DNA of 64,000 nucleotides. It comes from Bosea sp. (in: a-proteobacteria). Lineage in GTDB: Bacteria > Pseudomonadota > Alphaproteobacteria > Rhizobiales > Beijerinckiaceae. The stretch is from contig NZ_JAFKFW010000017.1 of NCBI RefSeq assembly GCF_017308015.1, positions 16,783-80,782 on the forward strand, given 5' to 3'. The translations under genes were made by a program, and so were the position numbers. Below the pieces are notes generated by a model. That model saw only the letters and a program-made list of their open reading frames with translations, was not told where the DNA came from and searched no databases. The number at the start of each line of letters is the position of its first letter. The first letter of the stretch is position 1. Below are positions 1-64,000 of the stretch, piece by piece.

Positions 1-29
1 GGCGTCTCCTTGCTGGGAGGCATCGCCTG

Positions 30-362
30 ATGAGCACGGGACTGACCAAGCGCCAGCGTGCTCTGCTGGATTTCGTGAACGAGTTCACCGCCCGTGAAGG
101 GCAGCCGCCATCCTATGAGCAGATGGCGGCCGGTGTCGGCCTGCGCTCCAAGTCGGGCGCGTTCCGGCTGATGGCCAAGCTGGAAGAGCGTGGCGCTATC
201 CGACGCCTGCCGAACCGCGCTCGCTCCATCGAAGTAATCGACCAGTCGAGCCTCCCTCGCGAGCTTGAGGAACGCATCGCCACCTATTGCCGGAACATCG
301 GCATCCCTCGCTCGATTTTTGACCAGCGCGCCGCTGAATGCCTCCTGCGGGGTGCGGCATGA
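30..362 (+). CDS. LexA-like winged-helix DNA-binding protein lacking the peptidase domain
   Basis: LTKRQ..LLDF, PPSYEQM, LRSKSG..RL..LEERG.IRRLPNRARSIEV match the LexA N-terminal domain; only 110 aa. Confidence 0.85.
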   Translation: MSTGLTKRQRALLDFVNEFTAREGQPPSYEQMAAGVGLRSKSGAFRLMAKLEERGAIRRLPNRARSIEVIDQSSLPRELEERIATYCRNIGIPRSIFDQRAAECLLRGAA

Positions 363-961
363 CCATCACCGAGCCAGAAAATCGCCGTGCCCGCACATCC
401 CATATCTGGGAGACCGAGGAGCATCAACATTACGTTGAGCCGCCGTGGGTGAGCCGCCGCCTATTCGAGGTCGAGCGGTTCGAAGGTGGGATTTGCGATC
501 CCTGCTGCGGTCTCGGCAACATCCTCGATAGCGCCGTGCTCGCTGGCCATCCTGTCTCTGGCTTCGACATCGTCGATCGAGGCGCCGGCTTCATGACGGC
601 GCAACGCGACTTCTTCTCGATCAGCGATGCGAAGCCCAACATCGTCAGCAACCCACCATTCGACGGTATCGAGCGGTTCGCGCTCCATGCGTTGTCACTG
701 GCGGACCGTAAGGTCGCGATGATCTGCCCAACCCGGCGCCTCAACGCGGCTGGAAAGTGGCTGAAGGGCACGCCACTCTATCGCATCTGGTACATCACGC
801 CCCGGCCATCGATGCCGCCTGGGCAGGAATACATCCGCCTCTGGGAGCAGGGGAAGGAAGCCTCTGGCGGCACTGTCGATTTCTGCTGGCTCGTTTGGCT
901 CAATGGCTACGAGGGCGAGCCCGTCGCCCGCTGGCTTCACCGCGACGGAGACGCCGCGTGA
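359..961 (+). CDS. Orphan amino (N6-A/N4-C) DNA methyltransferase-like protein
   Basis: DPCCGLG motif I-like and IVSNPPF motif IV; ATGA overlap with the upstream gene sets the start at 359. Confidence 0.75.
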   Translation: MTITEPENRRARTSHIWETEEHQHYVEPPWVSRRLFEVERFEGGICDPCCGLGNILDSAVLAGHPVSGFDIVDRGAGFMTAQRDFFSISDAKPNIVSNPPFDGIERFALHALSLADRKVAMICPTRRLNAAGKWLKGTPLYRIWYITPRPSMPPGQEYIRLWEQGKEASGGTVDFCWLVWLNGYEGEPVARWLHRDGDAA

Positions 962-1224
962 GCCTCCTTCCCGACATCGTCGACAGCGGCGCGCTCGGCT
1001 GGACGCTGGTTATTTCCACTCGGTCCAACGGTACCGGCGAAGCGAAGATCACATGGGACGGGCAGGGGCAGCTCAATCCCGACTTCTACGCAGCCCGGAC
1101 GACCCCTGCAGCAGCGCTTGAATCCGTGCTGATGCGGGTCGAGCGCAACGGCGGCGTATCACCGCTCGACGTGCCGGTGCTCGTCGGCGTCCTGGTTGGA
1201 CACTTCCAGGCGAGGACGCGATGA
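958..1224 (+). CDS. Hypothetical phage protein
   Basis: GTGA and ATGA overlaps with both neighbours (translational coupling). Confidence 0.55.
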   Translation: MSLLPDIVDSGALGWTLVISTRSNGTGEAKITWDGQGQLNPDFYAARTTPAAALESVLMRVERNGGVSPLDVPVLVGVLVGHFQARTR

Positions 1225-2645
1225 ACGCAATGGCGCCCGATCAATTCACGGACTGGTTCCGCGAGATCTCCGAAACGGAGATGGCTCTCGTCGCCGGCAT
1301 GCTGATGGCGCCGCCTGCGATCAGCTCGGTGATGCTGACGGGCCTGACCGAGGAGCACTTCGGCGACATGTCTGCGGCGGCGCTCTATCGCCGCACCATG
1401 GACATCGTCGCGCGTGGTGGTGTCATCGACTTCCGGACCGTGATCCAGGGCGGCGCATCCGTCCTGATGGGCGAGGCTCAGCCGATCAATGAACTGATGG
1501 CCCGCATGGCTGCCATCGCTGCACCGGCCGGCTCGCTCGCTGACTATGCCAAGATCATCCGTAGCGCCTGGGTTGTCCGTCGCATCTTCGATGCTGCCGA
1601 CGGCGCGCGAAGCACGATCGCCACTTCAGATGTCACCGCACTCGCTCGCGGGCTGATCGACACCGTAGATGCTCTGCGCGACGCAGCGATCGATCAGCGC
1701 CGTTCCAGCCGGGGCAGCCTCGGGGACATCGCAGAGCAGGCCGGCCGTGAGGCCGAGGCCATGATGCGAGGCGAGCTGGAGCGGCCACCATCCTGCGGCA
1801 TCCCAGACCTCGATAAGCATCTGCCGATGCGTGGTCTGGCACCGGGCGCGCTCTATGTGCTCGCCGGGCGGACCGGGCAGGGCAAGACGCTTATGGGCTC
1901 CGCTCTCGCTTCGAAGATGAGCAGCCAAGGCGAAGGCACGCAGTATTATTCGCTGGAGGTGCCATCGAAGGAGATCGCCGCCCGCGTCATCTGCGAGCGT
2001 CTCGGCTCCAAGGGCCCGACCTACGGCCAGGTTCTCTCGGGGCATACGACAGAGAACGAGCTCGAGGCCTATCTCTGGGCTGCCGGGCAGGCGAAGAAGG
2101 AGCCACTTCGTCTCGACGACACGCCATCGCTCAGCATGGCCGACATCCTCGTCGAATCCCGCAAGTTCGCTGATCGCCTCGACAAGCAAGGCAAGCGCCT
2201 GAGGCTCGTCCTGATCGACCACGCCATGCTTGTGAAGCCATCCAGCCGTTACCAGGGCAATAAGGTCAACGAGCTCGGCGAGATAGCCAACTCCGCCAAG
2301 GTGATGGCGAAGACGCTGGAATGCACCGTCATGCTGTGCTGTCAGCTAGGCCGCGACGTCGAAAAGCGTGAGGACAAGCGCCCTCAGCTTTCAGACCTCC
2401 GCGCTTCCGGTGAGATCGAGGAAGCCGCCGACGCAGTCCTTATGCTCTATCGGGAGCACTATTACGCCACCCGCACCGAAGCCTTTCGCCGCGGCGATCA
2501 GGGCGCGCAGGACGAAGCCGAGGCCGTCCGCAACAACCTTGAAATCGGCATTGAGAAGAGCCGGCAGGGCCAAACCGGTCGCGTCAACCTCTGGTGCGAT
2601 CCCGGCCGGTCGATCGTCTGTGGCATCCATGGAGATGGCAGGTGA
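1221..2645 (+). CDS. dnaB: DnaB-like replicative helicase
   Basis: Walker A GRTGQGKT, YSLE, LIDH, CQLGR, DLRASGEIEEAAD, K.RQG.TG motifs. Confidence 0.95.
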   Translation: MNAMAPDQFTDWFREISETEMALVAGMLMAPPAISSVMLTGLTEEHFGDMSAAALYRRTMDIVARGGVIDFRTVIQGGASVLMGEAQPINELMARMAAIAAPAGSLADYAKIIRSAWVVRRIFDAADGARSTIATSDVTALARGLIDTVDALRDAAIDQRRSSRGSLGDIAEQAGREAEAMMRGELERPPSCGIPDLDKHLPMRGLAPGALYVLAGRTGQGKTLMGSALASKMSSQGEGTQYYSLEVPSKEIAARVICERLGSKGPTYGQVLSGHTTENELEAYLWAAGQAKKEPLRLDDTPSLSMADILVESRKFADRLDKQGKRLRLVLIDHAMLVKPSSRYQGNKVNELGEIANSAKVMAKTLECTVMLCCQLGRDVEKREDKRPQLSDLRASGEIEEAADAVLMLYREHYYATRTEAFRRGDQGAQDEAEAVRNNLEIGIEKSRQGQTGRVNLWCDPGRSIVCGIHGDGR

Positions 2646-3517
2646 GCGAGCGGGGCGTCTTCGCGGTCGACCGCGGCATCTTCGAGCATCCAGCTTTCCA
2701 GCGCGAGCCGTTCACGCAGCGTGAGGCATGGCTTTGGCTGGTCGCCGAAGCCGCGTTCAAAGAGCGGAGCAAGAGGGCGGACGGCAAGGTTATCCATCTC
2801 CAGCGTGGTCAGCTTTGCCACTCGATCCGGTTCATGGCGGAGGCTTGGCAGTGGTCCAAATCACGCGTCGATCGTTTTCTGACCATGCTCGAAAATCGGG
2901 ACATGCTGCGATCAGAAATCGGGACAAGAATCCCGATCATAACCATCTGTAATTACTGCGAATATCAGCGCGTGTCGCTACCCGAGCGGGACAAGAGCGG
3001 GACAACTTCCGGGACAAGAGCGGGACAAGAGCGGGACAAACTAGAAGACACTGAAAACACTGAAATAACCTCAGAGACTTCGTCTCTTCGGACGGCGCAG
3101 ACGCGCCTGCCGATGGCCGGGGTGGAAGAGCAGGCCAAGCCACGAAAGCGAGCATCCCGCCTCCCATCTGACTGGCAGCCCGATGAGGATCTGAAGGATT
3201 ACGCTCGTCAGCATCTGCCCGATGGCCGAACCTGCCATCACGAGACCGAGAAGTTCATCAAGCACTTCCAGTCGGCAAGCGGCTCGACCGCCGCCAAGCT
3301 CGATTGGCGCGCGGCCTACCAAAAATGGATCCTGACGGCCTCTGAGCGCTATCGGGACACACAGCCGCGCAACGGCTTCGCGGGCGCCTTCAATCCCTCA
3401 TTTGAACAGCGGTCCGGGCCCACTGGAGCCCGCGACGCGCCACGTCGTCAGTCCTCGAACGATCGCCTCGTTGAAGGCCTTTGGAACGTGATGGAGCGCT
3501 TCCCCGATGACGCATAA
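2642..3517 (+). CDS. Phage replication initiator (lambda O/DnaD-like position)
   Basis: GTGA overlap with the helicase; N-terminal wHTH-like region (AWLWLV..A, RGQ...SIRFMAEAWQWS); central tandem iterons; C-terminal DW.A...W motif. Confidence 0.8.
   Translation: MSERGVFAVDRGIFEHPAFQREPFTQREAWLWLVAEAAFKERSKRADGKVIHLQRGQLCHSIRFMAEAWQWSKSRVDRFLTMLENRDMLRSEIGTRIPIITICNYCEYQRVSLPERDKSGTTSGTRAGQERDKLEDTENTEITSETSSLRTAQTRLPMAGVEEQAKPRKRASRLPSDWQPDEDLKDYARQHLPDGRTCHHETEKFIKHFQSASGSTAAKLDWRAAYQKWILTASERYRDTQPRNGFAGAFNPSFEQRSGPTGARDAPRRQSSNDRLVEGLWNVMERFPDDA
2984..3039 (+). repeat. Tandem 11-bp iterons (GAGCGGGACAA x4 plus one variant), putative phage origin
   Basis: Direct reading; followed by an A-rich stretch containing ACACTGAAA twice. 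Confidence 0.85.
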
Positions 3518-4001
3518 TCTTCCGACGACCCCGCAGAAATCCGCATTCCCAGTTGGCGCAGAACTCGTTCGGTCTCCGACCAAGAACGAGATGGCAGCCA
3601 GCATCACGCTGCTGTTCGATGCCTTCTCGTCTAGCCAGAGGGACGCCCCCGAGCGTGTCGCTGCCGCCTACGTCATGGCGTTGAGCGAGTTCAGCGCCTG
3701 GTCGATCAGGGCTGGCATCGTCAAGCTCGTCCGCGGCGAATATCCCGATCTGCACGAGGGCAACTGGTTGCCGTCGACCGCCATCGTGTGCCGAGCCATC
3801 CGCCGCGCAGCCGAGAGCAGCCCCGAGACGAAAGAGCGCCTCTGGCGCCAGCGCCTCGATCACTGGCGGGACGGTAATCCTTGGAACCCCCATTGGGCCC
3901 AAGGGCCCGAAGAACCGGCGTTCCCGCATCTCTGCCCGCCGCACTTGCTCGCTGACTTCGAGGCGGCAACCTGTCAGCGCAACGCAGGGAAGGCGGCATG
4001 A
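3507..4001 (+). CDS. Hypothetical protein at the helicase loader/inhibitor position
   Basis: Overlaps the initiator stop; position only. Confidence 0.6.
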   Translation: MTHNLPTTPQKSAFPVGAELVRSPTKNEMAASITLLFDAFSSSQRDAPERVAAAYVMALSEFSAWSIRAGIVKLVRGEYPDLHEGNWLPSTAIVCRAIRRAAESSPETKERLWRQRLDHWRDGNPWNPHWAQGPEEPAFPHLCPPHLLADFEAATCQRNAGKAA

Positions 4002-4291
4002 CGACCGTTCCACGCGACTTCGGCGCATCGCCGATCCCAGGGAAGCCCGGCTTCACAGCTTGGTTCATGGCTCCCGGCGTCGGGTTCCGCACCGTCACGG
4101 TCGAGGGCGTCGTAACCCGCGAGAACGGCAAGCCCATCGCCCAGGTCTTCGACACCGAGGTCGAAGCGATGCTCGCCGCTGCCAGAGCGAAGGACCGGGC
4201 CGAGGACCGCGGGCGCCCTCCGCTCTCGAAGGCCGCCAAGGTCTTCAAGACAGCCGGCACCGGTCGAAACCGCCGCGCCATCGCAATCTGA
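3998..4291 (+). CDS. Hypothetical phage protein
   Basis: ATGA overlap with the upstream gene. Confidence 0.6.
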   Translation: MTTVPRDFGASPIPGKPGFTAWFMAPGVGFRTVTVEGVVTRENGKPIAQVFDTEVEAMLAAARAKDRAEDRGRPPLSKAAKVFKTAGTGRNRRAIAI

Positions 4292-4356
4292 ACCCAACCC
4301 CATTCCCGCACCGCGGGAACATCCCGGCCCAGCGAGGGCCCTCAACGGAGAAGACC

Positions 4357-4629
4357 ATGACGAAGAACGAACTGATCCAGGCGATCGCCGATGACAGCGG
4401 CAAGAGCAAGAGCGACGTCGCGACAGTGCTGGCGAGCCTGGGCCGAGCCGTCGGCGGCGCGCTGCAGCACGGCGGCGAGCTCACCATGCCCGGCATCGGA
4501 AAGCTGTCGACGACCAAGCGCCCGGCTCGCACCGCTCGCAACCCATCCACCGGCGCCACGATCGATGTCCCAGCCAAGACCGTCGTGAAGTTCAAGGTCA
4601 CCAAGGACCTCGCCGACGCGGTCGCCTGA
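4357..4629 (+). CDS. HU family DNA-binding protein
   Basis: MTKNELI..IA, G.G.....R.AR..RNP.TG..I..PA...VKFK; GGAG RBS; 90 aa. Confidence 0.95.
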   Translation: MTKNELIQAIADDSGKSKSDVATVLASLGRAVGGALQHGGELTMPGIGKLSTTKRPARTARNPSTGATIDVPAKTVVKFKVTKDLADAVA

Positions 4630-4633
4630 CACC

Positions 4634-5056
4634 TTGACCAAACTTGACCGGCGCATTCCCGCGCCGGTCTCACTTTCAAGATGCGGCAGGATGATGGGCG
4701 AGGTCGACAGAACGAAATTCAAGCCAGCACGCGACCGGGCCCCTCGGATCGCCGCGATGGCGGCTGAGGGCATGACGAGCTGCGAAATCGCCCAGGCCAT
4801 CGGCGAGATCAGCCCGCAGCGCGTCCGCGCCATCGCCAAGCGGTACTGCATCAAGCTGGCGCGCCCGGGAGCCCGTAGGTTCGGCACCTACCTGCCTGAC
4901 CGGAACGCGCGGGTTCTCACCGAACTCGCGACTGCGGCGAACGTCAGCCCCGCCACCATGCTCGATCGCATTACCCGCGTCGTCCTCGACGACGGAATCG
5001 AGCACGCCCGCCGCCGCCTCGGCAAGCTTGCACTCCCAACACGGCCACGCCCATGA
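4634..5056 (+). CDS. Putative HTH DNA-binding protein
   Basis: GMTSCEIAQAIGEISPQRVRAI resembles an HTH; start uncertain. Confidence 0.6.
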   Translation: MTKLDRRIPAPVSLSRCGRMMGEVDRTKFKPARDRAPRIAAMAAEGMTSCEIAQAIGEISPQRVRAIAKRYCIKLARPGARRFGTYLPDRNARVLTELATAANVSPATMLDRITRVVLDDGIEHARRRLGKLALPTRPRP

Positions 5057-5862
5057 ACGCTTTCGCCATCGCCATTCCCGGATATCTCGGCCCCGTCGAC
5101 GATCTCTCCAGCCGCATCGAGGCGATCGGGGAGGATGAAATCCCGACGCAGTGGACGCCAGAGCATGTTCAAAACCGCCTGATCGAAGCGTTCCGCCTCG
5201 TGCGCCGCAATCCGCGGGTAGGGCCGCGCGTGAACGCGAACGGCTGGCCGGAATACCTCCGCGAGTTCAGCGACCTCACCGATATGATCGAGGACGAAGA
5301 CCTCGCCGAGCTCCGCAAGAAGATTACTGCGGCTGAAGCGACCCGGATGAATGAGGCGCTCTCCTGGCCGATGCAGTACCTCGAGGGAAAGCCGCTCGCT
5401 GCAGACGCTCTCATGACATGGGCCTATGCCATCGCCATCAAACGCGACATGGCGGCGTTGCTTGCGCACCGGAAGAAGCGGGCCATGGCGCTCGCTGCGG
5501 AGATGATGGAGCGCCACAACGCGCCGCCGCATCTCGACCCAGATGGCGCCGTGAAGGACACCCGCGACCCAGCCGTGCTTCAGGCTTACGCGACCCGGCT
5601 CGAAATCGCCCGCGAGGTCGCGAAGATCACGAATGAGGCGCTCTCCAGCGCTCCCGTCCCCACCCACGCCCAGATCCGTTCCAACGCCCAGGCGTCATTT
5701 CGCGCCCAGTGCCGAGAAGCCGGGTGCCTACCCCTCGTCGTCAAGCCTCATGAGGCTATGCCGGGGAAGTGTCTGTCTCGGACGAATCTGGACAGGCAGA
5801 GGAAGGTCGCTGCCGCAGAGATATCTTCCCGTCTGAAACGCAGCGGTCGGACTATCAAGTGA
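5053..5862 (+). CDS. DUF6362-like protein at the Q/late-regulator position
   Basis: WTPEHV..RL.EA...GWPEY N-terminus resembles this alphaproteobacterial phage family; last gene of the early right operon. Confidence 0.55.
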   Translation: MNAFAIAIPGYLGPVDDLSSRIEAIGEDEIPTQWTPEHVQNRLIEAFRLVRRNPRVGPRVNANGWPEYLREFSDLTDMIEDEDLAELRKKITAAEATRMNEALSWPMQYLEGKPLAADALMTWAYAIAIKRDMAALLAHRKKRAMALAAEMMERHNAPPHLDPDGAVKDTRDPAVLQAYATRLEIAREVAKITNEALSSAPVPTHAQIRSNAQASFRAQCREAGCLPLVVKPHEAMPGKCLSRTNLDRQRKVAAAEISSRLKRSGRTIK

Positions 5863-5887
5863 AGCCGAAAGCTGGGCGGGCGCCATC

Positions 5888-6769
5888 TTAAATCCCGAGA
5901 TATCCTCGGAGCAGACCTGCGACTGCGTCAACGCTGGCTTTCCCGGCAGTATTCGCGGCGCCCTTTATCCATTCGCCCAGCGCCGTGCCAAACTGGCCTT
6001 TCTTGATGTCCCCCTGATCCTTGGCGAGCGCGAGGGGGAGGGCGGCAATTTGCTCTGCATGAACCCCGGCCTCGCCGAGAGCCTTGGTTAGGCCGTCGAA
6101 ATCGCCCGCGACCAAACCAGAGTTGTTGGCCTGCGATAGGTCGCCGCCCACGTTCGAGTTGATGACGTTTTGCCCGCCGTAGATGTAAGTGATCACTTGC
6201 TTCTGTACCTCTTCGGCGCCGACCTTTTCTAAGGGGTCGTCCGAGTCTCCAACCTGTTCTTGAAGTTCCAAGGCCAGCCTGAGAATGCGGTTCCTGACTG
6301 TGTCACAGATGCCGATCACCCTGCCAACGGGCAGCGAACGCCATGCTCGGTTTAAGCCGTAGCCGGCGATAATTTTCTCCGCATACATTGCAACCAAGTC
6401 TGCAGGCCAAGGGCTAGAAAGCTCGTCGCTCCCAGACTTGGCCAACGACTCGATCTCAGCGATCGGCTCCGGCATGCGAATGTACCGGATCAAATCTCGG
6501 TGTCGCTCAGATAAAAGCCCAAGCGGAATGGGTTGGTTGCGAATCTGCGCTCCGAGTGGCCCGACCATCAATCCGAAGGAGTTGGCGCCGAATATCCGAT
6601 ACTCCGGCAACGCGTCGTCGGAACTATAGCCGTCGAGTTCGGCTCCGCACCACTCCTTCAGCGTGCCGTTTTTCAGTCTTGAAGCAAGGACCAGGCATTT
6701 CCGCAGCAACACGGGCAACCCGATGTCACTAGCCGTCGCTCCCTCGATTATTTCATTGAGCAGTTTCAC
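5888..6769 (-). CDS. AbiTii-domain protein (putative abortive infection/defence moron)
   Basis: LL.EII..A......L..LLRKC.VLA.RL....L..W...EL.GY...LP.YR N-terminus; antisense to phage operons; visibly lower GC. Confidence 0.8.
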   Translation of the reverse strand: MKLLNEIIEGATASDIGLPVLLRKCLVLASRLKNGTLKEWCGAELDGYSSDDALPEYRIFGANSFGLMVGPLGAQIRNQPIPLGLLSERHRDLIRYIRMPEPIAEIESLAKSGSDELSSPWPADLVAMYAEKIIAGYGLNRAWRSLPVGRVIGICDTVRNRILRLALELQEQVGDSDDPLEKVGAEEVQKQVITYIYGGQNVINSNVGGDLSQANNSGLVAGDFDGLTKALGEAGVHAEQIAALPLALAKDQGDIKKGQFGTALGEWIKGAANTAGKASVDAVAGLLRGYLGI

Positions 6770-7094
6770 GGTTCGCCCCGGGCGATGCGCATCTACCAGC
6801 TATCGACACGCAGTTGACGAACGGCGGCAAGCCCTGGTGCCTGCTTTTCCCCAAATGTTCGCTTGAGCTGGCCAAATGCTACCTCTCTATGATCTTGTAG
6901 CAATGCAAGATTTATCCCCCCGATAGGGTGGTTGTCGGACTGCCATTTTGCGGGCATGCATTGGTCATCGTCGCGAAACGTGTCGGTGACGACACCCGCC
7001 CGGCCAGCGCCAAGCGCGAACGGCCCATGCGACGGTGCAAATAAGAGCGACGAGCGGTCAAGATTTGCCAGTTCTGGATGAGACGCCGCCAGCG

Positions 7095-7126
7095 AGCCCG
7101 GCCCCAGCGGTCGGGCTTTGTCGTTT
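7095..7126 (+). terminator. Rho-independent terminator candidate before the late region
   Basis: 9-bp stem AGCCCGGCC/GGTCGGGCT followed by TTGTCGTTT. Confidence 0.55.
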
Positions 7127-7187
7127 CAGGCCACAATGAGCGGTCGCCGCGATAGGGTAGCGCCTCTGATGTGATCGTTGTCAGTTG

Positions 7188-7382
7188 TCAGCTCACCTCG
7201 GAGTCCTGAACCGCGACGATCTCCGCAACGATCTGCTGAAGCCGACGGGTCGCCTCTTTAAGAGCTGTTCCCTCGTCCGCAGGGTCTTTCTCCGATGGGC
7301 CCAAGGCTTTGAGCGCGTCGCGGGACACCTTATGAGCCGCGCCAAACAATTTGCGGAGATTGTCGTTACGAAGCCGTTCCAT
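7188..7382 (-). CDS. Small hypothetical protein (64 aa)
   Basis: C-terminal part of ORF 7188..7916 from MERLRNDN; helical character. Confidence 0.45.
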   Translation of the reverse strand: MERLRNDNLRKLFGAAHKVSRDALKALGPSEKDPADEGTALKEATRRLQQIVAEIVAVQDSEVS

Positions 7383-7545
7383 GGCCGAGAGAATACGCGC
7401 GGTGTATGGATGCGGCCCTGTCTTATGACATCGCCCACCACATTCGCGATGGCGAGCGTTCCCTGCAGGAAGAACGCTCTCCCTGCTGCCCGCAGGGAAC
7501 AACGGTCGGCGGTCCCCGTTGCGGTTGCATTCGGAGGAATGCGCC

Positions 7546-7791
7546 ATGGCAAAAGGACAACCTGAATCCCTCGCTACCTTCGCCGCGACCGCCAGGAACG
7601 ACGGAAAGAAGCCCCAGGACATCGGGCTTGAGGCGACCCCTGAAACGAAGGGCCTCCCGACTGATCCAAAGGAGAAAGCCGACGCGGCGACAAAGGTGCT
7701 GCGAGAAGGCGTTCTCAAAAAGGACCAGGGCGCCGAAAAAGCAGTGGACGCGCTACCGGACCGCACGCGGGATGCCAAACCTCGCAGATAA
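7546..7791 (+). CDS. Small hydrophilic hypothetical protein
   Basis: GGAGG RBS, ATG at 7546. Confidence 0.65.
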   Translation: MAKGQPESLATFAATARNDGKKPQDIGLEATPETKGLPTDPKEKADAATKVLREGVLKKDQGAEKAVDALPDRTRDAKPRR

Positions 7792-7979
7792 GGTCTCTCG
7801 GTCGCCTTTTGAGGTTCGCGCGGCAGACGGACAAGGCTAAGGCCCGTGAGAGAGTAGACCAAGCGGCGGGAGCGCGCCCTTCGGGCTCCGCAACAAACCG
7901 CCGCCGTCAAAATCAAACCGGGGTGGGAAGCGAGGGGTCTAGTCCGTGCGAATTATTTCTCCCGCTTCGGAGCGTTGAC

Positions 7980-8534
7980 ATGCACGCTCGCATCGACCTG
8001 AGCGCGATCCAGAACCTGGCCAACGTCATGGCCGCGGCTGGTGCTCAGGTGCCCACGGCTGCAGCTCGAGCCCTAAACCACACGGTGGCCAAGGCTCGCA
8101 CCATCATGGTCCGCGAGGTCGTAGGCTCGACCGGCCTAAAGTACGGCACCATTCGCCGCGCTCTCAAGCTGGAGAACGCGACGCCCGGCAACCTGATCGC
8201 CACCATCAAGAGCAAGGGCGGCGACGTTGGGTTGCGACACTTCAAAGCGCGCGAGACCGCAGCAGGCGTATCCGCTGCCCCCCGCAACCATCGCCAGGTC
8301 TTCGCTGGCTCATTCCAGAAGGGCGGCCAGTTCCCAACCCGTGTTGCCCTGCGCCTCGGTGGTCATGTCTATCGCCGCGCTGGCAAAGGCCGGCTCCCTC
8401 TGGTTAAGCAGAAGTCTGGCGTGTTCATTCCTGAGGACATGGTCGAGGGCGCCAGCGAGGCCGCGTTCTACAAAGTCGCGCAGTCCGATCTGCCTGCGCG
8501 CCTCGCCCATGAACTCTACAGGGTCATAGGCTAG
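7980..8534 (+). CDS. Lambda gpZ-like minor tail/tail completion protein
   Basis: A.ARALNHT...ART motif; basic; GGAG upstream of ATG 7980. Confidence 0.65.
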   Translation: MHARIDLSAIQNLANVMAAAGAQVPTAAARALNHTVAKARTIMVREVVGSTGLKYGTIRRALKLENATPGNLIATIKSKGGDVGLRHFKARETAAGVSAAPRNHRQVFAGSFQKGGQFPTRVALRLGGHVYRRAGKGRLPLVKQKSGVFIPEDMVEGASEAAFYKVAQSDLPARLAHELYRVIG

Positions 8535-8702
8535 GAGCCTCTAGGGAGGCCGTAGACGGGCGGTGTCATCCGATGACCCGCTGTCGCCTCAGATCAGGGA
8601 AGGGCATCAGGCGCCCTCCTTCGCCCGCGCGCGAGGCATGCCAGACCCCTCAAGGGACCGTACTCCAGAGGCCGGGGACGGGGCGGCGCGAAGGCCCGGT
8701 TT

Positions 8703-9293
8703 TTGAGCGTATTTGGTCATCTCGACTTCCCACTTGCGATTGCGAAAGGCTGGGCCTTGCCGAAATCCGAGCCGAAGCTGATCGAGAGCGAGGTTTCGGC
8801 GGCCGAAGCGGCGAAGCTGATCGGGAAAACGGGCACCTGGCTCCGCGAATTGGTCGCGCAAGGCTTCATCGCGCGATCGAAGCGCGGCCGGTACCGGATC
8901 ATCGACGTGGCGCAGGGCGCGCTGCGCTATCGGGATGACGAGGCGAAGAAATCCTCGAAGTCGGCCTCGTCCGACCGGATCAGGGACAAGCGGTCGGAGG
9001 AGATTGAGCTCCGCATCCTCGACCGCTCCGGGGAACTCGTCACCCACGCGCGGACGGAAGGTCTGGCGGTCGTCGACATGGCGCTCGGCGGCCTCAGAGC
9101 CGACCTGGCAGCGGCGCCCGCGCGGATCACATCCGACCTTGAGTTGCGGCGAAAGATCGAGACGGTTCTGAATGACGCTCTGCGAGCGGCTGCTACCCGC
9201 GCAGGAAATGCGGCGCGCGGCATCGAAGAGGGTGATGAGCCTTCTGATGCCGGCGGATCAATCGACGCCGGACACTTGGGCGCGGTCCAATAG
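8703..9293 (+). CDS. Terminase small subunit (Nu1-like)
   Basis: N-terminal wHTH (VSAAEAAKLIG.T..W...L...G) plus coiled coil; directly precedes terL; start uncertain. Confidence 0.75.
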   Translation: MSVFGHLDFPLAIAKGWALPKSEPKLIESEVSAAEAAKLIGKTGTWLRELVAQGFIARSKRGRYRIIDVAQGALRYRDDEAKKSSKSASSDRIRDKRSEEIELRILDRSGELVTHARTEGLAVVDMALGGLRADLAAAPARITSDLELRRKIETVLNDALRAAATRAGNAARGIEEGDEPSDAGGSIDAGHLGAVQ

Positions 9294-11172
9294 GGTCTAC
9301 CCGATCAGCGCGGGCAAACCCGGCCCTCGCGATCCGTCTGTCACGCCGTACGCGATCCCGTTCGCTCAGTTCTTCGACGACCCCCGCTATGAAACGGCGG
9401 TCTTCGTCACCGGCACCCAGTGCGGGAAGACCGACACTCAGCTCGACGCCATCGGGTGGCGCCTCGACACGAAGCCACGGCCGATCCTCTATGTCGGGCC
9501 GTCTCGGGAGTTCGTCGCAGAGCAGTTCGAGCCTCGGCTCATGGCGCTGTTCGACCAGTCGAAGCGGCTGGCCGATCGCGTCGCGCGTGGCAAGCGCAAC
9601 AAGAAGCTGAAGAAGATCGTCAACGGCGTCGGCGTCCGCCTCGCATGGGCCGGATCACCTACCTCGCTGTCATCCGACCAGGCCGGCGACGTCTACATCG
9701 ACGAATATTCGAAGATGTTTCGGACGAAGCAGAAGGCGGGCGACCCCTTCGTTCTGGCAAAGGCTCGCGCCGACACCTACGCCGATCGCAAGATCGCGGT
9801 CGCCTCGACGCCAGAGGATGGCAGCGTGACGACGGAGCGGGATGCGGCATCGGGGCTGGAATTCTGGGCCAAGGCCGATCCTGAGGAGATCACCTGCGCG
9901 ACCTGGAAGCGGTGGCAGGGCGGCACCCGGCATCACTGGGCTTGGAAATGCCCGCATTGCGCCGATTGGTTCATCCCGCGCTATCGAGATCTGAAGCCAC
10001 CTGAGAATGCCACGACCGGTCAAATCCGGCGCGAAACGGTGCTGATCTGCCCCGTCAACGGCTGCATCATCGATGAGACACACAAGGAGGCGATGAACGC
10101 CGGCGGCAAGTATGTCGCGCCCGGCGAGTTCGTCCGCGAAGACGGCACGATTGGCGGGGATCCAGAGGACACTACGACGCTGAGCCTCTGGGTCTCTGGG
10201 CTGGCTTCGCCATTCGTGACCTGGGGCGAGCGTGTCGCGGAGGTCGTCGAGGCCGAGGCGACGGGTGACCCGGCTTCGGTCAAGGCGGCGCTGAACAAGG
10301 TCGGCGAGCTCTATTCGCACCGGCCAGCCTCGATGCTGGGAGAGGACGATGTCGATGCGAAGGTCGTCGCCGGTCATGTCATCGGGCGCCCGCCGCGCGA
10401 GGTGCTTCGGCTGACGCTCGGGGCCGACGTCCAAGGCAACCGGATCGTTTATGTCGTGCGGGGCTGGGGCTCCGCTGCCCGCTCTTGGCTCGTCGATCGC
10501 GGCGAGGTCTGGGGGCGGACCAAGGAAGAAAAGGTCTGGTCCGACTTCGAGCTCGTGCTGCAGAAGACCTGGGCCGGGCTGAGGATCGAGAAGGCGTTGA
10601 TCGACTCGGGCTTCCGGCCCGACAAGAAGGACGCGGGCGACTACCACAAGGTCTACGCTTTCTGCCGGCGCTGGAACTGGCTTTGCACCCCGACGAAGGG
10701 CCAGAAGCGCCAATCGACGCCTATCATCGTTCGCCAGGTCGAAGTGACGACCGAGGGCAAGAAAGAGACCTTCGGCCTCAACCTCGCGCACGTCGACACC
10801 GACTACTTCAAGTCGCTGGTTCACTCGCGCTTGTGGACGCCGGCCGATCAGCCGGGCTCGCTACACATCGCCGAGGACGCTGGCGAGGATTACCGCCGCC
10901 AGATCGTCTCGGAGTTCCGTGGCGATGACGGCGTCTGGCACCAGACGCATCGTGAGAACCACTATCTGGACTGCGAAGTCTTGGCTGCCGTCGGCGGCTT
11001 CCTGATCAAGGCCCACACGATTCCGGAGGGTGTCTTCCGGGAGGGTGCTGAGGACGAAGACGATGTCGGGGGCGAGGGCGTCGCCGAGAACCTTCAAGCC
11101 ATCGTGGCTCAGGCGGCAGGCATGACTCTCCGCGAGCGGATGGCAGCGCGCGCCGCGCGGTTGAACCGATAA
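9172..11172 (+). CDS. Terminase large subunit (lambda gpA family)
   Basis: GTQCGKT Walker A, YIDE Walker B, CPHC/CPVNGC, GADVQ, IDSG, NHYLDC; true start may be slightly downstream. Confidence 0.95.
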   Translation: MTLCERLLPAQEMRRAASKRVMSLLMPADQSTPDTWARSNRVYPISAGKPGPRDPSVTPYAIPFAQFFDDPRYETAVFVTGTQCGKTDTQLDAIGWRLDTKPRPILYVGPSREFVAEQFEPRLMALFDQSKRLADRVARGKRNKKLKKIVNGVGVRLAWAGSPTSLSSDQAGDVYIDEYSKMFRTKQKAGDPFVLAKARADTYADRKIAVASTPEDGSVTTERDAASGLEFWAKADPEEITCATWKRWQGGTRHHWAWKCPHCADWFIPRYRDLKPPENATTGQIRRETVLICPVNGCIIDETHKEAMNAGGKYVAPGEFVREDGTIGGDPEDTTTLSLWVSGLASPFVTWGERVAEVVEAEATGDPASVKAALNKVGELYSHRPASMLGEDDVDAKVVAGHVIGRPPREVLRLTLGADVQGNRIVYVVRGWGSAARSWLVDRGEVWGRTKEEKVWSDFELVLQKTWAGLRIEKALIDSGFRPDKKDAGDYHKVYAFCRRWNWLCTPTKGQKRQSTPIIVRQVEVTTEGKKETFGLNLAHVDTDYFKSLVHSRLWTPADQPGSLHIAEDAGEDYRRQIVSEFRGDDGVWHQTHRENHYLDCEVLAAVGGFLIKAHTIPEGVFREGAEDEDDVGGEGVAENLQAIVAQAAGMTLRERMAARAARLNR

Positions 11173-11181
11173 GGGCGACGA

Positions 11182-12774
11182 ATGGGTCTGTTGAACTGGC
11201 TGAAGAGCGAGAAGGCTGCGCCTCCCGCTTCTCCCGCTCCGGCACAGCCGCGCCCCTCGTCATCGTATATGCGCGGCGAGCGCAGCCCGACGTTCATGGG
11301 TTGGCAGCCCGCGCTCAGAGAGCCTGCGGCCGAGGTGCGCGATAGCTGGCAGATGGCGGCCGCCCGCAGCCTCGACGCGGCTCAGAATTCCGGCTTCATC
11401 GCCGGGGCGATCGATCAGGCAGTCGCGAACACCGTTGGCAATGGCCTGCGTTTGAACGCTCGCCCTGATGCAGACGCCTTCGGTCTCACGACGAAGGAGG
11501 CAGGAGACCTCGGCCGACGGATTGAGACCGCGTTCCAGCTCTATAGCGACAGCGCGATCGACGTGGATGCCGAGGCTAGGAAAACACACGGTCATCTCCA
11601 GGCTTCCGCGTTCCGGCACTGGCTCGGCACGGGCGAAATCTTTGCCGGGCTGCCATTCTTCGTCCGGAAGGGCGGCGCCTGGGCGACCAAGGTTCGGCTC
11701 GTCCCTGCCAGCCGGGTCGCGCCGCGTTCCGACGGAACCGGCAAGCTGGTTCATGGCGTCCGATTGGACACCTACGGCGCCGCGATGGGCTACCTGTTCC
11801 GATCCGGGAGCGTCGATCGCATCTTCGGGACTGAAACGGAGATTCCGGCGCGGGATCGCTTCGGCCGACCCGTTGTCGTGCATTGCTTCGACGGTCTGCC
11901 TGGCGCGGTGCGTGGCATCTCGCCTTTGACACCGGTCCTTCGAGTTACCCGCCAGTTCGATCAGCTCGCCGATGCCACGCTGACAGCTGCGATCATCCAG
12001 GCCGTATTCGCCGCCACCATTGAGGGGGACGCGCCGACGCAGGATATGCTCCGCGCCCTCCAGACGCCGCAGGAGGCGGCCAAGGGCGATGTCGCTCCGA
12101 TGGACGCATGGATGGATGCGACGGCGGGCTGGTACGATAACACCAAGATCGACCTCGGCCTCGCCGGCAAGTTCGTCCACCTGTACCCCGGCCAGAAGCT
12201 GAATTTTCACGAGGCGAAGCTCACCGGCGGCAATTACGAGCCCTTCGCGAAGTTCCTACTCCGCGAAGTGGCGCGCTGCCTGGGGCAGACCTTCGAGAGC
12301 GTCGCGGCGGATTGGAACGGGACGACGTACACAGGAGCCCGGATCGCGACGACCGAGATCCACGCCGTCACCCTCTATCGCCGCAAGAACATCCTGACTC
12401 CGTTCTGCCAGGCGACCTATGAGGCTTGGCTGGAGGAGGCGATTGACCTTGGCCGGGTGAAGTGGCCGGGCGGGATGGCGGCGTTTCTCGCAAACCGCCC
12501 CGCAGCTTGCAAGGCCATCTGGCGCGGCACGTCGAAGCCGGTAGCTGACGACCTCAAGACGGCGAAGGCTCATGAGATCTGGGCTCGCCTTGGCGTCATG
12601 ACCGACGAGATGATCGCAAACGAGCTCGGCGTCGATATCGAGGACGTCTACGAGCAGCGCCAGCGCGAGATGCAGATGCGCCGCGAGTACGGACTGCCAG
12701 ATCCGACCTTCGCTGGGCTCGCAAAGGACAGCGGGTCCGATCCCGCGGATGATCAAGATGCCGAGGCGGCGTGA
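11182..12774 (+). CDS. Portal protein (lambda gpB family)
   Basis: VG.GL..NA.PD, HGV..D.YG....Y, RGISPL.P, GVMT motifs; 530 aa after terL. Confidence 0.93.
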   Translation: MGLLNWLKSEKAAPPASPAPAQPRPSSSYMRGERSPTFMGWQPALREPAAEVRDSWQMAAARSLDAAQNSGFIAGAIDQAVANTVGNGLRLNARPDADAFGLTTKEAGDLGRRIETAFQLYSDSAIDVDAEARKTHGHLQASAFRHWLGTGEIFAGLPFFVRKGGAWATKVRLVPASRVAPRSDGTGKLVHGVRLDTYGAAMGYLFRSGSVDRIFGTETEIPARDRFGRPVVVHCFDGLPGAVRGISPLTPVLRVTRQFDQLADATLTAAIIQAVFAATIEGDAPTQDMLRALQTPQEAAKGDVAPMDAWMDATAGWYDNTKIDLGLAGKFVHLYPGQKLNFHEAKLTGGNYEPFAKFLLREVARCLGQTFESVAADWNGTTYTGARIATTEIHAVTLYRRKNILTPFCQATYEAWLEEAIDLGRVKWPGGMAAFLANRPAACKAIWRGTSKPVADDLKTAKAHEIWARLGVMTDEMIANELGVDIEDVYEQRQREMQMRREYGLPDPTFAGLAKDSGSDPADDQDAEAA

Positions 12775-13010
12775 TGGCAGATCTGATCGACTGGTCGGAC
12801 CCCTGCGCTGTCCTGCCGCTGATGCGCGAGCGCTATTACGCGCTCGTCAGCGGGGAGAGCGTCAAAGAGCTTCGCCACAACGGCAAAGTCATCATCAACG
12901 CCACGACGAAAGCGTCTGACCTCCTCGGGGTCATCCGCGAACTCGAGCGCGCCTGCGCCGAGAAGCAAGGCCTGCCATCTGCCGGCCGCTTCGCCTTCCG
13001 AGCGGGATAG
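12774..13010 (+). CDS. gpW-like head completion protein
   Basis: Small protein with L..G....E...NG, L...I..LE pattern; overlaps the portal stop. Confidence 0.7.
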   Translation: MADLIDWSDPCAVLPLMRERYYALVSGESVKELRHNGKVIINATTKASDLLGVIRELERACAEKQGLPSAGRFAFRAG

Positions 13011-13014
13011 GTTC

Positions 13015-14340
13015 ATGTCCAATCTGATCCACATTGCCGACCGGGCGCTGAACCGGCCGCTGCTCATCACGCCTGACAAGGCCGCTGTAATCATGTCGGT
13101 GATCGGCGGCCGTATCGGCATCGATGCATCGGCGCTTACGCCGGATGCCAGCCGATTCGTCGGTGAGAGCGTCGAGCGGGACGGCAACGGCCGCGCGGTT
13201 TCGGGGCTGCCGTATAAGCGAACTCAGGACGGCGTTGGAATTCTCACGGTTACTGGCTCGCTGGTGAACCGCGGTGCTTGGATCGGAGCTTCTTCGGGGC
13301 TTACCAGCTACGAGGGGATCAAGTTTCAGCTTCAGGCACTGGCCGCAGATCCCAAGGTCAGTTCTATCATCCTCGATATGCAATCGCCTGGCGGCGAGGC
13401 GGTCGGCGCCTTCGAGACCGCCGAAGTTGTGCGCCAGGTAGCGGCTCAAAAGCCCATCATCGCGGTCGTCAACGGCATGGCGGCCTCGGCGGGTTACGCG
13501 ATTGTCGCAGGCGCAACGGAGATCGTCACTACCGAAACCGGTGTGTCTGGCTCGATCGGCGTGGTCCTCCTCCACGCGGATTATTCGGGCCAGCTGGCGG
13601 AAGAGGGCATCAAGCCGACGCTTATCTTCGCCGGCGACCACAAGGTCGACGCCAACCCGTTCGAGCCACTGCCGGAAAGCGTGCGCGCTGACCTTCAGGC
13701 CGAGGTCAACGCCTTCTACGAAAAGTTTTTGACGACCGTCGCTGCTGGGCGGGGCTCGCGTATGAGCCGCGAGCGGGCGCGCGAAACCCAAGCTCGCACT
13801 TTCATCGGGGAAGCCGCCGTCGCAGCCGGCCTGGCCGACCGGGTCGGCAGCTTCGAATCCGTTCTTTCCGAACTTTCCACCCGCGCCCGAGCAGGGCGCT
13901 CCACCTCGCAAAAGCCCGGAGGGATTATGAGCGAGAACAACGGTGCGCCCGCCGCCGAGACCACGGGCATTTCGCAGGCTCAGCACGATGCCGCGCTTGC
14001 AAGCGCGCGCACCGCCTCGAAGGCCGATGGCGTCACAGAAGCGAATGCGCGCCTCGCTGCGATCTTCGCGACTGACGGCATCAAGGGCAGCGCTGCACGC
14101 ATGCAGGCCGCTGCTGATCTTGCGGTGAAAGCTCCCGGCATGTCCGCTGAGGACGTGGCGGCCTTCGTCACTGGTTCTGTCCCGGCTTCGGCGGCCTCGA
14201 ACTCGCTCAGCGATCGCGAGCATCCGGCGAATGCGCTGGGCGGCAACCCGCCGTCTCAGAGCACCGACGAAGAGCGCATCGCTCGCATCACCGGCAACTA
14301 CCGCGGCTCCTCCGGCGCCTCGGCTCCCCGCAATTCCTGA
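13015..14340 (+). CDS. Prohead protease (S49, lambda gpC) with C-terminal scaffold
   Basis: G.L.NR, LDMQSPGG, ASAGYAI, GSIGV motifs. Confidence 0.92.
   Translation: MSNLIHIADRALNRPLLITPDKAAVIMSVIGGRIGIDASALTPDASRFVGESVERDGNGRAVSGLPYKRTQDGVGILTVTGSLVNRGAWIGASSGLTSYEGIKFQLQALAADPKVSSIILDMQSPGGEAVGAFETAEVVRQVAAQKPIIAVVNGMAASAGYAIVAGATEIVTTETGVSGSIGVVLLHADYSGQLAEEGIKPTLIFAGDHKVDANPFEPLPESVRADLQAEVNAFYEKFLTTVAAGRGSRMSRERARETQARTFIGEAAVAAGLADRVGSFESVLSELSTRARAGRSTSQKPGGIMSENNGAPAAETTGISQAQHDAALASARTASKADGVTEANARLAAIFATDGIKGSAARMQAAADLAVKAPGMSAEDVAAFVTGSVPASAASNSLSDREHPANALGGNPPSQSTDEERIARITGNYRGSSGASAPRNS
13927..14340 (+). CDS. Nu3-like scaffolding protein from an internal in-frame start
   Basis: GGAGGG-ATT-ATG at 13927, in frame with gpC; Ala-rich C-terminal segment. 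Confidence 0.6.
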   Translation: MSENNGAPAAETTGISQAQHDAALASARTASKADGVTEANARLAAIFATDGIKGSAARMQAAADLAVKAPGMSAEDVAAFVTGSVPASAASNSLSDREHPANALGGNPPSQSTDEERIARITGNYRGSSGASAPRNS

Positions 14341-14355
14341 TCTCGGAGACGCCCC

Positions 14356-14763
14356 ATGGCTGTGACCACGATCCCCCTGAGCCAAGCCGGCATTGCCAGC
14401 GGCGAGCTCAACGATGGCTTTGTTTCGCAGGAGCTTTTCAACTCCGCTGTTCCGCTGCCGGTGACCGAAGATTTCCCGGTGGGTGAGAACACCACTCTGG
14501 AAGCCTTTTCCGTCGTCGGCCTGTCCAGCGGCAATCTGGTTATGGCGAAGACCTCCTCGACCGCGGTTGTCCCGATCGGCATCACCACCGCCAAGGTCGT
14601 AACCGGCGCCGGCGTCACCGACCGCATTGCCATCTATCGCGCTGGCAATTTCAACCCGGCTGCCCTCGTCTGGCATGCCGACTACAGCACCGACGATCTC
14701 AAAGCTGCCGCGTTCCGCGGTTCGCCATCCCCCACCAACATCGTCATCCGGAAGCGTCTCTGA
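14356..14763 (+). CDS. Head decoration protein (gpD-like)
   Basis: Between protease and MCP; P.GI......Y..G.FN..AL.W motif. Confidence 0.85.
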   Translation: MAVTTIPLSQAGIASGELNDGFVSQELFNSAVPLPVTEDFPVGENTTLEAFSVVGLSSGNLVMAKTSSTAVVPIGITTAKVVTGAGVTDRIAIYRAGNFNPAALVWHADYSTDDLKAAAFRGSPSPTNIVIRKRL

Positions 14764-14787
14764 CGCCATCGCTCAAGGAGAGAAGAC

Positions 14788-15843
14788 ATGGCGTTCGACC
14801 GCTACGAGCTTTGGAATACTCACACGCTGCTCGGCGTGTATCGCGAAACCGACCCGGTTCAGAGCTACTGGCTCGACCTGCTTTTCCCGAACGAGATTTC
14901 GTCGACCGACGAATACATCGACTTCGAGAAGATCCCGCGCGTTGGCCGCAAGCTGGCGCCGTTCGTCGCGCCGCTGGCGCAGGGCCGTCCGATCTACGAG
15001 GAGGGCGGTCGTGTAGCTCGCTTCCGGCCGGCGTACCTGAAGCCCAGCGACCCGGTGACGCCGACGCGCGCGCTCTCTCGCCGGCCTGGTACGCTGCTCT
15101 CGCCTTCGCAGGTCAGCCCGCAGGCTCGCTACGATGCGATCAAGGCGGACATCCTGGCCTATCACCGCATCGCCATCGAGCGCCGTTGGGAATGGCTTGC
15201 CGCGCAGGCCATCATCAATGGCAAGGTGACGGTGGATGGCGACGACTATCCGGCGCAGCTCGTCGACTTCGGGCGCGCAGCAGGCCACACCATCGTGCTC
15301 GGCTCGGGTTCGCGCTGGGGCGAGAACGGCATCTCGATCCTCGACAACATCCAGTCCTGGATGGACACCATGCACACCGCCGACTTCGGCGGCGCGCCCA
15401 ATCGTCTGACGGTCGGTACCGCCGTTTGGGGCGTGATGCGCAAGGACGCCGAGATCAAGGCTGCGATGGACACCAACTATCGCATGAACCGCACGGTTGA
15501 TCTGCAGACGACTGGCCTGAACACTCCAAGCGAGGCCCGTTACGTCGGCACGCTTGGTGCCGGGCTCGAGGTGTGGGTCTACAACGACTATTACACCGTC
15601 GCGGGGTCGGTAACCCCGTTCATGTCCTCGAAGGACATCGTCCTGAGCGGCCCGAATGTTCAGGGCTATCGATGCTTTGGCGCGATCATCGACGTCAACG
15701 CCGACTTCCAGGCGCTGCCGGTCTTCCCCCGCAACTACATCGTCCCCGGCGACGTCGCGATCGAGCAGATCGTGACCCAGTCGGCGCCGCTGATGGTGCC
15801 GGTGAACCCGAACGCCACCCTCAAAGCCACCGTCCTGGCGTAA
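14788..15843 (+). CDS. Major capsid protein (lambda gpE family)
   Basis: LAPFVAP..QG, F.PAY.KP, IE.R.EW.AAQA...GK; 351 aa. Confidence 0.93.
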   Translation: MAFDRYELWNTHTLLGVYRETDPVQSYWLDLLFPNEISSTDEYIDFEKIPRVGRKLAPFVAPLAQGRPIYEEGGRVARFRPAYLKPSDPVTPTRALSRRPGTLLSPSQVSPQARYDAIKADILAYHRIAIERRWEWLAAQAIINGKVTVDGDDYPAQLVDFGRAAGHTIVLGSGSRWGENGISILDNIQSWMDTMHTADFGGAPNRLTVGTAVWGVMRKDAEIKAAMDTNYRMNRTVDLQTTGLNTPSEARYVGTLGAGLEVWVYNDYYTVAGSVTPFMSSKDIVLSGPNVQGYRCFGAIIDVNADFQALPVFPRNYIVPGDVAIEQIVTQSAPLMVPVNPNATLKATVLA

Positions 15844-15853
15844 GGAGAGAGCA

Positions 15854-16063
15854 ATGGCCAAGGCAATCGCAATCAATGCGCTGAAGGTCTGCTCGAAGCC
15901 CGCCGTCATGAAGGACGGCAAGGTGGAGACGCCGCCGCAGATCGACGACATCGCACCGGGCAAGACGTTCGAGTGCAGCGACGATGATCTGGAGTTCTTC
16001 ATCGCCCAGGGTGCGGCCAAGCCTGCTGGCAAGGCTGAGCCCGAGAAGCCCGCCTCCAAGTGA
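15854..16063 (+). CDS. Small head-associated hypothetical protein
   Basis: GGAGAG RBS; follows MCP. Confidence 0.7.
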   Translation: MAKAIAINALKVCSKPAVMKDGKVETPPQIDDIAPGKTFECSDDDLEFFIAQGAAKPAGKAEPEKPASK

Positions 16064-16075
16064 TCGGCGCCCGCC

Positions 16076-16465
16076 ATGTCTCGTTTCGGCCAGCTATGGC
16101 GGGCGAACTATCGCAAACTGGAAGCCGCGTTCGGTGAAGAGCTCGGCTTCCGCTATCTGCCGATGCGCCGCGTCGACCAGAACGCCAAGCCGACTGAAGA
16201 CCCGAACCGAGATCAATTCGACTTCAGCGGCATTTTCGACGCTGAGCCGGCCACGAGCCAATTCGATGGGCGGGGCAGGGCGGGCAACTGGTCAGAACCT
16301 ATTGTCTCGGCACCGCCCCAACTCGACGTCGCCATGTGCGTCTTCCCGGAGAAGCCTCGCATCGGTGACCGAGTCGTCTACCAGGCGATGGATGAGACTT
16401 ACGAGATTTCCGAGGTGCGCGAGTCCGAACTCGGCCGCCTGATCCTACGCCTCAACAAGGCTTGA
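16076..16465 (+). CDS. Head-tail joining/closure protein (FII-like position)
   Basis: Position and size; P..GDRV....E.YEI motif. Confidence 0.6.
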   Translation: MSRFGQLWRANYRKLEAAFGEELGFRYLPMRRVDQNAKPTEDPNRDQFDFSGIFDAEPATSQFDGRGRAGNWSEPIVSAPPQLDVAMCVFPEKPRIGDRVVYQAMDETYEISEVRESELGRLILRLNKA

Positions 16466-16471
16466 CCCAGC

Positions 16472-17236
16472 ATGTCCATGGCGATCGACGCTCTGCGCCT
16501 CGGCGTGGTGCAAGCCCTGTCGGCTGATCCGGTCATCGCCGGTATCGTCGCCGATCGCGTGTTGGATAGCCGCATGTCCGCCTATTCCGACGGCGAGCCG
16601 GTTCCGATCATCTCGGTCTATACCGAAGAGGACACCGGGGAGCCTTGGTCTGCGAACAACGGCGGTCCTTCGTGGGACACGACAGTCGACCTCGTCCTGG
16701 AGATCATGTTCCAGACGCGGGCGACGTCGGATACGGGCGAGCCGCTGATTGGGATCGCGGAGACCAACCGCGAGACTGAAGCGCTGCTCAACCTGCTGCG
16801 CACCCGCTGCGAATACGTGATTGCAGCCGGTGACAGCCCGTGGTCGCTGCTTCTGCGCGAACAAGTCATTCGAAGGGTCACCGAGACCAACTCGAAGCGA
16901 TTCCGCACCGACGACGCCGCCACCAAAGCGGCGCTCCGGCTTGTCACGCTGAAGGTTCAGATCAAGTGCGACGAGGACGATGACCCGGTCACGCCGCCGT
17001 CTGGCCCCTTCGCCACTCTCCCCAATCCACTCCGCGCGATCTGCGAGGCTATGCCCGACGGGTCCAGCGGGCAGGCAGCCTGCACGCTGCTGAACGCTGC
17101 CATGGCCGCGGCTACCAGCCCTGCCGTCCCCTTCGAGGGCGCCGACATGGTGATCCGGCCGGGCCCGAAACCTCGCCCTGATCCGACAGATGGCGCCGAG
17201 TTCGGCGCGACAGCCAACACCGAGGACACCCCATGA
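16472..17236 (+). CDS. Tail completion/terminator-like protein
   Basis: Position before the sheath; P.ISVYT motif. Confidence 0.55.
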   Translation: MSMAIDALRLGVVQALSADPVIAGIVADRVLDSRMSAYSDGEPVPIISVYTEEDTGEPWSANNGGPSWDTTVDLVLEIMFQTRATSDTGEPLIGIAETNRETEALLNLLRTRCEYVIAAGDSPWSLLLREQVIRRVTETNSKRFRTDDAATKAALRLVTLKVQIKCDEDDDPVTPPSGPFATLPNPLRAICEAMPDGSSGQAACTLLNAAMAAATSPAVPFEGADMVIRPGPKPRPDPTDGAEFGATANTEDTP

Positions 17237-17430
17237 GCGAGACGTTCTTCGTCAAGCCCGCGACGCGCGGCGCGACCATCATCGATCCGACCTCGAACGA
17301 GGCCCTGGATGCGAAGGGAGCGGAGAAGCCCCGCGATCCGTACTGGCTCGGGCTCGTCCATCGCGGCGACGTCGTCGAGATCGACCCGCCGGCTTCCGAC
17401 GAGCCGAAGTCCAAGTCCGCCAAGAGCTGA
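17233..17430 (+). CDS. DUF2635 / Mu gp38-like protein
   Basis: VKP..G..I.DP.....L...G.......YW...V..GDV motif just before the sheath. Confidence 0.8.
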   Translation: MSETFFVKPATRGATIIDPTSNEALDAKGAEKPRDPYWLGLVHRGDVVEIDPPASDEPKSKSAKS

Positions 17431-17458
17431 TCCACCTTAACCGACCGGAGACCCGCAG

Positions 17459-18982
17459 ATGGTCGTCGCTTTCAACGCTATCCCCGGCAACCTCCGGGTT
17501 CCGCTGTTCTATGCCGAGTTCAACTCGGCGGGCTCGCCGTTCAGCGGCTATTCGCGCCAAGTGCTGGTCGGCCACAAGCTCTCCGGCGGCATCGCCTCGG
17601 TCGGCTCGCTGATCAACATCGGTGGCTTTGACCCGCGCCTCCTGTTCGGCAACGGCTCCATGCTCTGTGACATGGCGCTCTATGCTCGCGAGATGGACCC
17701 GGTCGGCGAGATCTATGCTCTCGCGCTCGCTGAGCCCAATACGCCGACCGCTGCGTCTGGAACGGTCGTGTTCAGCGGCACCGCGACCAGCGCCGGCACG
17801 ATGGCTCGCTGGATTGCCGGCGAGATGGTCTCGATCGCCTATGCGGTTGGCGACACGGCAGCGACCCTCGCGGCGCGCTTTGCTGCGGCGGTGAACGCTG
17901 GCTACGTCAAGTTCAACAAGGCCGTGCTCTTCCCGGTCACGACAGGCGTGTCGACCGGAACGGTGACGCTGACCGCGCGGCACGGCGGCACGATCGGCAA
18001 CTCGATCCGCATCGATACCGATCTGGACCCGGGCTACTCTGACCCCGCAGGCATCACGATCACTCACGGCGCCGCCCTGACCTCGGGCGCCGGCGTTGTC
18101 GACTTCGCCGCTGCGCTCGCGCTCCTGGGGTCCTCCCCGGCAGAGTGGATTGCAGCACCGTTCGTCACGAGCACGCAGCTCGACGCTGCGCGCGCTTTCC
18201 TCGCCGACACCGGCTCTGGCCGTTGGGCCCCGCTGCAGCAGATGCACGGCCATTACACGACGGTGATGGACGACACGCTGGCGAACCTGACCTCCTTCGG
18301 GAATGGCCGGAACGATCGTCACGCCACGATCGTCGGCGTCAGGAATGCTCCGCACCCGCCGTGGTGCTGGGCTGCGGCGGTCAACGGCGCGCTCGGCTTC
18401 TCCAAGAACCTCGCCCGCCCGATCACCGAGGCCGTCGAGATCGCGCGCCCGCTGCAGACCATCGTCCTCAACGGCCTGCGGGCGCCGAAGGCCCAGACCG
18501 ATCGTTGGTCCGTGACCGATCGACAGAGCCTCTACTCCAATGGCATCGCCGCTTGCGTCGTGCGGGCCGATGGCCAGGTCGCCATCGATCGTCTGGTTAC
18601 GACCGAGCAGAAGAACGCCTTCAATCAGCCCGACGCGACCTTCCTGGACGTGGAGACGCTTGCCCAGTCGGCTTATGTCGGCCGCTACATGCGGAACGTT
18701 GTCGAGTCCAACTTCCCGCGGCATGTCCTCAAGGACGACAACCCCCGCAACCTGCAGGGCGTTGTCACCCCGAAGGCAGCCCGCGACGTCCTGATCCACG
18801 CCTATGGCGAGCTCTGCGATGTCGCTGGCATCTGCGAGGGCAAGGACCGCTTCGCACGGGACGTGATCGTCGAGCGGTCGAGCGATCCGAACCGACTCAA
18901 CGCTTATCTGCCGGTCGACACCGCGAACCAGCTTCGCGTCTTTGCCGCGAACATCTCCGTCTCGACGCAGCTCGCGGCCTGA
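17459..18982 (+). CDS. Tail sheath protein (Mu gpL-like)
   Basis: F..IP.NLRVPLFY.EF, FG.GSML..M, RPLQT..L.G, L..G, R.VTT.Q.NA.G/N..D..FLD motifs. Confidence 0.93.
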   Translation: MVVAFNAIPGNLRVPLFYAEFNSAGSPFSGYSRQVLVGHKLSGGIASVGSLINIGGFDPRLLFGNGSMLCDMALYAREMDPVGEIYALALAEPNTPTAASGTVVFSGTATSAGTMARWIAGEMVSIAYAVGDTAATLAARFAAAVNAGYVKFNKAVLFPVTTGVSTGTVTLTARHGGTIGNSIRIDTDLDPGYSDPAGITITHGAALTSGAGVVDFAAALALLGSSPAEWIAAPFVTSTQLDAARAFLADTGSGRWAPLQQMHGHYTTVMDDTLANLTSFGNGRNDRHATIVGVRNAPHPPWCWAAAVNGALGFSKNLARPITEAVEIARPLQTIVLNGLRAPKAQTDRWSVTDRQSLYSNGIAACVVRADGQVAIDRLVTTEQKNAFNQPDATFLDVETLAQSAYVGRYMRNVVESNFPRHVLKDDNPRNLQGVVTPKAARDVLIHAYGELCDVAGICEGKDRFARDVIVERSSDPNRLNAYLPVDTANQLRVFAANISVSTQLAA

Positions 18983-19015
18983 CGTCCGTCACTCTGAGAA
19001 CACTGGAGCACCATC

Positions 19016-19396
19016 ATGGACAAGAAGGGCGGGCGCGTCTCTGTCACGATCAACGGACGCACCTTCACGGCTCGTTCGAGCGTCTCGATCTCGCCGGCGA
19101 CGGTCGAGCGCTCCAACGGCGTCAACCGCGATGGCTCGGGCTATTCGACCATCGCCCCGAAACTGGCGAGCGCTGAGATCAGCTTCGACCGCGGGGAGCG
19201 CAGCGGCATCGTCTTCGATGACGCCATGCTCCTGGCCGACGTAAACTGCACGATCTGGGAGGAGGACGCCCAGATCACGCACTTCTTCACGAACGCCGGC
19301 TTCGGCGGCACCCCCTCGATCGATACCGAGTCCGGTGAGGTCAGCGGCATGCGGGTGGAAGCCCCGCGCAACAGCTACTCGTTCCGGGCGGAGTGA
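19016..19396 (+). CDS. Tail tube protein (Mu gpM-like)
   Basis: 126 aa directly after the sheath. Confidence 0.8.
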   Translation: MDKKGGRVSVTINGRTFTARSSVSISPATVERSNGVNRDGSGYSTIAPKLASAEISFDRGERSGIVFDDAMLLADVNCTIWEEDAQITHFFTNAGFGGTPSIDTESGEVSGMRVEAPRNSYSFRAE

Positions 19397-19404
19397 TCTG
19401 ACCA

Positions 19405-19734
19405 ATGAGCAAGACGATCAAGGTCGACCTGCCTGACCCGCTGGAAACGCACCAAGGGATGGTTTCCTTTGCCGAGTTCAGGGAGCCGACGGCGCGCGAC
19501 TTCTTCAGCCTCGGCGAGCCGTTTCAGGTTGTTCGCGGCGGTGATGGCGGCATCTTCGTCGTCGAGAAAGACGACGTGATCCTGGCCTACATGGAGAAGT
19601 GCATTCAGCAACCTATCGACGTGATCCTGCTGGGCACGATGTCTCTGGCCAACGCCATGGCGTGCCGGGAGAAGTTCCTCGGTTTTTTCGAGACGGCGCG
19701 GGCAAGGATGTCGAGCTCGCCTGCGATCTCCTAG
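19405..19734 (+). CDS. Tail assembly chaperone
   Basis: L.DPL.......F.EPT..D motif; lies between tube and tape measure. Confidence 0.8.
   Translation: MSKTIKVDLPDPLETHQGMVSFAEFREPTARDFFSLGEPFQVVRGGDGGIFVVEKDDVILAYMEKCIQQPIDVILLGTMSLANAMACREKFLGFFETARARMSSSPAIS
19683..19689 (+). promoter_or_regulatory. Slippery heptamer T TTT TTC; -1 frameshift gives an extended chaperone ending at 19841
   Basis: In-frame codons GGT TTT TTC; the -1 frame is open to 19841 and encodes a P2 E'-like tail (DLLVFD...LSFSEIEYW.ERA). Confidence 0.8.
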
Positions 19735-19837
19735 TCTTCGACCTCAGGATCGTGGATGCTCGCGCGGTCGGCGATCTGTCGTTCTCGGAGATCGAGTACT
19801 GGATCGAGCGCGCGTACGAGCGGAAGTTGCTCCGAAC

Positions 19838-20320
19838 CTAGCCGCCATAGATGCAGCGTCCCGCCTCGATCCTTTGATCGAAGTAGACGAAAGCCTGCCG
19901 GCCGGCGATCGTGCCTGTCCAGTTCCCGACCCTAGCGGCTTGATCGAAAGGACGCCGGAACGCTCGCTTGGGAGCGCTCTTCCCCGTCGGCCACACGACC
20001 GCCGCCGCAGAGCACACCTCCATGGCCATCTGTGCGGCCTGCGCGCCTTCGAACGTCACTCTGACGCGGGATAGTTCTCCGCTCTGTGTGGGCTCTAGCC
20101 AGACCTCCAGTCCGGTTGCCGTTCCAATGACCCGGCAGTTGAAACTGGAGCTCGCATTTGCGCAGTCGGTGGCGGCCGGCAAGTGGATACCAGCCTCCTT
20201 GAGATGTCGGCTGAGCGCAGCGGCAAAAAACGATCGGTCCGTCTCTCCAGCTTCCGCAGCATGACCGGAGATCGCAAAAAACGAGAACAGGCTGCCGAAG
20301 ATTGCGTGAGTGGTCTTCAT
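19838..20320 (-). CDS. Secreted hypothetical protein (moron)
   Basis: Signal-peptide-like N-terminus ending AHA-like (SGHA-AE); four Cys; antisense to the tail operon. Confidence 0.65.
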   Translation of the reverse strand: MKTTHAIFGSLFSFFAISGHAAEAGETDRSFFAAALSRHLKEAGIHLPAATDCANASSSFNCRVIGTATGLEVWLEPTQSGELSRVRVTFEGAQAAQMAMEVCSAAAVVWPTGKSAPKRAFRRPFDQAARVGNWTGTIAGRQAFVYFDQRIEAGRCIYGG

Positions 20321-20405
20321 GTCTCTCTCCTAGCAGCAAGTTTCCGATAGTCGCGAAAGAGAAGCGATCCGTTCTGTAGCGCCTGCATCCAACCGAGATA
20401 ACTGA

Positions 20406-22814
20406 ATGGCCAAGATTATCGAAGCCCGTGCGCTTCTAACCGCGGACGATCAGGCCTCGGCCAAGATCGTCGCGATGGCGAAGCGTGTCGAGCAGGTCTC
20501 GAAGGCGAACCAGCAGTTCGCCCGCTCTGGCAGTGAACAGATGCTCGCGATGACGAAGCGGGTCGATGCGCTCAATGCCAAGCTGACGCAGATCCAAGGC
20601 TTCAAGAAGATTTCGAAGGATCTCGACGGGGCGTCCATCGCGTACAAGCGGGCTCAGCAGGAGGCCAACCGGCTGAAGTCCGCGCTTGATGCGGCCGGTG
20701 GTTCGGGCGGCAAGCTAGCGCGAGACTACGAGCGCGCAGCTAGAGCCGCCGACATGGCTCGCACGGCTTTCATGCGACAGGGGCAGGCCGTCCGACAGGC
20801 GCGTTCTGACCTCGAGGCTGCTGGCGTTCCTGTGAATAGGTTGGCGCAGCGCCAGCGCGAGCTCGAGATGCGTGTCCGCGGCGCTACTGCCGCCATGCAG
20901 CGCCAGCAGCAGGTCGCGCTTGCTCAGCCTCGTTCGTCGGCCCGCCAGAGCGCCGCCATCGCCGCTCACGGCGCCGCCCATGCGATCGGCGGCGGCTACC
21001 TCGCGCACAAGGGGGCGCAGGCGGGCAAAGCGGTGCTGAGCAAGTCCGGCGAGTTTGACTACGCGACCCGTCGTCAGCAGGCTTACGCCGATCTCAGCAA
21101 GGCGGAACAGGAAGCGATCCTGATCCCTCAGGCGGAGCGGATCGGCGCCGACACCAAGTTTACCAACGCGGACGTTGTCGAGGCACAAACCACGGTCGCG
21201 AACCGTCTGCCTGCTCACCTCAAGAACGCGACGACGATCGCTCCACTCGTCGCGCAGATGAAGAACTATGCCCTCGCAATGAAGGGCACGACGATGGACG
21301 ACGCCGCACAGGCGGTGAGCGGCTTCCTTCTGTCGACGGGCAAGGATATCTCGACCGCGGACAAGGCCGACGCGGAATCCCGTCGGGCTTCGAACCTTCT
21401 GATCCGCATGTCGAAGCTGGGCGCGATGTCGCATGACGACATCATGCCGTTCGTCCAGCGCGGCGTCTCGGCTGGGCGGATCGCCGGCCTCTCTGATGAG
21501 ACCATGGCGGCGCTCGCCGTCGGCCTGAAGCGATCGAACATCAGTGGCGATCAGGCGGGCACGGCGCTACGCACTCTCAGCGCGAAGCTGGTGGCGCCGA
21601 CGAACAAGGGGCTCGCGGCCCTCGCTACCGCAGGCATCGACTACAACCAGTTCACCAAGATGCCGGGCGGTCTGTCGGTCGAAAGTCTGGAGAGCAAGTT
21701 CAAGCAGGATTTCGGCAAGAGCTTCACGCCCGCCATTCGAGAGAGCCTGACAAGCGCTCTTTCAGACGAAGACATCATTGGCGATCGCGGTCGGTTCACT
21801 GAGGCCGTGACCGACGCCGTGTCATCGCTCTTCACGCCCAAGAGGGACGGGAAGTTGCGAGCGTCGGACCGCCAGGCGCTCGCAAAGAAGGTCGGGGAGT
21901 TCCACAAGTTCAGCGTCGAGAACGTCGACGCCGAAGGCTTGCTTAACGCGATCCTGCAGAAGGACCCGAGCCTAGCTGTTCTGAACGCCTTCGCGACCGA
22001 CAAGCACGGCAACAAGATTGGCCTGCTCGCAAAGTCCTTCGAGCAATTCCAGCGCGACCGGGATCTCCTGAAGAACACTCCGGGCGACTTCGGCGATAAG
22101 ATATCGAGCACGATCACCGGAGGCCTGGGCGGCGCGTTGGAGCGCCTGTCCGGCGCCGTCGACACGGCCGCGAACCGCATCGGCCGCGCGAACGAGTCGT
22201 GGCTGACCCCGACGATCGACGCGATCGGAAACACGATTGAAAAGCTCGCTTCGGCTCCTCCGAAGGTGATCGAGTTCACTACGCAGCTGGGGCTCGCGGC
22301 TGCCGCGCTGATCGCGCTTCGGTCAGCGTCGCTCATCGCAAGCGGGGCGGCAGCAGGCGCCTCCGCGCTCGGCGTAGGTGGCGCGGGCGTCGCGGCTCTG
22401 GCTACCGCAGGACGCTGGGGCGGTGCCGCCGCTGCGCTGGGTTCTCGGTTTCTCGGTTGGGGCGGACTCGCATACGGAGCCTATCAGGGCCTCGAATATG
22501 CGCAGCAGAATGTCACATCCCCGCAGGGCTGGCGCTATCGCAATGACCAGGTGATCGACCTCGGGACTTACGAGAAGAGCATGCGGGCTCAGCGCGAGCG
22601 CATGCGCGACCCTGAAGCGGCCAGAGGCCGAGCATTTGGCGACCTCTCGAAGATCAAGGCCGAAGTCCCGCCGGTCGAAATCAAGGGCCAGGCGACCGTC
22701 TCGATCACGGTGAAGGCTCAGGAGGGCTCGCAAGTGGTTGGTATGTCCACTTCGTCGAGCGGGCACGTCAAAGCCGAGGGCACTGCCCTGGTTGGGCGGT
22801 TCGGGAGAAACTGA
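20406..22814 (+). CDS. Tail tape measure protein
   Basis: 802 aa, Ala-rich helical; follows the chaperone; GI...QAGT.LR motif. Confidence 0.9.
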   Translation: MAKIIEARALLTADDQASAKIVAMAKRVEQVSKANQQFARSGSEQMLAMTKRVDALNAKLTQIQGFKKISKDLDGASIAYKRAQQEANRLKSALDAAGGSGGKLARDYERAARAADMARTAFMRQGQAVRQARSDLEAAGVPVNRLAQRQRELEMRVRGATAAMQRQQQVALAQPRSSARQSAAIAAHGAAHAIGGGYLAHKGAQAGKAVLSKSGEFDYATRRQQAYADLSKAEQEAILIPQAERIGADTKFTNADVVEAQTTVANRLPAHLKNATTIAPLVAQMKNYALAMKGTTMDDAAQAVSGFLLSTGKDISTADKADAESRRASNLLIRMSKLGAMSHDDIMPFVQRGVSAGRIAGLSDETMAALAVGLKRSNISGDQAGTALRTLSAKLVAPTNKGLAALATAGIDYNQFTKMPGGLSVESLESKFKQDFGKSFTPAIRESLTSALSDEDIIGDRGRFTEAVTDAVSSLFTPKRDGKLRASDRQALAKKVGEFHKFSVENVDAEGLLNAILQKDPSLAVLNAFATDKHGNKIGLLAKSFEQFQRDRDLLKNTPGDFGDKISSTITGGLGGALERLSGAVDTAANRIGRANESWLTPTIDAIGNTIEKLASAPPKVIEFTTQLGLAAAALIALRSASLIASGAAAGASALGVGGAGVAALATAGRWGGAAAALGSRFLGWGGLAYGAYQGLEYAQQNVTSPQGWRYRNDQVIDLGTYEKSMRAQRERMRDPEAARGRAFGDLSKIKAEVPPVEIKGQATVSITVKAQEGSQVVGMSTSSSGHVKAEGTALVGRFGRN

Positions 22815-23278
22815 TGCGCGACTTCCGGCCCCTGCTTCCAGGTAGCTTCAAGGGCTTCCCGTTTCAGGTCGACAAGGAAACAGCCGAGGGCGGGCGCTGC
22901 GTCCCAGTTCATGAGTATGTCCGATCCGAGGATTTCGACACCGAGGACACAGGGCAGAAGGCTCCCACATTCTCGGTAACAGCCTACCTAGCCTCAGACG
23001 ACGTCGACGCTGAAGCCACAGCGCTCTTCGCCGTTTGCTCGGGGCCGGGTGCCGGCCTGCTAGTGGTCGATGGCATTGCTCCAACTCTTGCCCGTTGCAC
23101 CAAGGTGAAGCGTTCCGGCGATAAAGACCGAATGGGTCTCATTGCCTTTGACCTCGAGTTCGTGGCTGCCGGCGGCCAAGGCAACTTCGTCTCGACGCTA
23201 TTTGATCTCGCAACCGCGTCGGCGGCGGGGGCTCTGGCCAGCCTCGTGCGACCGGCTTTACAGGCCATCCGGCGATGA
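22814..23278 (+). CDS. DNA circularisation protein N-terminal domain (Mu gpN-like)
   Basis: L.PGSFKG.PF.V....GGR..VHEY...ED.G motif. Confidence 0.85.
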   Translation: MRDFRPLLPGSFKGFPFQVDKETAEGGRCVPVHEYVRSEDFDTEDTGQKAPTFSVTAYLASDDVDAEATALFAVCSGPGAGLLVVDGIAPTLARCTKVKRSGDKDRMGLIAFDLEFVAAGGQGNFVSTLFDLATASAAGALASLVRPALQAIRR

Positions 23279-23973
23279 CCGACCGATATCAGACAGCGGC
23301 CCTCGCCGAAGCCGTGTTGGGCTTTGTCGAGGCTCTTCGGCCGGTTGCGTTGGCTGCCGAACAGGCCTCCGACCTCATGGCCACCACCGAGGCTGCTATA
23401 GCGGCGACGCCTGACGAGATCGATCGCGTGGCCGTGTTGGTGAACGGTATCCGCGATCTTGGAGCGGTTGGCGCGGGCTCGTTCGGCGACTGGATCGCTG
23501 CAGCCGGGTCGGTGGCGCTTATACCAGCGCCGACGCGATCTCCGGCACTGACTGTCGCTCAGGATTTAGCCAGGGCTGCATCCCAGGTGGTTGCCGCCGC
23601 TTGCTGGCAAGAGGCCGCAGTCAGTCTGCTGGTGACGCTGCCAACAGGTCGCGAAGACGTCGAGACCGCAAGGGCGCGGCTCGCAACTGGCGTGGAGCCA
23701 ATTCTCGACGGTCTTGCGACCATCGGCGATGGTAGCATGCATACCGCAGTCCGGGAGACGATCGACATGGCCATAGCTGGCCTTGATGAGATCGTGCTCA
23801 ACATCGCTCCGATGGCCCTCATCCGAGCCATTCGCAATCTACCGTCGACCGTGCTGGCTTGGCAGCTCTACGGCAATCCCGATCGCGCCGGGGAAATCGT
23901 CGCGCTGTCGGGCTCGCTCACGCCGCTCTTCCTGCCCCTCGAAATGACACTGCCGGCACCGACCGCGATCTGA
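23275..23973 (+). CDS. Mu gpN-like C-terminal part / LysM-like baseplate-associated protein
   Basis: LPS.VLAW.LYGNP.RA.EI...P.F.P C-terminus; ATGA-coupled. Confidence 0.7.
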   Translation: MTDRYQTAALAEAVLGFVEALRPVALAAEQASDLMATTEAAIAATPDEIDRVAVLVNGIRDLGAVGAGSFGDWIAAAGSVALIPAPTRSPALTVAQDLARAASQVVAAACWQEAAVSLLVTLPTGREDVETARARLATGVEPILDGLATIGDGSMHTAVRETIDMAIAGLDEIVLNIAPMALIRAIRNLPSTVLAWQLYGNPDRAGEIVALSGSLTPLFLPLEMTLPAPTAI

Positions 23974-23975
23974 CC

Positions 23976-25085
23976 ATGGATCTGAGCGAAGACGTCACGT
24001 TGGAAGTGGATGGGCTCCGGCTCCGGGGCTTCCAAGAAGTCAATATCAGCCGATCGCTCAACGACGCTACGATCTCCTTCGGCTTGCGGGTGACGAACCC
24101 GGCCTGGAGCGCCGACGCGTTTGCCATCCGGTTCGCCAAGGAAGTGGTCCTCAAGGCGGCAGGCGAGACGCTTTGCCGCGGCACGGTGGATGACTTCGAA
24201 AGCGAATGCGAGGAGGACAAGCGCGAGGTCCGGATATCCGGCAAGTCGAAAGGCGTGCTCGCTGTTCGGCACCCTCCCGTGAAGCACAAGACGGGTCGCA
24301 TCGAGAACAAAGACCTGCTGATGGTCGCCAAGGAGTTCACTGAGACCGGCGTCGAATGGAAGTCAGATACGAAGTTGACACCGATCGCGATGGTCCAGCG
24401 CAATCCGCTGGATACCGTCTTCGACACCGTGGAACGCTATGCACGAGCTCAAGGTGTCATGCTGACGGGGCAGCCCGACGGCTCGATTCTTCTAACTCGC
24501 GGGAGCGACAAGCGCCACGGAGGCGAACTCGCTGAAGGCGTTCGGCCGATGACCAAATACAAGATCAAGGTCAGCCAATCGAAGAAGGCCTCGCCATCCG
24601 TCGTCCGCAATCAGAGGCGGATGGGCGTCACACCGAAGCAGTTGCGATCCGAAGAACAGGTTTTCGATCCGAGTGTCGGCACGTTTCGACCGGCAATCAT
24701 CCTCGGCGAGACTGACATGGACCAGCGCCAGGCCAAGAATGCCGGCGAGTGGCAGCGCCTGCGCCAGAACGCGAACGGCGGACTTTCGGCCACGATCAGT
24801 GTATCAGGCTGGCGCGATCCAGACGGCACCATTTGGGAGCCGGGCCGCCTGATCTTCCTGCGCATCCCGTCGGAGCGCGTCGAGCAGGACATGCGGATCG
24901 AGAGCCTCACGCTCACGCAAAGCCTTCGCGACGGCACCACGGCCGAACTGACGCTCGTCGATCCCAACACGACTGGCTCGCAGAGCAAGAGTGGCAAAGC
25001 CGGCACGAACCGGAACAAAAGCGATAGCCGATACGAGGTGAAGGCTCCTTCCTTCGTGGAAAGCGTTAGCCCGACGGATCAGTGA
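23976..25085 (+). CDS. Baseplate hub protein (Mu gp44/gpP-like)
   Basis: V.L.VDG....GF..V.I.RS, W.PG motifs; position. Confidence 0.85.
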   Translation: MDLSEDVTLEVDGLRLRGFQEVNISRSLNDATISFGLRVTNPAWSADAFAIRFAKEVVLKAAGETLCRGTVDDFESECEEDKREVRISGKSKGVLAVRHPPVKHKTGRIENKDLLMVAKEFTETGVEWKSDTKLTPIAMVQRNPLDTVFDTVERYARAQGVMLTGQPDGSILLTRGSDKRHGGELAEGVRPMTKYKIKVSQSKKASPSVVRNQRRMGVTPKQLRSEEQVFDPSVGTFRPAIILGETDMDQRQAKNAGEWQRLRQNANGGLSATISVSGWRDPDGTIWEPGRLIFLRIPSERVEQDMRIESLTLTQSLRDGTTAELTLVDPNTTGSQSKSGKAGTNRNKSDSRYEVKAPSFVESVSPTDQ

Positions 25086-25579
25086 TGGATATCTTCCGGT
25101 TCGAACTCGGCGAGATCGACGACAGCGGCGATCAGCAGCTCCTGCGTGGGTTCGGCCTGCCGGGTGAGGAGTTCGCCAAGGCGCCGCGCATCATGCCGCA
25201 TGGCTTGGCCAGCCGGCCGCCGAAGGGCTCGCATGGCATCGGCATCGCCGTGAATGGCCGCCGCGACGAGGTGGTCGTTCTCGGGCTCGAGCAGCCGGGA
25301 TCGAGGCCGAAGAACCTGCCGGACGGTGGGACCACGCTTTACGACGCCAGCGGCAACAAGCTCGAGCTTTCATCCGCCGGCGGGAACCTCGACACAGGGG
25401 CACAGCCCTTCGCCATGAAGTCCGGCCAGTTCACAATCGAGGCGACCGAGATCGTCCTCAAGGTTGGCGATACCGTCATCCGCCTCCGGGATGGTCGCAT
25501 CGATCTGGGCGCGATGACCGCGCCGAACCGGGTGCTCACCGAGGGCGGCCCTTCCAGCACCGTTTACGCGGTTCTCTGA
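25085..25579 (+). CDS. Baseplate spike/assembly protein (Mu gp45-like)
   Basis: L.G..GE......HG.ASRPP.G, G...LYD..G motifs. Confidence 0.85.
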   Translation: MDIFRFELGEIDDSGDQQLLRGFGLPGEEFAKAPRIMPHGLASRPPKGSHGIGIAVNGRRDEVVVLGLEQPGSRPKNLPDGGTTLYDASGNKLELSSAGGNLDTGAQPFAMKSGQFTIEATEIVLKVGDTVIRLRDGRIDLGAMTAPNRVLTEGGPSSTVYAVL

Positions 25580-25580
25580 G

Positions 25581-26090
25581 ATGCTGACAATCTCCTATGC
25601 CGAGCGGGTCTCCCCCGCCGGGCTGGCCCCGCCTGACATCGGTTGGTCCGGCACGGTCGGCGATTTCATAGAGGACCCGGTTTTTGGCCTGGTCACTGGG
25701 AATCCGATACGCACGGCAATTCTGATGTTGCTGTACACGAACGTCGCCTGTGATCCCTCGGAGCTTCGCTTCGAGCACGGCGGTGATCGGCGAGGCTGGG
25801 CCGGGGACGGCTTCGGTATCGACCCGCGTCGTGGCGAGCAACCCTTGGGTTCAACGCTCTGGCTGCTTCGCCGGCAGAAGCTGAACCCTGTGATCGCGCG
25901 CAAGGCCGAGGTCGAGGCGGTGAGGGCACTTCAACCGCTTGTCCGCCAGAAAATCGCGACTTCCGTGAAAGCATCCGGGGCGATTGCTGGCGCCAATGAT
26001 CGCCTGGAACTGGCAATTGACCTGACGGCCAAGGACGGCCGGCCGGTGTTCTCTGATCGCTTTGATATCCTCTGGAAGGCGGTGGCCTGA
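25581..26090 (+). CDS. Mu gp46-like baseplate protein
   Basis: TAI...L.T, D.RGW.GD, GS.LWLL.R, ALQPL motifs. Confidence 0.88.
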   Translation: MLTISYAERVSPAGLAPPDIGWSGTVGDFIEDPVFGLVTGNPIRTAILMLLYTNVACDPSELRFEHGGDRRGWAGDGFGIDPRRGEQPLGSTLWLLRRQKLNPVIARKAEVEAVRALQPLVRQKIATSVKASGAIAGANDRLELAIDLTAKDGRPVFSDRFDILWKAVA

Positions 26091-27169
26091 TGGCTCTACC
26101 CACCAGCACCGTTGATGCCTGGCATACGAAGTTCAAGGCATTCTATCGCGGCATTGTTGGCGCCGTCGTCGACATTTGGCCGAATACCTGGGCCGTCACG
26201 GCGAAGGTGCTCGCCCTCCTAGCGCGCGAGGTCGATCTTCGCTTGGCGGTGCTCTATCGGCAGGTGCTGGTCTCGACATCGGATGGCGACTATGTGCGCC
26301 GCCACGCTTTCGAGTACGGAATCGCCAGTCGCGCGGCTGGTCGTGCGAGTGGTGACCTCGTCGTGACCGCCCTCGGCGCGGGGACGATTCCGGAGGGCAT
26401 CGCATTCCAGCGGGATGACGGCGCTCTCTTCCTGACGAACGCTTCGGCAATCGCCACGGCGGGGCCAGTGACGCTGTCGGTGCAAGCCGATGTCGCCGGG
26501 CTGGCCGGCAACACCCCGGACGGGGCGACCCTGACCCTGATCTCGACATCGCCGGTCGCGCTCAGCGGTGGCATTGGAGCAGTTTCAGGTGGCCTCGGCG
26601 GCGGGACCGCGACTGAGGATGTTGAAGACCTCCGCCAGCGCGTGCTCCAGCGGAAGCGGAACCCGCCTCAGGGTGGTTCGGCAAGCGATTGGGAGCGGTG
26701 GGCTCGGGAAGTGCCAGGCGTCGATCGGGTTTTCGTGGACAGCTTCTCGAACACCGACCGCAGGGTCTGGATCGCAGTCACCTTTGAGGACCGCGTGAAT
26801 GGCATTCCGAACTCCGGCGACGTCGCCGCGGTTCAGGCTCACCTCGAGGATCCGAACCTTCGCCCAGTCACCGCGCGCGTCACGGTAGTCCCTCCGACGG
26901 CAGTCCCTGTGAACATCGCGGCAACTGGGGTCGAGCCACTGACCACGCAAGTTGAGGCGGCGATTAAGGCTGAGCTCGCGGCTGTGTTCGCGGAACGCAT
27001 GTTGGTGGCTCGTCCGAACCATCCTTTCGTCCTGCCCCGCGCTTGGCTCAGCGAAGCGATTTCCCGTGCGATCGGCGAGGATCGTCACACGCTCACGGCA
27101 CCGGCAACCGACCTGACTTTCACCACGCCCGGGGAGCTTCCTGTCCTCGGCAATGTGACGCTGACCTGA
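26090..27169 (+). CDS. Baseplate J-like wedge protein (Mu gp47)
   Basis: G..GN...G, GG...E..E.LR.RV, PP.GGS..DW..WA..VPGV motifs. Confidence 0.92.
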   Translation: MALPTSTVDAWHTKFKAFYRGIVGAVVDIWPNTWAVTAKVLALLAREVDLRLAVLYRQVLVSTSDGDYVRRHAFEYGIASRAAGRASGDLVVTALGAGTIPEGIAFQRDDGALFLTNASAIATAGPVTLSVQADVAGLAGNTPDGATLTLISTSPVALSGGIGAVSGGLGGGTATEDVEDLRQRVLQRKRNPPQGGSASDWERWAREVPGVDRVFVDSFSNTDRRVWIAVTFEDRVNGIPNSGDVAAVQAHLEDPNLRPVTARVTVVPPTAVPVNIAATGVEPLTTQVEAAIKAELAAVFAERMLVARPNHPFVLPRAWLSEAISRAIGEDRHTLTAPATDLTFTTPGELPVLGNVTLT

Positions 27170-27172
27170 CCG

Positions 27173-27877
27173 ATGCCGACCACATGGCCTTGCGATGCGC
27201 TCCCAACAGAAGCGCCATCGATCAATGACGTCCTGTCGAACCCTACCGGCGACAGCCTGCTGCCTCAGGTGTTGGCGAGTGCGCCGCGAGGGGAGGCGTG
27301 GGGCACCGATGAAGCCGGCGACGGCAATGGAGCCTCTCCGGTCCAGCTGAAATTCTGGCGTGGCATTTCGGCCTGCTTGGCCGAGATGTTCCGGTGGTCG
27401 TTCGAGGTGACGACTCAGGCCTTCCCAACGGCAATCACGTTCAGCCTGGCGGATTGGGAGTATGAGTTGGGGCTGCCAGACCCTTGCGGCTCCGACGCTC
27501 TTGGGTTCGAGGCAAGGAAGGCGGCCGTCCGCGCGAAGCTGGCTGCGCAAGGTGGATCGTCGCCCGGCTACTTCATCTGCGTCGCGCGAGCGGCTGGCTA
27601 CGACATCACGATCGATGAGCCGACCGGCTTCGAGCTTGGCATGGGCGGCTCGGAGCTTGGCGACGATAGCGACGAGTTGACCGCCACGAATCCTGAGACC
27701 GTCTGGATTGTCCGCCCTGAAGGCTACCGCATGTTCGAGTTCGAGCTCGGCCCTGGCGGCGGAGAGCTTGGCCCCGGCGGGACTCGCCTCGTGAGCTACA
27801 CCGATATCGCCGGCTTGGAATGCCTCCTGCGCGGAATCGCGCCGGTCCACACGCAGCTCGTCTTCGCTTCAGCCTGA
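27173..27877 (+). CDS. YmfQ/DUF2313 (Mu gp48-like) baseplate protein
   Basis: PRG.AW, P.......L.DWE..LGLPD.C, LEC....P.HT motifs. Confidence 0.88.
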   Translation: MPTTWPCDALPTEAPSINDVLSNPTGDSLLPQVLASAPRGEAWGTDEAGDGNGASPVQLKFWRGISACLAEMFRWSFEVTTQAFPTAITFSLADWEYELGLPDPCGSDALGFEARKAAVRAKLAAQGGSSPGYFICVARAAGYDITIDEPTGFELGMGGSELGDDSDELTATNPETVWIVRPEGYRMFEFELGPGGGELGPGGTRLVSYTDIAGLECLLRGIAPVHTQLVFASA

Positions 27878-27887
27878 GAGATCGATC

Positions 27888-28829
27888 ATGCAGTATATCG
27901 AGCCCGTCGGTGCGCAGGGGCCGGCGAACGACTTCGGCCGGGATTATGTTGACAAGAACGCAGGTCTTGGCATCGCCGGTTCATTCTTGGCGGCTGATGT
28001 GCCTGAGCACGTTCAGATCGAGATCCTGAACGCTATCGCAGGCTCCGGGCAAACACCCGCTGGCGCGAACCTGAAGCAGCTCGCCTACGCCATTCAGAAG
28101 GGCATGAACTATGCCGCGGCTACCGGAGGAGCGAATGCTTGGGCGATCACACTATCGCTCGCCCCGCTGGCCTACGCCGCTGGGCTGGAGGTCAATGTCG
28201 TCGTTCCCGGCACCAACACCAGCACGTCGGTCACAGCGAACATCAACAGCCTCGGCGTTAAGCCGGTCAAGAAGCGTGACGGCACCGATCCCGCGGTTGG
28301 CGATATCGTCGGAGGCTCAGCCTATCCGACGATCTACGATGGCACGAACATCCGCATTCTGACGCCGCTCCCGAGCGACATCGCGGCCCTGGTCGGTGTC
28401 AACAAGAGCCCCTTCAACGTCGCGCAGCTCAGCTTCACGACACGCACAGCGCTCAGCGGTACGGGTTTCGTCAGCTTCCAGAGCGGCTCGTATACGAAGA
28501 AGAGCGCCACCAGCGATCTTGTCGTCCGAGCCAGCACCAACCTATTCTCGACCGCAACCTATGCTGCCGCGATCATGCGCCTTGTCTTCGGTGCGACGAC
28601 CCTGGAAGCCGTCGCGGGCAATTCGAACACGACGAGCAACCTGCCCAGCCCGACGACAGAGCGGAAGATCAGCGGCGTCGCGGCCGGCTCTGTGGCGTGG
28701 GCGATTTCGTTCGGCCGGAACGATGCGAACGCTTGGTCAAGCATCGTGAACCCGACTACGGCTGGCGATGGCGGCAACATGCCGGTGTCGACCGCGACGT
28801 CGCTTGTGATCCAAGAAATCGAGCCCTGA
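27888..28829 (+). CDS. Tail fibre protein
   Basis: N-terminal EI..I..G..P....QL..AI anchor; beta-rich C-terminus; follows gp48. Confidence 0.8.
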   Translation: MQYIEPVGAQGPANDFGRDYVDKNAGLGIAGSFLAADVPEHVQIEILNAIAGSGQTPAGANLKQLAYAIQKGMNYAAATGGANAWAITLSLAPLAYAAGLEVNVVVPGTNTSTSVTANINSLGVKPVKKRDGTDPAVGDIVGGSAYPTIYDGTNIRILTPLPSDIAALVGVNKSPFNVAQLSFTTRTALSGTGFVSFQSGSYTKKSATSDLVVRASTNLFSTATYAAAIMRLVFGATTLEAVAGNSNTTSNLPSPTTERKISGVAAGSVAWAISFGRNDANAWSSIVNPTTAGDGGNMPVSTATSLVIQEIEP

Positions 28830-28835
28830 TGGGCG

Positions 28836-29228
28836 CTATACAGCGATCTTCGACCGACCCAGCACTGCGAGCAGAGCATTCCGCCCGGCTTTTAGGGCCG
28901 GGTAGAGGAGCCGCGCTGCGGTCGGGCTGCGGAATATCGCGAAGTTAATCCGATTGATCAGGCCTGACGGGCTGGAAAGCATCGTCATGGCGTGAACGGC
29001 ATCGGCGCCGTGGAACTGCTTCTCGCCAACCTCGACGACGAAGCCCTCGTTCACGTCGAGACCTTTCGCCTTGAGCTTGGCCACCTCGTCAGGGGCTGTG
29101 CGCAAGTCGACCAGTTCCACCTTGCCGGCTGCCTCGCGCAAGCGAACCAGCCGCACATAGGCGGAGCATGCGGGGCATTCCCCGTCATAGAGAATGCGGA
29201 TGCCCTCAGGTGTAGATGTGGGGGCCAT
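28836..29228 (-). CDS. DCC1-like thiol-disulfide oxidoreductase (DUF393)
   Basis: ILYDGECPAC CxxC motif, G.DA, LYP.L..GR motifs. Confidence 0.9.
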   Translation of the reverse strand: MAPTSTPEGIRILYDGECPACSAYVRLVRLREAAGKVELVDLRTAPDEVAKLKAKGLDVNEGFVVEVGEKQFHGADAVHAMTMLSSPSGLINRINFAIFRSPTAARLLYPALKAGRNALLAVLGRSKIAV

Positions 29229-31050
29229 AGAACTCTAGTTCCTCGCCGGTCTTCGGGTCGGTCGTAACAAGCACGATCGAATATGGTTTCGGGCCCGCTT
29301 CGACCTCGTAGTAATATCGATCTCCAACCCATTTCCCTGGCAGGTCCATGAGTGGGCCCGACTGGCCCTTCCAATGTGAGGAGCGGTAGCGGAATTTCCA
29401 AGTCGCGCCGTCCAGACCGACTTGATCAATCGTCAGGTACGGCTGCTTGGGCGTCTCCAGCTTGAGGATCGGCCGTGCCGCCAGATAGGTCCCATCGGAT
29501 TTGAGGATAGCGCGCAGCGCTCTGTGTGCGTCGAAGGGCATCGGACTCGCCGGATAGGCGGGGTAGATCATGAACCGGCCCCACAGGCGCAGTTCCGAAT
29601 TCGCCGGCATCTGCTCGATGAAAACTCGCGTCGCCTCAAGTCGCTGGCGATATTCAGCAGCGGGGGCGTTGTCCGCGCCGTAATAAATTAGGTTATCCGG
29701 GAGCTGCGTGATGCGGCTTTCGCCGTTCTCGCAACGATAAAATAGCGGGTCGCTTGTCGTCGCTTTGCGGCTGATGGGGCTGTAGATCGCTTTGAGTTCG
29801 TCTCGCGATTTCCCTGTTACATTTACCCAGCGCCCACCGGATATGTCGCATGTCGGAGTGCGTATAGAGACGTCGCCATAAGGGTAGGCATAGGGCAGAT
29901 GCTGTGTGTAGGGCCGCGTGGCGTAAGTGCCCGCATACATATCGAAATTGTCGAACGGGTAGGCCAAGTCCGTGCGTCCACGCTGGCCGACGATCTGTAG
30001 GCAGTAGTACCCGAGGAAGATCGCCCCCAAGACGAGCGGGAACGTTGGAAGCGATCCTGATCGGACGGATACCGGTGGCGATCGGCGGAACAACCAGTCC
30101 CAATCGATGAAAAGTACCGCAAGCGGTATCCACCACGGGTTCCAGACAGTCATGATCTCCCGCAGAGCGATGACGCCGCCAGCGAAGACCAGCGCTTCGA
30201 AAGCCCGCAGCAATGGGCGCCGCGGGAATAGGATCGCAGTAGCCGGCAAGAGCTGCATGACCATGTGGCCGAGCAGGGCGCCAATCCATAGAACCGGGTG
30301 GCTCCAGATCAACTCGACAAACCACGGAATGACGAACTCTTTCGGCGCCGTCCAGGTGATGGCGAGCGCGTTCCGAAGGTTGTCCGAGAAAATGTACCAG
30401 AAGCCGCCCTGAACGGCCTTCGTGAAGAAAGCGCCGAAATAGAAGAGAGCGACCGCTGCCTGCGCAAGCAGAACGGGCCAGGCGAGCAGATAAGTCTGGT
30501 GCGGCTCGATGCGGCCGAGCGGGTAGCGAGGCAGAACACGCCGCACGAGGCGGTCGAGCGATATGGACGCGTCGGCGCGGCCAAACATGATCGCCAAGCC
30601 TGCGAGGAAGATGACGTTGTACGGAGCGCTCCAGAAGGCTCCACGACCAGCATCCAAACTGGCGAGCATAGTCGTGGTGAGAACCGAGACGATCATCGCT
30701 GGGCGCGTGAGCAACCCGATGATCGCTAGCAACGTCGAAAAGAGTGCTAGGCGATCGATCACGCCCCAAGCGTCTGGTCCCGGCATCCAAAGCCGCAGCA
30801 GACCAAACCGATAGAACGGAATGTCGCCGAGGCTTTTTGCGTAAGCGACAACATCGCCGCCCGCCATCGCCTCTCTGACGATGAAGTAGACCCAGAGCGT
30901 CGAAGAAAAGATGGCAATGCGCGCGATGCCTATGGAAAGCGTCGCCGCCATCGGCTGCGATGAGTCGAGCTGCATGACGTGAACGAGAAGGCGCTTCGGC
31001 CAGCTCGCAGCATCTCTGATCTTCGCTGATCGTAGTACGCCAGTGTTCAT
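29206..31050 (-). CDS. HTTM-like polytopic membrane protein with a large soluble C-terminal domain
   Basis: IGLLTR, SISLDR, YFGAFFTK, YPFDNFDMY motifs; about 8-9 hydrophobic segments. Confidence 0.7.
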   Translation of the reverse strand: MNTGVLRSAKIRDAASWPKRLLVHVMQLDSSQPMAATLSIGIARIAIFSSTLWVYFIVREAMAGGDVVAYAKSLGDIPFYRFGLLRLWMPGPDAWGVIDRLALFSTLLAIIGLLTRPAMIVSVLTTTMLASLDAGRGAFWSAPYNVIFLAGLAIMFGRADASISLDRLVRRVLPRYPLGRIEPHQTYLLAWPVLLAQAAVALFYFGAFFTKAVQGGFWYIFSDNLRNALAITWTAPKEFVIPWFVELIWSHPVLWIGALLGHMVMQLLPATAILFPRRPLLRAFEALVFAGGVIALREIMTVWNPWWIPLAVLFIDWDWLFRRSPPVSVRSGSLPTFPLVLGAIFLGYYCLQIVGQRGRTDLAYPFDNFDMYAGTYATRPYTQHLPYAYPYGDVSIRTPTCDISGGRWVNVTGKSRDELKAIYSPISRKATTSDPLFYRCENGESRITQLPDNLIYYGADNAPAAEYRQRLEATRVFIEQMPANSELRLWGRFMIYPAYPASPMPFDAHRALRAILKSDGTYLAARPILKLETPKQPYLTIDQVGLDGATWKFRYRSSHWKGQSGPLMDLPGKWVGDRYYYEVEAGPKPYSIVLVTTDPKTGEELEFYGPHIYT

Positions 31051-31135
31051 TCCAACCGCTTCCTCAGGCCCGCGGCGCCATTAGCGCCCGCTGACGGTCG
31101 TTCGCAAGATCAAACCTGTTCCGAAAGGACCACTT

Positions 31136-31672
31136 ATGCCCGACACCGCTGATGCTAGTGCAGCTGTCGACCAGCGCACGACCAAGCGCGTTTCTGCCAA
31201 CTGGTCCGTGGCGATCATGCAGTCGGCAGGCGTCAGCTACGTCGCTGAAGCACGCGACGAGGCTGGCGAGCTCCTCGGCTACGACATCGATCCGCCGCTA
31301 ACACAGAGCGCGTACGACGTGGTGGCGGAGGAGGTGCAGCGGGCCCAATTGCTTGGCTACGCGGCGGCGGCTCGCTACCGCAAGGAGACCGGCGGCATCA
31401 GCGTGGCCGGTCAGCCGATCGCGACCGATCGGGAGAGCCAGGCGCTCATCTCCGGCGCCTTCGCTCTGGTCCAGCAGCAGCCGCAGACGGTGATCCGCTT
31501 CAAGACGCCGGGCGGGTTCGTCACGCTCGATGCCGCCCAGATGTCGGCCATCGCCATCGCGGTCGCCCAGCACGTCCAGGCCTGTTTCGCGCTCGAGGCC
31601 GATGTCGCGGCGGACATTACATCCGGCGAGATCATCACCCCGGCCGAGATCGACGCCGCATTCGCCGCCTGA
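31136..31672 (+). CDS. DUF4376 tail-fibre assembly-like protein
   Basis: L..YA...R...E.GG..V.G..I.TDR.SQ.LI.GA, FK...GF..L.A..M..A..V..HVQACF motif. Confidence 0.85.
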   Translation: MPDTADASAAVDQRTTKRVSANWSVAIMQSAGVSYVAEARDEAGELLGYDIDPPLTQSAYDVVAEEVQRAQLLGYAAAARYRKETGGISVAGQPIATDRESQALISGAFALVQQQPQTVIRFKTPGGFVTLDAAQMSAIAIAVAQHVQACFALEADVAADITSGEIITPAEIDAAFAA

Positions 31673-31713
31673 TCGCTCCCCCGCCTCCACCAGACGTCTG
31701 AAAGGACCCTTCC

Positions 31714-32115
31714 ATGGCCGGCTCCGCCTCCGACTATCTCGAAAAGAAACTCCTCGACCATTCGCTTGGCGTTGCCGCCTACACGATGCCGGCGAACGTG
31801 TTTCTCGCCCTGTTCACGGCCGATCCCGGCGAGGCCGGGCCCGGCACCGAGGTCGCCGGCAATGGCTATGCTCGCCAGTCGACCGCCTTCGCCGCGGCTG
31901 CAGCGGTCGGCGGCGTTATGACCGCGAAGAACTCCGCGGCGAAGACCTTCACGGCTGCGGGCGGCTCCTGGGGCACGATCACGCATTGGGCGCTGTTCGA
32001 TGCGCTGAGCGCAGGCAATATGCTCTGGCATGCGGACCTCACCGCACCTCGCACGATCGGCGACGGGGACCAGTTGACCTTCGCCATCGACGCGCTCGCC
32101 ATCGCGGCCGACTGA
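31714..32115 (+). CDS. Phage structural protein (minor tail/fibre-associated family)
   Basis: SDYLE.KLLD, V.LALFTADPGE.G..EV.G.GYAR, WGTITH...D..GN motifs. Confidence 0.7.
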   Translation: MAGSASDYLEKKLLDHSLGVAAYTMPANVFLALFTADPGEAGPGTEVAGNGYARQSTAFAAAAAVGGVMTAKNSAAKTFTAAGGSWGTITHWALFDALSAGNMLWHADLTAPRTIGDGDQLTFAIDALAIAAD

Positions 32116-32117
32116 TC

Positions 32118-32474
32118 ATGTCGCGCTATGGCGGCTGCGGTGCCGGTCAGACCATTAGCGGCACGATCCCGTTCGTGCCGGGGTCGGAGATCATCCAGCC
32201 GTTCCTGATCGTGGCGGAGGCGACCATCGTCAACATCGCCGGCGGCACGGTGACGGCCGAGGTGCTGGTGTTCGGCGCCGTCGCCTTCAGCCCCGCAGTC
32301 GAAATCGAGGATGCAGCCCCCGCGCCGGAACTCGATCAGCAGCCGCATGGCGTCGTCAGGATCACCGAGGAGCAGACCGCCCTGATCCCCGATGGCGCGC
32401 TGCTGCGCGTGGTCTACGTCCAGGCCGGCGTGACGATGCCGGCTCTCAGCTGGTTGATGAAGAGGACGGTATGA
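32118..32474 (+). CDS. Hypothetical phage protein
   Basis: C-terminal part of ORF 31530..32474 from ATG 32118; ATGA overlap downstream. Confidence 0.6.
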   Translation: MSRYGGCGAGQTISGTIPFVPGSEIIQPFLIVAEATIVNIAGGTVTAEVLVFGAVAFSPAVEIEDAAPAPELDQQPHGVVRITEEQTALIPDGALLRVVYVQAGVTMPALSWLMKRTV

Positions 32475-34966
32475 GCCTGTCGGGACCGCGCATCATAACC
32501 GGGCGCCGCAAACTGCTGAAGGCAGTGCTCGTCGGAATTTCCGGCAATTTCCAGCGTGTCCGCCATCAGGGCGGCGGCGAGGCCAATCTGACCTGCGCGG
32601 CACTCGGCGAGGCTCGCCGGAGGCTGACCGCTTCCGGCGGCGCTGCGCTGGCCTTCGCTGCGTCTGGTGGCGCAGGCTCACCGACGAAATCCGGAGCTGG
32701 TGCTGCAGTACTTTCGACCCTCGCCGGCGGCGGGGCCTTTGCCCGCCGTGGCGCTATCGGTTCGGCAGCTCTGCTGACCGCGGCAGGCGGCATCGCCGCG
32801 GCGCGTCGCCAGGCTTCAGGGGCGGCTTCACTGCTCTCCGCAGCTGCCGGGGCAGCCCGTGCGCAGCGCTTCGCCACTGGCGTGGCCACCCTCACCACCT
32901 TTGGCACGGGTGGTGGGTCCGGCTCCGTCTCCGATCCCATCATCCAGAGCATCAACGCCAACGGCTGGAGCGTTACGACGACGAGCAGCCCGCCGACGAT
33001 GCAGCCCGACGTGGCGCCAAAGTTCCTCTACGCGAGCCGGCAGGGCTTCGACCAGACCGGCGCGGCGAAGACCTATGTTGAGCCTATCGTTCTGACGCAG
33101 CGCCTGCGCCAGCCATATCCAAATCAGGCAAGCTTGACCTCCGATCAGGTCGTGCTCTCCGACTATCTCTATTCGACCGATACGGTCGTCGGTTCGGTCA
33201 CAGGGGCGAGCACGGAGGCCAGCCCGAAGCCGATCGCGAACTGGGCTCGCGTCGATCGCCGTCTGGTGGGCAACAGTTTCCCGAAAGAATGGGCCGAAGT
33301 TCCGGCGTTTCATCGCAATGCCCGAAATGGCGAGCAAGTCGCCTGCGTCGTCTGGACGTGGACCGATGGTACCAACACTGTCACGGCGAAGGTCGGGGTC
33401 TCGGTGGTTTCGGCCGATCCTCTCGATCTCAGCGCGGTCATTGTTTATCGCCCGGCAGCCGACATCGACATCTCGTCGCTGACGAGCGGCCAGATCACCA
33501 TGAACGCCAAGGTCTATCCTTGGATCGGGGATGCTTCCTCGGTGCTCGATAGCTCGGTTGGTTCGGCTAACAGCCGCGAGTTCTGCCCGCAGACCTTCAC
33601 GAAGAACCCGACGCTCTTTGCCGCGCCATACTTCATCTATGTCGATAATGCGCTGGGCAATGACACGACCGGTGTGTGCTCGACGAATGCGGCGACGGCC
33701 GCAGCGACGCCTGCCTTGACGGTACCCGGCGCCATCGTCCGAGCTCGCGCCCAGATGCCGGGCAATCGCATCGATGGGCTGCGCATCAGGATCGTGAATG
33801 CGCAGACGATCAGCGCGGATGTCACCTTCAATACCTACCAAGACAACCACGAAGTCATCATCGAGCCGGCGCCGGGCGTCTCGCAAGCGACAGCGAACAT
33901 CTCGTTCGGTGCGACCGCCAATCGCGCGACACAGCTTCAGTGGCTACGTCTCAAAGGCGTCTCGATGACGCGGGCGGGTCTGTTCGGCCTCACCGGCAAG
34001 ACGACAGGCGCTTCCAAGCTCGTTCTTGAAAATGTCGCGCTTGATGCCGGGTCGCAAAACTCATCGCTGGTCGTGGCTTCGAATTTCGTCGCCTATCTGC
34101 ATGGCGTCACGATCACTAATCCGGCCGCAAATCTGCTGACGGCCGGCACCAGTGAAATCCGCCTGCTGCGCGGTGTCGATTTCGGTACGATGAATGGTGG
34201 CGTCGGGACCTTGGTTGAGCGCTGGCTGATGTTGGGCTGCCTTTTCCGCGGCATCGCAACGACGCGCGGCGCTCGCAGCGACAGCGGGGCCATTGCGGCA
34301 TTCACCAAGTTTCTGGGCTGCGGAGGCAGTGCCGCCATCCTCTCCTATGGCGCGTCTCAGGATGTGTCTGGCGCTGCTTTTGTCCAGAACGTCTGCGAGT
34401 GGGCGAGTGTTACGAGCAACCCGTTCTTCCGGCCCTCGGCGGACGGCGAGACCGGCAATGTCACGCATCTGGTGGTGCATCAAAACACCTTCGCCGGATT
34501 CAACGACTATGGGCGAGGCAATATCCTCTACAACGAGAGCACCGGCGCCAGGACGCACAAACTCTGCTCCTTCGTCGGGAACATCCACGTCCAGATCAAC
34601 ACCAAGCACGATGTCTTCAAGGCTGATGGCACGCGCATCCAGTCGTGGCCCTATGCCTTCGGCGTCGGCTGCGCTGGTGAATTTTCGCAGTTCTTCTCGG
34701 CCGGGGCGCCCGGCTTCGCGCCTGACTTCGGCGGGCTCAACGCCTCGCTCGGCACAAGCAATAGCGTCCGCAACGACCCGTTGTTCACAGCCCCGGCCGC
34801 GACCGCTTCGGGGCCATCGACCGGGGCTGGTGGTGGAGATTACACGCTGCAAGCCGGGTCTCCATGCATCGGCAGGGTGAAGGCTCCTGTTCTGGCCTTC
34901 GACCTCGCTGGCAATGCTCGAAGTGCTACGGCGTCGGCTGCTGGCGCATACGAGAGGGTGGCATGA
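32471..34966 (+). CDS. Large virion appendage/tailspike-like protein with N-terminal 20-aa repeats and a probable beta-helix
   Basis: Gly/Ala repeats at aa ~36-147; beta-rich body; C-terminal GDY.L...SP.IG......D..G..R....GAYE closure. Confidence 0.65.
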   Translation: MSLSGPRIITGRRKLLKAVLVGISGNFQRVRHQGGGEANLTCAALGEARRRLTASGGAALAFAASGGAGSPTKSGAGAAVLSTLAGGGAFARRGAIGSAALLTAAGGIAAARRQASGAASLLSAAAGAARAQRFATGVATLTTFGTGGGSGSVSDPIIQSINANGWSVTTTSSPPTMQPDVAPKFLYASRQGFDQTGAAKTYVEPIVLTQRLRQPYPNQASLTSDQVVLSDYLYSTDTVVGSVTGASTEASPKPIANWARVDRRLVGNSFPKEWAEVPAFHRNARNGEQVACVVWTWTDGTNTVTAKVGVSVVSADPLDLSAVIVYRPAADIDISSLTSGQITMNAKVYPWIGDASSVLDSSVGSANSREFCPQTFTKNPTLFAAPYFIYVDNALGNDTTGVCSTNAATAAATPALTVPGAIVRARAQMPGNRIDGLRIRIVNAQTISADVTFNTYQDNHEVIIEPAPGVSQATANISFGATANRATQLQWLRLKGVSMTRAGLFGLTGKTTGASKLVLENVALDAGSQNSSLVVASNFVAYLHGVTITNPAANLLTAGTSEIRLLRGVDFGTMNGGVGTLVERWLMLGCLFRGIATTRGARSDSGAIAAFTKFLGCGGSAAILSYGASQDVSGAAFVQNVCEWASVTSNPFFRPSADGETGNVTHLVVHQNTFAGFNDYGRGNILYNESTGARTHKLCSFVGNIHVQINTKHDVFKADGTRIQSWPYAFGVGCAGEFSQFFSAGAPGFAPDFGGLNASLGTSNSVRNDPLFTAPAATASGPSTGAGGGDYTLQAGSPCIGRVKAPVLAFDLAGNARSATASAAGAYERVA

Positions 34967-35058
34967 TCCTCTTGCTCGGCATCATCTGGCTCGCCTGCCT
35001 CGCCGTCTTTCTTGAGATGGCGGACAGGGCTCCAACGATCGATTGCATTGATTGGTAA
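34963..35058 (+). CDS. 31-aa hydrophobic micropeptide (copy 1)
   Basis: MILLLGIIWLACLAVFLEMADRAPTIDCIDW; ATGA overlap; paralogue at 36585. Confidence 0.65.
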   Translation: MILLLGIIWLACLAVFLEMADRAPTIDCIDW

Positions 35059-35324
35059 GCGAACGCTAACGTTGCGCCATCATACTCACGCAACTCGGCT
35101 TTCGATCGCCTGATTTCCGGTCGAAGCTGGAGGCTCACGGTCGCGTTGCGTAAAAGACCGTCAATTAGACCCGGCTGAGGTGCGGCTTCAGTCGGGTCTT
35201 TTTAGTCCACGTACTTGCGCGATTAACGCAGTCTGCTCGTTTAGCGGGCAGATCCATGGACTCGATCGTTACGCTGCGTTATTGGAATGGTTAGCAAATT
35301 CTAGCGGGGGAGGTGTTAGTGGGC

Positions 35325-35978
35325 ATGGCAATGATTTTTCGCGCTTTGCTGGCCAGTGCCGCAATGGCATTCGCTGGAGCGTTGCCTACGCAGGCAGCAA
35401 TGGTTACCGTCCAGTTCTCAGGGCAAAATTGGGCAGCTCTTTTATCTGGCGGCGGCTATGTGGCAGATGCCACGCCCTTCTCTGGATCAATCACCTACGA
35501 GTCATCCACGCTTGGCGTGCCGTATTCTTCGCAAGGCACGCGATACAATGCTATCACTTCGGGTGCCTTCACCTACGGGGCAGATGTGTATACTGCAGTA
35601 AGTGGCTATATTGACGTCCATAACAGCCCGTCCGGCGGTGGAGCTGATGCTCTATTTTTCGTTCTGTTTGCGAACGGGCCGAGCTTCAATGGAGCAAATC
35701 CCTTTATCTCTTATGTCGCGCTTCGAGATTACACAGGCGTCGCCCTCTCAAGCCAATCTCTCCCAACCACATTCAGCTTGGCCACATTTGGTGGGTCGAA
35801 TGATTTCTCGACTCAATACAATCATACTCCCGTTGGCTCCTCGCACCGTTATGGGACGGTGACAGATTTTGCTGCTGCCGTCCCCGAACCCTCCACCTGG
35901 GCGATGATGCTGGTTGGTTTTGCTGGCCTGGGCTACGCGGGTTATCGGAAGCGCAAGGCTACTCCGATCGCGGCCTGA
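35325..35978 (+). CDS. PEP-CTERM (PEPxxWA) sorting-domain protein
   Basis: Signal peptide ending TQA-A; C-terminal VPEPSTWAMMLVGFAGLGYAGYRKRK. Confidence 0.95.
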   Translation: MAMIFRALLASAAMAFAGALPTQAAMVTVQFSGQNWAALLSGGGYVADATPFSGSITYESSTLGVPYSSQGTRYNAITSGAFTYGADVYTAVSGYIDVHNSPSGGGADALFFVLFANGPSFNGANPFISYVALRDYTGVALSSQSLPTTFSLATFGGSNDFSTQYNHTPVGSSHRYGTVTDFAAAVPEPSTWAMMLVGFAGLGYAGYRKRKATPIAA

Positions 35979-36003
35979 ACTTAGGCACAGATCTGGAATT
36001 CAG

Positions 36004-36028
36004 AGCCCGCCTTTATGGCGGGCTTTTT
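36004..36028 (+). terminator. Rho-independent terminator
   Basis: AGCCCGCC/GGCGGGCT stem plus T-tract. Confidence 0.85.
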
Positions 36029-36336
36029 CATGAGCATCAGCCGAAGAACAGGCGCCATGCGGCCCACGCGAACGACCCTAGCCAAAGGGTCATCACGAGA
36101 GCTGCAAGTGCAAGGTAGATTGGAGCTATCAGCTTTTTCATCGACTATTTGATTGTGAGCAGCGACCCGGCCGGCGGTGCGGCCACCGGCCGGGCCAGCC
36201 AAAGACGGTCGTGAAGGTATGGCCAGTACCCGCCCTTAAACTATCAGATGACATTGACGTTCCGTCATTCAAACGATCGACGGCGTTAATTCGATGCGCT
36301 GAATCCATCACCCATTACAACGCATCGGAGATAGCG

Positions 36337-36552
36337 ATGAGCGTGAGCGTCAAGGTGAAGCAGCTTGTCTGGAGCGAGCATAACCGTGCCGATATTTACT
36401 CGGTGAAGGAATATTTCGGACAGGGACCGACCGACTATTTCCTGTCGCGCGGCACTCAGGTTGTCGGCAACTTCAACACCGTGGCAGAGGCGAAGGCCGC
36501 TGCGCAGGCAGATCACGAGCGGCGCGTGCTGGGCTTCATCGAAGTCGCCTGA
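36337..36552 (+). CDS. Small phage protein; standalone KAAAQAD domain
   Basis: GGAG RBS; VK.LVW...AKAAAQAD.E.RV shared with the C-terminus of 44946..45740. Confidence 0.7.
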   Translation: MSVSVKVKQLVWSEHNRADIYSVKEYFGQGPTDYFLSRGTQVVGNFNTVAEAKAAAQADHERRVLGFIEVA

Positions 36553-36584
36553 ACCCCTCACCCATCTACAAGGCAGCTAAGTCC

Positions 36585-36665
36585 ATGCTGAGCCTCGCCA
36601 TCGTCTGGATGGTCTGCGCGGCGGTGTTCCTCGAACTCGCGGACAGATCGCCCGTCATCGACTGA
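36585..36665 (+). CDS. 26-aa hydrophobic micropeptide (copy 2)
   Basis: MLSLAIVWMVCAAVFLELADRSPVID, translated by hand; absent from the ORF track; paralogue of 34963. Confidence 0.6.
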   Translation: MLSLAIVWMVCAAVFLELADRSPVID

Positions 36666-36668
36666 CCC

Positions 36669-36690
36669 GCCCGCCGCGCGCGGGCTTTTT
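36669..36690 (+). terminator. Rho-independent terminator upstream of the endolysin
   Basis: GCCCGC/GCGGGC stem plus TTTTT. Confidence 0.65.
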
Positions 36691-36707
36691 CACATCCGGA
36701 GCAATTC

Positions 36708-37349
36708 ATGGACACGACCGCAATTCAGCGGGCGCTGGTCGCGCTCGGCTATTCGCTTGCCGTCGACGACGTGATGGGGCCGAAGACGCGTGCTGCGTTG
36801 CAGACGTTCCAGCGCGGGTCAGGGCTGGCTGCTGATGGCGTGGTTGGGCCGCTGACAATCTCGGCACTCGATGCGGCCTTGGCGAGGAAGTCGGCCCCCG
36901 CTTCAGCCATCTTCACCTTGCCGCGGACGAAGCGCCGGATCGACGAGATCATAATCCACTGCACTGCGACGCCCGAAGGTCGCGGCGTCTCTGTCGAGAC
37001 GATCCGTGGCTGGCACAAGGCTCAGGGTTGGAAGGACATCGGCTATCACTGGGTCGTGCTGCTCGACGGCACGGTGAAACCTGGCAGGCCTGAGGCTGAG
37101 ATCGGATCTCATGTCGCCGGGCACAACACCGGCACCCTCGGCGTCGTCTACGTCGGCGGTGTGGCGGCCGACGGGAAGACCGCCAAGGACACCCGCACGC
37201 CGGCGCAGCGCGCGGCGCTCCTGTCGCACGTCAAGGCGCTGATCGCCCGCTATCCGACCATCAAGAGGGTCACCGGGCACAACCAGTACGCCAACAAAGC
37301 CTGTCCCAGCTTCGACGTCCGCAAGGACGAGCTCGGCCACCTCATCTGA
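36708..37349 (+). CDS. Endolysin: PG-binding domain plus N-acetylmuramoyl-L-alanine amidase (T7-like)
   Basis: IQ.AL..LGY...D...GP.T..A...FQ; IIIHCTAT, IGYH, H..GHN, GH....KACP.F. Confidence 0.95.
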   Translation: MDTTAIQRALVALGYSLAVDDVMGPKTRAALQTFQRGSGLAADGVVGPLTISALDAALARKSAPASAIFTLPRTKRRIDEIIIHCTATPEGRGVSVETIRGWHKAQGWKDIGYHWVVLLDGTVKPGRPEAEIGSHVAGHNTGTLGVVYVGGVAADGKTAKDTRTPAQRAALLSHVKALIARYPTIKRVTGHNQYANKACPSFDVRKDELGHLI

Positions 37350-37401
37350 CCCCGCAGCGGCCGGGCCAGCCGCCAACCTGCTCATCATCATGGAGATCAT
37401 C

Positions 37402-37812
37402 ATGAACCGCATCTTCGCGGCGCTGGCGCTCGCCTGCGCCCTCGCTGTCTCCGCCTGCGTTCCGAAGGATGGTTCGGGGCCGGGCACCTCTGCCGAAGGC
37501 TGGCGTCAGATCGCGGCTGGCGCTGGTCAGGTCATCGGCCCGACCAAATACGACGAGAAGGTCGCCCAGGCCTCAGAGCAGCTCTCGCGCTACTGCGGCG
37601 CGCTCCGGGCCGTGGCGATGGGGGCCAGCATCTTCGCGCCGGAGAAGCATCAGGCACTCGCCAGGCAAGCCGCAGCCGCCGTCAACTCGGTCTGCGATAA
37701 TCCGCCGGCCGATGTCGCCTCCGCGCTCGCCGCTGCAGCCAAGGCTTACGACGCCGTTCTCGCCGCCGGCCGCGCAACCAACATCCCCGTCACCGCCGCC
37801 GCAGGAGCCTGA
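37402..37812 (+). CDS. Lipoprotein in the lysis cassette (possible spanin component)
   Basis: Signal with lipobox VSAC; GGAG RBS. Confidence 0.75.
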   Translation: MNRIFAALALACALAVSACVPKDGSGPGTSAEGWRQIAAGAGQVIGPTKYDEKVAQASEQLSRYCGALRAVAMGASIFAPEKHQALARQAAAAVNSVCDNPPADVASALAAAAKAYDAVLAAGRATNIPVTAAAGA

Positions 37813-37815
37813 ACG

Positions 37816-38088
37816 ATGTTCACCATGGAGCAATTCTGGAGCCTGGTCCGCACCCTCCTTCAGACCGCCGGCGCCGCGCTGGTCACCCGCGGCTATCTCG
37901 ACGACGGCTCGATGCAGATCGTCGTTGGCGCGCTGATGACCCTCATCACGACCGGCTACAGCCTCTACATCCGCCGCAAGGCCGGCATCGTCGCGTCGGC
38001 GGCCGCGCTCCCGGAGGTGGCGCAGATCGTCACCACACCGGAGATCGCCCGCAAGGTCGAGGACCCGACCGTTACCACACGCTTCTGA
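37816..38088 (+). CDS. Putative holin
   Basis: 90 aa, two hydrophobic segments, charged C-terminus, next to the endolysin. Confidence 0.7.
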   Translation: MFTMEQFWSLVRTLLQTAGAALVTRGYLDDGSMQIVVGALMTLITTGYSLYIRRKAGIVASAAALPEVAQIVTTPEIARKVEDPTVTTRF

Positions 38089-38098
38089 GGGCTGGCCA

Positions 38099-38578
38099 AT
38101 GCCCTCCCGCAATCATCCGCTTCCGACGCGGCTCTATCTCGGCATTGCCGATCACTTCCCTGCTCGGCGCTCAGAGTGGGTGCTTGCGGGGATCATGGTC
38201 GTCTGGGGCTGGCTCCTGGTCGGGCCCGCGCCGGTCTTCGCTCAATCCAAGGCATGGTCGCAGATGGCGGCCATGATGAACGAGGCGACCTGGGGCTGGC
38301 TAGCGATCGGCGTAGGGGCGTTCCGACTGCTCGCGCTGATCATCAACGGCACCTTCGCCGGCACATGGTACGGGCGCTGGTCGCCGCACGTTCGGGCCCT
38401 CGCGTCTTTCCTGACCTGCTTTCTATGGTTCCAGATCAGCTTCGGCCTCTGGGCTTCCGATGCGGCGACGACTGGCCTTGCTGTGTACCCCGGCCTGCTT
38501 GTGCTCGACGCGATGAACATCGTGGCGGCGATGAAGGATGCCGCGGGCATGGACAAGGCCGTATCGGATGGACGCTAG
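38099..38578 (+). CDS. Multi-pass membrane protein in the lysis cassette
   Basis: About four hydrophobic segments. Confidence 0.7.
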   Translation: MPSRNHPLPTRLYLGIADHFPARRSEWVLAGIMVVWGWLLVGPAPVFAQSKAWSQMAAMMNEATWGWLAIGVGAFRLLALIINGTFAGTWYGRWSPHVRALASFLTCFLWFQISFGLWASDAATTGLAVYPGLLVLDAMNIVAAMKDAAGMDKAVSDGR

Positions 38579-38930
38579 CCCACTCACCACCGAGAACATC
38601 GTCGCCACGGTCGTCGCCGGCTTCGGGATCGGCATCCTCGGCATCTGGAAGTACCTGAAGGAGCTCAAGAGCCCGACGACGGCCAGTGGCGACCGGATCA
38701 TCCCCGGCCTGACGATCGCCGACATGCAGCCGATTCGGGACCTGGCCCTGGCGCAGGGGCGTAGCGCGGATGCGGCAGAGCGCACAGCGACGGCGCTGGA
38801 AAAGATGCTGGCCATCAGCCAGGAGCGCGCCGAGGACGCCGAGATCGTGCGTCGGGCCGAGATCCTCGCGCAAGAGATGTTGAAGCAATTACAGGTCACG
38901 ACGCCAGCGCGGCGTAGGCGAGGAACCTGA
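38568..38930 (+). CDS. Single-TM coiled-coil protein at the end of the lysis cassette
   Basis: N-terminal TM IVATVVAGFGIGILGIW, helical C-terminus. Confidence 0.65.
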   Translation: MDASPLTTENIVATVVAGFGIGILGIWKYLKELKSPTTASGDRIIPGLTIADMQPIRDLALAQGRSADAAERTATALEKMLAISQERAEDAEIVRRAEILAQEMLKQLQVTTPARRRRGT

Positions 38931-38976
38931 GCGCCGCAGGCCCGTTCCTCCTGCTCCACCTAGCAAGGCTTACTTG

Positions 38977-39009
38977 GCCCCGCTGGCTTCGGCTGGCGGG
39001 GCTTTTTTT
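38977..39009 (+). terminator. Late operon terminator
   Basis: GC stem with a C(TTCG)G loop and T7 tract. Confidence 0.9.
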
Positions 39010-39080
39010 CGTTCGATGTCTTGCTGAAGCGACGCACTAATGGTTCCTTCCGTTGCGTCAAACTTCCTGCGAGGAGAACG

Positions 39081-39320
39081 ATGATGTTGAGGCTTGTCAT
39101 GGGAGTTGCCACAACGCTTGCTATCGTTATGCCGGCGACCGCTCAGCAAAAAAGCGGCAGTCAGGGACAGCGGGTCTATGCCTGCGAGGAAATTCACAAG
39201 CGTTGCGTCAATCGCTCCGCTGGACGATCCGGGGCCTGCGATGGCTATTTCGCCGATGCCAAGCGAACGGGGATCTGGCCGGCGTTTGGGCAGTCTCCTG
39301 CCGTCGCGTGCCGTCGATAA
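39081..39320 (+). CDS. Small secreted Cys-rich protein (moron)
   Basis: GAGGAG RBS; signal peptide ending ATA-Q; four Cys. Confidence 0.75.
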   Translation: MMLRLVMGVATTLAIVMPATAQQKSGSQGQRVYACEEIHKRCVNRSAGRSGACDGYFADAKRTGIWPAFGQSPAVACRR

Positions 39321-39340
39321 ATTCATAATGGCAGTGCTCC

Positions 39341-39375
39341 GGCCCGGTCCCGCTCAGGCGGGGCCGGGCCTTTTT
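39341..39375 (+). terminator. Rho-independent terminator
   Basis: 13-bp GC stem plus TTTTT. Confidence 0.85.
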
Positions 39376-39415
39376 CGTTGCCCGCTGCGCGTCCGTGCGC
39401 ATAGCTTGTCTGATC

Positions 39416-39628
39416 ATGCCTTTGTCATCACTGCACGACCCAGCCGATCTTGCCCGCGCTCAAGGCGCTTTGGAAATCGCCTGGACACAGATCAAACCAA
39501 CGGTTCGGGAAGAGGATCGCGAGCGCGAGTACATCCGGCTAGCCTGCATCGTCGCGTCGTACGCCCTCGTCGCTCTCGACGAGGATGATCTGGCGCAGCG
39601 AGCACTGGACCGAATTTCGCAGGGTTGA
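39416..39628 (+). CDS. Small helical protein, paralogue of 40720..40959
   Basis: DP.D.ARA..A.EIAW...DE.DLA.RA shared. Confidence 0.7.
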   Translation: MPLSSLHDPADLARAQGALEIAWTQIKPTVREEDREREYIRLACIVASYALVALDEDDLAQRALDRISQG

Positions 39629-39645
39629 TCTTCGCTCGCGGCCGA

Positions 39646-39855
39646 TCACTGGACCGGCTGGGTCTTCGCCTGCTCCTGGCTGGCCTTCGCCAGCATCGCC
39701 TCGAGTTCGATCAGCGCGGTCATAGGCAGAACCAGGAGCAGGTCGGAATCTCCTCCTGTCTCGAATTTGATTGTCGCATCGCCGCGAGGGTCACTGCTCA
39801 GCGCGATGATGGCCGGCCTTACGACGGGAAGAACTACTGTCGGTTTGTCAGGCAT
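39646..39855 (-). CDS. Small hypothetical protein
   Basis: Protein-like composition. Confidence 0.55.
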   Translation of the reverse strand: MPDKPTVVLPVVRPAIIALSSDPRGDATIKFETGGDSDLLLVLPMTALIELEAMLAKASQEQAKTQPVQ

Positions 39856-39885
39856 GCCGAAAAGATAGCATTGCTTGGCGAAGCC

Positions 39886-40188
39886 TCAAGCGACGTTGTG
39901 GCCCTGGTGGTCGGCGCGCTGCTCTACAAATTTGAGCCGCACTGCTGCCGTGTTCGGCAAGCCGGTCTGCTTCAGCCAAGCAAGGAATTCAGCCGGCTTG
40001 ATCGTGACGATCTCCAGAGCTCGCCCCCGCGCAAGCCAGCCATTCATTACTGCAACCGCGTTGCGATGCCAGGTGTCATAGTCGGAGGGCATCTCATCAC
40101 GATCATGGGCGAGCTCCCAGATCTGCTGGAAGTCATCGCGCTCGTACCACGGCATGGCAACCGTGTACGCATCGAGGGTAGGTTTCAC
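39886..40188 (-). CDS. Hypothetical protein
   Basis: PWY...D...DR..MP..YD.W pattern; protein-like. Confidence 0.65.
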   Translation of the reverse strand: MKPTLDAYTVAMPWYERDDFQQIWELAHDRDEMPSDYDTWHRNAVAVMNGWLARGRALEIVTIKPAEFLAWLKQTGLPNTAAVRLKFVEQRADHQGHNVA

Positions 40189-40365
40189 TGTAAGGGCCGA
40201 TCGTCCGCGTGCGACGCGAAAACTGAGGGCTTGTGTCAGCAGATGGCTGACTTCGAAGTCAGAGTGAATGCGCTCCAGCCCCGCACGTCAATCCGCCGCT
40301 TACTCATAAACCGCAGGTTGAGCGCGGCAGGGTAGGGAGGCCGGAAGACGATCCCTGAGCTGCCG

Positions 40366-40611
40366 TCAAGGTTTGCCTTTGAGCATCCCATAGCGCTCGA
40401 TCTCGGCGCGCAGGTAGGCGACGGCAGCCTCTCCGCGCTTCAACTTCATGCTGCCCGAGCTGCCGTCCAGCGCGTCGTTCCGCTGCGCCAGCGGCAACCC
40501 GGCCAGGTACCGGACCTCGCATTCGTGCTTCCACTCTTCCGACCATGTCGAGACCTCCCGGCCAGCGAGGACGGAGAAGACGTGCGGCGGGTTATCGGGC
40601 GGGTATGGCAT
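40366..40611 (-). CDS. Hypothetical phage protein
   Basis: S.EW.HECE.RY...L motif. Confidence 0.65.
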   Translation of the reverse strand: MPYPPDNPPHVFSVLAGREVSTWSEEWKHECEVRYLAGLPLAQRNDALDGSSGSMKLKRGEAAVAYLRAEIERYGMLKGKP

Positions 40612-40719
40612 ACGCCCGCTATCGCAGATTCGCGCATTGAGGACAGCGTTTCATGGCCGGAACATTTCCTGTCGCGGCGCGTCCAGAGTGCGCGAGTTTA
40701 GCGACCCAGAGGGCCATCG

Positions 40720-40959
40720 ATGACCGAATCCAACCCGTTCGCTATCCTTGGGGACCCGCTGGACATTGCTCGGGCAGAGCGCGCGACGGAAATTGCTTGG
40801 AGCTATGTCGAAGCTGGCATCCCGTCTCCGGAGCGAGATCGGCAACGCATGCGGATGGTTTACGTGGTCGTGTCGCTGGCGATTGAGCGAGCGGACGAGC
40901 CGACCGACCTCGCGCATCGAGCGATCCGCCGCTTTCAAGAGCGGCAACTCCGGCGCTGA
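40720..40959 (+). CDS. Small helical protein, paralogue of 39416..39628
   Basis: Shared motifs; GAGGG RBS. Confidence 0.7.
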   Translation: MTESNPFAILGDPLDIARAERATEIAWSYVEAGIPSPERDRQRMRMVYVVVSLAIERADEPTDLAHRAIRRFQERQLRR

Positions 40960-40960
40960 C

Positions 40961-41248
40961 TCAGGTCTTTCCCTTTCGCGCGGCGTCGATCAACGCGTAG
41001 TGCTCATGGGTGTCGCCCCGTGAGATAAGGTTCTTCGAACCGCAGACGGAGCATCGATAGCGCAGGCAGATGTCGGGGATAGGTGTCTCGGGCGGGAGAT
41101 CGCTGACGTCGATCCCATTCCCGTAGCGCCGGCAATCGTTGCAGAAAATTTCGATCTTGCGCCTCCCGAGAGCCAGGTGGCTGCCCACAGTGGCCGGCTG
41201 TATTTCACGCCCGTCTCTGTCATAGGCGCGCCGTGGATTGCGTTTCAT
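40961..41248 (-). CDS. Zn-ribbon protein
   Basis: CNDC and CSVC pairs; ATGA overlap with 41245..41499. Confidence 0.75.
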   Translation of the reverse strand: MKRNPRRAYDRDGREIQPATVGSHLALGRRKIEIFCNDCRRYGNGIDVSDLPPETPIPDICLRYRCSVCGSKNLISRGDTHEHYALIDAARKGKT

Positions 41249-41499
41249 AGCGCCCTGATCTGCTCCTCGAATTCCTGCGGGATTGCACCGTGCCGCGCCA
41301 GCACCTCGAGATCGCTGACCTCGCCGGTTTCGTCATCGGCCGTGACGTGGATGACCGCTACACCCTCTGCGGAACGGCTCAGGCGCTCGCCCTCGTTCAA
41401 GGCGTGGGGCTTGGTCTTCGCCAGCACACGCTGACCGGGCACGAGCCGCTTTCGATGCGTCTTGAAGGGCTGCAGGAAGAACGTGTCGACGGTGGCCAT
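41245..41499 (-). CDS. Hypothetical protein downstream of the SOS box
   Basis: GAGGAG RBS; first gene of the leftward unit. Confidence 0.75.
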   Translation of the reverse strand: MATVDTFFLQPFKTHRKRLVPGQRVLAKTKPHALNEGERLSRSAEGVAVIHVTADDETGEVSDLEVLARHGAIPQEFEEQIRAL

Positions 41500-41522
41500 G
41501 GGTTGACTCCTCTGAGTGGTTT

Positions 41523-41537
41523 GTTCTCATAATGTTC
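41523..41537. promoter_or_regulatory. Alphaproteobacterial LexA (SOS) box GTTC-N7-GTTC
   Basis: GTTC TCATAAT GTTC is an exact consensus, in the ~60-bp gap between divergent genes. Confidence 0.8.
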
Positions 41538-41558
41538 TCATATCCGAGGACGCAAGCC

Positions 41559-41786
41559 ATGTCACCCGAACCAGCCGATCAGTATGTCGAAGACACGTCG
41601 CTGGACGCGGAAATCTCAGGAATCGTCGCGACGCTCTTGGAGGAGCACGGCTCGGAGCACGCCGCACTCAGGGCGCTGGCGCATGACTTTATCGTGCTGC
41701 TGGCCGACGCTGATCGGTCAGTCTCGCGCGGCTATCTGCGTGGTTTGTTTTCGCAGGGAGCGCGGCCGGCCCGCGAGCCAGAATGA
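41559..41786 (+). CDS. Small hypothetical protein
   Basis: GAGG RBS, ATG 41559; first gene of the rightward unit. Confidence 0.7.
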   Translation: MSPEPADQYVEDTSLDAEISGIVATLLEEHGSEHAALRALAHDFIVLLADADRSVSRGYLRGLFSQGARPAREPE

Positions 41787-41789
41787 ACC

Positions 41790-42167
41790 ATGGGGCCGCC
41801 GGACGAAGAAACACCTCTGCGGGATTTCCCATGGGTCGTTGTACGGCTTCGGTGCACGTGGTGCAGACGCGGCGGGAGCTACCGCGTGGCGGATATCGCC
41901 GCGAAGCACGGCAGCCGGATTACGATCGGCATGATCGTCGTTGCCTTCATGGAAGGCTGCGAGTGGCGGCCCTGGAACCCCGCCCGAAAGCCTCAAAAAT
42001 ACGGAATGAGATGCGGCGGCTACTGCCCGGACCTGCGCAGGCCCGACCCGCCCGATCTGCCGCCGTCGATGATCGGGCTCAACCTGATCGAGGGAGGCAA
42101 GGATGAGCAGCTACCAGCAGAGCCAAGCCGGCAGCCCCGACGTCGTCGTGTCGGTTCTTCGGATTGA
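41790..42167 (+). CDS. Cys-rich putative Zn-binding protein
   Basis: CTWC plus later C, C and C; FPW motif. Confidence 0.7.
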   Translation: MGPPDEETPLRDFPWVVVRLRCTWCRRGGSYRVADIAAKHGSRITIGMIVVAFMEGCEWRPWNPARKPQKYGMRCGGYCPDLRRPDPPDLPPSMIGLNLIEGGKDEQLPAEPSRQPRRRRVGSSD

Positions 42168-42468
42168 CCGGGAGACCATGGAGCGCCTGCCGCTGACTGA
42201 CGAGCAGGCAGCCGTTGCGACTGCCGCTGTAGGTGCTGTGTTCGCGGCTGCAGGCGTCACACCGAACCTCGTCGCCACCGCTGAATGGGAGGTCGAGGGT
42301 TGGGACATCGCCGGTTTCCCGGAGCCGGGGCCGGGAGAATGGTTCGACATCCTGATGGTCAAGGGCGAGGCGCACGATGCCGCAGATCAGGCATTGGCTG
42401 CGAAGTGGCCGGAACTTCAAGGCCAATGGACCGAGCTTCAGCTATACGCCCCCGCCGAACCCGCATAG
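42103..42468 (+). CDS. Hypothetical protein
   Basis: GGAGG RBS; lies between the Zn protein and SRAP. Confidence 0.6.
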   Translation: MSSYQQSQAGSPDVVVSVLRIDRETMERLPLTDEQAAVATAAVGAVFAAAGVTPNLVATAEWEVEGWDIAGFPEPGPGEWFDILMVKGEAHDAADQALAAKWPELQGQWTELQLYAPAEPA

Positions 42469-42477
42469 GCTCAGGCC

Positions 42478-43209
42478 ATGTGCAATCTCTACAGCCACAC
42501 CCGGAACGTCGAGGCGATGCGCAAGCTCTTCGCCAAGTTCAACGATGCCGGCGTGAACGTGCCGCCTCTGCCGGGGATCTTCCCGGACTACGCCGCGCCG
42601 ATCGTCAGGAACGACGAAGGCGGGCCGCGGCTGGCGATGACGCGCTGGGGCATGCCGTCATCCAAGAAGGCGCTGCTCGACGCCGCCACGAAGCGCGCTG
42701 ATAAGCTGCGCGCGAAGGACAAGGATGTCGACTTCGACCACCTTCTCCGCATGGAGCCCGATGGCGGCACCACGAACGTCCGCAATACCTCGAGCTCGCA
42801 CTGGAAGCGTTGGCTCGGAGTCGAAAGCCGATGCCTGGTGCCCTTCAACAGCTTCAGCGAGTTCGACTGGAGCACCAAGCAAGACGTCTGGTTTGCATTC
42901 GGGGAGGAACGGCCTACAGCCTTCTTCGCCGGTATCTGGGCGCGCCAGTGGACGTCCGTCCGCAAGGTGAAGACCGGCGAGGAGACGATCGACCTCTACG
43001 CCTTCCTGACGACCGATCCGAATGCCGAGGTTGGCGCCATCCACCCGAAGGCTATGCCGGTAATCCTGACGACGCCGGAAGAGTGCGAGACCTGGATGAC
43101 GGCGCCATGGGAGCAGGCGAGGGCACTTCAACGCCCTCTGCCGGATGGCTCGCTCGATATCGTCGCCCGCGGTGGGAAGAAGGATGGCGACATTACTGAA
43201 CGACCTTGA
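42478..43209 (+). CDS. SRAP / HMCES-like abasic-site processing protein
   Basis: Starts MC; RWG.P, TNVRN, RCLVP...F.E, FAGIW, IH.KAMPVIL motifs. Confidence 0.95.
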   Translation: MCNLYSHTRNVEAMRKLFAKFNDAGVNVPPLPGIFPDYAAPIVRNDEGGPRLAMTRWGMPSSKKALLDAATKRADKLRAKDKDVDFDHLLRMEPDGGTTNVRNTSSSHWKRWLGVESRCLVPFNSFSEFDWSTKQDVWFAFGEERPTAFFAGIWARQWTSVRKVKTGEETIDLYAFLTTDPNAEVGAIHPKAMPVILTTPEECETWMTAPWEQARALQRPLPDGSLDIVARGGKKDGDITERP

Positions 43210-43245
43210 TTGAAAAATTGACGGGCTTCGAACGTCGATCGGCGC

Positions 43246-43530
43246 TCACTTCGGAGTGGTGTTTTCCCGCCGCTGCGTGTCCTCATCGATGGCCGCCGTG
43301 CTCTTGCCGCCACCTGGCTTTACAAAGCCAATCATCCCAATGACAGCTTTCACGCCCATTGTGATCCAAGTGAAAAAGCTCGGTTTAGCCGCCGGACTTT
43401 CTGGAATCGTAGTTGGTACTGAAGCTATCGGTGCAGGCTCAGGAGAAAGACGTGCGACAAGCCGATCATAATCGGATTGAGTGATCTCGCCATTGGCAAG
43501 AAGAATTTGAAATGCTTGTCGCGCAGTCAT
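43246..43530 (-). CDS. Small protein with a SHOCT-like N-terminus and one hydrophobic segment
   Basis: LL.NGEITQ.DYD; lower-GC patch. Confidence 0.55.
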   Translation of the reverse strand: MTARQAFQILLANGEITQSDYDRLVARLSPEPAPIASVPTTIPESPAAKPSFFTWITMGVKAVIGMIGFVKPGGGKSTAAIDEDTQRRENTTPK

Positions 43531-43617
43531 GAAGAGATTTCCGGGAAGCGACGCAGGGAAATAATAGCAATCCTGAGCCGGTCGAGCAAGGAAAGGCTGC
43601 CATTCCGGGAGTCCTCG

Positions 43618-43749
43618 CTAATATTTGAACAAGCCCGCCCATAGCTTCCGTGCCTGCTCAAAGAACACGGCCCACCAGATTACGGCTCCTGCCACCAAGG
43701 GAAACAGCAGCCACCAGCGGGCTATAAACGAAGGGCGAGAGTCTCTCAT
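43618..43749 (-). CDS. 43-aa single-TM peptide
   Basis: MRDSRPSFIARWWLLFPLVAGAVIWWAVFF..., the tail of ORF 43618..43929. Confidence 0.4.
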   Translation of the reverse strand: MRDSRPSFIARWWLLFPLVAGAVIWWAVFFEQARKLWAGLFKY

Positions 43750-43834
43750 CGCCAAGCCCCTGTCACCCACCCGTATATCCCTACGAACACCAGAGCCATG
43801 ATGGTCATCATGATGGTGATGCCGTTGGGGCGGA

Positions 43835-44299
43835 TCATGAGGTGCGCGATCCGACGACCTCGCCCAGACCGAGGTCGTCCTCGGCAGCCCGTATGGCTGC
43901 TGCAGCCTTCGGTGCCATGTCGCTGACACGCTGAAGCCCAGCCAGTGCTATCTCAAGCTTCTTTGACAGCACCGCGTTCACCTCCCTCTCCGCAGCGAGC
44001 GCTGCTTCGGCGGCCGCAAGTCGAACGCAGGCGCTTCCGATCGCATCGTTTTTCTCGTCGAAACGCTGCTGAAGCGCTACAATCTTCCGCTCCTTCCCCG
44101 CCAGGATCGGGGCGAAGAGGGCTTTGACCCTTGCGACGCATTCGGTGAGGTCCGCGCCATCATAGGTCATCGGGAGGATTTCGGCCTCGATCTGCTCGTC
44201 TGTCGGCATCTCGGCAGGGGCGGCGCGATCAGCAAACATCTGCGTGATCCTGGCGGTTTCTTCGGCCTGCATGACGTCGCGCGGGTCCTTCTTATCCAT
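43835..44299 (-). CDS. Hypothetical coiled-coil phage protein
   Basis: Coupled to the upstream gene. Confidence 0.65.
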   Translation of the reverse strand: MDKKDPRDVMQAEETARITQMFADRAAPAEMPTDEQIEAEILPMTYDGADLTECVARVKALFAPILAGKERKIVALQQRFDEKNDAIGSACVRLAAAEAALAAEREVNAVLSKKLEIALAGLQRVSDMAPKAAAAIRAAEDDLGLGEVVGSRTS

Positions 44300-44501
44300 G
44301 GCTGGCCTCGTCGAGGGCGCGGCGGCCGGCTTCGGTCAGGCGGTAGCGGAAATTAATAAGCCCCACATAGCCAGCGGCCTTCAGCGCTTTCCAGCGTTCG
44401 CGGATCTGCGCATCCGTTCCCGGTGCCTCCATGTGCCCGTTGTTGTCATCGACATCGCGAAGGGCCGCGATGATGTCGACCTCTTCCGTCTTCTCAGCCA
44501 T
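44292..44501 (-). CDS. Small hypothetical protein
   Basis: Start MAEKTEE overlaps the DUF4326 stop. Confidence 0.6.
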   Translation of the reverse strand: MAEKTEEVDIIAALRDVDDNNGHMEAPGTDAQIRERWKALKAAGYVGLINFRYRLTEAGRRALDEASHG

Positions 44502-44949
44502 GCTCTGCCTCATCGATTTGGTTGTGGTTGGCATCCGCGAGACCGGCAGGGCGGTTTGCCAGTTCCAAGAGAACGTCCGCGTGGCACGGCGCTCCGGGCT
44601 TGCACCAGCAGGCGAGGTTCTTGCCGCGTAGTGGGGCGAGGTTTGGCAGCCGATCGACGTGGCGCAGACGGAATAACTCGACGCGAGCTTGTTGCTCGTT
44701 GGCCCAATAGAGCTGTTCACCGAGGATCTCTTCGGCGATGCCGTTCATGACCTCGCCGTCAGGCCCTTCGATCAGCGGCCATCCCTCTTCGTTGATGACG
44801 GTGAAGGGGTTCCCAAACCGAGACGGGCGCGCGACGTTGACGGCCGGGAGGCCATTCGTCTCCATCGACCACGCCTGAAGGTCGAAACCTTTCCGACGCG
44901 AAAGCTGGAGACGAGTAGGTGGGGATATTTCGCGGATGCCACCCATCAC
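44494..44949 (-). CDS. DUF4326 protein (copy 1)
   Basis: R.QLSR.KG, V.RPS.FGNPF, L.GKNLACWC....CHADVLLELAN. Confidence 0.9.
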   Translation of the reverse strand: MMGGIREISPPTRLQLSRRKGFDLQAWSMETNGLPAVNVARPSRFGNPFTVINEEGWPLIEGPDGEVMNGIAEEILGEQLYWANEQQARVELFRLRHVDRLPNLAPLRGKNLACWCKPGAPCHADVLLELANRPAGLADANHNQIDEAEHG

Positions 44950-45740
44950 ACTCCCCCCTTCTCTGAGGAGATGCAGGAGCGGACGCGCTGCTCGTAATCG
45001 GCTTGTGCTGCGGCTTTGGCGGCATCCGGCGTATCGAGCCGCGCCGTCCAGTGCGTGTGATCATGCGCGATGTGGTATCCGTCGAACTCGGTGCTGATCT
45101 CGTAGAACGTGCCGAGCGCCGTTTCCGCATCCCAGCGGTCGATCTCGCCTTCCGTCTCGTACTCGTTCCAGACCAGCCCCTTGACCTCCACCGCAGAGGG
45201 AGATGGCCGGGTGTAGGCCGCGATCTGTCGCAGAGCTTCAGGGCTGAGCATCGGGCCGTGTCGCCACTCGCTGACGATGCGAGCGATTTCAGCCATCTCG
45301 GCCATGCCTGCGCCCGCCTCGTCCTCCGCCCCTACAGTCGGGGGCGGGGAGAGGGCGGCGAGAACAAACTCGACGACTTCTCTTACCTTGTCGTCGTGCT
45401 TCCGGCGCATGGACGGCGACATGAAGTCCCGGTCATCGCCTGACATGTTCGGGTTGCCGCGCCATCCAGCAGCCATCAATCGGCTAGCTTGGTCGATCAC
45501 CGCCTCCACGCTCGCCTGCGCTGGTGCGTCGTTGGTCATGGGCGGGGAGAGGGCCGATAGAAATTCTGCGGCCTTGGCACGAGCGGCGTTCATGCTGCCG
45601 ATGGATTGTAGCTGCATGAACGATGGCGCAGACTGGTTGAGGCGGTAGTCGTCATCGAACGCCTTGAAAGCTTCAGGCGCGATCAGACGTGCCAATGCCT
45701 CCACGTTTGCCTGCTTTGATGTGGTGTTGGTCATGGGCAA
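44946..45740 (-). CDS. Mosaic phage protein with a C-terminal KAAAQAD domain
   Basis: Coupled genes; C-terminus paralogous to 36337..36552. Confidence 0.7.
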   Translation of the reverse strand: MPMTNTTSKQANVEALARLIAPEAFKAFDDDYRLNQSAPSFMQLQSIGSMNAARAKAAEFLSALSPPMTNDAPAQASVEAVIDQASRLMAAGWRGNPNMSGDDRDFMSPSMRRKHDDKVREVVEFVLAALSPPPTVGAEDEAGAGMAEMAEIARIVSEWRHGPMLSPEALRQIAAYTRPSPSAVEVKGLVWNEYETEGEIDRWDAETALGTFYEISTEFDGYHIAHDHTHWTARLDTPDAAKAAAQADYEQRVRSCISSEKGGV

Positions 45741-46423
45741 TCTCCCCTAAAAAGGGATTGTTGTTCGGCTTTCGGCGCTGGCGTCAGGTCGAGTCGGGGG
45801 CGCTTCAATTCGTCGGCAATGCGCCGGCAAGCTATGTCGAAATAGCGCGGCTCGATCTCGATACCGGAGAAGCGTCGACCCATTCGAACGCATGCCACGC
45901 CAGTTGTGCCTGAACCCATGAAGGGGTCAGCAACGGAGGCCTCAGACGGCAGAAAACCTATGCACCACTCCATAAGCGGCAACGGCTTCTGCGTCGGGTG
46001 CTCTTTTGCGAACTGATTGTTCCCGCTGATCAGTGAGGTTGTTGCGAAATTGAAGGCACGGACTGGTTGATCGAGCGTCGTCCACGCCATCTCACAATGG
46101 CCTGACGAAAAATTTCGAACGATCTTGTCCCAGATCAGCCAGCCCCTGCGTGGTGGCAGGGCGTAATAGGCGCCGCCCCAGATAATCGCGTGCTCGAACT
46201 CGCGAATGATGCTTTCCAGTTCACCCACGGTCGTCTCATCCCAAAGGACGCAGTCCGAACGCATCAAAGACCATTCAGTAGCACCTCCCTTTCGAAGAAG
46301 GTCCCCCAATCCATATGGAGGATCCGAGACAACGGCATCAATCTTCCCGAGCCGCGGCAGTATCTCGCGGCAGTCGCCGAGGTAGAGGGCTACTGAATCG
46401 GACATGTGCTCGACGTGCTTCAT
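45731..46423 (-). CDS. DNA methyltransferase (N6-A/N4-C, beta-type order)
   Basis: GDC, DPPYG, HPTQKP, DPFMGSGTTG, GIE motifs. Confidence 0.93.
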   Translation of the reverse strand: MKHVEHMSDSVALYLGDCREILPRLGKIDAVVSDPPYGLGDLLRKGGATEWSLMRSDCVLWDETTVGELESIIREFEHAIIWGGAYYALPPRRGWLIWDKIVRNFSSGHCEMAWTTLDQPVRAFNFATTSLISGNNQFAKEHPTQKPLPLMEWCIGFLPSEASVADPFMGSGTTGVACVRMGRRFSGIEIEPRYFDIACRRIADELKRPRLDLTPAPKAEQQSLFRGDCP

Positions 46424-46989
46424 CCCCGCCCCTCCGCATCCGATCCCGCATCAGAGAGGGTCAGGGGAACAGGATTATTTGTGGCATCCGCGAGACGGGC
46501 TTTGCAGTTCTCCAGAGCCGGTCCCAAGATGCGCCGGGCACGCTCGTAGCGCCGCGCGATATCGCGTTGCTCCGGGGGAAGCGCCGCAATGCGCACTGGG
46601 TCGCTATTGTCCAGGTTGTCGCTGAGCTTGATCGCGATCAGCTCGGCGTCGCCAGTGGCAGCGATGGACTTGATCCAGTCTATGTAAGTGATCTCTTTGA
46701 ACATGCGGCTGAGCATCAGGACGAGCCAGACGGCCCGATCAGAAAAGCCCATCCTCCGCAGATCACCGCCTGTGACGCCGCAGTCCTCAACCACGTCATG
46801 GAGCAGGGCCGCGCATCGCGCATCGTCGCTCACCCACACAGGCAAAGCAGCTTCTACGCGCTCGCAGTGCTCGGCGTACGGCTTCCCGCCTTTGTCGGTG
46901 ATTCCGTCGAACAGCTCACGAATCAGCTTGCGAGCGGCTTCAATCTGAGGCGCACGAACCTCGCGGATGCCAACTAATATCTTAGACAT
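46420..46989 (-). CDS. HD-domain protein, RelA/SpoT hydrolase-like (small alarmone hydrolase-like)
   Basis: DK.G.PY..H..RV, AALLHDVVED, IKLSDNLDN; start MSKIL at 46989. Confidence 0.85.
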   Translation of the reverse strand: MSKILVGIREVRAPQIEAARKLIRELFDGITDKGGKPYAEHCERVEAALPVWVSDDARCAALLHDVVEDCGVTGGDLRRMGFSDRAVWLVLMLSRMFKEITYIDWIKSIAATGDAELIAIKLSDNLDNSDPVRIAALPPEQRDIARRYERARRILGPALENCKARLADATNNPVPLTLSDAGSDAEGRG

Positions 46990-47911
46990 CGGACCCATCC
47001 TCCTGCGCTGGTGCAGAAGATAGCGCGCCGATAGCCATCGTTGCCGTTGTCGTCTCGCGGGTATGGTCCCGAATGTGGCCGATGGCTTTGCGAAGGCGAG
47101 CGACCTCGGCAGGCATATCGGCGGCATCTGCGATCTTGACCGCCAGATAGCTCGGGTTTGCCAGCTTGCCGTCTTCGATCCGCGCGTCGTCCGACAGGAC
47201 CATGGCCACCCAATCGGCGTTCAGGCCGCCGTCCTGCCGCTTCCACGCCTCCACCCCAGCCTGCAAGGCTTCTGCCTCCGCAGGGGATGACGACGCGGGA
47301 GAGGACGAGACCGCTTCGCAAACCACTCGGGCGCGCGCTACTGCCGGCGGGTCGGAATAAGGCACGAAGCCGCCTTCGTCGTCCGCCCACTTCCTCCCGC
47401 ACTGATCGCAAATTGTCCAAATGAAGCCGCCTCGGTGCGTCTCCTCGTGAACGCAAGTCTCGCGGTCGACGTGGTCAAGAAGATCGCGCAGCGCCTCCCG
47501 CACCCCGCCGCCCGCAGGCTCCGAGGCGGGCTTGGCGAGGGCAAGAACGATCGCCACAAGCTCGTCACCCGCAACGCTCGCTGGAATGCCCGGCATTTTC
47601 GTAAACTCGCAGACCTGCTTCCACCAAGGAGCGAGAGCAGCGCGGATTGCGGCCTCACCCCCATCCCCCGCCCCGCTCGTCTGGGAAGGCAAGGCTTCTG
47701 CCGGTGGGGAGGCGGGGGAGGCTGCGAGCATGTCTCGGTAGGTGGTGGCAGCCGACATCTGGTCAGCCAAGGCCGCCCCCGCCATGGCCGCATGCCATGG
47801 GTCATGCGGGTCAGGATGCTCGGATCGTAGATGCTTGGGGAATGGCTTTGCCGCCTCCAGCATCTCCGGTGTCGGCTCGACAGGCACCAACTTCCATTTC
47901 ACGTCACTCAT
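46982..47911 (-). CDS. Mosaic phage protein
   Basis: W.LVP.EPT.EM..A N-terminus; CDQC; start at 47911. Confidence 0.7.
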   Translation of the reverse strand: MSDVKWKLVPVEPTPEMLEAAKPFPKHLRSEHPDPHDPWHAAMAGAALADQMSAATTYRDMLAASPASPPAEALPSQTSGAGDGGEAAIRAALAPWWKQVCEFTKMPGIPASVAGDELVAIVLALAKPASEPAGGGVREALRDLLDHVDRETCVHEETHRGGFIWTICDQCGRKWADDEGGFVPYSDPPAVARARVVCEAVSSSPASSSPAEAEALQAGVEAWKRQDGGLNADWVAMVLSDDARIEDGKLANPSYLAVKIADAADMPAEVARLRKAIGHIRDHTRETTTATMAIGALSSAPAQEDGSDV

Positions 47912-48320
47912 TGGAGGAAGCCTCCTTCTCTCGGGAAAGGACGGTGCGAGCGCGGGATTCGGCATCGAGCAGAGCATCGGCCATCCGCTCGACTTGTTCG
48001 TGGATCGGCACGTCGCCACCGTCCGGCGGGTCTAGGAACCGGACGCCGAACCGCGTCGCGATGATCTCGAAAAGCTTGGCCGTCAGCGCGCGATGGCTCC
48101 AAAGAGGCGTCGCCGTCAGAGCCTCAAGGAGTTCCACCCGCGCCCTTGCCTCCGCCAGCTCGCTATCCTTGGCGGTGAGGGCGTCGAGAAGCGCTTTCTT
48201 GGCGGAGTCAGTGCGTTCGGTTGCAGAGCGGCGTTCCGGCCCAGGATGCGAATGGCACCGGAGCGCAACGGCACGAACCAAATCTTCGACCAGCCCTGCG
48301 GTGTCTAGGGGCGCGGTCAT
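47904..48320 (-). CDS. Hypothetical phage protein
   Basis: Coupled; FG..FLDPPDGGDV.I.EQV.RM motif. Confidence 0.65.
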   Translation of the reverse strand: MTAPLDTAGLVEDLVRAVALRCHSHPGPERRSATERTDSAKKALLDALTAKDSELAEARARVELLEALTATPLWSHRALTAKLFEIIATRFGVRFLDPPDGGDVPIHEQVERMADALLDAESRARTVLSREKEASSNE

Positions 48321-48964
48321 GCTGCGGCCCTCCCGAAAAGGTCCGGTGAAGTATCGAGGCCGCCCCACTGGTCAGCCATCGCCTCGGCAATGCCAGAAAA
48401 GAACCTGGATCGTTCGCGCCAGCGGTTCGGGCCCGGCGACTGACGATGAACGCGAGCTTCGCGACCATCGACGATGTTGGTCGGCCTTAGCGCCGGCAGT
48501 CCCTTCAGCCAGAAGCAGGTTCGCTTCAATTCGCCATGACCGAACTGCCACGGCTGAACGCTCTGCGCCGGCTCGCGGTAGTTCTCGATCAGCGCCTTGG
48601 CGTGCCGGTGCATGACCGGGTTCTCGACGCAGATGCGATCGATCGGCGCGTTCCAGAACGTCGAGAACAGAGCGGCGCCTTCGCGAAGCTCTTCCTGCAT
48701 GTCGTCGAGCGTGCGCCCGGGCGGCGGCACGGACAGCCACCGAACTCCGGAATTGCACAGCCGCGTGCACGGCGGGTGCGCGACCATGAGCAGGTCCCAG
48801 CCGTCATTGAGGATGTCTCTCGCATCCCCGACGATATGGCGGTTGCTTCGGTCTTCCGCTGGCAGGAGATCGCACGACCACGCATCGTGACCGCGAGCCG
48901 CAAAGGCACGACGAACCGTACCGCTGAACTCGCAGGCGACGAGCACTTTCAGGGAAGCGCCCAT
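48317..48964 (-). CDS. C5-cytosine DNA methyltransferase-like protein
   Basis: VLVACEFSG, W.CD, AHPPCT (catalytic PC), ENPV, QPWQFGH, K.TC.W. Confidence 0.8.
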   Translation of the reverse strand: MGASLKVLVACEFSGTVRRAFAARGHDAWSCDLLPAEDRSNRHIVGDARDILNDGWDLLMVAHPPCTRLCNSGVRWLSVPPPGRTLDDMQEELREGAALFSTFWNAPIDRICVENPVMHRHAKALIENYREPAQSVQPWQFGHGELKRTCFWLKGLPALRPTNIVDGREARVHRQSPGPNRWRERSRFFSGIAEAMADQWGGLDTSPDLFGRAAA

Positions 48965-49434
48965 CACGCGTCCTCCCCGCATGAGGGGGGATTTTTAGAG
49001 TGCGCATCCGCGAGACTTGCGGGGGCGTTTGCCAGTTCAAGGAGAACGTCCGCATGGCACGGTGCGCCGACCTTGCACCAGCAGGCGAGGTTCTTGCCGC
49101 GCAGGACCTCGATAGAGCCGAAAATGCCGCTCTTGGCAGCATCGCTTTTCGGACCTTGCCACCAGTCACGGCCGGATTGCGACGGGCCTAGCCAATCGCG
49201 GAAGCATCCAACGACGAATGCCGGCCATGTCTCGTCCGTCGCATAGCCGCTTTCGATGGCGGCTTCCTTGGTGAACGGGTTACCCCACCTCGACGGGCGC
49301 GCGACGTTGAGGGCCGGTAGCCCGTTCGTCTCCATCGACCACGCCTGAAGGTCGAAACCTTTCCGACGCGAAAGCTGGAGCCGAGTAGGTTGGGACAGCG
49401 CGCGGATGCCAACTCCATCCAATCCCTTACCCAT
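48964..49434 (-). CDS. DUF4326 protein (copy 2)
   Basis: Same motifs as 44494..44949; shares a 56-bp identical block. Confidence 0.9.
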   Translation of the reverse strand: MGKGLDGVGIRALSQPTRLQLSRRKGFDLQAWSMETNGLPALNVARPSRWGNPFTKEAAIESGYATDETWPAFVVGCFRDWLGPSQSGRDWWQGPKSDAAKSGIFGSIEVLRGKNLACWCKVGAPCHADVLLELANAPASLADAHSKNPPSCGEDA

Positions 49435-49723
49435 GTGAGGGATCTCCCGAGGGAGAGGCCTTGCGAAGGGCGGCGTCCGTCAAGTCGGTAGCGCGCCGCC
49501 AGTGCTTCGGCTCGTCTGTCATGCGCGCCAGTTCGACGGCTTGCAGCGCCTCGAACATGTCGGGAGCCGCCGCGTAGAGCGTCGCATCCTCACGTGAATG
49601 CACGTAGGCTACGGCTGGCCTCTCCTTGCCGACCTCGGTCACATGGTAGAACCCGTCGATTGTGCAGGGGCTATCCTGCCGGTGGATCGCGAGTGGCCCC
49701 TTCGTGTGCGCCCGCTCAGACAT
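49427..49723 (-). CDS. Hypothetical phage protein
   Basis: HT.GP, A.L.AAAPDM.EAL motif typical of phage early genes. Confidence 0.75.
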   Translation of the reverse strand: MSERAHTKGPLAIHRQDSPCTIDGFYHVTEVGKERPAVAYVHSREDATLYAAAPDMFEALQAVELARMTDEPKHWRRATDLTDAALRKASPSGDPSHG

Positions 49724-49745
49724 GAGGGCACCGGGGGAGGGCGCG

Positions 49746-49804
49746 GCGCGTTACAAATCCGACTGAAAACCGGCAGTTTACCGAGGTCGAAAATTGTAAC
49801 GCGC
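49746..49804. repeat. 11-bp inverted repeat next to attR (candidate integrase arm/accessory sites)
   Basis: GCGCGTTACAA at 49746 and TTGTAACGCGC at 49794. Confidence 0.55.
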
Positions 49805-49826
49805 TATTGAGACGGGCAGCATATTT

Positions 49827-49876
49827 CCGGCCTGTCACGCCGGAGGTCGCGGGTTCGAGCCCCGTCGCCCGCGCCA
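49827..49876 (+). other. attR core: 3' 50 nt of tRNA-Asp(GTC)
   Basis: Anticodon arm CCGGC-CTGTCAC-GCCGG, T-arm GGTTCGAGC, CCA end; acceptor 5' strand and D-arm absent. Confidence 0.9.
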
Positions 49877-49959
49877 TGTATCTCTCTGAAGATACTCGTC
49901 TTTTCTTCCTCTCGAAAATCTCGGAACGTCTCACTTCGGAATCGCCAGGCCGGCAATTT

Positions 49960-50367
49960 CGGAATTATGAGCCGCTTTCGTTTGCTGCCCGAGTTCGGCG
50001 GCCTTTCCTTCGAGCCTCCGGAACCTTGGCCGCAGTCACGATCTGGGCCGGCCGTGCAAGTGCGCTGTAGAGTCTTCGAATCGGAGGGGGTGTTGCCCAT
50101 CACATCGGAGAGCGCCTTCGGGTCGACTTCACCGGCGGAGGCCTCCAGAGCGCCCGAGCGGCGGATGTCCATCAGGGTCCGCGGGGCGTTCTTGAACACG
50201 AGATTGCGGACGTCGCGGAAATCCTCGGCAAGGCTGTTCTTCCGATAGTCCGAATCTCGCCGCGTCCTGAGCAACGGTCGCTCGAGGTCCACGACCTTCC
50301 GATCAGCCAGATGGGCATCCATGACCTTCGCTGCGCGTCGAGTGATCGGCGCGTAGGCGAGGGCGTT
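49960..50367 (-). pseudogene. C-terminal remnant of a tyrosine integrase
   Basis: MDIRRSGA.EA and MGN......LQRT resemble the catalytic H/R-x-x-R and H/W..Y boxes; catalytic Tyr appears replaced; truncated at an IS end; boundaries approximate. Confidence 0.6.
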
Positions 50368-50429
50368 TGGCCTGCTGCCGGTTTCGTGGACACCGAGATT
50401 GGGTGTTTCATGAAACCGGCAGCAGGCCA
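50368..50429. repeat. 62-bp element with perfect 18-bp terminal inverted repeats (IS3-type end)
   Basis: TGGCCTGCTGCCGGTTTC ... GAAACCGGCAGCAGGCCA; internal GTGGACACC resembles IS3 left ends. Confidence 0.7.
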
Positions 50430-50975
50430 GACCGCATCGATCTCCTTGCAAGACTGGCCGGGATCAATGCCCAGATCAGCTATCGGCGCCGGTCGAGATT
50501 TCATAGCGGCAAGCCGTCTATCGTGGTCGACAACACCTTGGCGCGACAGTTCGATGTCGATGCGCAGGAGAAGGCGTGGTGGGTAACGGACATCACCTAC
50601 ATTAGGACCCCGGAGGGCTTCGCCTATTTGGCTGTGGTGATCGACCTGTTCTCCCGCCGCGTCATTGGCCGGTCACTCTAGAGCCGGCAGGTCACCGACA
50701 TCGTGCTGCAGGCATTGCTCATGGCGGCGGAAACCGAAGGCCACGGTCCTGGTCCACTCGGATCAGGGTTCCCAGTTCACCAGCATGGATTTGGCAGCCT
50801 TCCTAAAGCACCACAATCTTGAGCGTTCGATGAGCCGACGCGGGAACTGCCACGACAACGCCGTGGCAGAGAGCTTCTTCAATCTGCTCAAGCGTGAACG
50901 AATCCGGCGCAAGATCTACCGGACGCGCGAAGAGGCAACCCAGGACGTGTTCAACTACATCGAGATGTTCTACCC
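50430..50975 (+). pseudogene. IS3-family transposase (OrfB, DDE core) remnant
   Basis: W.TDITYI, YLAVVIDLFSRR, HSDQGSQF, SRRGNCHDNAVAESFF, YIEMFY; broken by TAG at 50679 and a frame change. Confidence 0.9.
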
Positions 50976-51484
50976 AGAAATCAAGAACCGAACCACGTGC
51001 GCAAACGGATTTGTTGGCCGTTGCGTTGGCCGATCTGTTGCCAATCCGGAATCGAGCTGCTTGATTTCTCAATGCGTTAGATCGAAAACGCATCTCCGTC
51101 CCTGGGCACCATCGCTTTTCAATGGCTTAAGGCCTAGCGCTTCAGCGATTTCATGAGCCTTTGTTACCGCCGCCCGTCCTAACGGCGTTCCGCTTGCAAT
51201 TCTGAGTTCGCTCACGCAGGTACCGCCTGTGCGGCGGCTATCTTCATGGCAGCCGATATCCCCATGTGGTCTCCGGCAGCCGCATCGTCATGCGCTAGCT
51301 CGCGTATTCGCCCAAGGAAGCGTTGACGCGGCCGGCGGATGCGGAAACGATGAGGTATGCTTGCTGCTGTGGCTCCCGCGTGCCGGGGCGCTGATCGGCC
51401 TGGTCGACGACCGCGACGCGTCCGCGCGAAGGCGCGTACCTTGCCGCAGAGCAGTCACGCCCCGATCCCCTGGAGTTCCCGACC

Positions 51485-52561
51485 ATGAACCAGACGAGCT
51501 CGCTCGCGGCGAATGCGCCTGTGCAGCCTCTGCGCCTTACCAGCCTCGCCCATGGCGGCGGCTGTGGCTGCAAGCTGGCGCCGGCCGTGCTTCAGCAATT
51601 GCTGGCGGGACATCCGGCCGCCGGTCCGTACAGCCAGCTTCTAGTCGGTACCGAGACGGGAGACGATGCGGCGGTCTGGCAGGTCGATGACGAGACCTGT
51701 GTCGTCGCGACCACCGACTTCTTCATGCCGGTCGTGGACGATCCCCACGATTTCGGCCGCATCGCCGCGACCAATGCGATCTCCGACGTCTATGCGATGG
51801 GAGGCCGACCGATCATGGCGCTCGCGATCCTCGGCATGCCGCTCGACAAGCTGCCGATCGAGATGACCCGCGAGATCCTGAAAGGCGGCGCCTCGATTTG
51901 CGCCGAGGCCGGCATTCCCGTCGCCGGAGGCCATTCGATCGATGCGCCCGAGCCGATCTACGGGCTGGCGGTCATCGGCCTGCTCAAGCCTTCGAACCTG
52001 CGCCGCAACAGCGGCGCGAAGCCCGGCGACGCGCTGATCCTGACCAAGGCGCTGGGTGTCGGCATCTACTCGGCTGCCTTCAAGAAGGGCGAGCTCTCGG
52101 CTGCGGCCTATGACGAGATGATCGCCTCGACGACGCTGCTGAACCGTGTCGGCGCCGATCTGGCACAGGATGCGGCCGTCCATGCCATCACGGACGTTAC
52201 CGGTTTCGGCATCCTCGGCCACGGGCTCGAGATGGCGCGCGGTTCCGGGGTCACGCTGAAGCTCCGGCTTTCCCAACTGCCTTTCCTGTCACAGGCCGAG
52301 CGCCTGGCGCAGGAGGGCAGGGTGACCGGCGCATCCCATCGCAATTGGACGAGCTACGGCGAGGGCGCCGTGCTGCCCGAGGGGCTGCCGGACTGGCGGC
52401 GCCACCTGCTCACCGATCCGCAGACCTCCGGCGGCCTGCTGGTATCCTGTGCCGGCGAGCGGGCCGAGGCCGTGCTGGCGCAGATCAGGGCGGCCGGCTA
52501 CCCGTCGGCGCGGATCATCGGTGTGGTGGAGAACGGGCCGGCGCAGGTCGTCATCAGCTGA
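51485..52561 (+). CDS. selD: Selenide, water dikinase (Cys-type)
   Basis: LT...[43 protein letters not shown]. Confidence 0.98.
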
Positions 52562-52567
52562 CGGGCT

Positions 52568-52951
52568 TCAGCGCGCTTCCTGCACTTCGAGGTTCCGGCC
52601 CCAGACGTCGAAGAAGGCGCCCTTGTTGAGGGTGAGCCGGTCCTCGCGCAGGGCGGTCTCCAGCTCGCGCAGGCGATTGCGGGCGGTCGCGTCCGGGACG
52701 AGCCCGCCATCAGCGTCCCGCGTCGGGAAGAAGGCGGCGCCGTCCCAGTTCACGCCGGCGCCACGCAGCATCAGCACGATATCGCCCCAGTCGATCTCGT
52801 CGCCGACGACATGGACGAAGGTCGAGCGCAGCGGTTCGACCTTCGGCTCGGCGATCTTCACCAGCACGATCAGCGCCGTGAACGGGCCCTTGCGGAAGAG
52901 CTTGCCGAGCCAGCGGTCGAAATCGGTGCCGAGCCCTCTAGAGGTCGACAT
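52568..52951 (-). CDS. Hypothetical protein
   Basis: Protein-like ORF between selC and selD; start uncertain. Confidence 0.6.
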   Translation of the reverse strand: MSTSRGLGTDFDRWLGKLFRKGPFTALIVLVKIAEPKVEPLRSTFVHVVGDEIDWGDIVLMLRGAGVNWDGAAFFPTRDADGGLVPDATARNRLRELETALREDRLTLNKGAFFDVWGRNLEVQEAR

Positions 52952-53018
52952 GCGACGGGCCGGGCAGGCTGCAGGGGACCAAGGCGTAGGGAGAGGTAGC
53001 GGCGTCCGTCATGGCCCC

Positions 53019-55043
53019 TCAGTGAACTGGCGGAAGAGAATGGGAGTCGAACCCACCAGAGACCGTCTGACGGCCCCTCCCGGATTTGAAGTCCGGACGC
53101 CCCACCGGGGACGTTTCTCCTCCATCGCTCCAGCCGGGCAGCGGGCCGAACAGGTCGAGCCGCCGACGGTTGATGCGTCTCAGGTCGCCGCGGCGGATCG
53201 TGACGCCATGGCGATCGAAGAACTCGAGAATCTGGATAGCGACCTTTCGGCCGTTGTCGAGCCTGTCTCGGAACTGGGCCGCATTGAAGCCGGCCGGGTG
53301 GAGCCCTGCAAGCTCGGTTGCGATGCCGGTCATCTCGCCGAGAGTGGAGCGCAGGAAGAAATGGTCGAGCGCCACCTCATGGACGTCGCCGCGCCGGCTG
53401 ATGAGCCGCAGCAGGCGCCTGATCGCCTCCTCGGGCCGCCCGAGCATCTGGCCGAGATCGCGCACGCGGGGCGGACGGAAACGCTCGCTATCGGCGATCA
53501 ACGGCGTGATCCGATCCCAGAGCGCCTCGTCATCCGGCGAAAGCCTGGCCTCGTGGCCGGGGCGCCGGATCCAGGAGCCGGTGGGCACCAGCACGCCGTC
53601 TTCCGCTAACCGGGCGAGCGCTTGCCGGAACAGTGGCGCCGGCCAGCGGGGCGCGACGGCGAAGCGCAGGCGCTCCAGTCCCATGCCCGGCAGATCGGGA
53701 TGCTCGGCGTGGAAGGTATCGAGCCGCTCGATGGTGGCTTGTGCGAGCGTCTGCCAATGCCGGGGCAGCATCGCGAGCGGGCCGATCCTGACAAGACCGA
53801 GCTGGCTTGTCAGGATTTTCTCCGCATCAAAGCCGAGCGCACGGTCGCGAACGAAGCTGCCCGGATCGGCATGGTGCGGCGGTGCCGATAACAGGTCTTG
53901 CAAGGCCTTCGCCGGATCGGACAGGCGCAGCGCGGCGAGCTGCGCCAGACGCTCCGGACTGCGGCGCCGGCGTTCCGGCGCGCGCAGGTCGAGGAAGCGG
54001 CCGCCGCCGAGCGTGCGCGAGGCGCTGGTATCGCGCAGGACGAACCGGTCGAGCGCCGCAGCGGCAAGCGGCTCGTCGAGCACCAGCTGGATCAGGTCTC
54101 CCTCGCCGGGCGCAGCCGTATCGTCCAGCAGCACGATGCGGGCGCCGATTTCGGCCGCGGCATGGTGCAGACGGGCCGGCTGCCACATCGTCAGCGCCTT
54201 CTCGCCGGGCAGGAGTGTCACCTCGGCATCGATCCGCGTCGTCGGGGCATGGAGCGCCGGCGCCAGCACCATGTCGCCGTGCCGGATCGCATCCTTCGTG
54301 ATGCCGGTGCCGGCCAGATTGAGGGCGCAACGCTCACCGGCCATCCCGCGCTCGGCCGGGCGGTTCTGGGCATGGATCGAGCGCACCCGCGCCGGCAGGC
54401 CGCAGGGTGAAACCACGACACTGTCGCCGACGTTGACGCTCCCGGACAGGACGGTGCCCGTCACCACCGTCCCGGCGCCCTGCAAGGTAAAGCAGCGATC
54501 GACCGCGAGCCGGAAAGCACCGTCGCCTTGGCGCGCATGGCTTTCGCGTGCCCGCGATGCAAGCAGGACGGCCAGTTCCGCTAGACCTTCTCCTGTCAGC
54601 GTCGAGACGGGCAGCACCGGTGCCCCGGCAAACGGCCCCGACGCCAGCAGCGCCGCGATCTGGCCTTCGACCGCTTCGGTCCGGCCGGCCGCGACCAGAT
54701 CGGCCTTGGTGATCGCGACGACAGCCTCGCGGATGCCGAGCAGCCGGGCGATGGCGACATGTTCGCGCGTCTGCGGCATCACGCCGTCATCGGCCGCGAC
54801 GACCAGTAGCAGCAGGTCGATGCCGGCGGCGCCGGCCAGCATCGTGTGGACGAATTTCTCATGGCCGGGCACGTCGATGAAGCCGACGACCGAGCCGTCT
54901 TCCTGCGGCCAATAGGCGAAGCCGAGCGCGATCGAGATGCCGCGCGCCTTCTCCTCCTTCAAACGGTCGGTATCGACGCCGGTCAGGCGCCGGACCAGCG
55001 AGGTCTTGCCGTGATCGATATGCCCGGCTGTGCCGATGATCAT
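53019..55043 (-). CDS. selB: Selenocysteine-specific elongation factor
   Basis: MIIGTAGHIDHGKT, DVPGHE, TKAD; C-terminal wHTH with RK.AI..LEFFD; ATGA overlap sets the start at 55043. Confidence 0.97.
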   Translation of the reverse strand: MIIGTAGHIDHGKTSLVRRLTGVDTDRLKEEKARGISIALGFAYWPQEDGSVVGFIDVPGHEKFVHTMLAGAAGIDLLLLVVAADDGVMPQTREHVAIARLLGIREAVVAITKADLVAAGRTEAVEGQIAALLASGPFAGAPVLPVSTLTGEGLAELAVLLASRARESHARQGDGAFRLAVDRCFTLQGAGTVVTGTVLSGSVNVGDSVVVSPCGLPARVRSIHAQNRPAERGMAGERCALNLAGTGITKDAIRHGDMVLAPALHAPTTRIDAEVTLLPGEKALTMWQPARLHHAAAEIGARIVLLDDTAAPGEGDLIQLVLDEPLAAAALDRFVLRDTSASRTLGGGRFLDLRAPERRRRSPERLAQLAALRLSDPAKALQDLLSAPPHHADPGSFVRDRALGFDAEKILTSQLGLVRIGPLAMLPRHWQTLAQATIERLDTFHAEHPDLPGMGLERLRFAVAPRWPAPLFRQALARLAEDGVLVPTGSWIRRPGHEARLSPDDEALWDRITPLIADSERFRPPRVRDLGQMLGRPEEAIRRLLRLISRRGDVHEVALDHFFLRSTLGEMTGIATELAGLHPAGFNAAQFRDRLDNGRKVAIQILEFFDRHGVTIRRGDLRRINRRRLDLFGPLPGWSDGGETSPVGRPDFKSGRGRQTVSGGFDSHSLPPVH
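53028..53123 (-). tRNA. selC: tRNA-Sec (anticodon TCA), 96 nt
   Basis: 8-bp acceptor stem GGAGGAGA/TCTCTTCC, loop CTTCAAA, long variable arm, GGTTCGACTCC, GCCA end. Confidence 0.96.
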
Positions 55044-55789
55044 GGCGCAGGTTCCGCCGGAGCGGCAGCCGCGCGTGCGGCCTTGATGAAGGGGGCCGCG
55101 AGCGGGCTGCCCTTGCCTTCGGCCGCGAGCAGCAGGGCTAGCGCCCGCTCCGCATCGGCCGGAACGCCCTGGCCGAGCAGCGTCGCGGCGCCAAGCATCG
55201 CCTCCGAATCCGGATCGCCGGCCGCCATGCCGCGCTGCCACCACTGCGCGGCGGCACCGGCATCACGATCCATGCCGAGTGCATCGTGATGCATCATGCC
55301 GAGCCGGGTCATGCTGGTGGCGATGCCGGCCTCTGCCGCGGCTTGCGCCCAGCGCAGGGCCTCGGCCCGGTCGGCCGGGTTCCCGCCTTCCAGCAGCATC
55401 CAGGAGAGCATGTCCTGGGCCGGGGCGTCGCCCTGCTCGGCTGCGAGCCGATAGAGCCGCATCGCCTCTGCATCGCTTTGGGTAACGCCTTCGCCCTTGA
55501 AATGCAGGGCCGCGAGATTGCGCTGTCCGACCGGATCGCCGCCCTCCGCCGAAAGGTTCAGCCAGCGCAAGGCCAGGGCCGGATCGCGCTCGACGCCGAG
55601 CCCCTCGGCGAAGCAGGCACCGATATTGTTCTGCGCCCGCCCGATGCCCGCATGGGCGAGCGGCCCCCAGATAGCGAGCGCAGCCGCATGGTCGCCACGC
55701 TCGACGGCCGCTGCCGCCTCAGCCATCGTCGCGGCGGTATCGTCGGCGGCGGCCTCGTCGCGACCGAAAAGGCACTTAAGCCAGCGCAT
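55040..55789 (-). CDS. Sel1-repeat (TPR-like) protein
   Basis: Repeated A.AQ.N.G..F..G.GV..D...A..W...AE.G units. Confidence 0.9.
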   Translation of the reverse strand: MRWLKCLFGRDEAAADDTAATMAEAAAAVERGDHAAALAIWGPLAHAGIGRAQNNIGACFAEGLGVERDPALALRWLNLSAEGGDPVGQRNLAALHFKGEGVTQSDAEAMRLYRLAAEQGDAPAQDMLSWMLLEGGNPADRAEALRWAQAAAEAGIATSMTRLGMMHHDALGMDRDAGAAAQWWQRGMAAGDPDSEAMLGAATLLGQGVPADAERALALLLAAEGKGSPLAAPFIKAARAAAAPAEPAP

Positions 55790-57179
55790 CGGACAGCTCG
55801 GGTTTCAGCGCGTCGAGCTGCGCCGCGAACAGCGCTTCATCCTCCAGACAGCGCAGGTCGAAGATCAGGGTGCCTTGCGCGATCCGCCCGATCACCGGCA
55901 CCGGAACGGCGCGGAAGGCCGCCGCGAGCTTTTCGACTGCTGAGCTCGCAGACTTGCCGGCCGGCCGCAGCGCAAGCGCGGCACTCGGCAACGTTTCCAA
56001 TGGCAATGCGCCGGAACCGATCTGGCTGGCGCAATCGGTGGCTTCCACAGTCCAGTTCGCGCCGATAGCGGCTGCGACCTTCGGCTGAAGGCGCTCGGCG
56101 AGACCGCGGAGTTCGGCGGGGTGTCGCGTGAAAAGCCTGAGCGTCGGCAGGCGCCGCGCCAACCGGTCCGGGTCGCGATAGAGCCTGAGCGTCGCCTCCA
56201 GCGCGGCGAGCCTGAGCTTGTCGAGGCGCAGCGCGCGCTTCAGCGGGTTCTTCGCCAGTTTCGCGATCAGGTCCTTCCGGCCGGCGATGATGCCGGCCTG
56301 CGGCCCGCCGAGCAGCTTGTCGCCGGAGAAGGTGACGAGATCGGCGCCGCCCTTCAGCGCATCCTGCACCGTCTTCTCGCGGCGCAGGCCCCAGCGCGAG
56401 AGATCGATCAACGTGCCCGAGCCGAGGTCGTCGACGAAAGGCAGCTCGTGCTGGCGGGCGAGCTTGGCGAGCTCGGTCGGCTCGACTTCGGCCGTGAAGC
56501 CCTGCACCACATAGTTCGAGGTGTGGACCTTCATCAGCAGGCCGGTTTCGGGCCCGATCGCCTCGGCATAGTCCTTGAGATGCGTGCGGTTGGTCGTGCC
56601 GACCTCGCGCAAGGTCGCGCCGGCGCGCGCCATGATGTCGGGCATGCGGAAGGCGCCGCCGATCTCGATCAGTTCGCCGCGGGAGACGATGGCTTCGCGG
56701 TCTTTCGCAAGGGTGTTGAGCACCAGCAGCACGGCGGAAGCGTTGTTGTTGACGAGGATCGCATCCTCGGCGCCAGTCAGTTCCCTGACGAGGCCGCGGA
56801 CATGCGCGTCGCGCTCGCCGCGTTGTCCGGCCTCGATCTCGTATTCGAGATTGGTCGGAGCGCGCATGGCCGCCACCACGGCCTCGATCGCCTCCTCGGC
56901 CAGCAGCGCGCGGCCGAGATTGGTGTGAAGTACCGTCCCGGTGAGGTTGATCACAGGTCGTTGCGAGGGGCGACTCTGCACTTCGAGCCGGTCCAGCGCC
57001 ATGCGGCCGACTTGCTCTGCCGATGCCGCTACCGGCCCGCCGCCGCGCAACCGCTCGATGATGTGCCGGACAGCATCGGTCGTGGCCATCCGTCCGTGCT
57101 GCGCGATCGCGAGATCGCCTGCGGTACTGCGCAGCACCGTATCGACCGATGGCGGGCGGAAGCTTTGTGGCTTGTTCAT
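55776..57179 (-). CDS. selA: L-seryl-tRNA(Sec) selenium transferase
   Basis: VINLTGTVLHTNLGRA, NNNASA, SRGELIEIGGAFR, DLGSG, FSGDKLLGGPQAG. Confidence 0.98.
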   Translation of the reverse strand: MNKPQSFRPPSVDTVLRSTAGDLAIAQHGRMATTDAVRHIIERLRGGGPVAASAEQVGRMALDRLEVQSRPSQRPVINLTGTVLHTNLGRALLAEEAIEAVVAAMRAPTNLEYEIEAGQRGERDAHVRGLVRELTGAEDAILVNNNASAVLLVLNTLAKDREAIVSRGELIEIGGAFRMPDIMARAGATLREVGTTNRTHLKDYAEAIGPETGLLMKVHTSNYVVQGFTAEVEPTELAKLARQHELPFVDDLGSGTLIDLSRWGLRREKTVQDALKGGADLVTFSGDKLLGGPQAGIIAGRKDLIAKLAKNPLKRALRLDKLRLAALEATLRLYRDPDRLARRLPTLRLFTRHPAELRGLAERLQPKVAAAIGANWTVEATDCASQIGSGALPLETLPSAALALRPAGKSASSAVEKLAAAFRAVPVPVIGRIAQGTLIFDLRCLEDEALFAAQLDALKPELSDALA

Positions 57180-57204
57180 CAGGCTCCCTCCGGGAGACGC
57201 TTGA

Positions 57205-58125
57205 TCAATACCCGAGCAGAAGCGGGTTCACCCCTGCCCGGTGCCAGCCGGCCTCGGTCACCAGCAGGTCAAGCCCCAGGCTCGCGACATCGTCCGCGAC
57301 CGGTTCCAGATTCGGGTCCTTGCGGCGATTCAGGATCTTAACATAGGTCCGGCACTCGTCGCAGGTTTCGGCCTTGATCGTATCGGCGATGCCCTCGATC
57401 TCCTGATAGGCGATACCCTTGGTCGAGCCGCACGAAACGCATTTCACCCGGACATGGTTCCACTGCGCTGCGCAGAGCGAGCACTGGACATAGCGCACGC
57501 CCTCGACATTGAGATCGGCGACGACCGTGCTCGCCACCGGCGGGCCGCCGCAGCACGGACAGACCCCGTCTGCCACCGGCTGGGGTAGGGCGGGGTCGAG
57601 CCGGGCGCTCCGCCGGGCCGCGACGACCTGCAGGGCGGCGGCGGCGAAGATATGCTCGGCGACCGCCTCGACCGGCACTGCATCGGCCAGCACGGCGGCG
57701 AACATTGCCTGCCGTGCTTCCGGCCCGGCCGCGACGGCGCGTGCGAGGGCGGCGCGGGCGAGGTCCGGCATGGCGACATCGGTCAGGCGTTCCGCGAGCC
57801 GGTCGAAGGTGTCCGACACCGCCGGGTTACTCGCCAGCTCCTCGCGCGGCAGCACCGGCATGGCGTTGACCGCTCGCAACCGCAATTCATCGGGGGAGGG
57901 CATGCCGGGCGGTCCTGCAGTCCCTGCCAGCGTCGCCTGCGCCCGGCTCAGGTCGGCGAGAAAGGCGAGATAGGCCTCGAGCTGGTGCCCCGGCGCCAGG
58001 GCGGCGAACCGGTCCGCTCTCCGGGCAAAGAGCGTCGCGGGCTCCGGCAGGCGCAGGAAAGGCGGCTTGTCACGTTCGGGCGTGCCGACATCTTCGAAGG
58101 TTGCCAGATCCTGATCGTCGCTCAT
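57205..58125 (-). CDS. fdhE: Formate dehydrogenase accessory protein
   Basis: CPCCG, CSLC...W...R.KC..CG, CDEC..Y.K, DDVAS.LD. Confidence 0.96.
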   Translation of the reverse strand: MSDDQDLATFEDVGTPERDKPPFLRLPEPATLFARRADRFAALAPGHQLEAYLAFLADLSRAQATLAGTAGPPGMPSPDELRLRAVNAMPVLPREELASNPAVSDTFDRLAERLTDVAMPDLARAALARAVAAGPEARQAMFAAVLADAVPVEAVAEHIFAAAALQVVAARRSARLDPALPQPVADGVCPCCGGPPVASTVVADLNVEGVRYVQCSLCAAQWNHVRVKCVSCGSTKGIAYQEIEGIADTIKAETCDECRTYVKILNRRKDPNLEPVADDVASLGLDLLVTEAGWHRAGVNPLLLGY

Positions 58126-58189
58126 TCAGTCCTCTCGAACCGCACGGGTCACGGGAGGCGGAGCGGCGGGTGCCGCCCCGCAGTCGCAT

Positions 58190-58885
58190 TCATTCGGCCG
58201 GGCCGGGACTATGGCGGCGTGGCGGCGCCTGACGCTCGTCGATCACGCCCTCGCGCGCCTCCTGCCGCAGCCAGAGCCGATGGTGGCGGAAGGCCCAGCC
58301 GCCCGTCACCTTGCCCTCCGTCATGGCGCTGATCGTGCCACGGACATAGAAGCCGGCATAGATATGGACGATGACGACGAGCAGCATCGCAATCGCCGCC
58401 AGCGCATGGATGATATGGCCGAAGCGCTGCTGCTCGATGGTGAAGCTCGCGCCGAAATACTCGTACCAGATCACGATGCCCGTCCCGAACAGGACGATGA
58501 TCAGCAGCGTCATCAGCCAGAAGACGATCTTCTGCGCGCCGTTATACTTGCCGACCTCGGGCAGGTTCTCTTCGCGGCCCGACATCACCTCGCCGATATG
58601 ACCCATCCATCTGGTGTCGGCTTTCGTCCAGAAATTGTACTTGACCATCTGGACGAACAGGATCGCGAAGCTCGCGAGCAGGACGACGCCGATCCAGGGA
58701 TGCAGCATCCGCGCCGCCGAGCCGCCGCCGAACAGGCTCGACAGGAAGAATAGCGCCGGGTGGAACAGGGCTGCCCCGCTGAGCGTGAGCAGGATCAGCG
58801 AGATCGCGGTGACCCAGTGGTTGACGCGCACGCGGCCGGGATAGCGGTCGACGGTCGTGCGCTCCTCTTCACGTCTTACGGCCAC
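58190..58885 (-). CDS. fdnI: Formate dehydrogenase cytochrome b556 (gamma) subunit
   Basis: R.NHW, LHPWIG, GKYN.AQK, H....HIY...G...AM..G.V...WA..HH..W. Confidence 0.95.
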
Positions 58886-59789
58886 GGGCTGCCTCCTCGT
58901 CGATCAGATGCTCGGCCTCGCGGTCTTCGGCGCGGCTGACATCGTTGCGTCGGGCGATCGTCGCATGGACGAAGGCGAAGGCGGCGGCAAAGCCGACCGC
59001 CGCCATGCCGGCATATTTGGTCAGCCCCTTCCAGAGTTCGACGACCTGGCTGATCCGCGGGTTGTTCGGCAGGTTGGCATAGAGCTGCGGCTTGTCGGCA
59101 TGATGCAGCACATACATCACATGCGTGCCGCCGACACCCGGCGGGTCGTAGATGCCGGCATTCTTGAAGCCGCGCGACTTCAGGTCGGAGATGCGGCCAT
59201 TGGCATGGTCGAGCATCGCCTTCTTGGTGCCGAACACGATCGCGCCGGTCGGGCAGGCCTTGGCGCAGGCCGGCGCCTGGCCGACCGAGACCCGGTCCGA
59301 GCAGAGCGTGCACTTATAGGCCTTGTGGTCGGCCTGGCTGATGCGCGGGATGTTGAAGGGGCAGCCCTTCACGCAATAGCCGCAGCCGATGCAGTTCTCC
59401 GAGACGAAATCGACGATGCCGTTATTGTACTGCACGATCGCGCCGGGGGAGGGGCAGGCCTTGAGGCAACCCGGATCGGCGCAATGCATGCAGCCGTCCT
59501 TGCGGATCAGCCATTCGAGATTGCCGCTCTCCGGGTTCTCCCATTCGGTGAACCGCATCAGCGTCCAGGTATTTTCCGTCAGATCGTGCGGGTTGTCATA
59601 GACGCCCCGGTTGATCCCGACCTCCTCGCGCAGATTGTTCCACTCGAGGCAGGCCGACTGGCACGCCTTGCAGCCGATGCACTTGGAGACGTCGATGAGC
59701 TTGGCCACCTCGAAATCGTGGCGGACATCCGGCGGCCTGAAGGTGGTCGCCGAGATGCGGGCGAAGTCCTGACTTTGCAATCCAGCCAT
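58869..59789 (-). CDS. fdnH: Formate dehydrogenase Fe-S (beta) subunit
   Basis: Four Cys clusters (CIGCKAC..C, CMHC..PGC..C, CIGCGYC..C, CTLC..AC..CP); C-terminal TM. Confidence 0.96.
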
Positions 59790-59799
59790 TGCGCCCTCC

Positions 59800-62700
59800 C
59801 TAGCTCGTCGCCGGTCCGTTGGACGGCTCGACATTCACCAGGAACGCCTTGAACTCGGGCGTATCGGTGTTGGCGTCGCCGACGAACGGGGTGAGGCTGT
59901 TGGGGCCGAAGCCCTTCTTGGCCGCGCCGGTAAAGCCCCAGTGGAGCGGGATGCCGACCACATGGACGGTCTTGCCGTCGCAGACGAGCGGCTTGATGCG
60001 CTTGGTCACCACCGCCTTGGCATAGACCGTGCCGCGGGCGGAGGAGACCTTCACCCAGCCGCCCTTCTGGATGTTCTTCTCCGCGGCCAGCTGCTCGCTG
60101 ATCTCGACGAAGAACTCCGGCTGGAGCACCGCATTCACCCAGACATGCTTCGTCCAGAAGTGGAAATGCTCGGTCAGGCGGTAGGAGGTCGCCGCATAGG
60201 GGAACTTCTCCGAGGTCCCGAGTGCGGCGAGGTCGTCCTTGAAGATGCGCGCGACCGGGTTGCCGCGGATCTTTGGAGCCGTGACATTGGCGATCGGGCT
60301 TTCGAACGGCTCGTAATGGGCCGGGAAGGGGCCGTCCCGCATCAGGCCGCGCGAGAACAGCCGCGCCGACCCTTCCGGGTTCATGATGAACGGTCCGACA
60401 TCCTGCGGCTTGGCGTTTACTGCGATGTCGGGGACATCGTAGCCGGTCCAGGCCGTGCCGTTCCACTCGATCAGCTTACGCCTGGGATCCCAGGGCTTGC
60501 CGTTGATATCGGCCGAGGCGCGGTTGTAGAGGATGCGCCGGTTGGCCGGCCAGGAGAAGGCCCAGTTCTGGTAGGCGCCGGTATTGCCGGGGTCATTGGT
60601 GTCCCGCCGGGCCATCATGTTGCCCCGCTCGGTCCAGCTGCCCGAATAGATCCAGCAGCCGCAGGCGGTCGAGCCGTCGTCGCGCAACTGGCCGAAGGTA
60701 TCGACCTGCTTGCCCTTTTCCAGCACGACCTTTGTGGGGTCGGCCGGATCGGTGACGGTGGAGACGACGTAGCCGTTGAGCTCCCTCGCGATCTCGTCGG
60801 GCTGCGGGTCCTGCGGGTCGCGATAGGGCCAGTGCAGATTGACGATCGGATCGGGGAAGGCGCCGCCCTCCTTGGCGTAGAGCTCGCGCAGGCGCAGGTG
60901 GAGCTGCGCCATGATCCAGGCGTCGGTCTTCGCCTCGCCCGGAGGTTCCTGGCCCGGCCAGTGCCATTGCAGCCAGCGGCTGGACGAGACCAGCGAGCCT
61001 TCGTCCTCGGCGAAGCAGGTCGTCGGCAGTTCGAACACCTCGGTCTGGATCGACTCAGGCTTGACGTCGTTATGGACGCCCTCGTCCTTCCAGAACCGGG
61101 ATGTCTCCGTCTGCAGCGGGTCCATCACCACCAGGAACTTCAGCTTCGACAGCGACGCCGTGATCTTGCCCCGGTTGGGGGCGGAGAGCAGCGGATTGAA
61201 GCCCTGGCAGAAATAGCCGTTGACCTTGCCCTGATGCATCAGGTCGAAGGTCCGCAGCATGTCGTAGCCGGCGACGTCGAGCTTGGGCAGCCACTGGTAG
61301 GCGAACTCGTTCTCGGCCGTTGCGGCCGGTCCCCACATCGACTTCAGGAAGCTCACCATGAACTTCCTGTAGTTCTGCCAGTAGCTCATCTGGTTGGGCC
61401 GCAGCGGCTTGAAGCCGCGCGTGGACATATAGGTCGAAAAGTCGACCTCCTTGTCCTTCGGGATCGCCAGATAGCCGGGGATCAGATCCGACATCAGGCC
61501 GATATCGGTCAGTCCCTGGATGTTGGAGTGCCCGCGCAGCGCATTCATGCCGCCGCCGCGCACGCCGATATTGCCGAGCAGGAGCTGCAGCATCGCCATC
61601 GAGCGGATGTTCTGCGAGCCCTTGGAATGCTGCGTCCAGCCGAGCGCGTACATCGACGTCATCGTCTTGTCGCGCGTCGAGCACTCCGCGATCATCTTGC
61701 AGATCGCGAGATACTTGTCCTTGGGCGTGCCGCAGATGCGCTCGACCATCTCCGAGGTGTAGACGGAGACGTGCTTCTTCAGGAGCTGGTAGACGCAGCG
61801 CGGATGCTGCAGCGTCTCGTCGACCTGGACATAGCCGTCCGGCCCAAGCTCGTATTCCCAGCTCGATCGGTCGTAGTCGCGCTTGGCTTCGTCATAGCCG
61901 GTGAAGAGGCCGTCCTCGTAGTTGAAGCCGTCCTTGACGATATAGGGCGCGTTGGTGAAGGCGCGCACGTAGTCGTGCTGGATCTTGTCGTTGTCGATGC
62001 AGTATTTCATCACCCCGAGCAGGAAGGCGATGTCGGTGCCTTGCCGGATCGGCGCATAGAAATCCGCGACCGAGGCCGAGCGCGTGAAGCGCGGGTCGAC
62101 GACGATCAGCTTGGCGCCACGCTGGGCTTTCGCCTCAGTGACCCATTTGAAGCCGCAAGGGTGCGCTTCGGCGGCATTGCCGCCCATGATGATGACGAGG
62201 TCGGTGTTCTTGATGTCCGTCCAGGAGTTGGTCATCGCACCGCGACCGAATGTTGGGGCCAGACTGGCCACCGTCGGTCCGTGTCAAACGCGCGCCTGGT
62301 TGTCGAACGCCAGTACTCCGAGGCTTCGCACGACCTTGTAGGTCACGAAGGCCGTCTCGTTGGTGGTCGCCGACGCCGCCAGGAAGCCCGTGGTCAGCCA
62401 GCGGTTGACCGTGGCGCCGTCCTGGTTCTTGGCGACGAAGTTCTTGTCGCGGTCGTCCTTCATCAATCGCGCGATGCGGTCGAGCGCTTCGTTCCAGCTG
62501 ATCTGCTTGAACGCCTTCTCGCCCGGGCCGCGATATTGCGGGACCTTGGTGCGCGTTTCGGAATGGACGAAGTCGAGCAGGGCGGAGCCCTTCGGGCAGA
62601 GCGTGCCGCGATTGGTTGGGTGGTCCGGATCGCCTTCGATATGGATGATCGCCGGGTGGGCGTTCTTGGACTTGTCGCCGAGGCTGTACATGATCACGCC

Positions 62701-62883
62701 GCAGGCGACGGAGCAGTACGGACAGGTATTTCGTGTTTCCGTGGTGCGCGCCAGCTTGAAGGGCCGCACGGCCTGGGCAAGTGCCTCCTCGGCACCCCCG
62801 AACCCAAGTGCGGCGACGGCAGAACCGGCGACCCCCGCACCTGCGGCTTTCAGAAACTGGCGACGCGAGAGCTCATGCAGCAT
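59800..62883 (-). CDS. fdnG: Formate dehydrogenase alpha subunit, selenoprotein (Sec200), Tat-exported
   Basis: SRRQFLK Tat signal, CPYCSVAC..C cluster, in-frame TGA at 62284-62286 in NQARV-U-HGPTV; ORFs 62284..63276 and 59800..62271 are the same frame. Confidence 0.97.
62247..62283 (-). promoter_or_regulatory. Bacterial SECIS element
   Basis: After TGA: CACGGACCGACGGT-GGCC-AGTCT-GGCC-CCAAC hairpin with GU in the apical loop; boundaries approximate. Confidence 0.8.
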
Positions 62884-63269
62884 CTCAACCTCCCAGGCGA
62901 ACGACAAGACGTTGTTCAATTTGGAATAGTGAAACTCTGGAGCGAGGGCGTCAAGGCGCGTGCCTCGTCGCCCGGAGTGGGGTCTCTTAGACTTTGGGTG
63001 TACGATCCGTCTTGCTCCGGCAAGGCGTCGCGCCCGTGATCGTATGCCCGCGACCGTGCCAGCGAGACGCCAGGCGGGCGAGGCCCTGCGAGGGATCTGC
63101 TGGAGCGCCCGCCGCCCCAGCCGCGATCGTCGATCTGTACCGGGCTGGTGACCTGACCGCTCGACGCTGTGGAGCACCCGGGCACGGGTCGGAACTTGGC
63201 GAGTGGGAGGCGCCACATCAAGGCGCCGGAGCATGTTCGGCACCTCGTCGACATGCCGGAGCGATTCCG

Positions 63270-63297
63270 TGTGCACCTCCCAAATGGGAGGTGCACA
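63270..63297. repeat. Perfect 13-bp inverted repeat with a 2-nt spacer
   Basis: TGTGCACCTCCCA-AA-TGGGAGGTGCACA. Confidence 0.85.
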
Positions 63298-63424
63298 ATA
63301 ACGGTGGCTTTCTCAAAGACGCTCGAATATTCCAATCGTCCGTATCTCTCGTGGGGACGTCACGACCTGTCGTGCCGGGCTGCCGATTGCGGCCCGCATG
63401 CTGTGTCCTGACTGTGTTTCTGGC

Positions 63425-64000
63425 ATGAACATCAGCGTATTTGCGCAGGAATATCTGCGCGCCGGGGTTCGCAAGCCGGGCCAGTTCCTGCAGGTGCGCC
63501 CGGCCCGGCTCTGCACGATCTGCGGCTACGAGGGACGCTTCCTCGACGTCGGCCCCCGGCCGGAGGCGCGCTGCCCGAATTGCTCCTCCAAGGAGCGCGA
63601 CCGGATCATGGGGCTGTATCTGCGGGCGCACCATCTCGATCTGACCGACAAGGCAGTGCTGCATTTCTCGCCGGAGAGGCCGTTCTTCCGCTTGTGGAAG
63701 AACAATCCCCGCTACGTCGCCGGCGACGTCAAGATCAGCAAGGTCGCGAATGCCGTGGTCGACATCACCGATATCCGGTTCGAGGACGGCCATTTCGACT
63801 ATCTGATCTGCCATCATATTTTGGAGCACGTCCCCGACGACGCCCAAGGCATGCGCGAGTGCTTCCGCGTCCTGAAGCCCGGCGGCACCGCCTTCTTCTC
63901 GGTACCGCTCGACCAGTCGCGAGAGGAAACCTGGGAGCCGCCGGCGGACATGCCGGCAGCCGAGATCGAGCGCATCTGCGGCTGGGACCATGTCCGGCTC
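63425..64000 (+). CDS. Class I SAM-dependent methyltransferase with N-terminal Zn-ribbon (partial, runs off the window)
   Basis: Hand translation: CTICG...RCPNC.S.ER.R, LHFSPE, D.T.I.F.D..FD.LIC.HILEHVPDD...M.E..RVLKPGG. Confidence 0.9.
   Translation, partial: MNISVFAQEYLRAGVRKPGQFLQVRPARLCTICGYEGRFLDVGPRPEARCPNCSSKERDRIMGLYLRAHHLDLTDKAVLHFSPERPFFRLWKNNPRYVAGDVKISKVANAVVDITDIRFEDGHFDYLICHHILEHVPDDAQGMRECFRVLKPGGTAFFSVPLDQSREETWEPPADMPAAEIERICGWDHVRL

Follow-up and report, generated by a model that had tools for sequence, protein, structure and literature searches.

Phage proteins that retain only the head of LexA are already described and catalogued, and the protein analysed here, mini-LexA, is no surprise in kind. 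Its only characterised analogue is gp6 of GIL01, a tectivirus of Bacillus thuringiensis. GIL01 carries LexA boxes and encodes gp6, a truncated LexA homologue, in its early operon; rather than the LexA box, gp6 recognises a palindrome of its own (GaCACA..TGTGaC) that overlaps the −35 element of the late promoter P3, and it activates P3 (PMC6182141). Shigella phage SfV encodes a related design, orf42 (L009:3265-3591), which is composed of a LexA_DNA_bind head (E = 4.8e-19) and a tail of ~43 aa (108 aa in total), lies in the gene order dam, orf42, rusA and is annotated 'transcriptional repressor'; our literature search found no functional test of it. In Edwardsiella phage EPP-1, rusA lies two genes upstream of a LexA-head gene.

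Here we analyse mini-LexA, encoded by a 61.7-kb prophage integrated at tRNA-Asp in a Bosea sp. genome (4.9 Mb, 66% GC). The window, that is, the whole stretch of DNA analysed, comprises 64,000 nt (C25:16783-80782), and its features are collected in Table 1. Like GIL01 gp6, mini-LexA is a phage-encoded, peptidase-less LexA head from an early operon, in a phage that carries LexA boxes. However, gp6 is a 66-aa protein without a tail, whereas mini-LexA is a 110-aa protein with one, and we detect no kinship beyond the shared domain (no alignment in BLASTP; 30% over the head in MAFFT). SfV orf42 shares with mini-LexA the head-plus-tail plan and the location in an early operon beside a DNA methylase and a Holliday-junction resolvase, but the two proteins are only 33% identical over 55 residues, their tails are not alignable, and SfV belongs with another host clade and another box type (CTGT palindrome). 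Non-cleavable LexA mutants (S119A, G85D; PDB 1jhh, 1jhf) offer a laboratory model of the RecA-proof operator binding proposed below; these mutants are full-length, dimerise normally through the C-terminal domain and are made constitutively by the host, whereas mini-LexA is phage-made. Caulobacter RogA ('LexA-like') was considered as a relative and set aside as different, being 213 aa long with a dead S24 domain. In our literature search, no paper dealt with the fusion of a LexA head to a ribbon-helix-helix (RHH) module or with the function of the mini-LexA family; what is new here is the architecture of LexA head plus probable RHH-type tail in tailed alphaproteobacterial prophages.

Table 1. 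Features of the mini-LexA locus and its prophage in window coordinates (C25 coordinates in brackets where given)
Feature	Position	Strand	Evidence
RuvC-like resolvase, 3' end (gene C25:16249-16812)	1..30	+	phrog_159, E 1.5e-6
Ribosome-binding site GGGAGG	14..19	+	10 nt 5' of mini-LexA ATG; direct sequence reading
mini-LexA gene	30..362, stop codon included	+	ORF list, PF01726 match, dN/dS
Winged helix-turn-helix, LexA-type, mini-LexA residues 3-70	36..239	+	Pfam, AF2, Foldseek, alignment
C-terminal tail, residues 71-110; probable ribbon-helix-helix dimerisation module	240..359	+	AF2, tail profile, relatives' Pfam
DNA methyltransferase-like gene	359..961	+	phrog_799, E 8.2e-39
DnaB-like replicative helicase, same operon	1221..2645	+	PF03796, E 7.3e-55
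Host-type SOS box	41519..41541; core GTTCTCATAATGTTC at 41523-41537	+	31.1 bits, host SOS matrix
Cassette behind the 41523 box: 75-aa gene (41559-41786), one or two small ORFs, SRAP gene (42478-43209)	41559..43209	+	ORFs, Pfam
Right att repeat, copy of the tRNA-Asp 3' part at C25:4893-4943	49827..49877 (C25:66609-66659)	+	exact ~51-bp repeat

A LexA head joined to a two-helix tail

The ORF list of the window gives a mini-LexA product of 110 aa. The earlier note had described a LexA DNA-binding domain at residues ~5-70 with the motifs SKSG..RL and RRLPNRAR, had reported the peptidase domain missing and had proposed an HMM search with LexA_DNA_bind, and all of this is borne out. Specifically, Pfam LexA_DNA_bind (PF01726) matches residues 3-65 above its curated cut-off (E = 3.7e-15; 55.9 bits against 23.7), and both motifs are present, with the recognition helix formed by residues 41-53 and the wing (RRLPNRAR) by residues 56-69. 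The NCBIfam lexA model TIGR00498 is matched only over positions 2-72 of 203, with 56 bits against a cut-off of 110.95. A Pfam scan gives no Peptidase_S24 (PF00717) match in mini-LexA and the protein ends at residue 110, indicating that the self-cleaving peptidase half is missing. Since mini-LexA lacks both the S24 domain and the Ala-Gly cleavage site, RecA-stimulated self-cleavage cannot inactivate it. Among PHROGs, mini-LexA matches phrog_3502 (E = 2.9e-16; unknown function), phrog_362 (E = 7.1e-8; 'transcriptional repressor') and phrog_24920 (E = 3e-8).

The AF2 model of mini-LexA has a mean pLDDT of 86.4. Residues 7-69 form three helices and a two-strand wing, which together constitute a winged helix-turn-helix, and are followed by a short linker and the tail helices. 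In a Foldseek search of the PDB with this model, the nine best matches are all LexA structures, the top match being the LexA-DNA complex 3jso (rmsd 1.5 Å over 67 columns), and the structures of the non-cleavable LexA mutants are also among the matches. A tblastn search of the prophage's own genome locates host LexA at C21:108377, with 55% identity to mini-LexA residues 2-70. Mini-LexA thus shares with the alphaproteobacterial LexA of its host the winged helix-turn-helix fold, a near-identical wing and four of five DNA-contact residues, but it is phage-encoded in a lytic operon, lacks the S24 peptidase/dimerisation domain, the cleavage site and the long linker, carries a Phe in place of a His in the recognition helix, and would dimerise, if at all, through an unrelated RHH-like tail.

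The tail comprises a strand-like stretch, DQSSL, and two helices predicted by AF2 at residues 77-90 and 94-109; block pLDDT values are 95, 93 and 85 over residues 81-110, which make up the bulk of both helices. The AF2 monomer, a prediction for a single chain, shows no strand in the tail. A profile of 30 family tails, searched against the PDB, matches MazE6 (E = 6.9e-5), Rv0298 (0.017), Arc (0.043) and a CopG-family protein (0.054); the TAL-effector and designed-repeat proteins that top this search were disregarded as summed weak repeat matches. For relative P0035, the tail exceeds the TacA1 and HicB cut-offs of Pfam; for relative P0024, it gives weak RHH_4 and RHH_1 matches below the Pfam cut-off. 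The mini-LexA tail aligns in register with these two tails and has a G-x-x-R-S turn between the helices. The replacement tail is therefore most likely an RHH dimerisation module, as these sequence comparisons suggest: the earlier guess of an RHH or dimerisation module gains support at the family level, from the 30-tail profile and the relatives' Pfam matches, but not from the tail of mini-LexA itself, which gives no Pfam match when scanned alone.

The tail family is likened by profile to Arc, CopG, MazE6 and the DNA-binding domains of the TacA and HicB antitoxins. In contrast to these RHH proteins, the module of mini-LexA sits behind a LexA head and its DQSSL strand lacks a basic residue. We therefore read the tail as a dimeriser and not as a second DNA reader; it probably only dimerises. 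Overall, mini-LexA is a LexA head without the peptidase half, its recognition helix and wing closely resembling those of host LexA, joined directly to a ~40-aa two-helix tail of probable RHH type.

Operon position, relatives and module exchange

An S24 repressor gene (cI-type, 257 aa, Peptidase_S24) runs leftward at C25:13179-13952, upstream of the mini-LexA operon. The rightward early operon contains, in order, small genes, the RuvC-like resolvase, mini-LexA, the DNA methylase, the DnaB helicase and a DnaD-like loader. The resolvase stop codon (TGA, 28-30) and the mini-LexA ATG overlap by one base (TGATG), and the methylase ATG overlaps the mini-LexA stop (ATGA). A simple scan found no promoter just 5' of mini-LexA, and on the plus strand of the early operon a terminator scan yielded nothing convincing, its one candidate being a weak 5-pair hairpin at 995. 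From this arrangement we infer that mini-LexA is produced alongside the early genes of the lytic programme but not during lysogeny.

GCTA-N4-TAGC-like repeats (for example GAGCTAAAAATAGCCC) occur in the cI-cro gap (L001:13953-14027; L001 positions equal those on C25) and at the leftward promoter (L001:11095-11140), and probably serve the S24-type prophage repressor as its operators. A noncoding block at window positions 6893-7060 contains ~150 nt that are ~90% conserved with the Bosea ASV33 prophage, with flanks that are not conserved. The block opens with the palindrome ATCTTG-N8-CAAGAT and is followed, in the window, by a 10-pair terminator-like hairpin (7094-7118), upstream of the late genes; Rfam gives no match over 6700-7900. 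The block could represent a late promoter with a leader and an antitermination terminator, a small RNA or a tiny minus-strand gene.

The closest homologue of mini-LexA, in Bosea sp. ASV33, is 94% identical. Five related prophage loci keep the position of the gene, with a nuclease-type gene upstream and the one-base overlap. The upstream gene is RuvC-like (phrog_159) in the window; in L002-L005 its place is taken by a gene for an uncharacterised protein of similar size, in L006 by one for a 5'-3' exonuclease. The genes downstream of mini-LexA in the relatives are of methylase, SNF2 or DUF4942 type, succeeded by replication genes, namely DnaB in four related loci and a DEAD-box helicase with a primase in L003. 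Comparison with the ASV33 orthologue gives a dN/dS of 0.058 at a dS of 0.72 (0.008 for the head alone); the gene is therefore maintained, under strong purifying selection.

Across the related prophages we distinguish two head alleles, AF and IH, which are ~60% identical, and two tail types, A and B. The AF head occurs with tail A in the window and ASV33 and with tail B in L003, and the IH head occurs with tail A in L002, L005 and L006. These combinations indicate that head and tail recombine as separate modules between related prophages.

The family extends well beyond these loci. Searching 1.84 billion representative proteins with a profile yields 28,390 matches at E ≤ 0.001, the majority of which we assume to be true LexA; the majority of the best 150 of the 28,390 are 105-125 aa long and match the whole profile. 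Among the short proteins taken from this search, 57 have tails of at least 35 aa that are distinct from the LexA linker, and the tail of mini-LexA is likewise specific and conserved. In IMG/VR, 62 viral contigs encode a mini-LexA relative, mostly a short protein, with additions that vary among RHH-like tails, a 'DLIAELxRR' helix and an N-terminal zinc ribbon. Among GenBank phages we found no close relative and no match covering at least 80% of the query; the examples there are all distant and bear the annotation 'repressor' or 'LexA DNA-binding domain protein'. A scan of genome contigs with the family profile was discarded, as all 80 of its 80 loci are true lexA genes or frameshifted copies; the true lexA loci confirm SKSGIHRL as the helix of the clade.

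DNA-contact residues, SOS boxes and candidate operators

E. coli LexA contacts DNA through Ser39, Asn41, Ala42, Glu44 and Glu45 (PMC3091678). We transferred these positions, in E. coli LexA numbering, through the alignment with SfV orf42, which is gapless with an offset of one, so that the corresponding residues of mini-LexA are S40, S42, G43, F45 and R46. Host LexA has S-S-G-H-R at these positions, of which mini-LexA matches four of five; Phe45 occupies the E. coli Glu44 position, where the host has His. Consistent with the earlier note, which had pointed to AF in place of IH, the alignment reads SKSGAFRL in the window and SKSGIHRL in host LexA. The head of SfV orf42 similarly mimics the LexA of its own host clade, keeping S39, N41, A42 and E45, and the Glu44 position is again hydrophobic (Val in orf42, Phe in mini-LexA): two phage lineages that are unrelated have changed in parallel to a hydrophobic residue at a single contact position.

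Of 28 IMG/VR relatives, 21 retain the S-S-G-H-R set, as do 56 of the 116 short relatives taken from databases. For 57 diverse members, mean identity to host LexA is 0.70 over the turn and recognition helix and 0.76 over the wing, against 0.42-0.49 over helices 1 and 2. The identity of helix and wing and the kept contact residues speak for continued reading of GTTC-type half-sites by the family in general. The subclade of mini-LexA is a minority that has Phe at the Glu44 position, which may relax or change specificity.

The SOS motif of the host is GTTC-N7-GTTC with an AT-rich spacer and precedes lexA, recA, ssb, two imuA-like genes, comM and others, in agreement with the published alphaproteobacterial motif (PMC8565304). 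We built a matrix from 16 host boxes, including flanks and spacer. Sites of at least 20 bits number 19 in the whole 4.9-Mb genome; three of these are not training sites, and two of the three (31.1 and 21.7 bits) lie inside the prophage. The stronger of the two is the box at 41523, which the earlier note had placed in the same prophage and which indeed lies within it, the right att repeat being at 49827-49877. This box consists of TGTTCTCATA in tandem with an 11-bp period (10-of-11 repeat) and lies 22 nt 5' of the 75-aa gene. The SRAP (SOS response associated peptidase) gene of the cassette matches PF02586 with E = 1.3e-18; the 75-aa gene and the small genes have no family match in a Pfam scan. 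We regard 41559-43209 as a putative LexA-controlled accessory cassette inside the prophage.

The second box (C25:11210-11232) lies 5.6 kb left of the window, beside the immunity region. Its core, GTTCTGCTTGCGTTC, equals the host lexA box except for one spacer base, and it is preceded by a promoter-like TCGACT-17-TCAAAT. Downstream of it, between PL and cI, are a conserved 79-aa Cys-rich protein, probably a zinc ribbon as judged from its sequence, with 12 close homologues but no annotation of its own, and then a 109-aa gene; this cassette may be an SOS-triggered switch component, for example an antirepressor-like protein. The half-sites of the second box are invariant in the three relatives that cover the region, with scores of 23.1 to 31.5 bits. 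Between the SOS-box cassette and cI lies a leftward gene for a 408-aa P-loop-like protein (L001:11854-13080, minus strand; phrog_6841, unknown function), whose slot is held by a DUF3800 gene in relatives and is a variable accessory one, perhaps for defence genes.

Beyond these loci, 14 of 50 distinct high-GC viral contigs with mini-LexA have a box of at least 18 bits within 10 kb, an association that is only suggestive since there is no control set of phages lacking mini-LexA. Plain counts of GTTC-N7-GTTC in viral loci were rejected as a measure: they show no enrichment over shuffled 4-mers, and only the matrix with flanks and spacer is informative.

The geometry of the protein is less easily matched to such boxes. 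The linker from wing to tail is at most about 7 residues in mini-LexA, as compared with ~50 residues from wing to cleavage region in host LexA. With a direct-repeat box and a ~7-residue linker, a two-fold symmetric RHH dimer may not reach the tandem half-sites; a symmetric short-linker dimer would fit an inverted repeat better than a direct one. Furthermore, the second box is the same in phages with AF and IH heads, so that head and box do not co-vary, and the variety of head alleles looks like variation in specificity.

Motif searches of the prophage and related loci found no other conserved or repeated candidate operator, and no inverted GTTC/GAAC pair is conserved between loci. A perfect 8-bp inverted repeat with inverted GTTC/GAAC half-sites, GAGCGTTC-N10-GAACGCTC, occurs at window positions 7452-7477, ~70 bp before a small ORF at 7546; it was rejected as an operator, the surrounding stretch being without a match in the closest relative genome, Bosea ASV33. 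CTGAC-N7-GTCAG was also rejected: this conserved motif has a single copy in each phage, and nothing ties it to mini-LexA.

Competing readings of function

The reading that we tentatively prefer, at somewhat less than an even chance, is that mini-LexA acts as a RecA-proof dimer that would occupy GTTC-type LexA boxes once the lytic operon is on. Mini-LexA would be made only after loss of the prophage repressor, or on infection, would dimerise through its tail and would bind GTTC-type half-sites, that is, LexA boxes. Candidate targets are the 41523 box before the SRAP cassette, the conserved box of the immunity region and the host SOS operators. Because it is uncleavable, mini-LexA would restore repression at LexA-box promoters while host LexA is being destroyed, and the outcome would be that the SOS-triggered cassettes of the phage are off and the host SOS programme is damped during lytic growth. 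The data are consistent with the earlier suggestion of a damage-insensitive repressor of GTTC-N7-GTTC sites that would shut either the host SOS regulon or the cassette of the phage. Domain identity, likeness to the host, contact residues, the dimerisation module, the boxes, operon position and selection favour a LexA mimic; Phe45, head variation without box variation, the short linker and the gp6 precedent count against it, and the argument from boxes is weakened by the fact that LexA boxes are common in temperate phages anyway.

Much of what counts against mimicry would suit a regulator of the GIL01 gp6 type, in which a captured LexA head has been retuned to a phage-specific operator, switches later genes and ignores LexA boxes, a reading that we consider possible but on balance doubtful. 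Gp6 itself works in this way, with a site other than the LexA box and as an activator of late promoter P3 (PMC6182141). The Phe at a contact position, head alleles that vary between related phages as immunity specificities do and a short-linker symmetric dimer that would suit an inverted repeat all fit such a regulator. However, the kinship of mini-LexA to gp6 is at domain level only, and the five contact residues of the host persist in the relatives at the frequencies given above. No repeated or conserved candidate operator emerged: the GTTC/GAAC inverted pairs are not conserved, the 7452-7477 palindrome lies in a stretch unmatched in Bosea ASV33, each phage has a single CTGAC-N7-GTCAG, and the operators between cI and cro belong to the GCTA-N4-TAGC type. 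Moreover, in the late region a conserved leader is followed by a terminator-like hairpin, and other regulator candidates end the early operon, so a gp6-like activator is not obviously needed.

The tight packing of the operon raises the quite improbable alternative that mini-LexA is no transcription factor but serves the replication, recombination and methylation module as a DNA-binding accessory. It could, for instance, tag or arrange phage DNA for the resolvase, methylase or helicase, or act as a C-protein-like controller of the methylase. At all six loci, mini-LexA is wedged between the nuclease and the methylase/SNF2/DnaB block with overlapping start and stop; SfV has like neighbours in another order (dam, orf42, rusA), and EPP-1 has rusA two genes upstream. 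The neighbour families nevertheless differ by locus (N6_N4_Mtase, DUF4942, phrog_799, with or without SNF2), so the link to the module may be positional; both LexA-type heads and RHH modules typically belong to transcription regulators, and the prophage has its own DnaD/DUF1376-type initiator after DnaB. That mini-LexA is instead a functionless, decaying fragment of a captured lexA gene is extremely improbable. Similar short ORFs do arise in draft assemblies and metagenome bins where a true lexA gene is frameshifted, but decay is contradicted by the dN/dS of mini-LexA, and the specific conserved tail in place of a LexA linker, the ribosome site with coupled translation and the large family with its many full-length members of 105-125 aa also stand against it.

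A wider claim, which we judge somewhat unlikely, is that alphaproteobacterial temperate phages, and by a parallel route enterobacterial ones, carry RecA-proof LexA mimics, made early in lytic growth, that re-occupy SOS operators during the destruction of host LexA. Such mimics would combine the LexA reading head of the host clade with an interchangeable dimerising tail. If true, this 'anti-SOS' switch would close the phage's own damage-triggered cassettes, silence host SOS functions and block LexA-gated induction of rival prophages or defence genes. Should mini-LexA bind LexA boxes, it would be a natural, phage-made counterpart of the laboratory non-cleavable LexA mutants, and the virus would turn off the host DNA-damage response after using the same response as its wake-up signal. 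Should it bind a phage site instead, it would extend the gp6 precedent to tailed phages of another phylum and would show that LexA heads and dimerising tails shuffle as modules. As the family is large, with scores of 105-125-aa clusters in the profile search, one binding result would annotate many genes.

Two minor observations concern the SOS boxes and their promoters. In the IMG/VR contigs L097 (8324-10225) and L091 (9027-10297), the mini-LexA gene has an SOS box 1-1.6 kb upstream, and in L097 the box seems to head the rightward run of ORFs that contains this gene; in such contigs mini-LexA may itself be under host LexA control, like GIL01 gp6. CTGAC-N7-GTCAG (L001:11147-11163; L002 and L004 have aligned copies) and TCGACTC, which is invariant in the second-box promoter, both contain GANTC, the CcrM-type methylation site, a hint that methylation may affect this promoter.

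What the first reader, a model, noticed from the sequence alone, without database searches (positions are those of the whole stretch)
28836..31050. HTTM membrane protein plus DCC1 oxidoreductase operon inserted into the tail-fibre locus
Seen: a two-gene antisense cassette (23-bp overlap) separates the tail fibre from its DUF4376 chaperone. Gene 1 has HTTM-like motifs, 8-9 TMs and a ~270-aa soluble domain with two Cys. Gene 2 has DGxCxxC. Known: HTTM domains occur in vitamin K-dependent carboxylase-like and SdpB-like proteins, and DCC1-like domains are thioredoxin-fold. Inference: a redox-coupled envelope-modifying enzyme pair. Receptor-modifying morons often sit beside tail fibres, so it may alter the surface structure this phage binds, giving exclusion or lysogenic conversion. 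I know of no described phage system of this composition.
Basis: partly seen in the sequence, partly recalled or inferred. Interest (0 to 1): 0.72.

Follow-up and report, generated by a model that had tools for sequence, protein, structure and literature searches.

The report
Prophage vitamin-K-carboxylase-like enzyme pair
A Bosea prophage carries, wedged backwards into its tail-fibre genes, a membrane enzyme folded like the human vitamin-K-dependent carboxylase plus a small thiol-redox partner; the same pair recurs at this spot in other phages and in bacterial polysaccharide gene clusters, so it probably alters the cell surface, though its chemistry is untested.

Summary
Two overlapping minus-strand genes (29206-31050, 614 aa; 28836-29228, 130 aa) sit between the putative tail fibre and the DUF4376 gene of a complete Mu-like-baseplate myovirus prophage in a Bosea genome.

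Gene 2 is a Pfam DCC1-like protein with DGECPAC. Gene 1 matches no Pfam, NCBIfam or PHROG model. Its AlphaFold model (pLDDT 92) matches only human GGCX in the PDB. A profile alignment puts its family-invariant Lys211 on the GGCX catalytic base Lys218. The GGCX Glu-binding His160 equivalent is Ala here, and the host has no known menaquinone pathway, so it is not a GGCX-type vitamin K carboxylase.

The two genes form a conserved module: DCC1 is adjacent in 12 of 13 independent loci and fused in one relative. In cellular genomes the pair often lies in polysaccharide clusters.

It is a true insertion, because a same-genus prophage has the fibre and DUF4376 genes 3 nt apart. It is not a one-off: IMG/VR contig L048 has the same layout at about 30% identity. 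The same slot in other prophages holds a sulfotransferase/methyltransferase/C5-epimerase block or an O-acyltransferase.

The best reading is a lysogenic-conversion moron acting on a surface glycan. That function is inferred, not shown.

The parts
29206..31050 (-). Gene 1, 614 aa: polytopic inner-membrane protein of the HTTM/GGCX structural superfamily. It has a membrane core (about residues 37-355) carrying the family-invariant Lys211, then a 260-aa beta-rich, presumably periplasmic, C-terminal domain with Cys401 and Cys440.
   Evidence: ORF. No Pfam/NCBIfam/PHROG hit. AF2 model pLDDT 92.1, pTM 0.91. Foldseek top 16 PDB hits are all GGCX, E 1.6e-7 to 1.5e-3, and the next hit is E 0.044. hhalign to GGCX: E 6.6e-5, K211 opposite K218. 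Family of 1514 representatives.
28836..29228 (-). Gene 2, 130 aa: DCC1-like thioredoxin-fold protein with DGECPAC (Cys18, Cys21). It has no signal peptide and no TM helix. Its start overlaps the end of gene 1 by 23 bp.
   Evidence: Pfam PF04134 E 9.5e-13, 49.8 bits against cut-off 27.8. Motif and lack of TM. A conserved partner is adjacent in 12 of 13 loci. It is the only DCC1-like gene in the host genome.
31051..31135 (.). 85-bp divergent intergenic region between the start of gene 1 (minus strand) and the start of the DUF4376 gene (plus strand). It is the presumed site of the cassette's own promoter. GAGGAAG lies 10-16 nt upstream of the gene 1 ATG.
   Evidence: Sequence read. No sigma-70 consensus was found, so the promoter is inferred, not shown.
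27888..28829 (+). Putative tail fibre, 313 aa, directly after the Mu gp48-like baseplate gene. Its stop is 6 nt from the stop of gene 2 (convergent).
   Evidence: Position after gp46/J/gp48. Homologues sit at the same position in other prophages. Only PHROGs of unknown function match.
31136..31672 (+). DUF4376 tail-fibre-associated gene. In a related prophage it follows the fibre gene after 3 nt; here the cassette separates them.
   Evidence: Pfam DUF4376 E 3.8e-21. phrog_10508 'tail fiber protein'. In L023 the fibre is 6570..7670(-) and DUF4376 is 6060..6566(-).
31714..34966 (+). Further receptor-binding genes downstream: Gp80-type fibre protein (31714-32115) and an 831-aa ORF of unknown family (32471-34966). 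In a second phage (run X7), the stretch up to 32923 travels together with the cassette.
   Evidence: Pfam Gp80 E 7e-46. X7 contig covers 28260-32923 at about 96% while the baseplate genes match only in patches.

Best explanation
The cassette is a self-contained two-gene moron of a Bosea myovirus-type prophage. Gene 1 is a divergent member of the HTTM / vitamin-K-carboxylase structural superfamily. By homology with GGCX, the conserved Lys211 acts as a general base at the outer (periplasmic) face of the inner membrane, on a membrane quinol. That quinol would be ubiquinol, since the host has no known menaquinone pathway. The 260-aa C-terminal domain would hold the substrate in the periplasm. Gene 2 is its dedicated cytoplasmic CxxC partner. 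It probably docks at the cytoplasmic loop before the last TM helix (about residues 320-336), which is where one relative has the DCC1 domain fused in, and it probably supplies or resets redox equivalents. The pair is most likely transcribed on its own in the lysogen (it is antisense to the late operon). It most likely modifies a surface polysaccharide, or its lipid-linked precursor. That would change the receptor seen by this phage's fibres or by competing phages, giving lysogenic conversion or superinfection exclusion. Shown here: gene structure, insertion, fold, conserved Lys, conserved pairing, and recurrence at the fibre/lysis junction in other phages. Inferred: quinol use, topology, role of DCC1, glycan target and the phenotype.
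For: Fold: the only PDB matches are 16 GGCX chains. hhalign E 6.6e-5 pairs K211/K218, R44/R68, G112/G132, R116/R136, W140/W157, S164/S181 and D166/D183 (GGCX sequence verified). K211 is invariant in 112 family members. Of 62 relatives, 3 hit Pfam HTTM and 9 hit DoxD.
Pairing: a DCC1 gene is adjacent in 12 of 13 independent loci. P0029 has DCC1 fused after the HTTM core. The host has no other DCC1 or HTTM gene.
Insertion: same-genus prophage L023 has fibre and DUF4376 3 nt apart. None of 40 relatives' genomes has the gene. Cassette GC is 59.9% against 64.2% for the late operon.
Recurrence in phages: IMG/VR L048 has gpP-gp45-gp46-J-gp48-fibre-BNR_4, then convergent DCC1 and a 619-aa family member, at about 30% identity. 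L046 has the pair next to lysis genes. L042 has DCC1 convergent on a fibre homologue.
Glycan link: neighbours of cellular homologues are enriched in GT1/GT4, epimerase/dehydratase, Asn-synthase and transglutaminase-like genes, and Aureimonas and Hoeflea share a syntenic cluster. The same slot in the G021 prophage holds Sulfotransfer_3, a methyltransferase and C5-epim_C between the fibre and the endolysin. In L043/L045 the DCC1 gene is followed by Acyl_transf_3.
Linkage to receptor-binding genes: in run X7 the cassette travels with the fibre C-terminus, DUF4376 and Gp80 while the baseplate genes are diverged.
Expression hint: a 267-nt contig inside gene 1 in a wastewater metatranscriptome, with no real pieces on the structural genes.
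Against: No biochemical or phenotypic data exist for any member of this family. The family's near-invariant His142 (101 of 112; it pairs with GGCX His160, which binds the substrate Glu and is needed for carboxylation, PMC12647623) is Ala in the window protein and in its closest relative P0002, so this copy may have altered or reduced activity. The host lacks MenB and MqnA/D, so classical vitamin K chemistry cannot apply as such. Global TM-scores to GGCX are only 0.37-0.45, and the hhalign probability is 64%. Only about 4 of 11 cellular loci are clearly polysaccharide clusters; others hold transposases, FTR1/cupredoxin or unrelated genes. No promoter or terminator consensus flanks the cassette. 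In L046 the pair is co-oriented with the lysis genes, which would fit late rather than lysogenic expression. The RNA evidence is a single short contig from one sample, and DNA carry-over cannot be excluded.
Confidence: 0.5

Rival explanations
1. The pair modifies a protein or peptide rather than a glycan, as the characterised superfamily members do (GGCX on Glu of secreted proteins; MloH on an aspartyl moiety of malonomycin). The target could be a host envelope protein, or a phage-encoded secreted protein such as the PEP-CTERM protein encoded 4 kb downstream in the same prophage.
For: All experimentally characterised relatives act on amino-acid side chains (PMC12647623; Law et al. 2018, as cited in bioRxiv 10.64898/2026.08.19.745780). 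A second moron encoding a secreted PEP-CTERM protein lies at 35313-35978. Several cellular loci have no polysaccharide genes.
Against: The Glu-binding His160 equivalent is Ala. No acidic or Gla-like substrate gene is conserved next to the pair in the 13 loci. The PEP-CTERM gene is absent from L046, L048 and the cellular loci. Glycan genes are the commonest neighbours.
Confidence: 0.2
2. The cassette acts during lytic growth rather than in the lysogen. It might alter the envelope of the infected cell so that progeny do not re-adsorb to debris (a receptor-masking function), or it might assist lysis or tail-fibre maturation.
For: The cassette always lies between the tail-fibre and lysis modules. 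In L046 it is co-oriented with, and directly follows, lysis genes. Late transcription must read through the cassette region to reach DUF4376, Gp80 and the lysis genes.
Against: In the window, L048, L042 and L043/L045 it is antisense to the flanking late genes. Tail fibres fold in the cytoplasm, whereas the large domain of gene 1 is predicted to be periplasmic. The metatranscriptome contig lies in gene 1 and none lies on the structural genes.
Confidence: 0.12
3. The cassette is a non-catalytic membrane protein, or a decaying passenger. It could block DNA injection or act as a defence or exclusion protein without quinone chemistry, or it could be hitch-hiking cellular DNA of no use to the phage.
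For: His142 is lost. The prophage carries other defence-type morons, such as AbiTii at 5888-6769. Transposases are frequent neighbours of cellular homologues.
Against: Both reading frames are intact. K211 and all other invariant residues are kept. The DCC1 CxxC is kept. In runs X5 and X6 the cassette pieces show 0 differences over about 2.4 and 1.6 kb, while the flanking DUF4376/Gp80 pieces differ by 2-8%. The same architecture persists at about 30% identity in L048, which argues for long-term selection.
Confidence: 0.1

Closest known systems
[quoted passage not shown]
   Same: It is the only structural match in the PDB, over the whole length. The same membrane-core motifs align, including the catalytic base (K211 opposite K218) and R68, G132, R136, W157, S181 and D183. 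The layout is also shared: a membrane core followed by a large extracytoplasmic C-terminal domain.
   Different: Identity is 12-14% and TM-score 0.37-0.45, and there is no hit by sequence profile against the PDB. The Glu-binding His160 is replaced by Ala. The host makes no menaquinone by a known route. There is a dedicated DCC1 partner in place of VKOR. The gene is bacterial and phage-borne.
Bacterial HTTM + DCC1-like pairs and fusions (e.g. A0A1G6IBF2 of Melghirimyces thermohalophilus, HTTM 52-289 + DCC1-like 323-431; bioRxiv 10.64898/2026.08.19.745780)
   Same: The domain composition is the same: an HTTM-type membrane core plus a DCC1 CxxC module. In both A0A1G6IBF2 and family member P0029 the DCC1 domain follows the HTTM core. 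Function is unknown in all cases.
   Different: The window protein belongs to a divergent 600-aa subfamily that the Pfam HTTM model does not detect. It has its own C-terminal beta-rich domain fused on, rather than a separate DUF5819 partner. DCC1 is a separate gene. The location is a prophage tail-fibre locus.
[quoted passage not shown]
   Same: Both are virus-encoded GGCX-superfamily enzymes that keep the K218 equivalent, lack GGCX carboxylase-specific residues, and have an adjacent thiol-redox partner gene. The Yasminevirus protein A0A5K0UBG6 is the only BFVD match to the model (E 4.7e-3, prob 1.0).
   Different: Those are eukaryotic giant viruses, the partner is VKOR rather than DCC1, the core is truncated and fused to a desaturase, and the proposed target is lipid. 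Here the full-length protein has a periplasmic domain and sits in a bacteriophage.
Serotype-converting prophage morons (O-antigen acetyltransferase Oac of Sf6; GtrABC of Shigella and Salmonella phages; from general knowledge)
   Same: They are small accessory cassettes placed beside tail-fibre or tailspike genes, often antisense and expressed in the lysogen, and they change the polysaccharide receptor. In L043/L045 the DCC1 gene is followed by an Acyl_transf_3 gene, the Pfam family to which Oac belongs according to my general knowledge.
   Different: The enzyme families are entirely different, and no glycan change has been shown for the HTTM-like/DCC1 pair.
MloH, bacterial vitamin K-dependent carboxylase homologue in malonomycin biosynthesis (Law et al. 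2018, cited in bioRxiv 10.64898/2026.08.19.745780)
   Same: It is a bacterial HTTM-superfamily enzyme with a fused extra-membrane domain, and it acts on a non-Gla substrate.
   Different: It is encoded in a PKS-NRPS cluster and carboxylates an aspartyl moiety.

Membership tests
Pfam HTTM (PF05090) | Match to the family HMM above the gathering score | tested here: not met
   Gene 1 has no Pfam match even at E=10, and PF05090 finds nothing in the whole host genome. Only 3 of 62 relatives match HTTM (best E 4.2e-6), and 9 match DoxD.
HTTM / GGCX structural superfamily | Fold of the membrane core and luminal domain as in solved GGCX structures | tested here: met
   The model has pLDDT 92.1. The top 16 Foldseek PDB hits are all GGCX, prob 0.99-1.0, with 664-712 aligned columns, and the next hit is E 0.044. 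Global TM-score is only 0.37-0.45.
HTTM / GGCX structural superfamily | Conserved core residues, including the catalytic base Lys218 | tested here: met
   hhalign of the family profile against GGCX gives E 6.6e-5 and prob 64%, pairing K211/K218, R44/R68, G112/G132, R116/R136, W140/W157, S164/S181 and D166/D183. K211 is invariant in 112 of 112.
[quoted passage not shown] | Glu-binding residues Asn159/His160/Tyr395, which are needed for carboxylation (PMC12647623) | tested here: not met
   The His160 column is Ala142 in the window protein, against His in 101 of 112 relatives. Tyr395 and the 374-418 motif could not be aligned.
[quoted passage not shown] | A naphthoquinol (vitamin K or menaquinol) cofactor available in the cell | tested here: not met
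   The host genome is rated 100% complete. Its best MenB match is 140.6 bits against a cut-off of 342.7, and it has no MqnA/D (PF02621).
[quoted passage not shown] | Quinol epoxidation coupled to CO2 addition on a substrate carbanion | not testable with these tools
   This needs enzymology.
DCC1-like thiol-disulfide oxidoreductase (PF04134) | HMM match above the cut-off and the DxxCxxC motif at the start of the thioredoxin-like fold | tested here: met
   Score 49.8 bits against cut-off 27.8, covering 110 of 113 profile positions. DGECPAC is at residues 15-21. Y14, D15, G16, C18 and C21 are invariant in 8 partners.
SdpB/SdpA antimicrobial-peptide maturation pair | Match to the NCBIfam SdpB and SdpA models (recalled from memory to be in NCBIfam) | tested here: not met
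   Neither protein has an NCBIfam match at E <= 1.
Prophage moron | Insertion between genes that are adjacent in related phages | tested here: met
   In L023 fibre and DUF4376 are 3 nt apart, while in the window they are 2306 nt apart. None of 40 related genomes has the gene.
Prophage moron | Own promoter and terminator, and expression in the lysogen | tested here: inconclusive
   No sigma-70-like promoter and no flanking terminator were found. The only transcript evidence is one 267-nt metatranscriptome contig inside gene 1.
Prophage moron | Base composition different from the surrounding phage genes | tested here: met
   GC is 59.9% against 64.2% for the late operon, and GC3 is 0.72-0.75 against 0.77-0.85. 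The difference is modest.
Serotype-conversion (receptor-modifying) cassette | A demonstrated change of a surface glycan and of phage adsorption | not testable with these tools
   Only contextual support is available: polysaccharide-gene neighbourhoods of cellular homologues and glycan-modifying genes in the same slot of other prophages.

The most novel reading that the evidence does not exclude
The phage-borne pair is a glycan-directed member of the vitamin-K-carboxylase superfamily. On this reading a ubiquinol- and O2-driven 'strong base' enzyme at the periplasmic face removes the proton alpha to a sugar carboxylate, for example C5-H of a uronic acid in EPS, CPS or O-antigen. This would be chemically analogous to gamma-H abstraction from Glu, and would lead to carboxylation or epimerisation. 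The cytoplasmic DCC1 protein would act as a built-in 'VKOR' that resets the quinone. Phages would use this chemistry for serotype conversion. The G021 prophage carries a conventional glucuronyl C5-epimerase-like gene in the same slot.
Probability: 0.12. Interest if true: 0.9.

Novelty: new variant of a known kind. Interest (0 to 1): 0.62.

Why it matters
HTTM/GGCX-like proteins with DCC1 partners are widespread in bacteria, yet I found no reported substrate for any HTTM+DCC1 pair. A phage-borne copy is a compact, portable two-gene version, and it comes with a ready phenotype to score: adsorption, host range, and LPS or EPS profile of lysogen against deletion. It also recurs at the tail-fibre/lysis junction of distantly related phages, alongside classical glycan-modifying morons, which narrows the likely target to surface polysaccharide. 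If that holds, it would add a new enzyme class to phage lysogenic conversion. It would also give the first handle on what bacterial GGCX-like enzymes do, in a host that has no menaquinone.

Tried and rejected
- Pfam, NCBIfam and PHROG scans of gene 1 gave nothing.
- Sequence-profile searches of the PDB with 7 and with 112 family members gave no GGCX hit. The link to GGCX therefore rests on the fold search and on hhalign.
- A PDB sequence search with gene 2 and with the 831-aa ORF gave nothing useful.
- tblastn of gene 1 and of gene 2 against 50,697 INPHARED phages found no match. blastn of 27000-33000 found only a 156-nt piece of a Sinorhizobium phage minor tail gene.
- The IMG/VR pattern scan with the gene 1 alignment found nothing. 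The phage relatives turned up only through the DCC1 alignment.
- The metagenome scan returned only three short loci and was not followed up.
- Flanking direct or inverted repeats that might mark the insertion: none convincing.
- Promoter and terminator scan: no signal above shuffles.
- I considered whether the 535-548-aa membrane proteins upstream of DCC1 in L043/L045/L047 belong to the same family. The result is weak for L047 (hhalign prob 44%, E 2.3e-4, with K and Q aligned) and not significant for L043 (E 0.11), so I count them only as possible distant relatives.
- I rejected the idea that G021's sulfotransferase block is merely flanking host DNA, because phage lysis genes 84-93% identical to the window's resume right after it.
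- I rejected calling the protein a vitamin K-dependent carboxylase, because the His160 equivalent is lost and the host has no menaquinone pathway.
Full report
**Observation.** The two minus-strand ORFs exist exactly as described: 29206..31050 (614 aa) and 28836..29228 (130 aa), overlapping by 23 bp. They lie inside a complete myovirus-type prophage. Upstream on the + strand are terminase gpA, lambda-type portal, S49 protease, capsid E, sheath, tape measure, DNA-circulation protein and a Mu-like baseplate (gpP, gp45, gp46, Baseplate_J, gp48). A 313-aa putative fibre follows (27888-28829); its stop is 6 nt from the stop of gene 2. Downstream on the + strand come DUF4376 (31136-31672), a Gp80-type fibre protein, an 831-aa ORF, a PEP-CTERM gene and an endolysin at 36708-37349. 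The host is a Bosea species: the SelA encoded in the window is 91% identical to that of Bosea beijingensis.

**Gene 2.** It is a clear DCC1-like protein (PF04134, 49.8 bits against cut-off 27.8) with DGECPAC at residues 15-21 and no hydrophobic segment.

**Gene 1.** It matches nothing in Pfam, NCBIfam or PHROGs, even at E=10. The word-indexed search found only six relatives, but an exhaustive profile search found 1514 representatives (208 at E<=1e-30).
- With 112 of them as alignment, AlphaFold gives a confident model (pLDDT 92.1, pTM 0.91): a helical membrane core up to residue 355, then a beta-rich 260-aa domain.
- Foldseek against the PDB returns 16 chains of human GGCX as the top 16 hits (E 1.6e-7 to 1.5e-3, about 680 aligned columns). 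The next hit falls to E 0.044. The earlier low-confidence model gave the same answer. Global TM-scores are modest (0.37-0.45).
- I verified a recalled GGCX sequence against the PDB chains and compared it with the family profile. hhalign gives E 6.6e-5 (prob 64%) over 162 columns. [quoted passage not shown] It also pairs R44/R68, G112/G132, R116/R136, W140/W157, S164/S181 and D166/D183.
- Three of 62 relatives hit Pfam HTTM directly and nine hit DoxD.

**Why it is not a GGCX-type carboxylase.**
- The family's near-invariant His142 (101 of 112) pairs with GGCX His160. Together with Asn159 and Tyr395, His160 binds the substrate Glu, and the H160A mutation impairs carboxylation (PMC12647623). The window protein and its closest relative P0002 have Ala there. 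The phage-borne relatives in L046 and L048 keep His.
- The host genome, rated 100% complete, has no MenB above cut-off and no MqnA/D. Any quinol cofactor would therefore have to be ubiquinol.

**The two genes are one module.**
- A DCC1-like gene lies directly beside the HTTM-like gene in 12 of 13 independent loci from genomes and metagenomes: same strand in ten, convergent in two. Only the most distant relative lacks it.
- One family member (P0029) has the DCC1 domain fused in just after the membrane core, at the position of the window protein's loop 320-336.
- By homology with GGCX topology (my knowledge: the loop before the last TM helix is cytoplasmic and the C-terminal domain is luminal), DCC1 would sit in the cytoplasm and the beta-rich domain in the periplasm. 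This is an inference.
- The host has no other DCC1-like gene and no Pfam HTTM gene, so the prophage brings the whole module.

**It is an insertion.**
- None of 40 related genomes (24 of the same genus) has gene 1.
- In a same-genus prophage (L023) the order is gp46-J-gp48-fibre-DUF4376, with 3 nt between fibre and DUF4376. In the window the two are 2306 nt apart.
- The cassette has lower GC (59.9% against 64.2%) and lower GC3. No flanking repeats mark the junctions.

**It is not a one-off.** Scanning IMG/VR with an alignment of DCC1 partners found seven viral contigs, six of them distinct.
- L048 carries gpP, gp45, gp46, J, gp48, a fibre and a BNR_4 protein on one strand. Then, 3 nt from the BNR_4 stop and convergent, come DCC1 and a 619-aa family member (E 1e-147 to the family HMM). 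This is the window's architecture at about 30% protein identity.
- L046 has a 52%-related pair right after lysis genes.
- L042 has DCC1 convergent on a fibre homologue.
- L043/L045/L047 have DCC1 preceded by a 535-548-aa polytopic protein, which is at best a distant relative. In L043/L045 DCC1 is followed by an Acyl_transf_3 O-acyltransferase, and the set lies between an endolysin and a Laminin_G/CBM fibre gene.
- In public runs, a 60-kb contig of a different phage (X7) carries the cassette together with the fibre C-terminus, DUF4376 and Gp80 at about 96%, while its baseplate genes are diverged. In X5 and X6 the cassette pieces are identical while the flanks differ by 2-8%.

**What it may act on.**
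- Neighbours of cellular homologues are most often GT1/GT4 glycosyltransferases, NAD-dependent epimerases/dehydratases, Asn-synthase-type amidotransferases and transglutaminase-like proteins. Aureimonas leprariae and Hoeflea share a syntenic cluster around the pair. Other loci are unrelated or rich in transposases.
- In the same-genus genome G021, a prophage with a 50%-identical fibre and 84-93%-identical lysis genes has a different cassette in the same slot, also antisense and also 6 nt after the fibre stop. It encodes a sulfotransferase, a methyltransferase and a glucuronyl C5-epimerase-like protein.
- So this junction is a slot for glycan-modifying morons. That is the main reason I favour a surface-polysaccharide target and a lysogenic-conversion or exclusion role.

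**Expression.** Evidence is thin. One 267-nt contig (one mismatch) lies inside gene 1 in two files of one wastewater metatranscriptome sample, and there are no genuine pieces on the structural genes. No promoter or terminator consensus was found.

**Comparison with what is known.**
- HTTM+DCC1 fusions are on record but uncharacterised, and MloH is a bacterial superfamily member acting in malonomycin synthesis (bioRxiv 10.64898/2026.08.19.745780).
- Giant viruses carry a Lys218-retaining carboxylase-like epoxidase next to VKOR (PMC13486548). The Yasminevirus protein is the only BFVD match to my model, and no phage protein matches.
- INPHARED phages and PHROGs hold no relative.
- Earlier notes of this scan (AI leads, unchecked) report many HTTM+DCC loci, often in glycan operons, and one Rhizobium prophage with HTTM+DCC plus a membrane protein between tail fibres and lysis genes. 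My L043/L045 result resembles that case.

**Verdict.** The cassette is a new phage-borne variant of an uncharacterised but widespread bacterial module, and it occupies a recurrent moron slot. The mechanism (quinol-dependent base chemistry on a surface glycan, with DCC1 as cytoplasmic redox partner) is inferred. I put it at about 0.5 overall.

Noticed in passing
window 35313-35978 (+): A PEP-CTERM protein gene (Pfam PEP-CTERM, E 3.6e-7) with markedly low GC (54.8%, GC3 0.545) lies inside the prophage, between the 831-aa tail gene and the endolysin. It is a second, separate moron.
   Followed up: partly
window 5888-6769 (-): An antisense AbiTii-domain gene (E 1.8e-40, GC 57.6%) lies between the replication genes and the terminase. 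It is probably an abortive-infection moron.
   Followed up: partly
L022 10332-13450 (genome G021, same genus): A related prophage carries an antisense block of Sulfotransfer_3, Methyltransf_11 and glucuronyl C5-epimerase-like genes, starting 6 nt after its tail-fibre stop and followed by the endolysin. This looks like a candidate glycan-modifying conversion cassette in its own right.
   Followed up: partly
L043 6406-9664 and L045 6406-9711 (IMG/VR): A three-gene antisense set lies between the endolysin and a Laminin_G_3/CBM_5_12 fibre gene: a 535-aa 6-TM protein with no Pfam match, DCC1-like, and an Acyl_transf_3 O-acyltransferase. The 535-aa protein is not significantly related to the window's gene 1.
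   Followed up: partly
L033 8599-9738 (Hoeflea sp.) and L032 2753-4375 (Hyphomicrobiaceae MAG): DUF2793 proteins lie close to the HTTM-like/DCC1 pair in cellular loci; the L032 one also has a Peptidase_S74 chaperone domain, which is tail-fibre-like. In Hoeflea the DUF2793 gene is directly upstream of the pair, inside a polysaccharide cluster.
   Followed up: no
window 29206-31050, residue 142 of gene 1: The window protein and its closest relative P0002 have Ala where 101 of 112 family members, including the phage-borne L046 and L048 proteins, have His. This His pairs with GGCX His160.
   Followed up: yes
window 32471-34966 (+): The 831-aa ORF after Gp80 has no Pfam, PHROG, NCBIfam or PDB sequence match, and its GC3 (0.74) is lower than its neighbours'. 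It is probably a tailspike or receptor-binding protein of unknown fold.
   Followed up: partly
window 28260-32923, run X7: A 60.5-kb contig from a 'synthetic metagenome' matches this stretch contiguously at about 96%, but matches the baseplate genes only in short patches. This is mosaic exchange of the receptor-binding block together with the cassette.
   Followed up: partly
window 53028-53124 (-): ARAGORN finds a tRNA-Sec gene next to the selA/selB-type genes, which marks the host chromosome beyond the prophage.
   Followed up: no

Follow-up and report, generated by a model that had tools for sequence, protein, structure and literature searches.

The locus studied here, a divergent group of six genes in Bosea, raises two questions: what controls the two transcription units, and what do the encoded proteins do? 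We addressed both by computational analysis of a 64-kb stretch of DNA, referred to below as the window, in which the cassette occupies positions 40961-43209, and by comparison with 29 related Bosea loci.

Organization of the cassette and its location in a prophage

The two units are separated by a gap of 59 bp with 49% GC (41500-41558), which lies between the start codons of p84 and p75. The leftward unit, on the minus strand, consists of p84 (41245-41499), the 84-aa product of which belongs to an uncatalogued family of ~80-aa proteins that we refer to as fam84, followed by zn95 (40961-41248), a gene from the list of open reading frames that encodes a 95-aa basic Zn-ribbon protein with a CNDC...CSVC arrangement. 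The rightward unit, on the plus strand, starts with p75 (41559-41786, ATG at 41559), encoding a 75-aa acidic helical protein, and continues with cys125 (41790-42167), encoding a 125-aa basic protein with four invariant cysteines, and p121 (42103-42468), which was also taken from the list of open reading frames and encodes a 121-aa acidic protein, with GGAGG located 5 nt 5' of its ATG. The last gene of this unit (42478-43209) encodes a member of the SRAP (YedK/HMCES) superfamily (Pfam PF02586). Directly 3' of the SRAP stop codon, on the same strand, a hairpin followed by a T-rich tract (43243-43258) resembles a terminator, as a consensus match only. The start of zn95 overlaps the stop of p84, and p121 overlaps cys125 by 65 nt; as the gene junctions of the cassette either overlap or leave 3-9 nt, an operon organization fits.

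An attR site (49827-49877) was identified, in which 51 bp repeat the 3' end of tRNA-Asp exactly. The partner attL is located upstream of the window, at C25:4893-4943, and the pair thus places the cassette inside a prophage of ~61.8 kb. In many Bosea prophages, the module is found in accessory DNA near attR.

A LexA-type box lies between the divergent units

The initial annotation had proposed a GTTC-N7-GTTC box between the leftward and rightward units. Indeed, the putative operator GTTCTCATAATGTTC, at 41523-41537 in the 59-bp gap, matches this direct-repeat pattern exactly and is common to both units, at a distance of 22 bp from the start codon of p75 and of 24-38 bp from that of p84. The repeated unit comprises TGTTCTCATAA (41522-41532) followed by TGTTCTCATAT (41533-41543); the 11-bp direct repeat described earlier is thus present but not perfect, since 10 of its 11 bases are identical.

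GTTC-N7-GTTC is the LexA motif of alphaproteobacteria (PMC3323433). The number of bare copies of this pattern in the window was not above chance (1 observed versus 1.65 expected), and the significance of the box comes from its genome-wide rank in models of host sites, its position between two start codons, and its retention in related loci. The same type of box was found 5' of the host genes recA, lexA, ssb, and comM, a radical-SAM gene, a DUF763 gene, and a DnaA_C-like gene (seven Pfam-confirmed sites), as well as 5' of two putative imuA genes in this genome. Two site models were derived from host SOS boxes, one from nine sites and the other from the seven Pfam-confirmed sites, and were used to score the entire genome. 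The cassette box ranked 14th with the nine-site model, in which it scored above the site of lexA itself, and 21st with the seven-site model, in which it scored just below that site. When held out, the putative imuA sites ranked 3 and 12.

The exact box was present in 26 of the 29 related loci, with one mismatch in 2 more and a rearrangement in 1, and it was found at -38 relative to the p84 ATG in 24 of the 26. In the alignment, conservation of the box core reached 0.99, versus 0.57 for the adjacent variable flanks and 0.68 for the third codon positions of p84 (0.96 for positions 1 and 2), and the eight LexA core bases were the best-conserved intergenic positions. Conservation also reached past this core, to GTTCTCAT, which occurs twice, once per half-site; this may reflect promoter elements, and a second binder could also account for it. 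In 12 other Bosea genomes that carry the module, the LexA-type DNA-binding domains found were those of host lexA only. Taken with the boxes at host genes, the genome-wide rank, and the conservation in 26 of 29 loci, these genomes provide good support for control by host LexA, and the earlier assignment of the box as an alphaproteobacterial LexA site, here a putative operator, was borne out computationally by rank, position, and conservation.

A strict sigma-70 consensus scan of the region returned no promoter. Candidate elements could nevertheless be assigned in both directions, with required spacers of 15-19 nt. For the rightward promoter, the predicted -35 element TTGACT (41503-41508, plus strand) is part of the invariant GGCTTGACTCC block and overlaps the ribosome-binding site of p84 on the opposite strand, and the predicted -10 element CATAAT (41528-41533, plus strand), 19 nt from the -35 element, falls within the spacer of the operator. 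This hexamer is kept as CAT[AT]A[TC] in the alignment, and the minus strand reads CATTAT one base over. For the leftward p84 promoter, the predicted -35 element TTGCGT (41550-41555, minus strand) lies in the conserved GAGGACGCAA block and shares positions with the p75 ribosome-binding site (GAGGA).

The last gene encodes an SRAP protein

The identification of the last gene as SRAP, made from its letters at the outset, was confirmed. The product matched PF02586 over residues 1-226 (67.8 bits versus a cut-off of 27.1; E 1.3e-18), phrog_1599 (E 2e-36), and PDB entry 2AEG (Agrobacterium AGR_pAT_140; E 1.6e-63), which we take to be an SRAP/DUF159 structure. Inspection revealed the motifs MCNLY (Cys2), TNVRN (Asn100), SFSEF (Glu128), and IHPKAMPV (His189). 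A phmmer search reached neither YedK nor HMCES directly, and the assignment of the active-site residues thus relies on this inspection of motifs. Proteins of the SRAP family crosslink to abasic sites in single-stranded DNA (ssDNA) through their N-terminal Cys and shield these sites at replication forks. A full-length SRAP gene was found downstream in 13 of the 29 loci.

fam84 is associated with LexA boxes beyond Bosea

We then considered the small proteins, starting with p84, for which 151 homologues were found in Bosea. The 120 matches listed are distributed across many prophages, with up to three copies per genome in some. p84 had no match in Pfam, PHROG, NCBIfam, or PADLOC, and searches of 40 fam84 members against Pfam, of a fam84 alignment profile against PDB sequences, and of 50,697 phage records by tblastn with p84 likewise returned no match. 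In an AF2 model (pLDDT of 89.6), p84 adopts an alpha/beta fold, and its C-terminal half is acidic; Foldseek searches with this model against PDB and BFVD yielded no match with an E value below 0.02, and TM-scores were low.

Members of fam84 were detected in 83 of 401 sampled Hyphomicrobiales genomes (approximately a fifth). In other genera, LexA boxes were found 18-154 bp upstream of the start codon of fam84 members, including copies carried by plasmids or chromids of Rhizobium and Methylobacterium. Such a box was present at 15 of 38 sampled fam84 loci of other genera versus 0 of 38 control windows (P ~1e-23 against background). The remaining 23 of the 38 loci were without a box, indicating that the family is not uniformly SOS controlled. 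A p75-like/UmuD/UmuC layout observed beside a fam84 relative (locus L033) did not recur in the sampled loci.

Distribution of p75, cys125, p121, and zn95

The p75 protein, for which no family match was found in Pfam, PHROG, NCBIfam, or PADLOC, has 264 homologues in Bosea. Its gene is located next to the box in 19 of the 29 loci at a query coverage of at least 70%, and in 22 when shorter matches are included. A paralogue with 76% identity is encoded at C21:115312-115536 and has a box of its own, and distant p75-like genes were found in L033 and in a second locus, L083.

In cys125, the cysteines C22, C25, C57, and C75 are invariant in an alignment of 33 homologues. The motifs RKPQKYG.KCG and PPDLPP are conserved as well, and the tail of the protein is basic and disordered. 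The protein had no match in Pfam, PHROG, NCBIfam, or PADLOC, its alignment profile had none among PDB sequences, and a Foldseek search of PDB with the AF2 model (pLDDT of 70) yielded only matches with E values of 0.02 or higher and low TM-scores. cys125 was found in 18 of the 29 Bosea loci and in 9 of 400 other Hyphomicrobiales genomes. A LexA box was present at 5 of 11 non-Bosea cys125 loci, and one non-Bosea locus repeats the arrangement of fam84 and cys125 diverging from a shared box. The idea that cys125 is an obligate neighbor of SRAP was rejected, since SRAP was present at only 1 of these 11 loci.

The remaining two genes were rarely retained. zn95 was found downstream of p84 in 3 of the 29 related loci, and a p121 homologue was present in a single one (L005, 89%). 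p121 had no family match in Pfam, PHROG, NCBIfam, or PADLOC; zn95, which has a paralogue with 60% identity at C8:41680-41961, received no family assignment from these databases, with a weak match to zinc_ribbon_6 only. Thus, the six-gene module proposed initially is not a fixed unit. As judged from the related sequences, the conserved core is p84, the box, and p75-cys125, often with SRAP next, and zn95 and p121 are variable add-ons.

A host LexA operator is likely to control both units

We consider it likely that a single operator of host LexA extends across two back-to-back promoters of this ~62-kb tRNA-Asp Bosea prophage. In an undamaged cell, a LexA dimer bound to GTTCTCATAATGTTC would block both promoters; upon DNA damage, RecA-stimulated self-cleavage of LexA would free p84-zn95 on the left and p75-cys125-p121-SRAP on the right. 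SRAP would then crosslink ssDNA abasic sites through its N-terminal Cys and so protect these sites at the replication fork. The accessory SOS proteins would be p84, p75, and cys125, the target of which is most likely the conserved DNA damage machinery of the host, and not the phage repressor. The cI-like repressor of the prophage would provide a separate route of induction.

The small proteins had initially been suggested to be antirepressors or partners of SRAP in abasic site repair, and the co-occurrence of their families with SRAP and SOS boxes had been proposed as a check. Boxes were indeed found in other genera, but SRAP was usually absent there. Both suggestions are weakened, as the p84 and cys125 families are boxed in other genera, in some cases outside any recognizable prophage and usually without SRAP, which argues against a phage-specific antirepressor and against an obligate SRAP cofactor.

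In its fuller form, the antirepressor reading would make the cassette a LexA-gated induction device, in which p84 or p75 inactivates the repressor and triggers lytic growth and SRAP is a passenger. Small uncharacterized proteins directly behind a host LexA operator in a prophage are the layout of LexA-controlled antirepressor loci such as tum of coliphage 186 and those of Salmonella Gifsy prophages (Lemire et al. 2011, PMC3121763). The predicted operator of the Bosea cassette would similarly place the expression of small proteins outside the control of the phage repressor, and the frequent location near attR also favors such a device. However, the cI-like HTH+S24 repressor of this prophage, encoded at C25:13179-13952, has its own Peptidase_S24 cleavage domain (31.8 bits versus a cut-off of 23.3), which suggests that it probably responds to RecA itself. 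With this repressor encoded separately, the cassette would constitute a second SOS input distinct from the immunity switch, in support of the earlier view that the module is independent of the phage repressor. Moreover, the p84 homologues across many prophages are 71-92% identical among the 120 matches listed, whereas an antirepressor should covary with immunity type, and Rhizobium chromids carry stand-alone fam84 genes with a LexA box; the one of these genes that was examined had no recognizable phage genes among its neighbors. The Bosea proteins have no sequence or fold relation to the tum and Gifsy antirepressors, and p84, p75, cys125, p121, and zn95 showed no similarity to an antirepressor family in Pfam, PHROG, NCBIfam, or PADLOC. 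An induction device thus appears unlikely.

We regard as quite improbable that the box mainly serves as operator for the prophage mini-LexA, encoded at 30-362 of the window, or for another phage-borne LexA-like protein, with the cassette being phage regulated and the box mimicking an SOS box. The mini-LexA consists of a DNA-binding domain only (LexA_DNA_bind; E 3.7e-15), which is 56% identical to residues 2-67 of host LexA and has an identical wing (IRRLPNRAR). It therefore plausibly reads the same motif and, by this likeness, may bind the cassette box too; the conservation extending to GTTCTCAT in both half-sites points in the same direction. Against a main role, the 12 other Bosea genomes keep the module and the box with host lexA only, the box scores on a par with the SOS sites of the host, and the mini-LexA gene is located in the rightward early/replication operon, a gene order from which the protein is probably silent in the lysogen. 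The on/off circuit with mini-LexA suggested in the initial annotation is thus not part of the module, given its absence from these 12 genomes.

Finally, it is highly improbable that the repeat serves as a promoter element, or as a site of autoregulation by a module protein such as p75 or p84, with a coincidental likeness to GTTC-N7-GTTC. Such a role might be proposed from the 1.65 bare motifs expected per window by chance, the -10-like hexamers on both strands of the spacer, and the conserved blocks that overlap ribosome-binding sites. However, no intergenic positions are better conserved than the eight LexA core bases, GTTC-N7-GTTC is still found at distant fam84 and cys125 relatives whose promoters and spacers are unrelated (versus 0 of 38 control windows), and many of these boxed loci are without a detectable p75 homologue.

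Relation to known SOS-controlled loci

Judging by its title (Tapias and Barbe 1999, cited in PMC1839093), the closest layout to that of a host LexA operator shared by two units is found in Sinorhizobium meliloti, where the divergent uvrA-ssb promoters are LexA regulated: in both cases, a direct-repeat LexA box is located between divergent genes. As far as this title indicates, the Bosea box, which has the same motif as the host recA, lexA, and ssb sites, differs in lying in a prophage, in a gap of 59 bp, and in serving small proteins and SRAP instead of core repair genes.

SOS-associated SRAP genes have been described, including temperate-phage copies, with B. subtilis SPbeta YoqW and E. coli YedK as examples, and some SRAP neighborhoods include uncharacterized Zn-chelating partners (Aravind, Anand and Iyer 2013, PMC3765255). 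The Bosea SRAP resembles these SOS-associated proteins in the N-terminal Cys seen on motif inspection, in being prophage borne, and in its predicted tie to the SOS response. In contrast, none of its partners p75, cys125, p121, and p84 could be matched to a described family, its putative operator is a direct repeat of the alphaproteobacterial type, and genes for a polymerase, Ku, or a ligase are absent from adjacent positions. Accessory cassettes gated by LexA, frequently accompanied by SRAP, recur on prophages and have been described in part. The predicted control of the Bosea cassette is therefore ordinary, and the element is of a familiar type; what it adds are new protein families. It offers a clean conserved case in which a single SOS box of the alphaproteobacterial type would serve two promoters within 59 bp. 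Moreover, fam84, p75, and cys125 are three uncatalogued families that recur behind LexA boxes in several Hyphomicrobiales genera. They are candidates for unrecognized SOS genes in the Hyphomicrobiales, the order to which rhizobia and methylotrophs belong, and an entry point into what else the alphaproteobacterial SOS response does.

DinI is a LexA-regulated small SOS modulator of about 81 aa that is often prophage borne. p84 is similar to DinI in size, in its predicted LexA control, and in its modeled alpha/beta fold and acidic C-terminal half, and both fam84 and DinI are found on chromosomes and in prophages. The order of strands differs, however, and the likeness is one of function by analogy only: DinI (PF06183) was not matched by p84 or by the 40 fam84 members in Pfam and was not among the top 50 Foldseek matches listed. 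It is a doubtful idea that fam84 represents an unrecognized class of small Hyphomicrobiales SOS modulators, a counterpart of DinI, RecX, or PsiB acting on RecA, LexA, or the stalled replisome, which temperate Bosea phages would have captured together with p75 and cys125 to tune the strength and duration of the SOS response in the lysogen. If so, the timing of cleavage of the prophage S24 repressor would be affected as well.

Organization of the divergent cassette

Proteins encoded in the window (contig C25:16783-80782) have their best matches in Bosea. Sequence reading and the ORF list of positions 40500 to 43700 revealed two divergent units, the small genes of which are named here by the length of their products. 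On the minus strand, p84 (41245-41499) is followed by zn95 (40961-41248; CNDC...CSVC), whose start overlaps the p84 stop. The plus-strand unit consists of p75 (41559-41786), cys125 (41790-42167), p121 (42103-42468) and, as the last gene, SRAP (42478-43209). Its gene junctions are overlaps or gaps of 3 to 9 nt, and a terminator-like hairpin lies 3' of the SRAP stop. The first 65 nt of p121 (42103-42167) overlap, in a different frame, the part of cys125 that encodes its conserved C terminus. A strong GGAGG site precedes the ATG, and an alternative ATG is found near 42178; p121 could be a genuine overlapping gene, or its start could have been called too early.

The start codons of p84 and p75 are separated by 59 bp with a GC content of 49%, in a host genome of 4.9 Mb and 66% GC. 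This gap contains the box GTTCTCATAATGTTC at 41523-41537. The initial annotation had described an exact GTTC-N7-GTTC box with an 11-bp direct repeat; the former is exact, but the repeat is imperfect, since the halves TGTTCTCATAA and TGTTCTCATAT are identical at 10 of 11 bases.

The box resembles host SOS sites and is conserved in Bosea

GTTC-N7-GTTC is the published alphaproteobacterial LexA motif, and the host boxes agree with it (PMC3323433). AT-rich versions were found 5' of host recA, lexA, ssb, comM, a radical-SAM gene, a DUF763 gene and a DnaA_C-like gene (all Pfam-confirmed), and the same box type precedes two putative imuA genes. In a 9-site host SOS model, the cassette box ranked 14th genome-wide, above lexA's own site. 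A stricter 7-site model, restricted to the Pfam-confirmed sites, placed it 21st, with the held-out putative imuA sites ranking 3rd and 12th. The bare pattern has 123 matches genome-wide and is not enriched in the window (1 match versus 1.65 expected); it is three independent lines, namely, host motif use, conservation and the regulator, that make the box significant.

A scan for relatives of p84 yielded 29 loci, distributed over about 20 Bosea genomes (at most three per genome). The exact box, read on the other strand as GAAC-N7-GAAC, was present in 26 loci, in 24 of them at -38 from the p84 ATG; two of the remaining three carry one mismatch, and in the third the upstream region is replaced. 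The majority fraction in the alignment was 0.99 for the eight core bases, 0.84 for the spacer and 0.57 for the stretches on either side. For p84 third-codon positions it was 0.68, with 1 of 83 invariant. Two further intergenic blocks, GGCTTGACTCC and GAGGACGCAA, are also invariant, each comprising a ribosome-binding site and a hexamer that resembles a -35 element of the opposite promoter. The proposed alphaproteobacterial LexA site is thus upheld as a predicted operator by its match to the host SOS motif, its high model rank and its conservation in related loci.

The conserved unit is smaller than the cassette

The family-level assignment of SRAP, named as such in the initial annotation, is secure: the protein matched Pfam PF02586 (67.8 bits), phrog_1599 (E 2e-36) and the Agrobacterium structure 2AEG (E 1.6e-63), and motif inspection found Cys2 together with the Asn100, Glu128 and His189 motifs. 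None of the other five products had a match in Pfam, PHROGs, NCBIfam or PADLOC. p84 is 71 to 92% identical to its Bosea homologues among the matches listed and is predicted to form a hairpin-helix-hairpin-helix alpha/beta unit (pLDDT 89.6), for which no fold match was found in PDB or BFVD. cys125 has four invariant cysteines, and its conserved motifs, RKPQKYG.KCG and PPDLPP, precede a disordered basic tail; it likewise had no fold match. p75, which is acidic and helical, has 264 homologues in Bosea.

For the co-occurrence check suggested initially, presence in the 29 Bosea loci was counted at a query coverage of at least 70%. p75 was found in 19 loci (22 counting shorter matches), cys125 in 18 and full-length SRAP in 13, with zn95 in only 3 and p121 in 1; in many loci, the p84 side also carries phage lysis genes. 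The six-gene module proposed initially therefore shrinks to a conserved unit of p84, box and p75-cys125, with or without SRAP, and variable add-ons. Two decayed copies were detected elsewhere in the same genome. One (contig C21:115112-115571; locus extract L032 10975-11572) retains the box, a 76% identical p75 paralogue and a truncated cys125 and lacks p84; it adjoins an 837-aa ORF that is primase-like by eye. The other (contig C8:41504-41961) has a 5'-truncated p84 (93%) and a zn95 paralogue (60%).

Searching 1.8 billion representatives with a profile recovered about 100 distant p84 relatives of about 80 aa each. This uncatalogued family, fam84, was present in 83 of 401 genomes of Hyphomicrobiales (30 of 149 genera); in an even sample of 400 genomes from the whole class, only 7 had it. 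Outside Bosea, an exact box was present within 250 bp upstream in 15 of 38 sampled loci, mostly 18 to 60 bp from the start codon (binomial P ~1e-23 versus genome background). Model scores of the loci were bimodal (13.8 to 27.7 bits or below 10.2), and none of 38 control windows reached 14 bits. Some of the boxed loci are stand-alone genes, located on chromids of Rhizobium and megaplasmids of Methylobacterium. In locus L033 (GCA_001262595.1, LHCD01000001.1; extract positions 3147-4255), a boxed fam84 gene whose product shares 38% identity with p84 is divergent from a gene for a p75-like 73-aa protein, with GAAC-N7-GAAC between the two; UmuD-like (Peptidase_S24) and UmuC-like (IMS) genes follow the latter. 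The same head pair is therefore combined there with a different SOS cargo, and one further boxed locus has a p75-like divergent partner. Among 400 other genomes, 9 contain relatives of cys125. Of 11 cys125 loci outside Bosea, 5 have an upstream box, and one repeats the fam84-box-cys125 arrangement; SRAP lies downstream in just 1 of the 11.

SRAP has been described both in SOS neighbourhoods and in temperate phages, accompanied in some cases by uncharacterised Zn-chelating partners (PMC3765255), and LexA-controlled small genes are known in prophages (PMC3121763). This kind of element is therefore known already; what is new is its membership, with three uncatalogued families recurring behind alphaproteobacterial SOS boxes.

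Proposed regulation and function

As judged from sequence, host LexA control of both units through the box is the most likely working. LexA bound to the single predicted operator would block both promoters, and RecA-triggered LexA cleavage after DNA damage would release both units. Only 22 bp separate the end of the box from the p75 ATG, and its start is 24 bp from that of p84; both transcription starts must therefore lie in or beside it. Putative promoter hexamers are TTGACT (41503-41508), CATAAT (41528-41533) and, on the minus strand, TTGCGT (41555-41550), with non-ideal spacers; a strict promoter scan of the region returned no promoter.

An on/off circuit with the mini-LexA, a phage-encoded LexA DNA-binding domain (positions 30-362), had also been proposed. 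This protein falls outside the conserved module: a query of twelve other module-bearing Bosea genomes with the mini-LexA sequence found no mini-LexA and only full-length host lexA in each, which means that the conserved box must be independent of any LexA-like protein carried by a phage. The mini-LexA is 56% identical to host LexA residues 2 to 67, with a shared recognition region and an identical wing (IRRLPNRAR), and in this one phage it may recognise the same boxes. Its gene belongs to the rightward early operon, and the protein may therefore restore repression of SOS boxes in the course of lytic growth.

The role of SRAP would be to protect abasic sites in single-stranded DNA, which could aid the lysogen at sub-inducing damage or phage replication in a damaged cell. 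For p84 and cys125, we favour accessory SOS functions directed at conserved host targets, because both are highly conserved across many prophages and LexA-boxed elsewhere, in some cases outside any recognisable prophage and in most cases without SRAP. This distribution makes it unlikely that they are obligate SRAP cofactors and weakens the suggestion of AP-site repair partners. The same conservation and distribution, together with the phage repressor's own S24 domain, leave little room for the suggested role as phage-specific antirepressors, which we regard as improbable.

Prophage context

A 51-bp exact repeat corresponds to the tRNA-Asp 3' end at C25:4893-4943 (attL; C25 is the contig carrying the window) and recurs at window positions 49827-49877 (attR), delimiting a prophage of about 61.8 kb. 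The cassette therefore lies 6.6 kb inside its right end. An IS3-type transposase fragment (50523-51156) is found immediately outside attR, ahead of selD. From attL, the order is a probable integrase (assigned by position and by eye, with no Pfam match), leftward early genes, a second LexA-type box with a Zn-ribbon gene, a cI-like repressor (HTH and Peptidase_S24; C25:13179-13952) with a putative cro-like gene assigned from position only, replication genes including the mini-LexA, virion and lysis genes, the cassette, and a leftward cluster (two DUF4326 genes, a DNA methylase and an HD protein) before attR.

The second box, GAACGCAAGCAGAAC (C25 extract L030, 11214-11228; 17 to 22 bits), comes after the leftward early genes and before the cI-like repressor, counted from attL, and is 52 bp 5' of the 79-aa Zn-ribbon gene (L030 11280-11519). 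A LexA-gated antirepressor would be better placed here than in the cassette. Finally, the small-gene block that separates the lysis genes from the cassette is bordered by a pair of paralogous genes with products of about 78 aa (39395-39628 and 40720-40959; 39% identical). Further copies were found on contigs C33, C55, C8 and C16, as well as in several related Bosea prophage loci.
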